A model generated the notes under the pieces. That model was not told the DNA's origin. It made no database searches and saw only the letters and a list, made by a program, of their open reading frames with translations. This document shows positions 1-64,000 of a stretch of DNA of 64,000 nt, in pieces. Position numbers and translations under genes: made by a program. Within the stretch, counting starts at the first letter, position 1, and the number at the start of each line of letters is the position of its first letter. This stretch comes from Oculina patagonica (lineage: Eukaryota): positions 33,356,001 to 33,420,000 of the forward strand of contig NC_135759.1 of NCBI RefSeq assembly GCF_052425735.1, written 5' to 3'.

Positions 1-118
1 TCAGATTGCCAGTTTGCCTGATAGTCAGTCACTGGGTTATGCTAATTGCTGATGGAACATGGTCGTGCCTGCCTAGCTCTTAAAAAGGAAAGGTTATTCT
101 TTAATTTTGGTTTTATTA

Positions 119-569
119 TATATGTTGCAGTTAATTTTCGATCTCAGTTAATTTTTTTATTTTAACTAGTTAGTTTTTTTTTTCTAACTAGTTTTTTTTT
201 ATTCTAGGTTAATAAGTAGAAAAAGTAGAACACCTCCCCTCCCTTGATATCTCATACCCCCCCCCCCATCCTTACTAACCCTCCCCTACTATCTGCTGTT
301 ATCCCGCTCCCCTAAGTACTATCATTTATTTATTTTTCCTTTTTACTAACCTGCACTGGATTTGAACTCTCAACCTCTGGATTTGCTGTCCAACCCCTTA
401 TCCACTTTGCCACGAAGGAAACGTTGGGTGAACCACTATTTTTTTAAAATATATGATACCCTTACCCTAACCCCATTATTTAACTAGTTAAAAAAATCAA
501 CTAGTTAGAAAAAAACTAACTAGTTAAAATAAAAAATTAACTGAGATCAAAAATTAACTGCAACATATA
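119..569. mobile_element. MITE-like foldback element in COPA intron
   Basis: ~55-bp terminal inverted repeats (tatatgttgcagttaattttcgatctcagttaa... / ...ttaactgagatcaaaaattaactgcaacatata). Confidence 0.75.
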
Positions 570-764
570 CATAAACTGTAGGTTTTGGTCTTTTCACCTT
601 CGTTATCTATAAGCGATAGTCAACTTGGCTGCACCTCATTGACTTTTTTTTCATAGAAAACTTGGGCTCATTGTCTAATAATCGCTAATAAATGTACTTG
701 TTACACAATACTTGTACAAGTCAGATTAGTAAAAAGAGGAAATATGTTATTATGTTCTACTTAC

Positions 765-3452
765 TTGGTGATAAAAAGTAGTTCTGATGTAGTCCAGATG
801 ACCTAGCAAGGTGAATAGACATTTCTTCTGCTTGTAGTTCCATATCTACAAAAGTACAAATAATGGGTTTACCTTTGTTCCTTAGTTGAATAAAAAAGCT
901 AGAGTACAGTCAAACCTCAATTATCCAGACCTCGATTATCCGGATTTCTCGATTATCCGGACTTCCTTCTCTGGTCCCAATTTTTTCATGAATATTTATA
1001 AGTCACATTCAAGACCAGATAACTAAGTTCTACGACAATTTAAATGTTTTTTCAAGGTGCTTTACCTGTCAAAAAACATTGGAAAAACGTGATGTGTAGT
1101 TTCCAATCGAGCAACATTTTTAATACTTTGGCAGGCAAATTCCTTATTCAGTTTCCATTAGCAATAAAAACATTCACACAAATAAATTTGCTTTCTGTCT
1201 TTGCTTACTTCTATTATACTTAAGTTTACAAGGCAAAATGGCAAAATTCAGAATATTTTAATCCCTCTATAAACTGAAAACATCGTACAAAGTTCAATCA
1301 CGTTAGCACCACGTCTAGTCACCCGGCCCATCACGAAAATACACATGGAACACCTGGAGGTTTGCAAACGAATCGGCTGTTTTGGTCGCTTTTTTCCAAG
1401 AAAAACTGCCTCAAAATGATCAACGTTTTCAGAATTTTCGCTTGTGAGGATGGTTAACAGCTTATTTATCGCTATTATGAAGCAACTTTTCTTTTTTTTT
1501 CTGTTTAATGAGGAAAAATGCACGGAGGATGCAGAAGTTAGCAAACTTTGCCTATCCGCACCACCGAATCCTTTCAGATGCCTTGTTTTTATTTTTATTT
1601 TTTGGCTCATTAATATTCATACTTTTGATTATCCAGACTCTCGATTATCCGGACTATTTAGCCTAGTCCCAATGAGTCCGGATAATTGAGGTTCAACTGT
1701 ACATGCATGTTGTTCATTCATGTAAATAATGACATCAGTATATGGAAATAAATAATGTTGGGTACAAGAACCAACCTTTATCTTGTAATCATCCCCTCCA
1801 GAAACAAAAAGAGGCTGATTGTTATGGAAGTTGATTCCTCTCACAGGACCTACAATATAAAAACCATGGTTATTGTCTGGTCAACTTGGGTGTCACTGTG
1901 GGATTACTGTGATAAACATTTCATCATTTCTTCTTACAATTTGCCATTTCTGAGTTACCCTTTGCCTCTTTTTAAGAAAACACTCTTATTACAATGATTT
2001 TTTCATACACGTCCTTTTTTTTTTTAAATCAAACTCTTTTTTTTTTTATTTTTTTCCCCTTTAAACCCTTTTTAAAAAAGAGAAAAGGGAAAACACAAAA
2101 AGCCCCCCCCAGGAATAAATAAAAACAACAACTAGGCTACACTGTCCTGGCTCATGTTACAACTTGTTCCTTGTCAGTTTAAGACAGGGAGGTTTCTGTA
2201 ACATTTTGCCACCACAATGCACACACTCACCATCATGTTCGTCAAATCTCTCTAGCAGTGTACACATGCGATAATCCCACAGCTGAATAACACCATTGTG
2301 AAGACTTGCAAGAACCCATGGCCTCTTTGGGTGAAAGGCAATGCCTAAACAAGGAAGACAAAAACAGTTTACAAAATTATATAGAGACCAAACACCCTAG
2401 TGCGGTGTTATATATGCATAGGGCTTTCCTTACTTTTAAGGGACTCATGCACTAGGAAAACAACTGTCAAATGCAGCGCAAAATGGCGCAATTAATTAAT
2501 GCAAAGCGATGAAAAAGCATCACGTTTGTTCTCAGTTTGCTGCGGTAGTTCCACTCCAGTTTGCTGCGGTAGTTCCACTCCGGTGCTTGCGGTAGCTATT
2601 TGTTAGTAAGGGAAGCACAAAAATTGGTAACTGATCTGATCACAGCGTATCCTTTGTTACGCCATGCGTGTGCATTAGACAGTTGTTTTCCCTATATAGC
2701 GCGAGTCCCTTAAAAGTAAGGAAAGCCATGCATAGTACAAAAACTTTACTTTGGTGTCAGAATGAAATACTGTGGCCACTTTATTAAGAAAGTGACCAGT
2801 CAACAGAAGCCCCACAAAGAGAAGTTTTACTGCAAAACCTTTCAAATAGTGTAGTTTTTACAATCTTAGCAAATGTACGTGTGTACATCTAAGCCTTGAT
2901 TATTAATACTTAACAATCTTCCAAAGAAAAGGATTGTTGATACAATTCAGACTGAATAAACTGTTTTGTATAAAATCAATCACAGTGTCAGAAAATTTTT
3001 TTCAAAAAGAATGAACCCCACTAGTCTGTAATAATCAGTCTCAACTTTCCTGCAGAAATAAAAATCGCCCATAATTCGCTTTCCGTGTTCTTACAGTACT
3101 CTCTTCTTAAATAAAAACTGATTGAATAGCATGATGTAAACACTTTAGAAACAACAACAAAAGTCAAATTCTTGGAACCATAGATCTATCCCTCTATGGA
3201 ACAAGCTAGCTATTGTAAGTAAAAGAAGAAATTTAGCTTATACAAGTTGTCGTACGGTAAAGAAGAGATTATCTTGTGACAAGGGTTAAAAGGGAACAAA
3301 ACAAAAAGGATCACAACATTGAAAAGTATTATTTTGAAAGAGGCAATTTTGTGCAAGCATGCATGATGGAATTAGACCGGGAATTAGAAAGAAACATGGT
3401 ACTTCTACTCACCTTTCACTCTGGCCGATTTCGTTTCGAATTTCGTAAGCAT
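765..3452 (-). CDS. COPA: Coatomer subunit alpha (alpha-COP), first four coding exons; gene runs off the left edge
   Basis: Exons 3413-3452, 2231-2344, 1776-1849 and 765-845 have GT-AG ends and compatible phases. They splice to [103 protein letters not shown], the conserved COPA N-terminal WD40 sequence. Confidence 0.97.
907..1699. mobile_element. Non-autonomous Tc1/mariner (pogo-like) DNA transposon
   Basis: TA|cagtcaaacctcaattatcc...ggataattgaggttcaactg|TA: TIRs with a TA target duplication and subterminal cgattatccgga repeats. Confidence 0.8.
2422..2727. mobile_element. MITE with GG termini and 8-bp TSD (Merlin/hAT-like)
   Basis: TIR ggctttccttacttttaagggactc / gagtcccttaaaagtaaggaaagcc, flanked by the direct repeat ATGCATAG (2414-2421, 2728-2735). 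Confidence 0.85.
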
Positions 3453-3808
3453 GGCAGGTAAAACCTCTCAGAAATATAGAAAGAGGCACAAAGAAATGAT
3501 TATTGAATCAAAAATGATAACACTCCAACCAAGACCGCCACTATACAATGAAAATCGGTAGAAAAATACAAAATTCTACCACACAGAACAATATGGCGGT
3601 CGCCACGTCACTTCAGACATGTGTGAGCGCCTCGACTTGGTGCGGTACAGTTATTTCTCCCTCCCCTCCCTTATATGAATCGTGTCTTTCGTACCCAGTT
3701 CTAAAATCATGGCCCTCGCTTTCTCTCTTTCTCTTTCCTCTCTGCGACCGCCATCGCGGTTCAAGTCGGTGTACAATCCGCCGAAATTGTTGAGAAAATC
3801 GATACATC
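3453..3808. promoter_or_regulatory. Compact bidirectional promoter COPA/RACK1 with 5'TOP/TCT-type pyrimidine tract
   Basis: The two ATGs are 357 bp apart and divergent. YY1-like aatatggcgg (~3590), cacgtcac (~3604) and a pyrimidine run ctttctctctttctctttcctctct (~3718-3743) lie upstream of the RACK1 ATG. Confidence 0.7.
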
Positions 3809-8320
<4,512 letters not shown>

Positions 8321-9814
8321 GACAATAAGCCATGTTTCATACCAGAGGAATTTTACAATTGTAAAAATAAAGATTCAGCCACCCAGTAACACAGTGTGCT
8401 TTGTTATGTGTGTTGATTGTGTTGTTACCAGGTGTAGTTCAAATGATGGGCCAAGTGCAGAAAGGTCCGGGTTGAACTTAAAATTATAACAGGTTTCTTT
8501 AAGTTCATTAAGATTAGTTCGAGCAGAGATATCCAGTCCCTATCGTAATGATTAAAAAGGAAATGCGATGCATTGTTTTCAGACAAACACCTTTAATCTT
8601 TGTTCAACCTTAGGAGTGACTGCAAGTCTGAGAATAGCCCACGTTCAATATATCAAAATTTAAACATGGCACCGAGGCTATCTGGTCAACCTTTCCTTCT
8701 ATATAAAATTATGTATTTTAAGAGTCTCTTGCGAGAATTAACGAACAAGGGAATATTCGAAAATTTGCATTTTTTTTTTTACCAGAAAGCCTCGGAGTCA
8801 TGTTAGAATTTTGATACCTTAAGGTTACTATTAACTACCACTGATTTTAGCGAGTAGGGCAAAAATCGCTAAATTAAGTGCTCGCTAAAATTTGTCTCGC
8901 TAAAATTTGATACTCGTTCAGGGTGTTCATTAGGCATCGGAGAATTCTCCTTCTACTACGTAGAATTCTCCGGCTAAATTTCAAAGGCCTTTTATAAAAA
9001 TCCGGAACTTTTAAAAATTTTTTCCCCCTTTTTTTTACTTTTTTCCCCCCTTTTAAAATTTTAAAAAAACCTGCTCGTTAAATTTATTTACCCCCACCCC
9101 AAAGGGAAACAAAATTAAGCAACGACGACTTGAAAAATTTTTTACTTTGTTCTTTGTCTTTTCTGAAAATCGCTAAATTAAACAGTCGCTAAATCTTGGT
9201 TTATGGGGTCGACAATTCGATTTGCTCGTTGATAGAATCATCCTTTTAGCCCGATACCCCTCTTGGGAGGCTGTTGACAGCCGACAAGAACGGGTAGAAA
9301 AAAAGAGAGAGCCCCCGCGCAAGAATCTTTCGCGTGTCATTTCCTGTAATTAGGGCTGTACCCCGGATTTTGTGTGTTGGGTGGTTTATAGGTGCGAGGG
9401 CAATTAAAAAAGGCCCAGTTACTTTTAGGATCGTGGCCCCCTCCAGGGCAAGAATATAAAACATTTTTCCCAGGGTCCGCAAGAAAGACGTTGCCGGCCA
9501 GCAAAATGAAAATCACACCAAGACGTTTTTCACCTTCGATTGCAAGTAATGAACACATGACAATACCTTATTTTGTTTCCCCGTTTTATTCAGTAAATAT
9601 ATTTTGACATACTCTTTTGCCTAGCCTAAAAAAATAACTCCGATATTTCTAATTTTCTTTTTTTCTATTCTCTTTGACCAACATTCGGCCATACCCCCAG
9701 TCCCCAAATTTGTTCGTTCGACTACCAGCGACGTGGAAGAAACTTCCATAATGTGACCTTGTAAAACCGGTATTTGATGAGGCCTCCTGCCTGCCTCTTG
9801 TCTGCTAAGTATCT

Positions 9815-10894
9815 TTATCCTTCTTTGGAACAAACGGATGTAGTCCATTTGTAAGTTTTGGGTCTAGTGTAACAGAGTGACGCTTTGCTGACATTATGAG
9901 TGCAGTGCTTTCTCAACGCCGGTTCCACAGCAATGCCCACGAAGCTTGCAATTAACACTCCGGCTGATTCGCCAACAGTAACCAACCCCATACAAAATTC
10001 TTTGTACTTTGGCTCGATGACAATGGGCACCGCGCAAACCGTATTCGCGAAAACTAAACCCGACAACGAGCCGATAATGAAACAAAGAAGCAAAACTGAC
10101 CATACGGTTTGAAAAAGCCGATAGTACGACGCGCATATTGAAAAACTCATAACGGCCAGTAAAATCAACGAGAAAATCCATGTACGTTTTATAACTAAGC
10201 GAGGGACTAGCGCAGGCTTTGCCCAAGCGATTACGCTTAAATATGAACGCAGAATGAACTCGCCAACGCCGTTTAAAAGTACATAATACACAAAGTGGCT
10301 TCTTGGCGCAAAAGGAGCATCTTCGAACGCAATCGTTGTAAACACTGCATGGATTGTAATGTACTGTGCGACGTAGGCGGTGCAGAGCGCAATCATATAC
10401 GGCATGATCTGACACGCCCCCCTGCACTTTTCAGACCAGGACAAATAAAAAGGGTCCTTATTTAGGTAGTCATCTGAGCTCTCGGTGTCACTGGACTTGA
10501 GTTTCTTGTAGGTGTCCAGTAAGGCATAGGGCTTGATGCGGTCCTTGTCGAGTATGTAGTAAAATAACAGGATCAGAAGTGTCGCTGGTGAAATGATTAT
10601 TAGGGTCAGCTGGGGAGACACACACGCCCATGTCGTCATTCCTGGAAAAATATAACAACAAGAAAAATAATCAGCAAAAAAGCCACTGAACAAGACTTTC
10701 AACTATAGAGAACTGACACACGTGGTTCTAAAACTGAGGCAGAAAACGATATATAAAAGATTGCCTTCCTTTTTTTTTCTCGTTTTCCAATCTTCTTGGA
10801 CATCAAAAACTACAATATTGTTCTTGAGTCTACATATAGCCTCACTACCTAGGAAGCCAAACGTGAACAGATAAGTCTCTTGGTTGTTTTTTTT

Positions 10895-10943
<49 letters not shown>

Positions 10944-12386
10944 TGCTAATGTTTAAACAGGACGCTTGTAAGCTCCTGTACTGAAGTCAGTTTGTTTAGT
11001 ATTTACATTTTTCTCCTTTAAACTTCCGAAAGCAATAGTAATGACACCCACTCGGTTGTAGGTTGAGAAAATTTGATAATTTAACGACAGGCAAAGTGCC
11101 CCGTTTATAGATAAATGACTGCCACGCTAAAATACTTCTAACGATGCTAACGAAAAAAAGGCAATAGTTATAATGAAACAAAATTTAATTATGGAATAAA
11201 AATCGAATTCGTTTTCAGTAACTTCTCAAATTATAGCTTATACTTTTTTGTCATTTTTCGGGTCCTGTTTTGAGATTTTCACAAAATCGTCGAGAAACTG
11301 CCCCAGTTCTGTTTCAAATCAGTTTTCATTTCTTTATTTGCCAAATGCTAATGGACATTTTCCTTTCTATCCTAACAGCTAATCAGCTAATCTATTATTC
11401 TCTACCGGTACCCGGAGAAATAAGACTGAATTTATACGAGCATGTTAAACATGATATATTTTCCCGTTTCTGGACGTAAAAAATCCCCGCGAAGAGAGTG
11501 CTCGAGTGAGTGAATTGTTGTTGCTTCGTAAAAAGACTAGATTAACAATCTCGATTTCATCAAACATTTATAATTTATGCAAGTACTGTACTAAAAAATT
11601 GAAATTAGCAGATATAACATAAGTAGAATCTAAGGTGTTAACTAAATTGCAGACTTTGAGAGAGACTTTCTGACCGAAGGGTGAAAATCTCAAGTTCCTA
11701 CATGAAGAAACATTTATTTTTGCCATATCAAAAATGTGTTTATTTGCCTCTCGTGATAGCGAAATTATGCAACACGAAAGCGCGGGCTGCCGGCGGGCTG
11801 CCGCTAAATATCTGGTACTCATAATCAAGTGATCGAACTTACCTGTGTAATAAATTGGACCAAGAAGTATCCCAGCTCCACTTCCAGCAGCAAAGGATGT
11901 AATGGAGTACCGTCCATAAAAAGCGCTTAGCGCGAGAAACGAAATCTCACCTAACCCATGGGCTAGCGCGTTCAGCGAAACACCGATAATTTTCACGTAA
12001 ACGCTGTGAACTGAGATAACCAGCAGCGTACCACAAGCCATAGCGGCAAACACGATCAGGGTCCGCCAAAAGTAAGGAATTTTTTGCATGAACCAGGGCA
12101 GAAATGAAGTCACGATTACCATCGTGGCGACATGCGACGCGAGGATAGTAGTGGTCGGAATGTAAGTTCCTCCCAAGATGTCTTGAGAACCCGAAATGAC
12201 GACACTGAAGAACGAATGAAGTACCATCGCCACCCCGGCAAAACTAATGCAGATTGTAATGTGGTCGAGCCGTGAGAAGCCTTCATCGTCAACACCATGG
12301 TCAACACGATCTTTGGTGTTGAGTTCGTCTTCCTCAGAGTCTTCTTCCCCGCTTGTGAATTCAGGCTCCATTGTGTTTGAACTCAT
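9815..12386 (-). CDS. CLN3: Battenin/CLN3-family lysosomal membrane protein, 2 exons, ~456 aa
   Basis: Exon 1 11843-12386 (donor TACACAG|gtaag) and exon 2 9815-10641 (ccag|GAATG) join in phase 1. Motifs GLGEISFLALSAFY, FAAGSGAGILLG, YVAQYITIHAV and KEFCMG match the CLN3/Btn1 pattern. Orthologue versus paralogue is not resolved. Confidence 0.85.
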
Positions 12387-14303
12387 CAACAACAACTCGA
12401 CCAAAACGGGAGCTTAGACCCCGGTGGTTGCTCGACTCAATGGATAGAGTCGTTTTCACTAAACCACGACAAAATATCAACAGAAAATAGTCATGTCAAC
12501 ACGACAGAACGATAAGGTTCTTCTTCTAACACAACTCTAGCTTGAAATACAGGTTTGTTCGAGTTCACTAAAAAGATCAACTACAAGCTAATCGATTACT
12601 AGCCAAGCGGGGTATAATTTATGCTACCAGAGACTTTTGTTCTTTTGGTTTGAATGACACTTATCAGGATCAGAATTTGAATTTTAAATAAGATCAAAAC
12701 ACTTAACATTAATATTCTAGCAGTCAGTTCCACTGTTCCCGACACCTTTTATTCTTAAATTTTCCTTAAATAATACTATTCACAAAGAAGTTAATAGAAA
12801 AGTAGGTCAAAACAACTAATTAGATAAGATTTCCTTCAATTTCGTTTTCTTTAGCGCTTTCCCCCAAAACAGTTCTTTTCATAATATTTTTACCATGTTT
12901 ACGCAATTTGTAAATTAACTTTTTTTTCATAATTTTACTACCACAGCTACTGGGGTAACCTCCAAATTAAATGTATTGCACAAAATTTAATAATACTTTT
13001 ACCAATAGACAAATGCACACCATGTACCACTGACAGACGAGAAAATTAGTATAATTTGGTAACTAAGTTTGACTGTTAAACGAACGAAACTCGAAAAGTT
13101 GCAAGATTTCATTCTCGGAGATATATATTATTTATACAATACATATATAAATTTCGTCGAGTTGACCCAGCAAAGGTAAAAAAATAATATTCGTCCATAA
13201 AGTTTTACTTGCAATTGTTATCCGCTAATGAAAACATCAAGTTTTTTTTTATTAATTTGTCTCTAGGATATCCTCTTTATTTGAAAAAATGTCAATAGTT
13301 TTTCAAATGCCGGCAGGAACAGAGCATCTAGTGCAAATGAACTTTCTGTCACAATAAATCTGTTAAATTTGACACATGTCCGTCGCTACTGAGAATGAGA
13401 AGTGGACATTTATTCTCTAAAATCAATATACATGATATAAGGGCTAATACTTGTAACAAGTTCCTCTATTACGCAAAAGAAGAAGTTTCACTCGTCAGTT
13501 ATCCCGGTCATTCGCAGATGTCATTAGTAAATCTCACCCCTCGTACATAGGCTTTTATAGATTGTCCCAACCCAAACCACTGACTAACTTGTGTAAACCA
13601 AGACCTATATAACCGGCGCGACATTTCACGGTAAAAAGATAGCCTCCTTCCCAGGCAGCTCTGCTCCTGAAAAAAGACTAGGAACGAACGAAAGGGAGGT
13701 GAACCAGAATGACTAGGAACGAAAGCATGCGGTTGGCTGTCCACCACAAGTTGCTCTTTGGTAACTATCTTGATTTCAAGGTGACTTTTACACTCTAAGA
13801 AACGTTTATCCATTCTGAGAGATCTTGGCATCTTTTAGTGTTTAAATTGGTTTTACCATATTCGGAAGATTTCCTAATGTTTCCCGAAGGTCAAACGAAC
13901 ATTTCCGAATTTTGGGGAAGATTTCCGAAGCTGGCGAAGACTCCCGACGAAAATCCGACAATCTTCCATTAAAAAACGTTACAGCTCGTCAGCGAAACGT
14001 GACGTCATCGTTATCTTCACGTCAAAAATATCCGGTACTGCCTTTGGCAGTTTATGTAACGATTTTTCTCAGTGAGAGAAAACTCTGGTTATCACTGTAG
14101 TTTATATTGAACGTAAGTCGTAATTGAATAAGGTCAAATTAATTCTGTTGCAATAAAATTGCATCACAAAATGGTTAGAATTAAATCTTACTTTTGCAAC
14201 TGGAAGACCAAATGACAGAAATAAGCAACTTTTCAGTGTAAGAAAAAACAGTAACTTCGTAGTTTTTATGAGCAACTTAACTTTTAACTTGCGCAACGTA
14301 TTG

Positions 14304-14481
14304 AGGGTAGCAAAGGGGGTGTCATGATCCCGTTTCACACTCAAATTTTAACCAAATTCACGCGTCACGCATACTTGAAACAGCAGAATTCACGAATCCC
14401 CTGTCTTTATCAGTTATTTTCACGCGTCACGGACTAATTTTTCCCCTTTTCACGTGTCGCACATAAACCCTTTGCTACGCT
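14304..14481. mobile_element. hAT-like MITE, older copy of the family at 17460
   Basis: Termini agggtagcaaaggg / ccctttgctacgct, imperfect 8-bp TSD (acgtattg / ccttattg), internal cacgcgtcacg repeats; inverse orientation to 17460-17670. Confidence 0.75.
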
Positions 14482-16254
14482 CCTTATTGACGAATTTTGA
14501 GCAAGGTTTTTAGAAATGCCAAACAAATCGTGGACAGCGTTACCTGTGGCCGGCCTCAGCAACTGCCTGCGGGAGTGCGGGAGGAGGCTTGGTAAATAAT
14601 AGTTTCACGACCGGCAGCTTCGTAGCTTTGAAGAAACGTCTGATCTGCGCATGTAAGTTAAGTCGGTGTGTGAGTGACATACCTTCATTCGACTAAGCAA
14701 AATGAAAACACCAGTTATCTGTAGAAAACAGGTACATTGGTTAAACATTGTCTGGTATCATCACCCAGTCGCCAAACACTGCACACTGGTATATAATGCT
14801 ATACTAATTGTTTGAACAGGTAACAGAACTATTTTACGCTACGGCTGAAGAGACACAGTATTTGCAATCAGTTCCTAGGCGGTTTAACGCCGATAGATAA
14901 GTCCGAGACCTGATTTAATAAACAACCCAACATAGGAACAAGCAAAAATAAATAAGTGTCAAAAGTTGCAAAATTTTCACTATTAACGTCTTAATTGACA
15001 CAATTTGGCCAAAAACATGCGAAGTACGGAGGCATAATTCAACTCCACCTAAAAAGTTCAAGAGTTGTTAGCTTGGTCTTGCATCCATCAAAAAGTCACT
15101 TGCCGTCCAGATACTGAACACATTTGTGGGCGTAAATCTGGTAAATCTGGGTTGGGATTAGAAGTGATGGCTGAGCAATCTGAATTAAATCTGGATTTTA
15201 GGACGGCAGTGTCCAATTCGACTTGCATGGACGAGTTCACGCTTGGATAACTAGAATACTTCGGAAAAGGTTCGACTCGTTTCCGGAAGATAATCGCGAT
15301 TTCGGGAAACCTTTGGGAGTCCTTCGGAAGTCCGTCGACATAGATGTCCTTGGCATTGAGACACGCCTCTTTCCAATCAACACATCTAAATCGAAACTAA
15401 AGAGTCAGAACAAGTAATATATGCCTCAAATAATTTCGTATGGTTTTTTAATCGACTTTCGAAAATAATTCCAGTGTTCCCCTTTCACTTTCACAAGGCT
15501 TTATAATAAGCTTCGTAAAAAACAACAAAACGCGCAGTTAAGTAAGTAAGTAAGTTGCCTTTATTTAAACACGATAAAGTTAAAAGCTCACAAGCTTGTG
15601 GGGTCGTGTAAATTAATATAAAAGTTAAAATTATTTAAAATTATTTAAGCTCTTTAAAATTTAATTTTAGTAAAAAATTAAAAATATTTACGATTATTAA
15701 GCTATCTACGTTTTAATTTAAATTTTGAAAACTAGTACTAAAGGTAGGTAAAATCTATATGTTTAAAATAAATGGTTGCACAGATAAAACTTTTAAGGTA
15801 AAATCACGGGACTTTTCCCGCTCAAGGTTTTGGTTGCGGTTTTAGAGTATTGCAGTGAATTTGATTGATCTATAGGCTCAAAGGGAGGGGGAAAACAGTT
15901 ATATCCAAATATAAAATGCCTGGATTTTTCCTCAGTAGCATAGAGGAGTATTAAAAGATCAAGATATTGATTCCCAGACAGTCCGCAAACGACTTCGAAC
16001 CGTCTGAGAATGAGGCTATGATAACAACAGAGCTAAGCCTGAGTAAATCAACTGCAATAACATAACATTTATTACATGATCCTGAACTATTTTGTTTAGA
16101 CAACCGTGAAAACTTGCATATGAAAAATAAAGTTATTTACACTGTGTAAGGCGTTCATATACAGCCACATGGTATTAAAAAAGATGCACTGCTAATGTAT
16201 ATAAATGTAGTGCAATATGTAATGCGATGTCAGTGAATCATTGTATTTGAGATT

Positions 16255-16780
16255 GTAATTGAGAACTACACTAGCTACCTGTTGAATTACGTATTATATT
16301 TAAACTTCTAGTCATCACTTTTAAAATTATTCATGGACTCTGCCCAGCCTACTTGTCGCCCCTCCTACAACAATATTGCCCGCAACGGAACTTACGCTCA
16401 TCTTCTAAACTGCTCTTTACTGTCCCTACTGTAAACTCGGTGACATACGGTGAACGTGCCTTCTCTTTCTCTGCACCTATGGAACAGCCTACCGGACACT
16501 GTCAAAAATGCACCAGCTCTTTCGACTTTTAAATCTGCACTAAAAACATTTTTGTTTTGGCAATTTTATTTTTGATCTATTTTTAGTAGCCGTACCTAGC
16601 TTTCATGCAACCTTAATGTTTTCTTTTGATTAGTAGTTTCATTTATTTTATTTATTAGTGTCTTAGGAAATTATTCCCATTATATTAGTTTTTACTAACC
16701 ATTTTTTTAATATAGAAATGTAAGCGCATTGAGTTTTTTAAATGCGCCCAAAAAACTTTATTATTATTCATTATTATTAT
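16255..16780 (+). mobile_element. 5'-truncated L2/CR1-group LINE 3' end
   Basis: Degenerate translation LH*LPVELRIIFKLLVITFKIIHGLCPAYL...RNLRSSSKLLFTVPTVNSVTYGERAFSFSAP.WNSLPDTVKNAPALSTFKSALKTFLF is typical of the ORF2 C-terminus. It ends in a (TTA)n tail. Confidence 0.85.
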
Positions 16781-17801
16781 TTAAACACTGTCACTGTTTA
16801 AGAGATTTCTCCGATCATCAAACAACTTGTTCCAGAAGAACTTCATCATGGCGTAATAAAACGAGGCTTCGGCAGCTTTGACGACTAAAGCAACCGCCTG
16901 CAGTGCGGATGGGGTTTGACGAAAATTGTGGACACCTGTTACTTGGAAAGCAGCTTGCGTCGACACCAAAATGAAGAGATAAAAGTTCTCCAGAATGAAT
17001 AGAATCAGTGTTAGCATGTAGAGCAAGTGTCGTGTGCGAACTCTGGGCTCCCTCCATGGTGCTGGGACAGCGTGACAGGTACACAACGAGAATCGTAGAA
17101 ATCTCCTCAGCAATGAACCCCACCTCGATAAATCTACTTATCCCATGTGGCTCAGTTGAAAGGGCAATGATACTGTGGGCAACAACAACGATCAACTGAC
17201 CGAATAGCGACCAGAACCGAGCATGCTTCGAGTTGTTTCGAAGAGCAGACATATATCCTTGATAGCCAGGCACTTTCATGAGAACTAGTATAACAAGCCA
17301 GGTGTTTAAAACAGAAGCCATTAGCCATGATATTTCCAATTCTTTGGCGTGGGGGAATAACGTAAAGTTCTTGCAGCGGTAACTGGACAGTTTTTCACGG
17401 AAGAAGCAATCGGTGGCGTATGTACAGTACAATACCAATCCGACGAATCGCCACAGAAGAGGGGGGCAAAGGGTTTATGCGTGACACGTGAAAAGGGCAA
17501 AAATTAGTCCGTGACGCGTGAAAATAGGGCAAAAATTAGACCGTGACGCGTGAAAAATAGTTAGAAAAGAAACGTGATCCGTGAATTTTGCTGTTTCAAG
17601 TATACGTGACACGTGAATTTGGTTAAAACTTGTGCGTGAAACGGGATCACGAACCCCCCTTTGGTACCCTCACAGAAGAACGGCAAAATAAGCTAACATT
17701 ATTGCCACCTTAACACAAACTTGGCGGCTAGGTAATCTGCACAATCGACGGTTTATCGTCTCAGCATCTTGCTCCATCTGAATCAAAGGGGGCTCCTGCA
17801 T
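16781..17801 (-). pseudogene. Six-TM family copy A, disrupted
   Basis: Clear paralogue of 25079-25876. Interrupted by a 211-bp MITE (17460-17670) and a 2-nt deletion at ~17071-17074 (gggacag-cgtg-acagg versus gggacag-tattcc-acagg). Confidence 0.85.
17460..17670. mobile_element. hAT-like MITE inserted in coding sequence
   Basis: Perfect 8-bp TSD CACAGAAG (17452-17459, 17671-17678); TIR aggggggcaaaggg / ccctttggtaccct. The empty site is visible in paralogues at ~18243 and ~25752. Confidence 0.92.
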
Positions 17802-18229
17802 TTTCAATAGGGAAAGCAAGTGCTCCTTTGACTGAACGACTCAGTCGGACGCGAGGTTTTTTTTCTTAGAAAGTCGAATTGCTGCGTATTAAAAATTACA
17901 GCGCGGCTACTGTTTCCGGGGTCAACCCTGCAGACAAAGTTAACCAGTCACAAAGCAAAACGTGAACAATGGATTCCAACATTTTTTCTTCAGCCAATGA
18001 AATATATGTCGAATACAGAACAATGAAATTTCAACTTGTTCTCTCGTGAAGCTATGTGAATAGAGCTTTAGCTATCGTTGACTTTTCAATTTAATAATTT
18101 AAGTAGTTTCACATTCTACATATTAAAATGAATGTGTCATGCAAGTCAGTTAGAACTGTACGAAAGCAGTGAACGCAACGGCCGTATATTTGTGCAATTT
18201 GCGTGGCGGATTTAAATTCTCCGAAAAAA

Positions 18230-18374
18230 ATCCGATTAATCGCCACAGAAGAACAGCAAAATAAGCAAACATTATGGCCACCTTAACACAAACTTGGCGG
18301 CTACGTAATCTGCGTAATCGACAGTTTATCTTTTGAGCAATTTGCTCCATCAGAATAAAAGGGAGCTCCGACAT
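18230..18374 (-). pseudogene. Six-TM family copy B, 5' fragment only (~48 codons)
   Basis: [48 protein letters not shown], after which homology stops. About 190 nt of upstream flank (18375-18562) also duplicates 17802-17993. Confidence 0.8.
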
Positions 18375-18802
18375 TTTCAATGGGGAAATCAAGTGCTCCT
18401 TTGGCTGAATGACAGTCGGAACGACTGTTTTTTTCTTAGAAAGTCGAGTTACTGCGTTAAATTACAGCGCGGCTACTGTTACCGGGGTCAGCCCATGCAG
18501 ACAAAGTCAACCAGTCACAAAGCAGATCGTGAACAATAGTTTCCAACATTTTTACTTCAGCAACAGTTGTAAGAGGGGAGAGGAACGGGCAGTTAAATTT
18601 CCTATCTCCCTATTGTTTTCGCTATTTTTCTCCCTCCTCCCTGATTTTTCCGGCCGTTTCTCCCTCCTCCCTGTTTTTTCACTGTTCTCCCTGATTAGTT
18701 CTCTAAGAGGCTTATTTGACCTTATTTGATGTGCTACTACATTGCAGTATACTTCGTTTCCAAAGATCTAAGGGACGGACCATTATTTTTTTGGAGGGGG
18801 GG

Positions 18803-19652
18803 TAGGCCTTTCTCGATTATGCTAGTAAAACTGGCATTTAATGCTACTAGAAATTCTCGCATAAAGCCAAAAAATTCTAAAATAATGCCTGATTTCCTTA
18901 AAAAAATGCCACTTGAATTCCAAAAAATGCTTTGTTTTATTTCAAACAAAACGTAAAAACTCTCACATTATATGCTCATATCAACAACAGGTGATACTTA
19001 ATAATTGTTTGTTTATAAAAAAAAAAATTAAAAAATAAAATAAAAAAAATTCTTTTTTTAAAAAAAAAATAAAAAAACACACACACAAGTAACACAACAC
19101 AAGTACACAAGTAACACAACGCACAAACAGTTTTCGAAATAGTTTTTGTAGTTCAATTTTAAGAAAACAACATTTTATTGACCATTTTTTTATTAAAGAT
19201 CTTATTCCGAATACAGATTGTTTTTTAATTAGTTTTTAATAAGTAGTTTTTTAATTGATAATTCGTTTCTTATATATTATTGTATATCGTAGGTTTTTTA
19301 TTGTATATCGTAGGTTTTTTATTGTCTATCTTAGATTTTTTAATACTTGTAAATAGGAGGGCCACGAGTTTGTTAGCTTTATAGCTATTAAGTGCTACCC
19401 TCTATAAATAAAGACGTTACTTACTTACTATCTTACTAGTCGAAACAGACAGAAAACAATCAAATTATGTGATCAAAAGTGTGAAACTTTAGGATTATTT
19501 ATCCTTCTGAGTTCTGAGTGCTGAAAATCTGGATCACAGTCATGAAAAGTGTCAGAAAATGCTAGCAATTCTTTTTTGAAGAAAAAACGAAAAAAATGCT
19601 CGTGTTCCCAAAAAATGCCGAAAAAAATGCTAGCATAATCGAGAAAGGCCTA
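18803..19652. mobile_element. hAT-like non-autonomous element inserted in a poly-G tract
   Basis: 23-bp perfect TIR taggcctttctcgattatgctag / ctagcataatcgagaaaggccta flanked by G runs. Contains a probable LINE-type tail aataaagacgttacttacttact (~19405-19430). Confidence 0.8.
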
Positions 19653-19773
19653 GGGGGGGGGGGGGGGGGGGGGACGGACCATTATTTTTTTGGAGGGGGG
19701 GATGAAAAATATTGAAAAAAATTGTTTGCAGGGCCTGGAAAGACAATTACCCATATACGACCGCTCTCATGTG

Positions 19774-19845
19774 GCTTTGATAGCTCAGTGGTAGAGCATT
19801 GCACTGGCAACGCAAAGGTCGTGGGTTCGACTCCCGCTCAGAGCC
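19774..19845 (+). tRNA. tRNA-like cloverleaf (anticodon GGC, Ala-like), probably repeat-derived; copy 1
   Basis: gctttga-ta-gctc agtggta gagc-a-ttgca ctGGCaa cgcaa-aggtc-gtggg ttcgact cccgc-tcagagc. One anticodon-stem mismatch, followed by a T-run. Lies inside a 239-bp tandem unit. Confidence 0.45.
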
Positions 19846-20012
19846 TGAAAATTTTTTTTCAGGTCTTCAGTAGTGTAAGGCCGCATTTGCATTTATCATA
19901 TATATATTTCACACTGCTACTGCTGGACACACATTCATTTATTTCACATATACTTGGGCCGAGTATCATGTCCACCATAAAGGGATTACCCATATACGAC
20001 CGCTCTCATGTG

Positions 20013-20084
20013 GCTTTGATAGCTCAGTGGTAGAGCATTGCACTGGCAACGCAAAGGTCGTGGGTTCGACTCCCGCTCAGAGCC
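20013..20084 (+). tRNA. tRNA-like cloverleaf (anticodon GGC), copy 2
   Basis: Identical to 19774-19845, 239 bp downstream. Confidence 0.45.
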
Positions 20085-21272
20085 TGAAAAATTTTTTTCA
20101 GGTCTTCAGTAGTGTAAGGCCGCATTTGCATTTATCATATATATATTTCACACTGCTACTGCTGGACACACATTCATTTATTACAAAATAAATTGTTTGC
20201 AAAAGCGATATGCATAACAAAAATAGTAAGAATTTCGAAAAAAAAAATGTTTGCAGAGGTGCATAAACTAAAAAAAAAGTTTGCAGAGGAAAATTTTTCA
20301 TCCCCCTCCCCCCTCCAAGAAAATAATGGTCCGTCCCTAAATAGAAGGAAAACACGTTTTCATTATCATCTAGTTCTTCGATCTCGCACTAGATTTCGGT
20401 TTTGTCACTTGAGCCTAAAGCTTTGATGTTTGCAAAATTTATTTTAAATACCGTATGAAGGCAGGCGCCCATTAATGAGAATTTCGGGGGGGGGGGGGTA
20501 CTGGAGGCGTGCCTCACAGGAAATTTTCCAAATTTAGGTTTTCTCAAGTGCCATTTCCTTGCATTTTGACATCATTCTGAGGTGGGATGCATTTTCCTTC
20601 AACAACTACTGAACATGTTCCATGCCTTAGAAATTGAAATATGATTTTACGTTACTAATAAACTGCGTACCTAAAACGAAAATCGATTTTGGTGCTACGA
20701 TTATTACCTGTTACATGCTATATTTACAAGGTTAACTGAAGCGTAACCGGTGTAAGTTGACCAGGGCAGTAGGGTTACCCTATTTGCGACTTTTTGCTTG
20801 TAAACCCGGGCTATCTTCTAACTCTTTTGCTAGGGTAACCCCAGCACTAGGGTTACCCTACCTGCTTGTAAACAAGCCCTTAAAAAATTCCGTATTCCAC
20901 CTCTCAAAGCCGACGCCAAACAAAAGACACAAAAAACTGGGAAAATGAGACGGATGACTGCCGTCATCAGCGCTCGGCAAAGACTGGGCACGGTTCAAAT
21001 GGTGACCGAACGAGGAGAGGGCAAGAAATTGTCAAGACTACACGTAAAAACTGGTCAAATGCTCTTATCTGTGGGTCGATGAGGCCCTTGAATTAAGAGC
21101 GATTAAGGCTTTAAGCAATCATGTCAACTTTAAAAAAATAAATCTCCCTTCTCCCTTCTCACGCTCGCTCTCCCGTCTCCCTATTTTTTTGCTTCCTTTC
21201 TCCTTCCTCCCTATCTTTTTTGGCCGTTTCTCCCTCCTCCCTAAACCGTTCCTCTCCCCTCTTGTAAGTTGT

Positions 21273-23103
21273 TAGAGCGGTTTTCACTTGAGTGTCGAAA
21301 GTAGATTGCGTTTGCTTTGGTTTTGCATTACTACGCTTAGTGATTGGCTTAAAAATCTCGCGCCACTTTCTCAGCCAATCAGGAGTAAAACCGAAACCAA
21401 TCGTGACTCGCTCGGGCACGTTTTCCCGCGCTTCGTGCCTGCTACATGCATTTGCTTCGAGTTTTGGTTGGTTCACCCTCAGGTTCACCCGATTGTCTGT
21501 GTCCTTTGTGATTGGCCAGAGTAATTACTTTGGTTTTGGTTTTACGACACTCAATAGGCCTTATTCGTATTCCCCGACGGCCCTGGGACGAGAGCCTTCT
21601 GAACATGAATGCGAGGCTAATGCGGGGTACTTTGCACAAATTGCAAAGAAACATATGGAAAATTGCGACTGGGTTGCCGAAAAACCTTAAAAATTATAAA
21701 CGCTTTAAGGATCTAGAGCTAGTCGGTGATCTGCAGGCTAGAGGGATACCAGTGTCAATCAGAAAAAATTAGAAGATCTGGTAGAACTTACCGAGAAGGC
21801 TAACAAATTTACACTGAATCGTCGGGAACAGTTTCGAGTCAGTCAACAGTACTTGCGAAGTAAACTTCAACACCAGGTTATGTTTCCAGCTAATCTCTTA
21901 TTTTTATTTTCAGTGTACATCCGACTTAAGTGAGGGATTAAACTTTCCTTGAGGATATTTATATTGCTATTTAAGAAAGGGGTTCAGAAGAGGGAACTTG
22001 CTACATTAAATTTGATCACGCACACAATCTCAGTTGTTTATTTTTTTAAACAATAGCTACTGTAGCACTGTGATAACTTTTTTTCACTGCAAGAGCATGA
22101 AATGAGCGTGAAACGATTAACAGCATCACTTGAGCCAAATTAAAATCTAGCCTTTTAATCAAAAATTGTGTGTAGTTGCTTCAAAACGAATTTGTAAATT
22201 GCTTTGTAATTTAGTGAGTTTGCCAATCTTGATGTGCGTGCGAGATTTTAATCTGAAACATCCAGTTCTGTTTCAGACCATTTTCGTGAAAGAATATTAA
22301 ATGATCATTAAACTATCGACATTCTCACTTAACTGAAATAAGAAAATTATCTTTTATTCGAACATTCGATGATTTAGGGGCAAAATGAATTTGGAAGTTT
22401 AGATCTTGTGATTTTTAGGTCTTTCTAGCCAATTTGCATGTACCGGCGTTCGAGAACATTAATTAAATTTACTAGATCTCAAGATGTTTTGGCAGCAGCA
22501 CAGAAACATAGCAGTCAAACTGTGAAAGAAATTAGTTCAGTGGAATTAAAAGCTATTCTTTTAACTAAACAGTGAGAGCATTTAACAGCAAACGAATTTG
22601 TAAATAATTAATGCGCCATTTCGTTCAGTTGTTTTTGTCCATATGCCGTAGTCAATACGCAGCATCTCTCAGACATTAAATTTTAAAATAATAGCAATAC
22701 AAATCTCTCCAAGTTAAGTATATTGCCTCTGGTAAGTCGGATGTACACCAAAACAAATATTAACAGATTGGGGTCATTACCTTGCGACTCGATGACTGAC
22801 TTGCACTCCCCCGATTCGACTACTTCAAGGAAAATTTGTTAGCCTTCTCGGTCAGTTCTACCAGATCTTCTAATTTTTTCTGATTGACACTGGTATCCCT
22901 CTAGCCTGCAGATCACCTCCTAGCTCTAGATCCTCAAAGCGTTTATTATTTTTAAGGTTTTTCGGCATCCCAGTCGCAATTTTCCATACGTTTCTTTGCA
23001 ATTTCGAGCAAAGTATCCCGCATTAGCCTCGCATTCATGTTTAGAAGGCTCTCGCCCCAGGGCCGTCGGGGAATACGAATAAGGCCTATTGAAAACTGCT
23101 CTA
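21273..23103. mobile_element. ~300-bp MITE (tagagcggttttca...tgaaaactgctcta) split by a nested element
   Basis: Inverted termini. The right subterminal acgacactcaat-tgaaaa is interrupted by 21556-23087. Confidence 0.8.
21556..23087. mobile_element. 1.5-kb foldback DNA transposon with long TIRs and AT TSD (ISL2EU-like)
   Basis: AT|aggccttattcgtattccccgacggccctggg...cccagggccgtcggggaatacgaataaggcct|AT. About 255 bp of near-perfect inverted repeat (21556-21810 vs 22832-23087), with weaker matches extending to ~420 bp. Confidence 0.88.
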
Positions 23104-23125
23104 ATGAGTTGCAAAGGTTACATAA

Positions 23126-23502
23126 AGGCCTACTCTGGGACCCAAAGTCGCCGTAACTTTGGGCGACTTAAGGCGACTTTAGGCGATTTTAGCTTATTTT
23201 GTCCAAAATAACGGGCGATTGTGGGCGACTTTGGGTGATTTTGAGCGACTTTAGGCAATTTTAGGTGACCTTTTCGGCAATTTTACGTGACCGACCTAAG
23301 TACAGTTGTGGTATACATGTACATGGGAATCATCATGGTACACCATAAAGCATTGTTACAGAAAATATCTATACTATTTAAAGCGACTTTATTAGAGCGA
23401 CTTTGTGCGACTTTAGGCGACTTTGGGCGACTTTAGGCGATTTTGAGCGACTTTAGGCGATTTTGGGCGACTTTAGGCGTTTTTGGTTTCCAGAGTAGGC
23501 CT
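23126..23502. mobile_element. MITE with internal 10-bp minisatellite (Harbinger-like)
   Basis: TIR aggcctactctgg / ccagagtaggcct next to TAA; internal (rggcgayttt)n arrays. Confidence 0.75.
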
Positions 23503-24092
23503 AATGAGCAACTCAAAATGAGCAACTGAGCAACTCAAAATGAGCAAATGAGCAAATGAGCAACTCAAAATGAACAAATGAGCAACTCAAAATGAGCAAC
23601 TGAGCAAGTCAAAATGAGCAAATGAGCAACTGAGCAACTCAAAATGAGCAAATGAGCAACTCAAAAAGAGCAACTGAGCAACTCAAAATGAGCAAATGAG
23701 CAACTGAGCAACTCAAAATGAACAAATGAGCAACTCAAAATGAGCAACTGAGCAACTCAAAATGAGCAAATGAGCAACTCAAAATGAGCAAATGAGCAAC
23801 TCAAAATGAGCAACTGAGCAACTCAAAATGAGCAAATGAGTAAAATGAGCAACTGAGCAACTCAAAATGAGCAACTGAGCAACTCAAAATGAGCAAATGA
23901 GCAACTCAAAATGAGCAAATGAGTAAAATGAGCAAATGAGCAACTCAATGAGCAAATGAGCAAATGAGCAACTCAAAATGAGCAAATGAGCAAATGAGCA
24001 ACTCAAAATGAGCAAATGAGTAAAATGAGCAACTGAGCAACTCAAAATGAGCAACTGAGCAACCGAGCAACTCAAAATGAGCAACTCAAATG
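23503..24092. repeat. Composite minisatellite of TGAGCAAC, TGAGCAAA and TGAGCAACTCAAAA units
   Basis: About 590 bp of interspersed 8- and 14-bp unit variants. Confidence 0.97.
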
Positions 24093-25078
24093 ACATAAGT
24101 TTCATTACGTTTAAAGTGATACAATTTGCCCAATATATGCAAAGTACCTAGCTTGTTCTTGCATCCATCAAAAAGTCACTTGTCGTCGTACATTTGTGGG
24201 CGTAAATCTGGGTTGAGCCTGATTGGAAGTGATGGCTGAGCAAACTGAAAAATCTGGCTTTTAGGGCGGCAGTGTCCAATCTGAACTTGTATAGACGAGT
24301 TCACGCTTGGATAACTGGAATACTTCGGAGAAGGTTCGACTTGCTTTCGGGAGATAATCGCAATTTTTAGTAATCCTTTGGGAGTCCTCCGGAGTCCGGC
24401 ATGGATTTTCTGGGCAGTGAGACTTAGTTTAATATATTTGCTAAGGCTTTGTAATAGTCTTCGTCAGTAAGAAAACAAGCAAAAACGCAGTAACACAGGA
24501 CTTTCACGCTCAAAGTTTTTTTTCATTGTTGCATTGCACGTACGTAAGGCAGTACGAATTTTCCTGTGATTATTTTTTCCCAATTTTGGTTTCGGAATAG
24601 CGCAGTGCAATCTATTGGTTCAAAGGAAGGGAAAATCTATTAAATCTAAATGCCTGGGTTCTCCCCAGTATAGCATAGAGTGTTAAAAAGTTTTTAGACA
24701 TTGCAACGACAGTGCCGCGTGGGAAATAGCCAGATTCTCAGACGGTCAGCCGAGGTCAGTACGCGACCTCGGACAGTTGACTACGATGACAGCAAAACAA
24801 AGCCTAAGACATGTCCTAAGTAAATTAACTGCAATAACCTTTATAACAATGAACTATTTTCTTTGACAGCCGTGAAAACTTGCATATTAAAAAATAACGC
24901 TCTTTACAGTGAACAGCAACATGTGAAATAGAAAATACATTTTCTTGATTCAGGTCTCTCGACAAAGACACAGCCAAGTTGTTTGTATCTTGGCTTCGCC
25001 CAGGCTTTTCGTAGGAACCCATAAATTCTTCGAAAAAAAAATACACTGCTAATGCAGAGTAAGGTAGTTGAGGTTTAA

Positions 25079-25876
25079 TTAAACATTGTCATTGATCAAG
25101 AGATTTTTCCGATCATCAAACAGCTTGTTCCAGAAGAACTTCATCAAGGCGTAATAAAACGTAGCTTCGGCAGCGTTGGCGACTAAAATAACCGCCTGCA
25201 GTGCGGATGGGGTTTGACGAAAATTGTGGACACCTGTTATTTCGAAAGCAGCTTGCGTCGACACCAAAATGAAGAGATAAAAATTCTCCAGAATAAACAC
25301 AGCCAGTGTAAGCATGTAGAGCAAGTGTTGAGCGGGAACTCTGGGCTCCCTCCATGGTGCTGGGACAGTATTCCACAGGTACACGACAAGAGTGGTAGAA
25401 ATCTCCCCAGCAATGAACCCTACCTCGATAAATTTACTTATCCTCAGCGGCTCAGTTGAAATGACAATGATATTGTAGGTAACAACAAAGATCAACTGAC
25501 AGAATAGCGACCAGAACCGAGCATGCTTCGAGTTGTTTCGAAGAGCAGACATATATCCTTGATAGCCAGGCACTTTCGTGAGAACGAGTATAACAAGCCA
25601 GGTGTTCACAACAGAAGCCATTTGCCATGAAATTTCCAATTCTTTGGCATGGGAGAATAACGTAAAGTTCTTGCAGCGGAAACTTGCAAGTTTTTCACGA
25701 AAAAAGCAATCGGTGGCGTATGTACTGTACAATACCAATCCGACGAATCGCCACAGAAGAACGGCAAAATAAGCTAACATTATTGCCACGTTAACTTTGC
25801 GGCTACGCAATCTGCGTAATCGTGAATTTATCGTCTGAACATCTTGATCTACCAGAATATAAGGGAGATCCGTCAT
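25079..25876 (-). CDS. Six-TM family copy C, intact, intronless, 265 aa, function unknown
   Basis: Open ORF from ATG (MTDLPYIL...) to [19 protein letters not shown]. Six hydrophobic segments, a C-x10-C loop with an NFT sequon, and conservation across paralogues. Confidence 0.85.
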
Positions 25877-26539
25877 TTTCAATCGGGAAAGCAAGTGCTC
25901 CTTTGGCTGAACGACTCAGTCAGGCATGAGGTCTTATTCGTAGAAATTCTAATAATTATTTACGGCCTACTGCGTAAAATTAATGCATATAGTGCAATTC
26001 TGCTTTCTGGAACCCTCGATTTCTCAAACTTCCCGACAGCTCGAGCCAAGTCAAACTGTAATTTTACCCCCGATTTGTCGAACCAGTTTTCGTTTCCCTT
26101 GTAGGTTCGAAAAAACAGAATTCCACTCTATAAGCAGAATGAAAGCGTATTGCTCCGTTGATGCAAATTTTAACAAGTTTTACTTTATAATTGGGGACAG
26201 GAAGTAGACAGTTACTGTAACTGAACTTTCGAAACCCCTTTAGCACCAGTGAGTGGTCCGTCCGATATCCCATTTTGGTTTCTGTTGACTCAAATACCAC
26301 TTAGAAACCATTTGAATATATCTTGAAATCAAGGACTTTTCTTTGTATAAACAAACACAAGTTCAAGAAAACTCTCTTTACTGCGAGTGACGAAACTTTA
26401 CTCAACACGTGACATTAAAGCAGCAAATCAGAGCGCGCGACATGTCCAGGGAACACGCATCAACTTGTCCTTGTCTTCGTGTAGTGTAGCATGGAGTGTC
26501 GCCTTTAACGGAGCAGTTTGCTCTTTTGCATTCATCAAA

Positions 26540-29500
26540 TCAAGTGTCTTTGGGTGCGACAGCCACAAAGTATGGGATGTAAGCCAGTAGTTCTACGCCA
26601 CTGATGGTATCGTCTTTAGACTGAACACAAAAAGGAAAAAATCATGTGAGTTCACTGCATGTATTGTTGGCATCTATGAGATCAACAACAGTGAAGCATT
26701 ACTTCAAAACCTTTTTGGAAGATATCTAGGAATTCACGGATCCAGAGTTTCAGACTTCCGGTCCAAATTCAAAGCAAAAGTGAGCACTCATTAAGTCAGA
26801 CCATTGTTAAACATCGCAAACACAATAGCCTGACTTAATGAGTGCTCACTCTTCTATTGAATTTCGACCGGAATTCTGATACTCTGGATCGGTGTATTGC
26901 AGAGTTCTACTACTCCAGTCTCTTATCCGGTGTAGCCTGGGCACGATAAACGAAGGGCTCTGGGAGCGAATATGTATCGCAGTAACTTAATGAGTGATCG
27001 CTTTCCATTTGTACGAAGAAACCAGTTGTTCTGGTGAAAAATCATATGGAACGGTCTTTCCCACTGGAAACTTTCGGAAAAATTGGAATACCTTCAGACG
27101 TTCTTATATACAAAAAGGCTCTCGTAAAAATAGGTTTTAATTAGCAAAATGCCCTAAATATCTTCTGTCTTTGCTTTATCAGGAGACGACTCCATGACAA
27201 AGCCAAAGAGAGCTGTAGCACCGAATCAGAAACACGAATGGTTCCTTTTCACTTGCAGACAAAGTGAAGAAAAGAGAATGTCAAACATTATCATTGATCA
27301 AAAGATTTCTTTGATCATCAAACCACTTGTTCCAGAAGAATTTCATCATAGCGTAATTAAATGTAGCTTCTGCAGCATTCAGCACCACAGCAAAAGCCTG
27401 AAGCGAAGAAGAGATCCCGTGGACATTGTACATGCCAGTCACTTGGAACGCAGCTTGCGCTGAAGTTAAAACAAACGAGTAGAAATTCTCCAAAATGAAA
27501 AGGAGGAGCGACAAAACGTAAGCAGCATGGGCCACACGGAAAATGGCAACTGTTGAATCCTTCCATGGCGCAGGAACATTATTCCACAGATATACAACCA
27601 AAACTGTTGAAACCTCCACTAAAATAAACCCAACTCCGATTAATTTGCTTAAAGTCATTCCCAGCGACCCAGTAGAAACGACGATAATATTGAAAGCAAC
27701 TGTGACCACGAGCTGAAAGAATAGCGACCAAAATCGAGCAAACTTCGAGTTGTTTTGAAGGGCAGAGAAATACCCTTCATAGTCAGGCACTTTCACAAGA
27801 ACCAGAATAACAATCAAGGAGTTTATAACAGAAGCTATTTGCTATGATATTTCCAATTCATCCGCGTGTGTGAAAAGCGTAAAGTTCTTGCAGCGGTAGC
27901 TGGCGTGTCTTTCACGAAGAAGGCAATCGCTGGAGTGGATGCTGAACAGAATCAGTCCAATAAATCGCCAAAGAAGAACGGAAAAATACGCGACTATCGC
28001 TGTAACTTTGATACACATTTCACGGTTGCATAATCTAAAGACCGTGCTATCGACTTCTTGGCCCACAAAAATAATCGTCCTATCTGAGTTGGACATTGCC
28101 GTTTCACGACAGAAGTTAGCCTGGGTCGATAAACCGAACAACGGTGACTAAAAGTACACGATGTATCTCAAAGAGCTTAACCGCATATTCAAAACGTAAC
28201 CTGAAATAAAATTCGCTCACTGAAGCCCAAGACTTTCACTTTCGATAGTTATCCGTTACCTTAGTTGCATGGATTTTCAACTCAACGAAGCATGATACGC
28301 TACCTACCGACTGTGAGTAAATAGTTTGAAATTTGCATTAACAGAAAGTAAATAAATATAATGCAACGACAGCCTTGATATCTTTATTCCGCACATTAAA
28401 GCAAAAGGGCCATTGCAAACAAAATAGTTGGTATATTGCCTGAGCAAGTTTTAGCAGTTTATAAACAAAAATCGTGTGACTCACAAAAATAACTTCGCCA
28501 AACTAATGTAAAAAGCCTTTTTTCGTCAAAGCTGATGACGTCAGAAGAGGAACAAAGGTCAACTGTCGTCACGGCAGGTTTGGCCGACACAGGCGTTCAT
28601 GGGTTAAATAAAACTACATCAATGAGTGCCAAAAGTGTTGAGACATTCGGCACTTTTTGAGTACCTTGGACAAATTTTACCCGTCACCCTTTCGATATAA
28701 CCCCCTCCCCCCCCGAAACGACGTTGGACTTACTACCTGCAAGACTTGCTGCGTTTGTGACCAACATTGAAACGGGGGAGGAGAAGTGGTTCACAAGCTG
28801 CAACTGATTTATAGTGAAAAGTGGGGATGTGAAATTTAGTATTTATTTTAACCGACTGTCTCAAGGACTTTTGTCGGTCATTGATGTATTAAAAATGTAC
28901 CCAAAAATACTCTACAAAATATTAACTATGATATAATGAATATACAATAAAAAAGGTAAAAATCATGTACAACAAAGTTTTAGTTCTGTAGTTGCTACAT
29001 CAGTACAACTCACCTTGCCCAAATTCTGTAGAATTTTCTCGATAATAAAGGAGTTCGAATGAACGTTGATAACAGAGGCGAGCATGCTCTGGTAAGGAAA
29101 AAAGACATAAGATTAATACAGATTTAGAAAGAACACTTTAAAATGTGTGCGTTCATTTTTGGTCACAAGTTATTAACCTGAAATGACTGCATGTCAATGA
29201 TACCACTCTGGGTTTTGTCTTCTTTACTGAACGCTTCCTGGAAAACAAGAAAAGAGACATTTAACAGTTTCACGACTTATTGGTTATAACTTAAATGATC
29301 AGGTTCGCTAATCCTATGAACTGGATGTACTCATCCTTGCAGTAAATTGAAAAAAACGGTCTAGAGTTATAAAACAGTTGTGGTAAGATTTCAAGAGTGC
29401 GATTTCCACACTTCAACCAACTTGACACGCAAAAAGAAAACCAGTGTTGCATATTGTGCACACAGTTAATAATAAAAAACATGTAATAAAATTATTAACA

Positions 29501-32500
29501 TGATTCTTTACCATAAAAGTACCGAGCCAAGAATCCATTAACGACCAATCCAATGTACTAAATGTACTTGAAACCATCGGGCTGAGAAGAAAAAAGAAAA
29601 TAAGATATACATAAAAAATAAGAAACATGAAGGCAAGCAACAGTGATGTAGTACAATAGAGACAAAATGGCTCTCCATTAACAAAAAGTATCAATTGAAT
29701 ATACTAAGAAGAAGTAGAGCTCAAACCCATCAGAATAAGACTAATCAATTAGAATTGAATCAGCCAGCCGGAGTCCGATCTTATTAACAGCAACACTCAG
29801 TACTTTTTTACAGGACCAATACAGCTAAATGGACCAATAATTAAACTCGACCAATCACAATGCTTTATTGTCAGTCCAATATTTTCTAAATAATGAACTG
29901 AATCTTTTATCAATCAGCTTTCTCGCGATCGTACTAGGAGACTATCGTCCCGGACTTTACTGTATGGATTTTGCTACACTTGATTGGTACTGTTAAGATC
30001 TAGGGACTATCTAGAACGGCTCTCGTTCATGGTTAATAAAATGTATGCAACAAATAATCTTCAGCGAAGTCTTCTTCACCTTGATTTTCCCAATAGATCA
30101 CACATCTGATGAGTTGCAGCGAACTCTTCAAGACCAAAGTACGTACTTTCACAGGCCATGTCGTAAATCTGAAAGAAAAAAAAGAGAAGCAACGTTGAAA
30201 ACAACAAATACAACTAAAAGCTCCAAGGGAGAAGATGGATTAACGAAGTTATTTCATGATCACACGATTTACCTTTTTCAGATAATTTATTTGGTGTCTG
30301 GTTAAAAACGAAGGAAGACTTTTCTTTAGTTCATTGAAAGATACGTGTCTGAAAAACAAAACGAAAAAAATGAAATATTTATATCGTTCCTTTCCACTGA
30401 AAAACAAGCAACAATGGCAAAAAAGAAGTCAATCAAAAGATTTCTTATTAATTTTATAATCAAAATGTGGAAGAATTAACACTTTCAAGAGGAAAAGTTT
30501 TAATCATGAACTTATCAGAGTACTATTAATCGAAGTACCTAGTAGTTCTTTTAATCACTTACCCATCACAATCAGTGTCCAACTTTTTAAAAACTTGAGA
30601 TAAGGAAGAAATATCAGCTTGTTGTTCAGACGAAACCTGAGATTACCAATTCAGAAAAAAATAACTTGATCAGCTTAACTGTAACCGACCAACACACACT
30701 ATGACTTGATGGTTTTTTAGGGGCCTTGAAGCCATTGACCCAACCGTATGTATTAATTAATTAGCAAATCATTCACTTAAGTTGTAGAGGATTAATCACA
30801 TACCAGGGACTTAGCTGTAAAATTTCTATTTATTTTTTTTGTGCTTATTACATTGTAACTTTGTAGGGCAAATGACGGCAAATAAATCTACTATATACTA
30901 AAGCGTGTTTCTTTAATTAATTAATGTTTTTATAGCGTTTGTGGCTTGACGTCAAAGCAAGCATTTTTGGGCTTTCTAGAACATTTGCGATTGCATTCTA
31001 AATTAATGCAAACAAACAGGTCCTCTTTTTTCAACCTTCAAAAGCCTGGGTGTGGCTGATCGTTGTGGGTCACAAGCTGCTACAGTTTGTAAGGATGCCA
31101 CTGATACAACATCTACACGATTAGGCTGCTCCTTGAGCTCACTAAAACACCAAATAAAAATAAATGAAATTAGATTATCTACATGTATGAGGATAGTCGA
31201 TAATAATAATCTAACTGATAATCTAACTGATAATCCAAGTCATGAAAAATACTTATAATCGCAGATTGTCAGCAAAAGTGTAATCAGTGCACTGCGCTTT
31301 TTTGACATTTGCTTATGCTGTTACTTGTGAAGAAAAAATTTTGTTACAGTGAACCCTCTCTTCTTTATAGGCATACACCCTCATGACTAACCCAAAGAAG
31401 GGTTTCAGACAAAGAAGTGAAATTCGGCAAGGACCAGCCAGCCAACCATGTTCGCCTCGGAGAGGTGTCAACTTTAATACCAGTATTTTTTTTTTCAGGC
31501 AATATCTATAATTTATTTCATATTTCAACCTTCTTTTATGGTACAACGGTACTTTCTTCTCTCACTAAAAATCCAGGAAAGGAATTGGGAAAGTGGAATG
31601 GTGGTTAATTGGTTGAGTGGCATTAGCATCCCTTTTTAGTATCTAACATTACCTCTCAGCAATATCATCAACATCCATCTTGTCCATAACTTCTTTTTCA
31701 TCTTCTGCATGAGGGATTTCACTGAAACTTTCAATATAAATCATTACTTCATCTGGATTCTCTTTGGTTGGACTCTCTGCCATGGGAGCTGGCGCTGCAC
31801 TGGCAGTATCCTCAACTCTCTTTGGGGATTTGAGACATTTCTGTTCAGGTATTTTGGGTACTGACTTCTTTACTCTTTTCCTTTGTTCTTGAAGACTAGT
31901 ATTACTGTCTGATGCAAGGACATTTGCTCTTTTACTCTAGAATAGGAAAAAATAAAGGATTTAACAAACATTCCAGTTAAAGCTGGAAAATAATTTAGGG
32001 AGCTGAGCTATAAAGAAGTAAACTGTCTTGTAATAAAAAAAAATGTTTCTATTACCTTTCTGTTTGACTGAAGATAACCTGTTTGTGAAGACAAAAAACA
32101 TCCTTAAAACCAATGAATTTATATTTCAATAATTATATGCTACTCTTGCTTCTTTCATTGGGTCGGAGTTAAGGTGGCTGACAATGGTTTTCACTATTTT
32201 CCAGACCTTATACTTTGATTGGTCAGTACTGCAACTTTTTATCAATTGCTATTACAGTAATGGTATGAAACAAATGCCCAATCATTGGTTGACAAGTTGT
32301 GATCATTTTCTTAACATTAGTGGTTACCATAGCAACAGTATAACCTGTAAAAGACTCTTAGTTTAAGCTTTTAGTGGTAATATCTTAAAAATGAGCTCAA
32401 TGAACCCCATTTTTGTTGTTGAGTAATGATCAGTATGTCATGATACAACTTTTAGGAAAGTTAAAAAAAAGAGGGGATCAGAGCCACCTTAAATGTTCAA

Positions 32501-35500
32501 AATATGAAAATAAATCTTATACACTGTAAAATACAATTTAAAAGAAGGTTTGCTACCATACCACTGAATTTTGGCTGCTTTTTAGGAGGAGGCCTGTCAG
32601 TTGGCTTCACTTGTTTCTCGTTATTGGATGCTTCTTTCCTTTCTTTGTACACTCTCTGGAAAAATTTTTATGTCATCAGTCATTAACTCATTAGACATTT
32701 GAATTGATCAAAACTTGGGGTATTGGCCAATAAATCATTAATAGCGTGCAGTAACATGAACATTATTACTTTAAACATGTCCTTTAAGGCCATAGGAACT
32801 GGGTGGGGCCAGGAGAGATGGGCCTTGCCCCCCTTTTCTTGTTCTTGGGTAATGCCTAAGTACCTGAACTTTCTGGAACTTAAAGGAGTTCAGAAATCTC
32901 ATCTAAAAAGAAGAAATCTAAATGTAACAAAAATTTCACAAGGGTACATTTAGTGTATTTATGACACCCGATTAAGTAGTCCAGGTGTGTGTCTGGCCAG
33001 TGTTCTTATAGTTGTGTGTTCTTGAACACAACACTTCTCACAGTGCCTCTTCCAACCAACTATAAAATTTAATTTTAATGATTCTGGGAATTAACTAGTG
33101 AATTTTTTGATCAGCTTAACAACTGTTGGATAATCAGCATTCAACTAGTATCTTACACAGGAAGGTAGCAAACTCCTAGTCACTTCATTCTTTAGAAACT
33201 GGTTGGAATTAACATAATTACGTAAAAGTGCCAGCACTGAGGATCCAGCTGGGTTTGTGACTAACTTCAGCCTTTAAAAAAATTTCTGATAGCATAATAG
33301 TACCAATAACAATGACAGTGACAATGATAATGATAATATTACCTCTTTTCTTAAACTTTCTGAAGACCTAGATTTAAGTGCTGTTCTTGGTTCATTGTCC
33401 TGTTTGTGGTGTCTACAACAGCACCGTGAGTGTATTGCTACGCCTTCTGGTTTGCTAGCTCCTCCTTTGTGTGTGCGAGGCAGGATATGCTCAGGAGCAT
33501 GCGAAGATATGGCTGCAGACACTTCTTTAGTTGGAGAAACAGGACCGCTTGCAACTGCAGGCATTCTATACCTTAGTAAATGTAAGGATATTGATGTCAA
33601 TTTCCCAACATAATTATGCTGACTCAGCTAGAGTAACTGATTGGGTTTTAGAAGACATCTAATATTACACTGACATTATTTTAATACTCATGGATGTTTT
33701 ATCATGAGTGTTAATTAGAAAAGAGCACTGTTAATTCTCTAAAAACTATACATTTGTAAGCAATCTGACAAAATGCAATCAACTAGGAAACCTATTTTGG
33801 ACTGTTATGTACCATTCAGTGGAGAGTAGTATTATTCCTACTTACCTGACAATATTTTACACTAGTTAAGGAACAGGATTTACATGTACAGGGGCTATGT
33901 CACAATAGTCTATTTTAAGTAGTTTTTTTCTGCTTGTACAAAGTTAGAATGGTTTCAACCGAAGACAAATAAGAGGGATTAGAGGCAGCAAACTTGAAAA
34001 AATTGGCCATTTTTTTTTAAAGATGCACCATCCATATAATTATAATGTAGCTCCTTTACTAATAAGCCACTACATGTTGGTTGTGCAACAGACTTAACCT
34101 CCTACTAACCTACTGCTAATTTGAGTCTGTCCACCAAGTGTCATCAGATATCCTTTCTTATTAGTTGTGGTCTACAAACATGAACAAAAATCAATCAATA
34201 ATTATTTCCATGTACAAAATATCCAAAGGACATAATTATATACAAAGATGGAGAAAGAAAGGCAAAATTTAGGTTGTTAATTAATATAGCCTTGACCCAG
34301 CTTTTTAAAGAGCTACAATGTTCAACATATTGAAAGGTTGTAGTTCTGAATGAATTTAACTACCTGCTTTCTCCTGTTATGCAAACTTTCCACAGGTTGA
34401 CCCAGGGATTGTTGAAGTAGCAGTCTTTGAGATGTACTCATCCTGAAATTGAAGAATGATACAAAGTGTATAATATCAGGGCCGGGTTGTTCGAAAGGCG
34501 ATTAACGCTAACCCAGGATTAAAAGATGATCGAGGTTTTTATTTCTCTTGTTAAGAAGGGTTTTCCATAGCTAATGTTTTGTGAAGTTTGAGATTGGTCC
34601 ACGTCAAAACTGGGGGAGAGATAATATAAACAGAAAGCCTCAAAGAAATGTTAAAAAATTGAAACCAAATTTCACGCTAATCCTGGATTAGCTTAATCGT
34701 GCTTTGAAAAACCGGGCCCAGGACCATAACTAGCAAGAGGCAAGACAAGGCACTTGCCTCGCCTTGATTTTAACCCAAAACTAAAAAAAAAATATATGTT
34801 TAGTTTGGAAAATAATCCCTAGTTGAACAAGATTGATTTTCTTCGAGAAATACCTTATGAAAAGTGTTTAAAAAGAGTATCAGAGTTTCTAGTTCTCCAT
34901 TTGTTCTGGAGGCCATGCACCCAGAACCTCCTAGCATGAACTTGCCTCGTCCATGCCAAAGGTCTGGTTACGGTCCTGAATATATGATTTTGAGCTACTA
35001 TAACAAAGTAAGAATGTGCTCAATGGGGGGAATCGTGCAAAAAGAAACTTAACACACATAACAAGTTTTGTTTCAATGAATTATTATTCTACATTGAGAA
35101 GAACTTGTATAGACTCAGCAAGTAGAAATTATTGAAATTCAAATTTATATTTAATTTTATATAACAGAATCTCACTCAGACAGCTGGGTTACTGGGTGAA
35201 ATTGAACAATCTCAAAGTGGCCCATCGTATAGCAGAAAGTAAAATTAAATTTTAGAAACAACTTATAATATATAATAGTGAAGTGGGTGTATCTGAGCAA
35301 CACACACACACCTGTGAGAAACATTTTTTTCACACTTGAGTGACATCTTTCCTAACTTATATTGGGAAATTTAAACTGGCACGAGAAATGAAAGGTTTTA
35401 ATTTCTAACCCTTGTCATAGTTGAGGCAGTCATTAATAATATTCTTACACAAAAATAGAGAAAAAAATAAAAGAAAAATTTTATAATCAGCTGACTCACA

Positions 35501-38265
35501 TGTGTAATCCCATAGTTGGAAGCTGAGAGGGACGGCTTGAGTTCTGTTTATTTGTGGCAAATAATAAGTAAATTAAAGTTAATATTAATAAATTAATTCT
35601 CAGGAAATAGTTGCAACAAAACTTTAAAGTACCTGTAACTCCAATTATTTGGGGAGGGAAGGTAATCCATACTACAAGTGATGGTACCAGAACCCATTTT
35701 GGGGAGAGGGGAGGAGGGGCTGCATATGCTAACTGAATGGTCAGATAAGATGCAAGCTTAATAAGTGCAACTTTATTTTTCAGATGTGCAATCCATTTAG
35801 GGGTGTCAATAATTATTTTATGGCATCATGTATCAATACATGTGATGGCTACGAGATAAAATAGAATAAAGATTCAATCAACTGCTTTTATTAGAAATAT
35901 CTGCATTCATAGCAAAGTCAAATCACTTGTTTAAAAAAGAAATTTTATGCAATTAAAAGTAGGATGGAGTGCTCATTGTTTATGACTTACAGCAAGTCGT
36001 GGGTTGAGTCCCTGTGGGTACCAGCCACGATCCACATCCTTCAATTCACAATCTAACTGTAGCTGCTTAGTTTTCAATCCAGTGGATCTGCTACAATTTA
36101 AAAGCAAAAAACAAGGAGAATGGGTCTTATTATTTTAAGACCTAAAACAAAACTGTTACATTCATATACAACTAAAATTGTTATTAAGTATAATGAAAAA
36201 GAGGGAAAATGTAACAAGGAAAATGACACTTAATGATCCAAAATGTTAGCAGTAGAAAACCGAACACTCACAATGGCTAATTCTGAAAACATTGTTAGGA
36301 ATTGTTCCCAGCAGTAGAATATTTTCCTTTGTTTTCAAATAAAGGAAATAAATTAACATCATAGTAATTTCCAACAATTATTCATTCTCACGCAGTGTCA
36401 GTATCCTTCAATAACAAAATTTAAAATCTTCTGAAATCAAAATAATTTTTAATTTTGTTCTGTCCATACTTACCTGTTTACATCATCTCTTGAAAGATGC
36501 TCCTGTTTAAAAATATAAATTAAAATATATCTTATTTATACCGATCTTGGATAATTAAGTGGATTATTTTCCTTGAAGGGCTCCACTGGTAGCAAGGAGA
36601 AAACACTAAAAGAATAGGGCTAGCCAACGGCATGTGTTTAGGGTCCCCTGGTGTCAATCCAGGGAATGGGATGCAGGGTGGGATTCTTTAATAAAAGGCG
36701 AGTTTCGCAGAATTTTAACCAAATTTCAGGGGTCTTGTCCTTCTCAGAGTCTCAGTTTTCTTTTGCAAGGCTAAAAAGGTCCCAGGCTTGCAGAAAAGAT
36801 ATCAGTCTCGCCATCTCGTAAAGTATTGCGTAACTTACCATTCAACACACCTAATAAATTTAATTTTTATTTAATTTGTTCTATTGATGTTTCAGGCATG
36901 TTTTTTAGGGGGGTATTCCAGGGTGTTACAGGGGTCTTCTGCTAGGGTAATCTGGCATCTCCTATATGCTTGCAACCTCATCTACTCAATATTTACCTGG
37001 TCAAAAATGAGGGACTACTCACACACAGCCTAGGATTTGACAGTTACCCGTGACATATATGGCAAAATGCATTATGCACCTATCAGTGAACAAGCCACGG
37101 ACCACAGTGGGATGTGGAAGCGGGCATAACAAAGGGGTTGATAGCAATTATCTGCCCATAGTGGGCAGCTTTGACACTATTAGTAGACTTTCTAACAATG
37201 ATTGATGTTTAATGACTATTTTGACATCCACAAATGCCCTGGGCAGAGATGTCGCTAAGGGCCGGCTGCAGGCTAATTTCACCGGCTGAAAGAGAACTAA
37301 AATCCAGCTGAAATATCACATGAAAACAAAGACATAGGTAAACTTTTAGAGCTGCCAACAGAAACTTTAGCCAGCTGGGCTTGTTGATTAGCCGGCTTAG
37401 TGATTTCCTAGCTACATCCCTGCATGCCTGGGGTGAAAAATCTCAGCTAAGTTCAAATTACCCCCCCCCCCCCTCCGCTACACCACGTTGACATGATTGG
37501 TGCAAAATGTCAACTTGCTATACGCTAATGCTCGTTGATTTCAGATAAAATCACGAGGAATCAAATTGAAACATCACTTTGTATATTTCAGTTTAAACCA
37601 TAACATATATTGATAAGGAGTCTTCCAAAATCAATTTAAAAACCAATGGTCAAATATTGGTTAACGCAACACAAACAAATTAAACAATCCAATCTAGTTC
37701 GGCAGGCGCCATTTCGAGAAGATTTCGAGAGACGTGTGAAAATCAGAAATTCTGATTATGTTTGATCACACTCAGATTTTATAAGCACTCAACAAACCTT
37801 TTCTTCCTGCTAGTTTATCGATTAAAATTTTATCTCCTTTTTACATTTTCCGATAAGGGGTTCATTTCATCAATTTAAACACAGCATGATTTTCTATTCA
37901 GCTTCTATAAACAACACCAAAGAAAGATCAACAAAACGCGCGCACTTTTTAATCTTGTGCACAAAAAGGCGTATAAAATTATCTTATGCTATCTATAGTA
38001 TATTTTCTTTTAACGCCATTTACTCACTCACCTCTGCACCTCTGTTTCCCCTCTCTTGACTATTTTCCAAAGATTTTTCCGATCTCCTGCTCACAAGTGA
38101 AGTAAAAGAACCTTCAGATATGAGCGGCAAGCTAGGACAGTTCCTTGACCCTTCCTCGTCTTTTGCATCCGTTTTGCTCACAATTTTAATCCCATGAACG
38201 CTGTTTGAGCCATAAATGGGCTTTGTAGCAATTCCAAACTGTCCAGTTGCTATCGAAGGAAGCAT
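26540..38265 (-). CDS. Uncharacterised ~600-aa protein with long low-complexity N-terminus and C-terminal EF-hand region, 18 exons
   Basis: Phase-compatible GT-AG exons: 38032-38265, 36474-36502, 35991-36090, 35500-35543, 34364-34442, 34110-34171, 33343-33565, 32562-32655, 32056-32078, 31653-31936, 31036-31141 (alternative donor 31018), 30563-30636, 30273-30348, 30080-30168, 29512-29581, 29178-29237, 29014-29088, 26540-26620. Total 1803 nt with no stops. Canonical loop [17 protein letters not shown]; degenerate loops [17 protein letters not shown] and [15 protein letters not shown]. Confidence 0.8.
26730..26898. repeat. ~170-bp palindromic (foldback) MITE-like element
   Basis: gatccagagtttcagacttccggtc...agtgagcactcattaagtcag / ctgacttaatgagtgctcact...gaccggaattctgatactctggatc. 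Confidence 0.75.
27281..28096 (-). pseudogene. Six-TM family copy D, full length (271 codons) with a single in-frame TAG; nested in the EF-hand gene intron
   Basis: ORFs 27842-28141 and 27281-27817 are in one frame, separated only by TAG at 27842-27844 (ELEIS*QIAS versus [10 protein letters not shown] in copy C). Confidence 0.75.
28617..28888. mobile_element. MITE with TA TSD
   Basis: TA|catcaatgagtgccaaaagtgttgagac ... gtctcaaggacttttgtcggtcattgatg|TA. Confidence 0.65.
32173..32488. mobile_element. TTAA-flanked element (Kolobok-like)
   Basis: TTAA|ggtggct ... agccacc|TTAA; same termini as 5608-5997. Confidence 0.6.
34478..34720. mobile_element. MITE
   Basis: Imperfect TIR gggccgggttgttcgaaaggcgattaacgctaacccaggatta / taatcctggattagcttaatcgtgctttgaaaaccgggccc. 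Confidence 0.7.
37244..37422. mobile_element. hAT-like MITE; second copy at 39834-39998
   Basis: Termini cagagatgtcgcta / tagctacatccctg; shares the aatttcaccggctgaaa core with the inverse copy in TYMP intron 1. Confidence 0.6.
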
Positions 38266-38950
38266 GAGAGGTAAAACGATGGATTTTCAAGCTCTATTGT
38301 GCATGAAAGTGCAATAAATCAAACAGCCCCTCAAATGCTAATTCCATGGAGACGAGCACAGTCCGCAAAATACGCACGCTGCTCAGGCCCCGGACAGTCC
38401 AAAGCATGTAAGCAAGTATCACACCAAATGTACAGCCTTTTACGACTCTGTGGCTAAAAGTCTGGAATAAGATAGTAATTTCTGTTCTTTGTCCATGTGC
38501 TTTCCACGGCCATCACATTTGGAAGAGAAACATACCGACTGTTGATTTCCAAAGAAGCAATATTAGATCCAGTAAGGGAGGGGAGGGAGAGGGTGTGCCG
38601 CTCATATCATATCAAAAATTTCATTATCTTCAAAGAAACGAAATATTTACTGCCTATTCTATTTAAACAATAAAAATTAAATCCTAAATGTTCAAAGAGA
38701 AAAAAAAATAAGTCGAAAAAAAATTGAGTGTTACTTGTATAAAATGTTCTGAAAGCTCAGGGGTAGGGTGGGGAAACGAAAGGAGAAAAGAACAATAGTT
38801 CCCATGAAGTTACTCATGTGGAAAGCGTATTTGGTCTTCTTGAGACGCTTAACAAGTCGGAGTTGAGGAGGGAGGGCTCAATATTTCTTGCGATTTGCAG
38901 CATCTGTAAGCCGACAAGCTCAGCTTTCAAGCGCTCAGAAAGTATTCAAA

Positions 38951-41900
38951 ATGTCCAGCGAACATCGTATGCCAGACTTGATCGCTAAAAAACGGGACGG
39001 AGATGAATTATCCGAAGCCGAAATCCACCACTTTGTGAAGGCTGCAACATCAAACGGTGCTTCTGAAAGTCAGATCGGCGCTATGCTCATGGCTATGTAC
39101 TTGAAGGGACTGAACCGCGATGAGACTGTGAGTCTTACAAAGGCAATGCTTTCGTCTGGAATCTCTTTACAGTGGCCTGAAGAGTGGAAGGGAAGCATTG
39201 CAGATAAACATTCTACAGGAGGAGTTGGTGATAAAGTAAGCCTGGCGCTTGCTCCAGCTTTAGCAGTTTGCGGAGTGAAAGTACCGATGATTTCTGGTCG
39301 TGGACTTGGTCACACTGGTATGGTTTATGTTTTCTTAAAAATTTTATTTTCGTGGTTGTTTTTCCCTATTGTTTACGCCTAATTACAACCCTCTGCAATT
39401 TGCATGCATCGTACGAACGTAAACACCGTTCAGTACACTCTTTTTCATCACATTATTTATATTGTTTATTTGTACTATTTGTATAACTTCCTGAACATAT
39501 TGAGAGGCTTTGCGGTAATCCGCATCTTGCCTTTTATTTCTTTTTCGGAACGCAACAATATTTATTTGGGAACTGTTTGCTTTTACATGTAACGCATAAA
39601 TCGTGGCCTGTTTTGTTTCTTCACGGTGAGTTGGCCACTTAGATTTTAGGGGGAGGGCCGGGGGAGGGGCCAAGTACAAATTCCTGCCAGCTATCCCGTA
39701 TAATCCGAGTCTAGGATTAGAAGGACCTTCATACCTATTTTGGCAATTTCAGAGGGGATTTGGGATATTTCTAGAGAGGCCAATGCTAAAGAAAAATTAA
39801 AAATCCAATCATACTTGTACAATGACCCCTTTCCAGGGATGTAGCTAAGAAAAAACTAAGCCGGTTCAGCTTCTGGTCTTTTTTAGTCAAAATTATCCTG
39901 TAAGTCTTTGTTTTCTAGTGAAATTTCAGCCGGTGAAAGCTGGAGCCCTTTCAGCCGGTGAAATTAGTTGGTTAAGCCAGCTCTTAGCTACATGCCTGCC
40001 TTTTTTGTTTGAGAAAAGAGGTCACAATTTTTTGGTCTCTGATTTGGGGAGGATCACAAATTTTTTCCCTCTAATTTGGGGGAGGATCACAATTTTTTAG
40101 TCCACTTCTTCAAACACTTCTTCAAAAATTTACTGCCCCCCTTCCCCAGTACTGACTGCTCCCTTAAACTTCTGAAATTTTTCGAATTTTCAGTTTGTCC
40201 ACAATCCTATATACGGTAGCTGTTTTGTTTTATTTATGTAAAATAATCTTGAACTAGAGTCTAAAATAAATAATAATTTCATTTAATAGGTGGAACCCTT
40301 GACAAGTTAGAGTCAATACCAGGCTTCCAAGTGAATATGGACTCCAAGCAGATGTGTGATGTTTTGGGAAAAGTTGGTTGTTGCATTGTAGGGCAGACAG
40401 AGGCACTGGTGCCAGCTGATCGTGTGTTGTATGGTATAAGAGATGTCACTGGAACAGTGGCATCAATGCCTCTGATAACAAGTTCTATCTTATCCAAGAA
40501 AGCGGCTGGTAAGCAAATTGTCAAACCATGTGATTTCCTCCTTTATAAGAATGATTAAGTGTCCAGAGTATTTCCATAATTGATTGATGCCTTTGCTTTA
40601 CTGACATGCTCTATTGGTTCAAGAAATGCATGTGCCTGTATAATGATTGCTATATGTTACCTCTCACGTGAAAACACTACACTATGGCTTTTCCGTTCCT
40701 ACACGGAAAACCGTGCACAAGCCATTCATCATCCGTTCCGAAAAAATTTCCATACGTGCAACCGGCCAAGGTCATCTGTACCAAAAAAATTTCCATACGT
40801 GCGCACGGCTAAGGTCATCTGTTCAGAAAAGATTTCCATACGTGCACACGGCTAAGGTCATCCGTTCAGAAAAAATTTGCATCCGTGCAAGTGGCTTGAG
40901 TCAACCGTTCAGTAAAAAATTACATCCGTGCAAGCAGGAAAGGTCATCTGTGCGAGCGGCTTGAGTAAGCCGTTCAGGAAAAGCAAACGCGATCTGTTCG
41001 GACGGCTTAGTATCGGTTCAGAGAAAAATAGTGGTTTTATAGCTTTAGGAGGCTATATTGAAAATTAACTACTCAAGACATTGTGTGCTTATTGACTGAG
41101 TTATAAGGAAGGCTGATAATTCTCTGTTCAGCCACTGGACAGAGAATTGTTTGGCTTGATACTGATATCCATGTCATAAAACAACCGAGAGCCAAACATT
41201 TTCCCATTCGGCCAGACAGACTGAACGCATTCATATGTTAATATCATCACATGGGCATGTACTAAAACCCGAAACAACGAAACAAATCCACCGAAACGAA
41301 ACGACCGAAACAGCCGAAACGACCGAAACGAAACCGCCGAAACAACCGAAACGAGCGAAACGAAACAAAATCACCGAAACAATCAAAACTTCAAGATTTT
41401 CGCCACTTACCGTACTATACACTCCGTTTAGCCTACTATACACTCCGGTTAGCCTACTATACACCCCGGTTAGCCTACTATACACTCCTGTTAGCCTACT
41501 ACACACTCCGGTTAGCCTGTTTACGGTTAGCTCTCAAAAATCGTAATGGGTTTTGCTTGTTTCGGTGATTTCGTTTCGTTTCGCTCGTTTCGGCCGTTAC
41601 GGTTGTTTCGGCGGTTTCGTTTCGGTCGTTTCGGTGGTTTCGGTGGTTTCGTTTCGGTGGTTTCGTTTCGTTGTTTCGGGTTTTAGTACATGCCCATCAC
41701 ATGACTTTTATTAAGTACAGTTTTGTTGGAAAGTTGTTGGTAAATGTTCTGAATTGCATGCACTTTATGAAATGTTGACATACCGTAGTTATTCGGTTAC
41801 AAGGCGCACGGTTTTTGAGAGAAAAATCTGTTTTTCTGTGGGAAGTTCATGCGAAAATTGGGGTGCGTCTTATAGCCGAGTATTTTCGCCCAACAAAATC

Positions 41901-44446
41901 TTATGACCGCCATTTTACCGGAACTTACAGTTAAAACTAGAGAAATGAAAACACTTAATGTTGTTTATTGACTTCTACAGTATTAAAGATATAAGAAACA
42001 TTTAGTTTAAACGCAAAGTTTAAGCTTATTATCGCGGATATAAAACGAGTTTAAGTAACACCTGTATATGCCAGCATTTTGTTGAAATTAGACAAAGAAA
42101 ACCAAGCATACTCATTTGAAACAAACCTTTCTAAGCGTGGAAAGTGGAAAATGACTTTAGAAGACAAGGAAAACACCAAAAAGCTTGAGAATCTTTGAAA
42201 AACACTCGATAAACAAAGTTCGTAGCGGTACGAAGCATGCTTGAGGACTTGGTAACCAAGCTACAAACTCAGTGGTCACCGGTAACAACACATCTGCCAG
42301 GTTACTCAGCAGCTAAGTTCGAAGCATGAACGATGGAAAAATGTTTTGCTCAAGTGGATTTACGTCGTTTTTAGCAGGAAATGTTAGCTTTTTACTCGAA
42401 GATTGTGCCAAGGAGTATGAACAACATTCAAACATTCAAATTTTGTAAGAAAAAACTTTGATCACTACATCTTTTCAACTCTCCGACTCATGGTGCGTCT
42501 TATAACACCTATTAGCATTTATAACCCAGCTGTCTATTGGCAAAACGTGCAATCTGATTGGCTACACAGGTGCTGTCTATTTAACAATTAGACAGCAAGC
42601 TCGAGGTTTCTATCGGCTGATAGTTGGCGAGCGGCGAAGCCCGAGCCAACTATCAAAGTCGACAGAAACCAAGAACGAGCCGTCTAATTGTTTTAGCATA
42701 ACCCACTGACTGAACTATTAAACTCAGAATATCACTAGAATTGATTTATTGAAGGTTTTGATTGATAAAATTCAATAAAAATTAGCGCGTGCTCCGAGAG
42801 CCGTCTAATGATGGTGCCTGTGTAGCCAATCAGATTGCGGGATTACCAATAGACGGTCAGTGTGGTTGTGCTAATGATGGTTAGACCACTCTCACTCAGC
42901 ATGCTCTTAGTTTTTTGCTATTTTATAAATCAAAACCTTCAATACATCAATTCTAGCGGTATTCTTTGTTTAATAGATCAGCCGCTGGGTTATATGTTAA
43001 AACAAGTGGACGGCTCGCTCTCGGTTTCTATCGACTTTGATAGAAATCAGCAGAAAGAAACCTTGAGCTTGCCGTCTAATTGTTAATTATCAGCCAAGTG
43101 CAAGATCTATATGTTACTAGCCAACTGTTGCTGATTTTCATTCACCAATACCTCAAAGAATACTTTTACCATTGACTTTTAATATGTTTCTCCTCTTTTC
43201 CTACTAGAAAACCTATCAGCCCTAGTAATGGATGTGAAGTTTGGCAAAGCAGCATTTGCCACAACAGAAGAGAAGGCTCAAGCTCTTGCACACACTCTCG
43301 TTGGTACATGCTTTGGCTTAGGCATCAAGGCAGTAGCCCTTATTACCAGCATGGATGCACCCCTGGGAAAAGCTGTCGGGAATTCTGTGGAAGTGGCTGA
43401 AGCTATCAGTTGTCTGAATGGGAAGGGCCCTGAAGACTTGAAGGAACTGGTGTGTGAAGAAGGCAAGTAATCAAAATTACGGGAGAATGTGATCACACTT
43501 AAAAACACAAATCATATAATACAAGTTCATTTAACATTCTTAAGATAAGTCAAAATCTTGCTGAATCAGAGGTGTCTTTGTGGTTCACATTAACCTTTTG
43601 TGCTATCAGAAAGGAAATGACTGCAGTGCAGGCTACTTATTTTCTTTTTTTAGTATTTGTTCTTCTATAAAAACCAGCAAATACATTTGTACGACTGCTA
43701 CTAACATGACTTTGTGATTTTTTGAGACATTCCATTTACAACTCAACCACTGAGTGCCCCAATCACTGTTAAAGTAGCTTCCAAAGCCCTCATTCACTGA
43801 TATTAATTATTGGTTTTATCATTGTGTAATTTATTGCTCTTTTGACTAAAACTTCTAAAGATCTTTTTCAGTAATAAAAACTCAAATCCTTTTACGTTTA
43901 GGTGGTCATCTACTTTATGCTCTGAATAAAGTAGAATCAGAAGATGCTGGCAAGAAGCTTGTTGCTGAAACCTTGCACAATGGAAAAGCTCTTCAAAAAT
44001 TCTGTGACATGTTAATAGCACAAGGCGTCCAACCAGGTGCGGCACAGAAGCTCTGTACAGCCGGGGCAGACCCCTACAGCATCCTACCTCTTGCTTCCCA
44101 GAAACATGAGCTTCTTGCTGAAAAGAGTGGCATAATATCTGGAATTGACGCACTTGTATTGGCACAAGTGAGCCACAAGCTTGGTGCGGGAAGACATAAT
44201 GCCACTGACAAAATTGATCATGGAGTTGGTTTTATATTAAGTGTGCGTGTTGGTCAGTTTGTAAATAAAGGTGACAAGTGGGTAACTGTATACCACAACG
44301 GCAACCTTACTGATTCACAAAAAGCCTTATTGGAAAAGGCTCTAGAGATTGACGAGAATGGTGGTACAGCAGACCTTCCTGCTGTGTCAAGAGTTATTGA
44401 TGTCATTGACAGCAAAAGGCGACGCTCTGTTTTTGTTTGTCAGTAG
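38951..44446 (+). CDS. TYMP: Thymidine phosphorylase, 4 exons, 461 aa
   Basis: Exons 38951-39317, 40290-40508, 43208-43462 and 43902-44446 total 1386 nt. Signature motifs [63 protein letters not shown] and LGAGR...IDHGVG. Confidence 0.97.
39834..39998. mobile_element. hAT-like MITE
   Basis: cagggatgtagctaag ... cttagctacatgcctg. Confidence 0.65.
40710..41025. repeat. Degenerate ~42-bp tandem repeat
   Basis: Recurring ttccatacgtgc..acggctaaggtcatc.gttcagaaaa units, about 7 copies. Confidence 0.8.
41254..41694. mobile_element. Foldback MITE with 9-bp TSD (Mutator/Merlin-like) and internal 21-bp tandem repeat
   Basis: CATCACATG|ggcatgtactaaaacccgaaacaacgaaac ... gtttcgttgtttcgggttttagtacatgcc|CATCACATG. 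The ~130-bp TIRs are built of cgaaac units; the centre is (tactatacactccggttagcc) x~4.5. Confidence 0.9.
42582..43086. mobile_element. TIR element
   Basis: taacaattagacagcaagctcgaggtttct / agaaaccttgagcttgccgtctaattgtta. Confidence 0.7.
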
Positions 44447-45821
44447 TGCTGCCGATCAGAGACAGAATTTTACTGGTCAGGAGATTGTTAATCTAAAATT
44501 AGGGTTCAAAATTTAAGATTTTATCATTTGTTATTTCTTATATTTTACTTTTGTGCAATCACTCATCACAAATTAAGATGTGCAAATGTCATTATGTGGG
44601 AGCAATGACATTAATTTTTGTTAACAGAATATGAAGCATTTAAAGGGAAGTTTTAGTGATTTCCATTCCACAAATTTATTTTTATTTGAATTCTTTTTTC
44701 ACATCTTTGATGAAGCAGTAGACTTATTTAACTATATAACACTTGTTTGAAATTATTTTAGTTCCATCTGTGTTCAACTCAAGGTGTTACGTGTAAGGTT
44801 TTTCAAAATAATGATTTTAGCCCCACCCCACCCCCACAGTTTTACAAAGTATAAGTAACATGAACATGTGCATATGCACAGGGAAACCTCTTTCATTTTA
44901 GCAGTACTTAAAAGGTATAAATTGTTCTTCACTCGATATTTAACCAAATTTCAGCACAGAGATGCTGTATTTATACTGACAGCTGTCTTCTTGAACATAC
45001 TATCTAGAGGTGACAAGTTTTAAATTTTATGGTTATAATAAGTCACTGTAAAATAATTTTTCCCATTTAACAAACAAATAGCATTCATATTAATTATTAC
45101 CGTTGGGGTTTTACAAGTCAGTGTAGTAGCCTTGCAGATATTACCAGGGTATTCAAAGAAACCATTTACCAGAGATTCAGAAATTTACACTTTGAATTAT
45201 AATTGCTGGAAGTTAATCATGGCAAATATTAAAAGCCTGATTCTCTGACCTTATCTATGAATCCTCATAAGAAAATTTTGTAGTCATTTTGTAATTAATA
45301 ATCATAGAATTAAAATTATAGTCACATACATGTAGAAAATTATCCAATTATCCCTCGTAAGAGAATGTCTGTAACATTTTTTTTCACTGTCACTTATTTG
45401 TGTGGTTTTACATGATTGTACATGTATATTAATTTCATAATAACAAAATATCATAATTGCTGTGTTGTAATTTATTGTGTGATAATAAAAAATAAACTCA
45501 AAAATGACAATAAAAAAACGTTTCCTTGACCTCTTTTGCTTTCTTGTTAAGTGTCTCTGCCGTGAAAGTTCACATGTTGTTAGTAAATATGTTGTGGTTT
45601 AATTTTGTCTTTGGTTTAAAATTGTTCAAACCAGTTTGATTTTTATTTCCCTTTGTTTCAGATTATGATAATGAATATAACTTTATTTGCTTCTTAGAGT
45701 ACAGAATTAAGTACAAATTAATGAATTTAGGGTTATGTTATCATTACCATGACTTCTTATATTAATTTTCTCTTTGTTGTTTGCATTTTACTTTGACTTA
45801 TCTCCAACTGCATCTTAAAAC

Positions 45822-46039
45822 CAACCCTCCAAGTTTATTTTTTTCCTTAGTGGCCACTTGGCCACCAACCGCTCAAGTTTGGTAGCCAGTGAAAACTTTA
45901 AGTCGCCAAATTAAGCTCACGCTTTCAATCCTCCTTCTCAATTTTAGTCGCCAGGCTGGTGACTTTAGTTCTAATTTAGTCGCCATCTCCAAAATTTTAG
46001 TCGCCATGGCGACTAAAATGGTCTTAACTTGGAGGGTTG
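45822..46039. mobile_element. MITE
   Basis: caaccctccaagtt / aacttggagggttg with internal ttagtcgcca repeats. Confidence 0.65.
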
Positions 46040-46433
46040 AAAACTGACACTGCAGGTAACTCTTAAACAAGAGGAGTAAGACATTGATTAATTTTTAATC
46101 CTGGAATTAATTTTAATCAGCATAAAAACAACTGAGGCCTAATCAAAAATATTGGGTACATTTTAATACTAGGCACAGCACGTCCATGCTTCTGATCAGT
46201 CTATTTCTTCCCATAACTTACATTCCCAGTGTATCAATACCTGAGAGAGATACTAGATCACAATAACTGTGGGTTTTGGTAAAAATAGAATTCACTGCAC
46301 AATGTTAAAATAAACTGATCTTTATTTGGCAATCACCACTGACACACTGGAGGTACAAATCCAATTATTATTCACAAAAAAACAGAGGCACAACACTTGC
46401 CAAACTGGAATGTTATAAAGCACCTCCGCATTC

Positions 46434-49400
46434 TTATGCTGGTGCCATTGCTTTGAGATCTTTTATACACTGGCTAACACTGTCTTTTTCCTGTAGGAAG
46501 ATAAGAAAATAAAGATAAACTTAGCTTACTTATAATTATTATTCTGAGTGACCACAAACTTAAACTACCAGATAACGGAATACCACTCAGGACTCTAAAA
46601 AGTTTTATGACCAGGATACACTTGTATTTGAAACATTTCAAAAGCAGAAAATAAAAATACCCATAATGTCTAGTGTACTATATAGTCTTACATGCCAAAA
46701 CATGTCTAGCCAGAGAGGTACTTAGGCTACATTGTGCAGGAGAAGGGACAACACTGTACCAAACCAGAGATTAACTTCATGATGAGAACACTCAAAACAG
46801 CTGCGTGTGAGACTAAAGGCAGAGTAAACTTCGAATGATTTATATCAGAGAAGCACTCCAGCATGCTCTCACCAGGGATGTAGGTAAGATTAGAAACTGG
46901 TGGAAATTTCTTTGCTATAGGTGGTGTACTGGTCAAGAAAAGGGCTTCAAAACCTACACAATTTCCCCATTTTTCACCCTGCTTCATAGGTGGAAAAATC
47001 TATGCAACAGACAGGTATTACCTGGCTCCCAGCTTGAATCTACATCCCTGTCTCACCATTTTTTTTTCTGACCAAGTCCCTGGTTTGCTGATGTTGTAAA
47101 CTTACACTCATGTGCATGAACAGTACATACCCATTTTTTTTTACAATGTGATGATTTTCATACATACCAGTTGTGGTGTAATACTCTTCACAACTTCTCT
47201 TTCCACCCAGTCAATTATGTGATCTTGCTCAGTCTTTCGCTGGAATGCTTCCATTTCTGCTTGGTAATCCTGTGCATCAAACATACTTAAATGTAACTTC
47301 TATGCACAGAAATTCTTATCCAGAGTTCAATGTGTACTTCCAGAAAATATCCATACCCCCAAGGAAGTTTTTTCTGGTTTGAATCCTCCCACCTCTCGGA
47401 AAATTCCAGTTAAGCTCTGTAGTTTCTTTCAAAAAATTTTGGTATTTAGAACCCCACCCTTTAGAATTTCCAATGACCTTCCATGGGGTGGAAGGGGGGG
47501 GGGGGGGGGACATTATCACCAAGAATTTGCAACAAATAAAAACGCAAAGTCTATTCTTACCAAGCGTTTCTTGACCTCCCTGACAACTTCATGGAGCCTG
47601 TTACGGTACTCCAGCTCCAGAGACATGACATTGTTTTCCTACAACATAGAAAAGTTAGAAAACTAAGTCGTGTGAAGTTTTAAAGTGTACAATGACAAGG
47701 ATGTATAAAATGGAAAAGGTCACCAGACAGCAAGGAAGTTAAATTTACTAGTATACACGTGTTAATGATGATGTAATCAAAAACACAAATAATCATGGCA
47801 GGATGACAAAGTAGTCTTGAAAATACTGTAAAAACCCGCAGATAAGCCGCACCTTTTTTCCAAAAGTTTTCGCTCGATAGCGGGGGTGCGGCTTATCTGC
47901 GGGTGCGGCTTATCCGCGGGTGTTTACGGTAACTATCAATATACTCTCTGTCCACTTGCAAGCCTAAGGTTTAATTTAGTGACCTTACCCTCATAATTTC
48001 CACTATGTCCTTTCTGGCAGTGAGCATGTACTCGATTTTCTTTTCTTCTTCTATTGATTTTGTTAAAGCATCAATTTGACTGTTCCGGCCTTCGTTGTAC
48101 ATATCCAGGATTTCCTGTTAAAACAGTGTTTGTAATCATGCTTTATCAAAACAAATACAAAGCAATTTGCCACCAGGTTAAGCTGGGGGTAACTTCAAAA
48201 GTAAACTAAACTTGAGTTTATTGTCAGATGCTTTTAAGAAACAACACATACCATGTAAGCACTGTTTACAGACATTTCGCATTAGTGATCAAGTGTACCT
48301 CTCTAAGCCCATGCAGACAAAGCAATCTTACAATCATAATTTCTAAAACAGCATCATCTAACGAAATTAATAGCCGATTCCCTCTATAGTGCGCGCCTGC
48401 AGGGAATCACGGTAGTTGTATTCATCAAACCATGCGCAAGACTCAGCTACTTGAATTGTTGCTGAGTCTCGCGTATGTTTTATGAATACAACTACCGTAA
48501 TTCCCTGCAGGCGCGCGTTATAAAGGGAATCGGCTATTGTTGCATAAACCAACCTGACTTCTTTCATCTAACATATCAGCAACTGGCTGGGAAATCTTTG
48601 TATAAAGGAAATACACAGTGCCCAACATAACAGCAGCAAGAAGAGTCTGCAAAACAACAAATGTAACAGTCATGATTATGTGCACTATATCCAAGGCACC
48701 CAGAGCTATCAAACTTGATTAAATTTGACACCAATAAGAAAAACAAGTTTTTACTCTCTCTGGTGTAGCTATCAATAGTGAAACTTGTAAAACGCAATGC
48801 ATTAGAAACAGCATAGGGCTACATTTACAACTGCCTTACCATATATAATCCTCAATTAAATGTTTGTTTAAAGCGTTTATCTCAAACTTAGCCTGGTGGA
48901 CCTGGCATTTTATTTGACTAGTGCAGTTTATTCCTGCCAGGTTTTCATTAAGCAACGGTTTTAATTCATTATTTTTGACAAACATGTATCTGGCTAATTA
49001 TACTTTCAGCTAATAATACCTTAAATCAATGTATGAAGGCTCTATTTTCAACTCCACCTTGGTGGCCAACATTTATTCGGCACCCAGCATTTAATCCAGA
49101 AAATACAGTATCCCCGGTATTTCCATTATGTAAAACTATGACAATGTGTTCCAAAGATTTTGTAGTTGGAATGAGATTGTCAAAATTAGATCAGATCTAT
49201 TATCATACCTCATCATGAAGAATGAGTAATTCCTTTGAAAGTATGTAGGTGAGAAATCCTCCAGCAAGAAGTTTATGGCCTATAAAAACAAAGGACGATA
49301 TTTATAGTAAGGGACTAGGACCTCAAGACATTGTTTTCCAGTTTTGTTGTTGTTGTTTATTTGTTTGTTTGAAGATAACATTTTCAGACATGTCAACCTA

Positions 49401-52400
49401 AAAAAAAAAATCAAAATTTTGCAGATCGGCAATTTTCTGTTAAGGTACTGTACCATTTCTTAACCCCTAAAATCTGAGTAAAAAATAGAGTGCTGCTGAT
49501 TCACCCACAAAACCGCATAAAATATCTACAAAATTACCCCCCGAATTGACCAAAATGAGGGTTAAAACATGTATTCCAAGCACTTCCCGTTGTATCCAGG
49601 AGATTTGGTGACCCGTATGAGAGACCGGAAGATTCGGTCTGTATCTGGGAGACTCCGGGATAATCTGGGAGAGTTGGTATAGGTGCATTTCAGACTAAAA
49701 ACTTAATGTGCCAACTGTGTTACAAGTGAACTATTTTCTACCCAGTTGATTGTTTGCTTTTCATCCAAATACGTACAATATTCAGGATATTTTTCAATTT
49801 TGTTTCTTTAAAAAAAAAAAGGTAAAGACTGTGTCCGAGCCTAAGTGGCCCATACAGCCGGAGCTTATCCCGGTTTCCGTAGCATTAAGCGACTAGGAGT
49901 ATTGCTACTCCCCCCTGGATGGGATGCTAGTCCATCGCAGGGTTACCCCCCAGCAGTAAATTCGCCGGTACCCATTTATACACCTGGGTGGAGAGAGGCA
50001 CTGTGAGAGTAAAGTGTCTTGCCCAAGAACACAACACAGCGCCCCGGCCAGGCCTCGAACCTGGGCCGTTCGACTCGGAGGCGAGCGCGCTAACCATTAG
50101 GCTACCACGCCTCCCACAATTTTGTTTCTTTAATGCAATGTTATTTACCTTAGACATGACATGGTGTGGGGTTTTAATAAAAAATTTTTAAGTCAGCAGC
50201 TGGTTGAGTAGAGTAAAATGTTTTCACTGTTTGAGAGAATCTTTCATTTTGCTTCAATTTGGGGGGGGGGGGATGTCACATCACTTAATGGAGGAGAGTA
50301 AAGTGGCTTAAGCTCTTCATCGGCCATCAGTGCTCATTAAAGCACTGCATATTTAGATACAAAGCTCATTCAAGCTGCTTGTTGCTGCTTAGTCCAAATC
50401 TTTGTGTAGGATTCAAATCAAACAATGAAGTGCTTATTAACAGATATAACATTGAGAACACATTGTACTTAAAAGTGTTATATTGTGCCGTGGGTGTTAA
50501 GTTCTAACCTGTTTCTCCAGTTTTTTCTTTCAACATACTGCTGACATCTCTAAAGAACTGTCCAAACTCAGGAGTTTCATCTATAGAATATAGACAGGTG
50601 CAATATGAAAATGCTAGAACTACAATTTGCATGTTTATCTAGCTTTAAAGTAAAGTCTGTGTCCGAGCCATGAGGCTCATACAGCCGGAGCTTATCCCGG
50701 TTTCCGTAGCATTAAGCGACTAGGAGTATTGCTACTCCCCCCTGGATGGGATGCTAGTCCATCGCAGGGTTACCCCCCAGCAGTAAATTCGCCGGTACCC
50801 ATTTATACACCTGGGTGGAGAGAGGCACTGTGAGAGTAAAGTGTCTTGCCCAAGAACACAACGCAGCGCCCCGGCCAGGCCTCGAACCCGGGCCGTTCGA
50901 CTCGGAGTCGAGCGCGCTAACCATTAGCCCACCGCGCCTCCCACATCTAGCTTTACAGTGTATTTTTTGTAATGAATGAAAATCCTGTCACATGTACATG
51001 TACAGGAAAAATTAAACACGTACATGTACACAGCAAAATACAAAATATGCTTCAGACTAAGACTCAAAGGGACACAAAGACCCAAAACTTTAAAGCAATG
51101 TATGAAGCTAAATTGGAATTTCCAGAGGGGTGGGGGGCGATCATAGGGCAAATCCCTTCCGTGGGGGGTATGGATATTTTCTGGAACCACACAATAATGT
51201 AATTAATTTTTATCACAACTTACCTTATTATAGGAAATTAACGCTTGTGTTAATTAAGGTATTTGAAATTAACGCGACTTAAATTAACGCGAATTAAATG
51301 AAAAAATACTTCACAATAAAGGAAATTAATGCGAAAGAGGGGGTAACATTTCAAAATGAAGGAAATTAAGGCGAAGAACACATAGAAAAAACACTTGTTG
51401 AGACAACAGAAACAAGTTTATTTCACCACTAGGCGTATAATCCTAAACATAGGGGTTAGGCGAAGAAATCTGACCGCCTCGAGCGTTCTTCGTAGTTTCA
51501 GTGATACCGGCAGACTTCCACCCTGACGAAATAATGCCTTTTCCTAGGAGTCAAGAACGGCTGGACTGTATCGAGAAATTTTGGCCAAAATAATGGAAAT
51601 TAAGGTCATGGAAATTAACGTTCCACTTAATTAACGGCGCGGAAATTAACGTTAATAAAAATTAACGCGACTTAAATTAACGCAAATTATTTATATTCGC
51701 GATAATTACATGAAGCGTTAATTTCCTATAATAAGGTAACTCATTTGGCATTGTTGTAATGTGTTGTGAAAAATAAAGTATCAGAAAAAAATATGTTGTG
51801 GTTCTGTTGACAACAATTTGGTATTTCCCTTTGTTCTGGTATATGGTAATATACCGTAGAATTCGCCCTGGGAGTGGGATGGGGAGGGGGGGCAATCGGG
51901 AGGGGGGAGCCCCCCGGGAGGAACGACAAGCACACCCGCGGGGGGCGGGGGCACCGGCCGGAGAGGGCCAGGGGGGGGGGGGTAACCGGACTACGGTATG
52001 ACAATAAATATTAAACAAAGGAAAAAAACAAATAATTTGGAGTAAGGGTAAAATTGAACCACAACATATATTTTATAAAAGCCTTTCTTTGTCTGATACA
52101 TCTGCCTATAATATTTGCATTTTATTACCTTTCTTTGGTGTAACCTGACACATAAGTCTTGTAGTTGCTGGAACACTGTACAAAAAATTAGGTTAAAAAG
52201 TACTATTAACAAATTACAATCATAAAGAGTTTTGTAATCTCTATGTACCAGTAACGTAAAGCGATCCAAGCTTTTAATTGGCTATTTATCAACATGTTAA
52301 TTTGCATTTGTTATGCCAGACAACAAATGTTTATGATATCTATACACAAGCACCCTACCAACTTTCTTTTTTTCTAATATTTTGGAATCTTCATGTTTTT

Positions 52401-53184
52401 CTGGAGATATCTCATGTTGGCTAAACTGTAGAATACTGGGTCACTAATTTGCATCTCATTGAATTTGAATGGTTCCTTTTGTTTCTACTATGCTTCGTTC
52501 TTAAAGCGTTCAGAGATATGTAAATAAGTGGCCCGGTATTGTAAAATCGCTCCCTCATGTTGAGAGGTTTGTCAAAATGTAAAAACTATTTGCTGCATGT
52601 CCATTGGAGAAGCATTGACTGAACTCAGCAATATAACAGCGCAGCTGCAAGCAAGGGGTGTGTGAAACCCTATGGGTCAATATATTTAGACATGAAACAA
52701 CCCACTGACCTTGGTCTTGCATGTGCCAAGAGTCTTGCAGCACCACCTAGAAAGTAAGGCTCAATCTTAATCCTTTGTTCAGGGTATAAGCTTACTAAAA
52801 GCTTGTCTTAATTGTTGAAATTGTTTTTGAATAACTGATGCCGGACATATTTTATTATTTTACTTGGGTTGCACTCACTCTGATTTTAATTATTTGATTG
52901 GTAGGAGTTCATTAAATGTGATGTTATTTCGTTCAGAGCTTCGTGGCAACATAAGACGTTGACGTTTAAGTAAATTTTAATATGATATAATATCACAAGA
53001 GACTGAAGCTCTTGCAAGTATAAAGCTTACGTACTTTTATTAAAGACGAACACTATCATGCAAAATAAGTGCAAAAGTACTCCGATCAAACACGGAAACT
53101 TTTATTAGCAGGAACACCATAGTATTTTCTATAAGTAGATTAACACTTACCGACTCTAGCGGCCAAACGTAACCGAGAAATCAT
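46434..53184 (-). CDS. ATP5PB: Mitochondrial ATP synthase F0 subunit b (peripheral stalk), 10 exons, 238 aa
   Basis: Exons 53151-53184, 52710-52746, 52129-52175, 50509-50580, 49209-49279, 48554-48646, 47989-48114, 47561-47638, 47168-47269 and 46434-46490 total 717 nt. Arg-rich presequence MISRLRLAARV; motifs KTGETG...YILSKELLILHDET, ELEYRNRL...EVKKRLDYQ, EQDHIIDWVEREVVKSITP...CIKDLK. Confidence 0.95.
47824..47931. mobile_element. Minimal mariner-like MITE
   Basis: tactgtaaaaacccgcagataagccgcacc ... gcggcttatccgcgggtgtttacggta. Confidence 0.7.
48369..48538. mobile_element. Palindromic MITE
   Basis: ~57-bp inverted arms aatagccgattccct...gcgcgcctgcagggaatcacggtagttgtattcat and its reverse complement. 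Confidence 0.8.
49812..50117 (-). mobile_element. Full-length tRNA-derived SINE, copy 1
   Basis: Minus-strand head gtgggaggcgtggtagcctaatggttagcgcgctcg...ggttcgaggcc (A/B boxes); ~15-bp TSD aattttgtttcttta on both sides. Confidence 0.92.
50648..50944 (-). mobile_element. Full-length tRNA-derived SINE, copy 2
   Basis: Nearly identical to copy 1; independent 11-bp TSD atctagcttta. Confidence 0.92.
51221..51738. mobile_element. Mariner-like MITE
   Basis: taccttattataggaaattaacgctt / aagcgttaatttcctatataataaggta; internal aaattaacgcg repeats. Confidence 0.78.
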
Positions 53185-53473
53185 GGTCGTATGATAGTCT
53201 TGCCTTCCAATATGGCCGACCACGGTATCGTGAGGCTGCGTGGCATACTGGGAAATCATTATGGTAACCAGGCCTTACTTTGTCCTGATAGGTCTGCATA
53301 GCGTACTTTCGAGCGAAAATCTGGTCCGGTCTTTAGTTTGCAGCCATCGCTGTATATTTTTACGAGTTTGCAGTATTCTGACTAGAAAACAACTATTTTT
53401 ACGTCCTGAAGATTGTGGTTAACATCTGGCGTCCTGAATAGTTTTGATTGCTAGTCATTTTAGGTCTCCCTGT

Positions 53474-53826
53474 CCCAGGGGGGGTACTCCGGGATCCAAG
53501 TGACGGGGATGTGCGAAGGATTTTTTTGGGGTCGAAATTTTCGATTCCGGGATTTTTTTGGGTAGGAGAATTTGGCAGGTATTTTTTGGGGGGACTTGAT
53601 TTAAATAGGGGATTTTTTGGGAATTAAAATCAAACTAAAGTGCCTTGGCGCGGCCTTGGCAATTAAGGGGTAATTTGACTAGGGATTTTTTTGGGCGTTT
53701 TTTTTGGTCCAGGGATTTTTTTGAGTAATGTCGGGAGACTTAGGGATTTTTTTGGGTCCTGAGTTTTGCCTCCATTCGATCATCCCCGTCACTTTGATCC
53801 CGGAGTACCCCCCCCCCCCCCCTGGG
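53474..53826. mobile_element. MITE with 8-bp TSD ~290 bp upstream of the ATP5PB ATG
   Basis: CTCCCTGT|cccagggggggtactccgggatccaagtgacggggatg ... catccccgtcactttgatcccggagtacccc..ctggg|CTCCCTGT; internal gggattttttt repeats. Confidence 0.9.
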
Positions 53827-56211
53827 CTCCCTGTTTCCCATTTTCATTATCCTTCATGTCTTACATGTTTTTCTTGATAAAAAAAAAAATTGAGAAAATA
53901 CATCGAAAGAATGCATGACTACGTGAGAACTATAGCGAGAGCTTTACATTAACATGTTTAAACTTTCCCAATGTTTATTTTGTCTTGAGTTAGAAATTAG
54001 TACAAAGTGAGTCTAAAGTGCAACAAAGGCCCTATCGCGCATTTCTAGCATAGAATATCGATAAAATTGTTTCATTGACAATTTTAAAAGACTATTCGGC
54101 CACAATGCACAAAGTTACCAAGAAAACCGTAAGCTTTTAGAACCGAGTCTGGTTTTTACATCAGATATTCTCTTTTTTTCTGTTCGTAATTCCTTAGAAT
54201 ACCGTAATCTTATTCAGAAGAGTCAAGTCAACGATGACAACTCATTCTGTAATAAGCATTTAGCCACATAGGAGGCAGATAAAAAAATTTGCAAACTCGC
54301 TTTTCTTTTTTTCTTGTCCCCCGCTGAAAATTTTTTTCTCTTTTGTGCTGAAATGAAACCCCCCTGGGATAAATATGTTTTCGTTCACCTGGTTAATTGT
54401 GCGATCCATTGAATTCTATTGAAGCGATATCAAATTGTGGATTAACTGTTATTGTAAGACTCATTACTTCTGTGAAACGAAGCGTATTAAAACTTTTAAG
54501 TTACCGCTTAGCAACGCATCCAGTGCACTTTTACTAAAGTAAAGCGTCCATGGATCGCCAGTGTTGAACAAGAAGTATCTTTTTCCGTTTCTTGCCAGCT
54601 TAGTCAAAAAGACGCAAACCCGAGAAGTCAACAAGAAGATATGTAGCATAGGTAAGATTCATAAGCTTTTAAATGTTGATACCGTCATCGGGCAATTAAG
54701 AGATTAAACCAAGACAAGTCTAAGAAAGAAAGATAATCCACAGGTTTTTGCTTTTTTGGGTTTTGTTAGCCCAGCTATCATTTGAAAAGATATAGCTAGA
54801 GAATTTACCACAGAGGGATTTGAAACTGTAGAAACGAAGGGTCATTTAGAAGCTGAAGTTTGTGTCAGTGGTTCACGATCCGGTGTGAATTAATTAGAGT
54901 AAACAATATGCCTTTTCAAGACTTGTATAATTTGTTTTTGAGTATGAACTCGACCTTTCCAACAACTCTGTGTGAAGTACAAATTCATTATTGGCGAACT
55001 CTACCTTTGCTAAACTTGATTTTTAACGAATTTGAAGTTGTTCGCTTTTGTCAACCCAACTAAAACGCGAAGATAACTGGCAACAGGGGTTTAACAAGCC
55101 TTTGGTACATTTTAAGTTTACCGACAACTACTTTATATTTGCCAACGGGATGGATTGATGTGCATTATCGGTCTAAGTCTTTTTAAATTTGTCTTGCATC
55201 ACGCTGTCCGAAGTTCGCCTGTGTATTGATGGAAATTGCTACTTAACTATGGGGCAACAAGATCAAGTGCAAAAATAAACCATCCTGGAGTTGCCTTTTC
55301 GATCCTTTCTTGGAGAATGAATTTATGTCTTTCTATTTTTTAAGGCCCGGGTTAAGGTTATTCTTGCAAAATAAATTGGACGACCCAATCCAATTTTACA
55401 GAACGGCTTACTATGTACAAATGACACGATGTAGTAGTCTGTGTAGGCCTGTTGCCTGCTTTTTTACTTCATTTCCCCCTTGAGTTTTCTATCTTCAATC
55501 CACGAGTCATTCCGAATTCGAGCAGCCATGTTTGTTGTGATACGATCGCAAGTGAGCCTGGTCTATGGCAACGATAGGCCATGCGGATTTTTGATTTTAT
55601 TTTACTTTCTTTTGCTTTTCATTTCATTTTTTTTTTTAATTTAGTTTTCGGTTCAATAATTTTATAAAAATATTTTTTAAAAACAAAAAAAAGTGAAACT
55701 ATTTTTATTTTCTATTTATTTATTTTTATTTTCTATTTGTTTATTTTTATTTTTTGAACTTTTTTTACTATTCAATACCAATTTGACTATGGCAATCCTA
55801 GGCCACCATATTAGCATAGTTTATTTTACACAAAAACTCAGAAGACTTCTCGTGACACTGTCACTTTAGTGCAATGATCAATCATGACAAAGGCCAAAAC
55901 CTAAATTAGTGTTGAATGCAGGAAAATGCGCGAAAGTCAACTACCGGTATTATTTTCTTATGTTTTCTTGCAAGACAAAAGTCAGCGTCAAAGGTGTTAT
56001 TTTCAGAGCTCAGCAAATCAGCGCAAAGATACATGTAGATACAGTCCATCGAAATTGCTTCAATTCTACAACAGAACAAGTGTTTTGTTTTAATGATAAA
56101 TTGATTTTCCATGCTATGCTTTTTAGGTTTAACAACAGCGCAGAGTCTCCAAGAAAGTGACACAGTTCCATGCGACACAGCTCCATGCTGCTGGGCAACA
56201 ACGATTAGAAA

Positions 56212-57282
56212 ATGAAATCTGAGAAGCACAACTCAACGAAATACCTTCCCGGGATAACGACGAGGAAGCCTCAGCTTCGCAACAGCAGTTGGGCAAAATT
56301 GCTCAGTCAGGACAGATCGTATGGTAAAGATAGCAGAGAACTCTCTGGATTAGACGTATGTTGTACGCCTGTCCTTTTCAATTTAAAAGAAACAAGTAAA
56401 ACCTGTCAAAATCCAGTTGAAAACTTGGCAGACGAGCGAGAAGAAAAATTGAGCATTATGGAAGAAGTGTTGAAGATGGAGGAAAACATAATCAGCGGGA
56501 ACTCATTTGATGACAATGTAGAGGACCACAATGCTGAGAAAATTGAAAACGATGCCTCGGGTTCACTTGACGATGAAGCAAAATTTGCAAGAGCCACTTC
56601 AGTCGAACAAGAAAAAGACAAACAAGATCGCCTGCCGCCCTTAGCTGATATGGCATCAACAAAACACGGAAAAGTACCAAAAGAAACATTTTACCGCAGA
56701 AATTCTAAAGGTAAAAAAGATTGCCTTCCAAGTAAAACTAAAGAGGATATTGATTGGCAAAATATTTTTGTTAACGGGGGATTTCGACCCTATGAGTCAC
56801 GTGATTTGCCAACAAGAGGCGAGTTAAAGCTGTTGAAATACAAAACATGGGATCTCGATGGTCCTGTGTACTGCGTCACAAAGTGCGCTAAGTATTTTGG
56901 CCTTGATAATGAGATAGATAAAGGAAAGCCAACTCCGGTGGAAAAGGAGCCACGAAAACGGTACACCAGTCCCTCCCCCAACTATAAGTTTTATCCGCTT
57001 CGAGTTCCAAAGCGTCACAAAAGTTTTCCACCCTTGGAGAATCCTCCGGAGTCACTAACATATTTAGAGAATCCAGCCAAGCAATATAATTTATGCAACT
57101 CGTGTGTTGTTCCCCCGGTAACCCCCGCGTCACCAATGTTCAGATCATCACCCCTTGGTTGGAGTCTGTTGCCTTATAAGGACAGAACAAACACTCTGGG
57201 AGAATTGGCAGAAATGACAATTGATAAACAGAACACAGACGAGGGGATTGGCTCACCCACAGAAAGCGAACTGGGATGGTGA
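56212..57282 (+). CDS. Uncharacterised hydrophilic 356-aa protein, single coding exon
   Basis: A 1071-nt ATG-to-stop ORF in AT-rich DNA, with an acidic middle and Pro/Ser-rich C-terminus. No domain recognised. Possible upstream acceptor ttttag at ~56126. Confidence 0.65.
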   Translation: MKSEKHNSTKYLPGITTRKPQLRNSSWAKLLSQDRSYGKDSRELSGLDVCCTPVLFNLKETSKTCQNPVENLADEREEKLSIMEEVLKMEENIISGNSFDDNVEDHNAEKIENDASGSLDDEAKFARATSVEQEKDKQDRLPPLADMASTKHGKVPKETFYRRNSKGKKDCLPSKTKEDIDWQNIFVNGGFRPYESRDLPTRGELKLLKYKTWDLDGPVYCVTKCAKYFGLDNEIDKGKPTPVEKEPRKRYTSPSPNYKFYPLRVPKRHKSFPPLENPPESLTYLENPAKQYNLCNSCVVPPVTPASPMFRSSPLGWSLLPYKDRTNTLGELAEMTIDKQNTDEGIGSPTESELGW

Positions 57283-57515
57283 GCTGTGACATACCTCACT
57301 GCGTCAAACGATTCGACAAGGACTTTCCCTGCCGTGTTGCTGAGATCAAAATAGAAATACTTTTATGTTTCATCATTTTGTAGCTTTTAAATGATCTATC
57401 TGTGCAAGGAATAAGTGTAACCTTAGCCAATTCTCGCAGAGTTGCACGATGAATTTCTGATTTCCAACTCTTTTTATCAAGAAAATAACAGAAGCACTTC
57501 AAAAGTGCGATTTCT

Positions 57516-60191
57516 GTTTTGTCTATCAGTATTGGGACAGCTGTAACGAATATTCTAGGCCTTCACTGGCACTTAAAGCAAGATATTTTTAGGTTTATTA
57601 AGGTTCTTCAGATGACGGGGTCGTAACCAGGTATATTTTTTCATCGTTGATCCCAAATTTTAGCTCTAAATTTTGATTCCTGATCCCCAAAATGTGGCAA
57701 CATTTGATCCCTGATTCCATTCTGATCCCATCTGATTGGCCGATCCGGATCCCATGACTTGTGATCCGGAATCCCAGGTCCATGATCCCGATCCCGAGGC
57801 TGTGATCCCGATCCCGAGGCTGTGATCCCGATCCCAAGGCTGTGATCCCTGATCCCATATACCTGGTTACGACCCTGAGATGACACAATTACCCAGCAAA
57901 GCTGGTGGTATAAGTGCATTTTACCTTTGTTCAAAAGGCATAATTTATTTAATTCCATCTTCTGTTCTGATAACTCAGACACTCTCTTTATCATTGGTAG
58001 GCTGGGCCGAGAGTCCACGGCCGATAAGGGATTGGTTCTTACACTCTGATTACCAAAAGTTAGACTTTCTCAAAGCCCGTTTCCAGTAGTTAGGTCATCT
58101 GGCGGAAAACGACTTGCGTCGCTCGTTTTGTCTATCAGTATTGGGACAGCTGTAAAGAATATTCTAGGCCTTCACTGGCACTTAAAGCAAGATATTTTTA
58201 GGTTGATTAAGGTTCTTCAGATGACACAGTTACCCAGCAAAGCTGGTGGCATAAGTGCATTTTACCTTTGTTCAAAAGGCATAATTTACTCAGCTTGAAA
58301 TACAACAGTTTCGTAATATCCAACAAAGTTATAAGAAAACCTTTGTTCTGAATACTCTTAAAACAATATATTTTTAGGTGGGTCAAAGTACTTTAGATGA
58401 CACAATTACCAAACAAAGCTGGTTGTACAAATTAGTGAATTTTCCCATTGGACAAAAGGCATAATTCAATCGACTTGTAAGACAACAGATTTGTAATATC
58501 GGGGAAAGTTTTTGTAAAACCATTCATTTGAATACAAATTACACCTAGATGTATATGCTATGGAGTGTTCAACGTTTGATGTTCCTCGAGTTTTAATGAC
58601 TTTTTGTTTTCGTAACTGATTGATGACCCTCTGCTTCGAATTATTCAACAATAAGAACATTTTAAAGCAAAGACTCATTTTGCACATATAATTATTATAT
58701 GGTTTTCTATATCTCACTAGCAAGTGTTGAAGTGTTACCTAAACACTTACGAACTATGACCCTCATCTAGCAACAATGAAATATGTACTAACGCGCAAAA
58801 AAGATCTCAACCAAGTTTCCGTGGTTGAAAAAAAAAACATGTTTCCAGCTTGCCTTTTTATGAAAAGGACAATTACTTTCTTGAGAGGCAATTAAAAGGG
58901 TCTTGTTATTGATATAACTGGTTGGCTTAGTGCATGATGGTTAAATGTTTCTTCCTGATGCGCTTAACACTTGCAATTAGTCATGGTAATGAGTTATTCA
59001 AAAACACAGCGTTGAAAAGATTAGCGCATTCGGTTCTTTAATATTTTTTATTCTCGAAGCTCACAGAGCGAGGTCATAGCAACAAAACGTGCAGTGATCA
59101 GAAATACACGGGTTTACCAAAGACGTACGTCTGCGTTTAATGTTGATGTTGGCCATTGGTGCTGTTTACAGGTATGTCTCTTTAGGTAGGCAGCGAAACT
59201 CGCTTGCAAGGCATTATAAATACACATGTAGTAGTTTGTGTTATGTAACCATTCACTCAGCTTGTAAGAAAACATGTTTATAATATCGGTAAGTGATTTA
59301 AAACCAGCTTTGTTCTGGATATTCTTTAAAAAAATATATTGGGTCTAAGTTCTCCAGATGACACAATGACCCAACAAAGCTGGCAGCTCAAATAAGTTCA
59401 TTTTCCCATTGGAGAAAAGGCGTAATTTAATCACCTTTTAAGACAACAGTTTTGTCATATCGGTCAAAGTGATAATAAAACCTTTGGTTCTGAATACAAA
59501 CTACACGTCAATGTTTGCTTTGGAGTGTTCAACGTTGGATTAGAGATTTAAAAACCTTATCATGTTGGCTTGTTATTACTCGAGTTTTAATGATTTTGAC
59601 CCTTGCTTGGATTTTGCATATGTGGTTTTCTATTTTCTCACTAGCAAGTGTTTGAAGTAGTACCTAAACTTTAATGCACTTTGACCCTCATCTAGCAGCC
59701 ATGAAATAAGTAGTAATGTGCAAAATAATGCTCAACTAACTAAAGTTTTCCGTGGTTGAAATAACAAACAAACAAACATGTCAGTTTCCAGCTTGCCGTT
59801 TCAGAAAAGGAAAAGGGCAATTATTTTCTTTGGGGGCAATTGAAGGGGACTTGTTGTTGACATAACTGGTTGGCTTGGTGCATGATGGTTAAATGTTCTT
59901 ACCCAATGCGCCACAATTAGCCACGGTGATGAGTTTTCAATATCACAGCGTTGAAGATATTAACGCATTTGGTTCTTAAATTTATTAAACTCTGGAAGCT
60001 CACAAAGCGAGATCATTGCAACAAAACGTGCAGTGATCAGAAATACACGGGTTTACCAAAGACGTTCACCTTCGTTTAATGTTGATGTTGGCCATTGGTG
60101 CTGTTTGCAGGTATGTTTCTTTAGGTAGGCGGCGAAACTCGCTTGCAAGGCTTTATAAATACACATGTTGTAGTTTGTGTTATGTAACCAT
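57516..60191. repeat. Complex local tandem duplications
   Basis: 57516-57947 (minus the MITE) matches 58125-58288; ~58289-59252 matches ~59256-60191. The sub-unit agatgacacaattaccc.gcaaagctgg...aaaggcataattt recurs at ~57878, 58219, 58395 and 59356. Confidence 0.85.
57616..57877. mobile_element. MITE with 6-bp TSD and (gatccc)-rich interior
   Basis: AGATGA|cggggtcgtaaccaggtatat ... atatacctggttacgaccctg|AGATGA. The empty site is preserved in the duplicate at ~58219. Confidence 0.9.
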
Positions 60192-60588
60192 AAGAGGTTG
60201 TGAAAAATACCAGATAACAACATGAAGCTAAATTCAAATTAGACAGTGTTTTTAAAAAATGTAATGTATTTTTATATATGACGATTTAATTAAAAAAGTT
60301 TTTTCGGGGTTTGTTTATTCCATCTTCTGTTCTGCTAACTCAGATACTCTCGTAATCGTTGTGGTATTTTTCGCGAAAAAGTCGTTGTATAAGCCAATAT
60401 GTATAGATATTAATCTATCTCCCGTTTCAAAGAGTATCTCCATTGCAAACCCGAAACCCATGATATGTGGTTAGCTTATAATTTGTTTATCAACATGATT
60501 GTTGCTGTTGACATTGCCTAAGAGTAATCTCATGCAACATGAAACACAATTTTTTCTCTTTTTAAAGGAACGATATTTCTATGGCAAG

Positions 60589-63483
60589 ATGGACCATTGT
60601 TTGATTGTGGACAAAGCACTCCCCTTCACCACGAGAATACTTGTTTTATTGCTCTTGCTGATGTGTAATAACGAGAAAGGCGCCCTTGCTATACAAGGTG
60701 GGCAAACAACTGTCTCATTGTTGCAACTACTGCCTTTTACGCAAGCTTAGACACACTCCTGAAACAGTAAATGTGTTACTCAATGCATTGTAATTGTAAA
60801 TCTTCGGAGATATGTTGGACGGCGAAACAAAACGGGATTCGATCGTATCTTCTCTGATTTCCGAAAGGAGAAGCGCTAACACTTTTGGAAATTTTGACGT
60901 TTTTAACCGGAAGAGGTCATAGTTCTCCGGCATTTAAGCAACACTGTAACTAACATATAACACGTGTGTAATAAAAAAGCGCATTTTGTTGGAAGCAAGC
61001 GATTTCTTCGAAATCCCAAACCTAACGGGAAGACAACTAACGGTGGTGCTGCTTAGTAATGATTCAACTAGCACTTTTGTGTAGACCACCGCACTTTAAC
61101 ATGGAGACCGAATGGGACTTTCATCTACTTTTATTGTGCGATAATTAATTGTGATCTTTGAGGGGCCTTATTTTTTTCCTTACCTGACATCGGCAGGAGC
61201 CCATCAACTGACATCGGGTTGAATTTTGCGCAACCGAATTATGTATAGCAGTTTTCGCTGACACCAACCATTCTGATCGTTGAAGTGTTCGTGAAATGCA
61301 TCAACGAGACTGACTGAACACAAACGGGAGACGAGAAATGGTGACGTCAAGAATCACATTTCTGAACATCATCGACTTACTGACTATCAAAAAGACTGGG
61401 ACTACCGTATTTTCTCAATTAAACGCCCCCGGCGTTTATTTCAAACTTGGCTTGGTGGACCCGGCGTTTATTTGAAGCCGGCGTTTAATCGGGGTCCGGC
61501 GTTTATTAACGGGTTGCAATTTTCTGTCAATTCTCCAGATTGATTTATTGCTAACGATATCCGAGACCGACCAAGGGGCAGTTTCTCAAGGCGGGACGAT
61601 TTTTCTCTTCGTTCTGCCCCGAAAAACTGTCCCTGGGTATCTAAAGGTGATCAATACCCAAAGGTACTTTATTATGGATTGAACACGTGTATGCTGCCAT
61701 CAGGATTTGTGACAAACAGATACATGAACAAAAGGAGCATGCAAGTAAAATTTATGGGTACAAAATTTTAATTCAGTTCATAAACGGCAATGTCGCCAAC
61801 TTAATTCCACCTCGTTTTTAAACGACCTCCTCCAACTTATAAACAAATGCTGGAGGGATCCTTGAGATTATAACGACTGTGAGCACTAACAAAAGAAAGG
61901 AAGTGCATCAGTCATGAAGGCAGGAACGCGTGGCTAGGTTTTATTTTGTTGTACATGCAGCGTCCTTCTTATCTATGTTACGCCAGACTTTTCCTTTGAA
62001 CGTTTATTGAAATTTCCAAAGCAGCATACCGTACTAGTATGTCATAGCAGTGCTATTCAAAAGAATATATCATACTTGTTGGCTTGACCTCAAATAAACG
62101 CCGGAACCTCGAACAAACGCCCCCGGCGTTTATTTAAAGTTTAGCAAGTTTGACCCGGCGTTTATACGAGGCCGGCGTTTAATCGGGGTCCGGCGTTTAA
62201 TATCGAGAAAATACGGTATGCTCAATGCTTAACCTACGGCACAAACTATTTTTAACGACTGAATCTGGAAAGCTGGTACACAAACTTAGAAGAAATGGCT
62301 TCTCGGCAAATTACAACAATTACAGGCGTCTTACAATTAACTTATTTACGACGTAAACAAAACCAAACAAAGAAGGGTCCCAATTTGACTAAACACAGGC
62401 AGATCGAAAGTTGCTTTAACTGACCAGTCAATTTTCAAAAACTTTACACGAGTCTAACAGCCAACAATATCACGGGTACCCTGGGTGCCAGAGGGGTTTT
62501 TTTTGCGGTGACAAAGAGCGGCGAAGTCGCTATCGTTGATAGAGTGGCGAAGCCACGCCACGATCGCGGCTTCGCCGCTCACAAATAGTGTCTTTCCTGC
62601 AAAAAAGAAAAAAACCCTCTGGCACCCAGGGTACTGATATCGCGGGAAAAGCAAACACTCAGTTTCAACGGACCAGACTTATGACAACATTGGCTGACAA
62701 ACAATTTTTCACTTGACTATAAAGATGACTTCCGCTATGGTTGTCAAGACTTCAGTTACAAACAACAGTTCTTTTCAGAACTTCTCTCATGCACTCGGAC
62801 GATCACACTATACGAGCAATTGATAATCGTGGGTTCAAAAACCTTTACTATGATGTATTTGTTGTGAGTAACGATCTATTTTAAGCAAGAGGTGCCGCAC
62901 TTGACCAAGCGCTCACTAGTGTAACTTACATCTTGTAAACGCAATACTAGAATTTTCAACAGTTAGTTATCAAATGTTTCCACTGCTGTGCCACAAATAT
63001 ACTATACTGCTATATTAATTTAGAGAGGAAGCCCCATCAGCTCTAGCTGGTTTTTATTCGGGTCCTCTAGCCAGATCGAATTGGTTCGTTATACACTAGA
63101 GAAATACAACACAGGCAATACCTTTCAATTTAATTATCTCTTCCTTAAAACTTGTAGCATGTCAAGAAGCTTTTGGCATGGAAAACGGTACAATCTCTGA
63201 TGGACAAATAACAGCCTCTTCACAGTGGGATGCCAATCATGCAGCAACCCAGGGAAGATTGCACTTTCAAGAAACTGAAAAGAAAGCTGGGGCTTGGTCA
63301 GCTGACAGAAATGACGGTAATCAATGGCTCCAAATTCATTTGGGGAGTCAGTACATCAGCAGAGTAACAGGTGTAGCAACGCAAGGAAGAAATGGTTACA
63401 GCCAGTGGGTAACTAAGTACAGAGTGCAGTACAGTGTCGATGGAGTAAACTTTCTGTACTACAGGCAACAGGGAGTATACAAG
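60589..63483 (+). CDS. Secreted F5/8 type C (discoidin) domain protein, 5' part; continues beyond the window
   Basis: Exon 63158-63483 (ttgtag|CA...TACAAG|gtgaat) encodes CQEAFGMENGTISDGQITASSQW...GAWSA...QWLQIHLG...VTGVATQGRN...QWVTKYRVQYS.DG. A tentative phase-matched signal-peptide exon lies at 60589-60697 (..ILVLLLLLMCNNEKGALAIQ). Confidence 0.8.
61402..62218. mobile_element. Mariner/pogo-like non-autonomous element
   Basis: taccgtattttctc ... gagaaaatacggta, with subterminal ccggcgttta repeats at both ends. Confidence 0.8.
62477..62633. mobile_element. MITE
   Basis: Perfect TIR taccctgggtgccagaggg / ccctctggcacccagggta. Confidence 0.8.
62705..62852 (+). mobile_element. Decayed Penelope-like terminal repeat with inactivated hammerhead-ribozyme core
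   Basis: ttcacttgactataaagatgacttccgctatggttgtcaagacttcagtta...aacaacagttcttttcagaact...ggacgatcacactatacg fits a type-I hammerhead layout (tgact-CTGANGA-tgac...gtc-GAAA-c-agtca) with the core mutated. Family recognised from memory only. Confidence 0.6.
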
Positions 63484-64000
63484 GTGAATTATACTTTTTA
63501 AAAACTATTAAAACAGTTTCCAGTACAGTGGTACCAAGTCTTTTGAATTACTTTAAGCAAATCTCAAACGATCTGAGGGAAAGGAAAAATGCAGACAGGC
63601 AAGCATAAATATATAAAAGGTTCAGTTTGGGCAAAGCGAAGTACTAGCGGATGAATGAGTGTCCTAATAGTAAATCCTGCAAATTGATGCAATTAAGGAA
63701 CTAAGTCACACGAGGCCGGGAAGAATGTTTGAACTTCATTTCAGTGAACTGGTGGTCCGATGTCTATTTACCAAGTTACCAGTTTGAACGTATAGAAAAG
63801 GTGTGTTTTTTGGCGGCAAGCGTAGGGATGTAAAATAAACAAGTGAATCTGATTATAAAGCAGCACTCGTGATATCAAAGGAAAGAGATGACAGATGAGT
63901 ATTTCTGACGAATAGGCAATAGCCCGAATGCTTATTTACTGGCACTTAAATAATCAAGCTGGTCGTTACAGCTATGCCGGATTCATGGGAGGAACCACAG

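Follow-up and report, generated by a model that had tools for sequence, protein, structure and literature searches.

In human nested gene pairs 63% of the nested genes lie on the strand opposite to the host and ~37% or more on the same strand (Yu et al. 2005, as quoted in PMC3192792), and ~41% of human nested genes consist of a single exon by the figure cited in the same source. A 2024 survey describes a slight orientation bias, with more than a tenth of genes involved, and finds that mammalian nests favour 5' introns (PMC11694760). At imprinted loci a nested gene drives premature polyadenylation of its host, according to the accounts of Wood et al. 2008 and Cowley et al. 2012 given in PMC11694760. 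The otopetrins provide a second, structural point of comparison; these proteins have 12 helices that form two six-helix domains (PMC9585144).

Here we analyse a stretch of 64,000 nucleotides from the coral Oculina patagonica (NC_135759.1, positions 33,356,001 to 33,420,000), referred to as the window, in which a member of a tandem gene family, copy D, lies inside the last intron of an EF-hand gene and in the same orientation. A preliminary description of the locus, made from the sequence, had taken nested genes to be more often antisense. There is indeed a mild bias of this kind (63% in human), but same-strand nesting is common (PMC3192792; PMC11694760). With a probability of roughly 0.85, we read the locus as a genuine minus-strand pair of host and nested gene, in which copy D has its own transcript and which derives from a single ancient nesting event.

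The host gene is spliced across its last intron

The penultimate coding exon of the host (29088-29014, minus strand) ends its translation with QNLGK in phase 0 and without a stop codon, as the preliminary description had stated, and is followed immediately by GTGAGT. At the far side of the intron, tttttcctttttgtgttcag, which comprises a polypyrimidine tract and CAG, stands directly before 26620-26540 (minus strand), a segment encoding 26 residues and ending in the stop codon TGA (26542-26540). This continuation had been predicted, and RNA joining 29014 to 26620 had been named as the evidence to look for. Public RNA contigs from four studies with three organism labels, placed on 26001-32000, contain the joint 26620|29014 in all four runs (X1, X5, X8 and X13); 2393 nt are skipped, the ends reading CT..AC on the plus strand and thus GT..AG on the minus strand, and phase 0 is kept. 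The prediction is right to the base, and the acceptor at 26620 is used.

Seven more host introns upstream are confirmed at canonical sites by the same contigs, with the joints 29088|29178, 29237|29512, 29581|30080, 30168|30273, 30348|30563, 30636|31036, and 31141|31653. The RNA evidence consists of assembled, unstranded contigs, which show no RNA starts, ends, strand or abundance. The runs are labelled only 'RNA?', and it is the splicing that identifies them as RNA: eight consecutive canonical joints show a cDNA origin, given that the 94-codon exon and the last exon are each single-copy in the genome. A processed retrocopy of the host was considered as the source of the spliced contigs and rejected, there being no second copy in the genome. 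The mapped host features, in 5' to 3' order, are:

32562-32667, minus strand: upstream coding exon, 3' end fixed at 32562, 5' end unmapped
32056-32078, minus strand: 23-nt micro-exon (GYLQSNRK), from the consensus of loose contig ends in X1 and X5, with AG/GT flanks
31653-31936, minus strand: exon of 94 codons, acidic and of low complexity, joint 31141|31653 in 4/4 runs
31036-31141, minus strand: exon, joints 30633|31033 (cut +3) and 31141|31653
30563-30636, minus strand: exon with the first half of a canonical EF-hand loop (DTDCDG|), from contig joints
30273-30348, minus strand: exon with the second half of EF-hand 1, joints 30168|30273 and 30348|30563
30080-30168, minus strand: exon with degenerate EF-hand 2, joints 29581|30080 and 30168|30273
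29512-29581, minus strand: exon, joints 29236|29511 (cut +1) and 29581|30080
29178-29237, minus strand: exon with EF-hand-like loop 3, joints 29088|29178 and 29236|29511
29014-29088, minus strand: penultimate coding exon (...QNLGK), from sequence and joint, phase 0
26621-29013, minus strand: last intron, 2393 nt, GT..AG, joint 26620|29014 in X1, X5, X8 and X13
25923-26620, minus strand: last exon, coding from 26620 to 26540, 3' UTR to at least ~25923

Beyond 31938 the consensus of the loose contig ends reads ...AATTCAGTG joined to the 23-nt exon. This consensus has a single match in the window, with its end at 32562 and GT directly after it, and an open frame covers the exon; further 5' exons of the host lie farther upstream, beyond the mapped part. 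At the 3' end, the X1 contig covers 26001-26620 and continues for 78 nt past the end of the placed stretch. The 94-codon exon is 52% identical to a Stylophora segment (contig L004, 574-846), and the last exon is 69% identical to that of Stylophora and 89% to that of L008, a contig from a distant coral, with 18/26 and 24/27 of its residues conserved, respectively.

The whole open reading frame of copy D (28096-27281, minus strand) is located between exons that mature host RNA joins to each other, in the intron (29013-26621) and in the orientation in which the preliminary description had placed it. The last host intron is excised whole, nested unit included, by ordinary GT-AG splicing. The contigs show the fully spliced host form only; neither a host isoform ending in the intron nor a chimera of host and copy D is found among them, rare forms being prone to drop out of contigs. 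Read-through of the 5' splice site of the last intron would add 16 codons followed by a stop.

The host protein

The host has at least 11 exons, and its mapped part amounts to 304 codons joined in frame. The C-terminal block contains four EF-hand-like motifs, one of them canonical: DTDCDGHVSFNEL fits PROSITE PS00018, the pattern of a 12-residue Ca-binding loop, and is split by an intron between exons. The same pattern finds no match on the other three host loops, which are degenerate helix-loop-helix motifs. By eye, the fourth and degenerate EF-hand straddles the 29014|26620 junction, and GT-AG splicing of 29013-26621, which joins ...QNLGK to the last exon, completes it. EF-hands normally pair, the last motif of the host with motif 3. 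The Stylophora pistillata orthologue is an unnamed protein of 554 aa with no Pfam hit on record, and a protein search with the 94-aa exon, aimed at naming the host, matched short single-exon fragments only.

Copy D is probably transcribed on its own

The intron contains the following features:

27281-28096, minus strand: copy D, an intronless open reading frame (271 codons) encoding a D-type membrane protein with six to seven helices
27842-27844, minus strand: in-frame TAG at codon 85 of copy D in the reference, TGG (Trp) in the RNA of X1, X8 and X13
27136-27141, minus strand: ATTAAA hexamer that probably serves copy D as poly(A) signal; end of the X13 contig at 27091
28259-28418, minus strand: two non-coding blocks conserved with L007, possibly the copy D promoter or 5' UTR
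26731-26898, no strand assigned: 168-bp palindromic dispersed repeat, MITE-like, found as a self inverted match
28620-28860, no strand assigned: ~240-bp dispersed repeat upstream of copy D, with AATAAA at 28847 (minus strand)

Three runs have colinear, unspliced contigs over copy D (X1 26900-28676, X13 27091-28289, and X8 in pieces across 27189-28364). Such coverage would also be expected if copy D were no independent gene but an inert open reading frame, its RNA being host pre-mRNA, a retained intron or genomic DNA, and some of the material does have that character: X5 includes unspliced contigs of host introns (records 16-19), contigs of X1 span two small introns (records 3 and 4), and the copy D contig of X1 has repeats at both of its ends, so that it stops without recognisable transcript ends and is uninformative about the extent of the transcript, all contigs being unstranded besides. 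We nevertheless regard this explanation as unlikely. In X13 and X8 copy D is covered while contigs from the other host introns are absent or nearly so, and at 28401-28600 the depth is 0 in X13 and 2.5 in X8. In X1 the depth is 26 over copy D versus 0.35 at 28801-29000, next to exon 29014. Contigs from host introns are most numerous in X5, but none of its contigs covers the copy D open reading frame. The frame is also intact and conserved in relatives, with differences biased towards synonymous ones, and non-coding blocks upstream of it are conserved in L007, a contig of the closest relative.

These blocks, at 28418-28364 and 28304-28259, have contig ends near them in three runs (X13 at 28289, X8 at 28364 and X5 at 28371); they were sought in L001, L002, L008 and L010 and are not detectable there. 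At the other end of the unit, the X13 contig ends 45 nt downstream of the ATTAAA at 27141. A further AATAAA hexamer in the intron, besides the one at 28847, is found at 28388. Judged by the places of the contigs, copy D is probably transcribed on its own as a transcript of ~1.2 kb, and the sense orientation of its RNA, a promoter of its own (near 28290-28420) and a poly(A) site of its own, with ATTAAA at 27141 as a weak signal, are predicted from the same arrangement.

Both dispersed repeats are widespread. The 168-bp element occurs at least 40 times in the genome, with identities of 91-96%, and the ~240-bp element has 327 genome candidates, among which 40 were scored and the 39 besides the query's own place are 82-85% identical; many high-depth contigs break at the latter. 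The intron in the window has gained both repeats besides copy D.

An in-frame stop codon in the reference copy

The reference reads TAG at codon 85 of copy D, where tryptophan is invariant in 35 family members. Three RNA runs (X1, X8 and X13), which bear three organism labels, have C for T at 27843 (plus strand) at full depth, turning TAG into TGG, and the reference differs from all three also at 27724, a silent change, and at 28038, which gives Phe for Cys at codon 20. Altogether 15 differences between the copy D coding sequence and the contigs are listed, 9 synonymous and 6 non-synonymous.

Taken from the reference alone, copy D could be a dead pseudogene in this species and the nest a decaying relic of no consequence to the host. 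The TAG at an invariant residue and the two further departures from the RNA lend themselves to that reading, as does the protein database, in which a search found no intact copy D protein of the same species; the nearest intact relative there is P0026, at 83-87% identity. Against this, X1, whose organism label is that of the best DNA runs, reads TGG, as do X8 and X13, copy D is free of frameshifts, its orthologues P0026 and P0030 are intact, and the stop may be a null allele of one haplotype or an assembly error. We therefore think a dead gene quite improbable: because the contigs read TGG at the invariant tryptophan, copy D is functional in the population.

It is less probable still, to the point of being very hard to credit, that the TAG is genuine in the genome and fixed, and that A-to-I editing recodes UAG to UGG, so that copy D would be expressed only after editing. 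Three runs show A>G at full depth, as seen from the coding strand, and an intronic site with a palindromic repeat nearby could supply double-stranded RNA. Editing would, however, need to reach ~100% in three organisms, and the contigs also carry C>T, G>A, A>C and T>A differences, as alleles or sister species would. Given the many types of difference in the same contigs, TAG versus TGG is better taken as variation among alleles or species, or as an error in the reference, than as the product of RNA editing.

An anthozoan gene family with a predicted otopetrin-like fold

The nested family has been found so far in Anthozoa only (Stylophora, Pocillopora, Acropora, Montipora, Nematostella and Actinia), its members all being annotated as 'uncharacterized'. 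Copies C and D and 35 family members have no match in Pfam at E values up to 10. In a maximum-likelihood tree copy D falls within the starred D-type clade of 17 rows, with intact open reading frames of 270-281 aa, and its nearest relative is P0026, which is 83% identical and intact. This clade stands apart from the C-type clade, which is composed of copy C and all Stylophora and acroporid copies. The preliminary description had suggested that copy D might mark the founding insertion site of the family, and this does not hold: the family is older than the nest, as sea anemones (Nematostella, Actinia) have it, the D-type clade is derived and well supported, and Stylophora has its copies downstream of the host and nothing in the intron.

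As modelled by AlphaFold (pLDDT 84.9), the D-type protein (270 aa) forms one bundle of 6-7 helices. When compared with known structures, the model resembles one six-helix domain of four otopetrin structures (Otop1/Otop3; among PDB 6nf4, 6nf6, 6o84 and 8ug4 the Z scores range over 15.4, 15.2, 14.4 and 13.5), the next unrelated fold scoring 8.6, and the alignments extend over 181-188 residues with an rmsd of 3.6-4.8. Otopetrins also come up, weakly, in a search of AFDB. No other search than this and the structure-wide aligner pointed this way; a protein atlas, Foldseek against the PDB and a PDB profile search with the nested family returned nothing, and copies C and D and the 35 members have no sequence match to the otopetrin family (Pfam PF03189) at E values up to 10. 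The D-type model thus takes the fold of one domain of the otopetrin proton channels, but the nested protein is ~270 aa long and has a single domain instead of 12 helices in two, and the family is without detectable sequence similarity to them. By this model, the nested family may be a single-domain relative or analogue of the otopetrins.

Age and origin of the nest

The preliminary description had pointed to synteny in related corals as a way of assessing the nest, and the comparison is informative. L008 (ENA assembly) has a same-strand nest in the orthologous intron (7994-15882, 7.9 kb), in which the D-type protein P0030, 62% identical to copy D, is encoded at 10001-10846 on the host strand. 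The splice sites are canonical, the penultimate host exon ending at 7993 (AAG|GTAAGT) and the last exon starting at 15883 after ...TATGACAG. The nest is therefore ancient for the D-type lineage, being common to both sides of the deepest split in the D-type clade (the window and L008), and the simplest reading is that one ancient event founded this lineage.

Stylophora (L004) has the same neighbourhood in an un-nested form. The host gene, three copies plus a fragment, and CLN3 follow one another in the same orientation; the orthologous last intron has a length of 481 nt and is empty, and the first copy starts 1.6 kb after the host stop codon, reflecting either a lineage that never had the nest or one that lost it. 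No host exons are present within 10 kb of the D-type genes in L001, L002 and L010, which counts against the simplest reading: either some lineages have lost or moved the nest, or the polarity is different. The D-type gene of L002 and L010 is head-to-head with CLN3, ~8 kb away, which suggests that these genes were relocated later. The C-type locus L005 likewise has no host exons within 10 kb.

Duplication and loss as the origin of the arrangement was considered and rejected, as the intron contains no relic of a last exon and no duplicated flanks. Copies C and D are alike within the coding sequence only, with ~72% nucleotide identity. Under the reading that we prefer, the nest would go back to a single event early in the D-type lineage, in which a member of the neighbouring tandem cluster lodged between the last two host exons, and would since have been kept in at least two distant corals.

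Comparison with known nested genes

Polymerases that start at the host promoter would pass the copy D promoter and skip its poly(A) site, and the whole unit would then be spliced out with the intron. Competition between host splicing and intronic transcription or polyadenylation is a plausible candidate consequence of this arrangement.

A stronger form of this idea is that the nest has been kept by functional coupling, with transcription or polyadenylation of the nested gene deciding whether the host acquires its last exon and fourth EF-hand. The imprinted pairs offer the nearest parallel, as here too a nested unit with its own (predicted) poly(A) signal lies upstream of the last host exon, and the choice of the host 3' end could in principle depend on it. 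The coral locus differs from them in that no truncated host isoform appears among the contigs, and we give coupling only a slim chance. If true, it would constitute a conserved switch in corals by which a possible ion channel and a calcium-binding protein are connected.

For annotation, the preferred reading of an independently transcribed gene within an ordinarily spliced intron means that the true last exon of the host lies 2.4 kb downstream, past another gene, an arrangement that gene finders could easily render as a truncation or a fusion, and that copy D should be recorded as a gene with a reference-specific stop rather than as a pseudogene. For evolution, the locus would provide a dated case of a tandem family member lodged in the intron of its neighbour and kept in distant corals, for which Stylophora offers the un-nested counterpart.

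The closest counterparts are the nested pairs of human and mouse, which share with this locus a complete and often single-exon gene within one long intron across which the host is spliced. Three differences set the coral pair apart: it has its nest in the last intron, unlike mammalian nests with their preference for 5' introns; the nested gene comes from a tandem family located immediately downstream of the host; and the nest is shared by two distant corals and absent in Stylophora. The arrangement is nonetheless of an ordinary and well-described kind, and the coral locus is a new example of it, of modest general interest.

Splicing and repeats of the host gene

Two small introns of the minus-strand EF-hand host gene (29089-29177 and 29238-29511) are retained in contigs assembled from two RNA runs (X1 and X5), and one X5 contig keeps both of them but lacks the 2.4-kb last intron, indicating that the large intron is not the last to be removed. 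This last intron, in which copy D lies on the same strand, also carries two repeats:

26731-26898, palindromic MITE-like element, 168 bp
28620-28860, dispersed repeat, ~240 bp

At least 40 copies of the MITE-like element are spread over the chromosomes, and their 91-96% identity suggests recent activity. The dispersed repeat has 327 candidate copies genome-wide, with 82-85% identity among the copies scored, and very deeply covered RNA contigs break at it, indicating that the repeat is abundant in RNA. At the 3' end of the gene, the X1 contig of the host 3' UTR (25923-26539) stops ~30 nt short of the start of the copy C ORF (25894); host transcription may read through into copy C, or the 3' end of the host may overlap the copy C promoter.

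Reference differences in copy D

Codon 85 of copy D (27843) is TAG in the reference genome, whereas RNA contigs from three runs have TGG, and Trp85 is an invariant residue. The reference alone again deviates at 27724 and 28038. The TAG could represent a null allele or an assembly error, and editing is a less likely source of the mismatch.

Flanking genes and the tandem cluster

The following features accompany the nested locus in the window:

9815-12404, minus strand, ORFs of the CLN3 (battenin) gene, found by tblastx
16784-17460 and 17673-18392, decaying C-type copy and two N-terminal fragments, downstream of copy C
38888-44446, plus strand, putative phosphorylase exons (ORFs) with the motif HSTGGVGDK

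The first ORFs are assigned to CLN3 by a tblastx match of 84% to a gene called with PF02487 in L002, a contig of another coral assembly, and CLN3 bounds the family cluster here as it does in Stylophora. The cluster members downstream of copy C are decaying, the additional C-type copy having a frameshift near codon 174 and lying alongside the two N-terminal family fragments. From their motif, the ORFs at 38888-44446 resemble thymidine/pyrimidine-nucleoside phosphorylase exons; this putative gene is divergent from the presumed 5' end of the host gene, such that a single bidirectional promoter may serve both.

The D-type gene is un-nested in two other coral assemblies, where it lies head-to-head with CLN3 at a distance of ~8 kb, with no C-type copies in the interval:

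L002, 1049-1714 and 10001-10816, head-to-head pair
L010, 1818-2471 and 10001-10993, head-to-head pair

This layout is a different and probably rearranged state of the same neighbourhood.

Similarity to otopetrins

Copies D (27281-28096) and C (25079-25894) belong to an intronless family of six-helix proteins, for which sequence comparison with Pfam and PDB gave no matches. An AlphaFold model of the family (m9a0d765c4860) aligns with one six-helix domain of the otopetrin proton channels (6nf4, 6nf6, 8ug4 and 6o84; Z 13.5-15.4), compared with Z 8.6 for the best non-otopetrin fold. The family may represent an Anthozoa-restricted, otopetrin-like protein with a single domain, a 'half' otopetrin.
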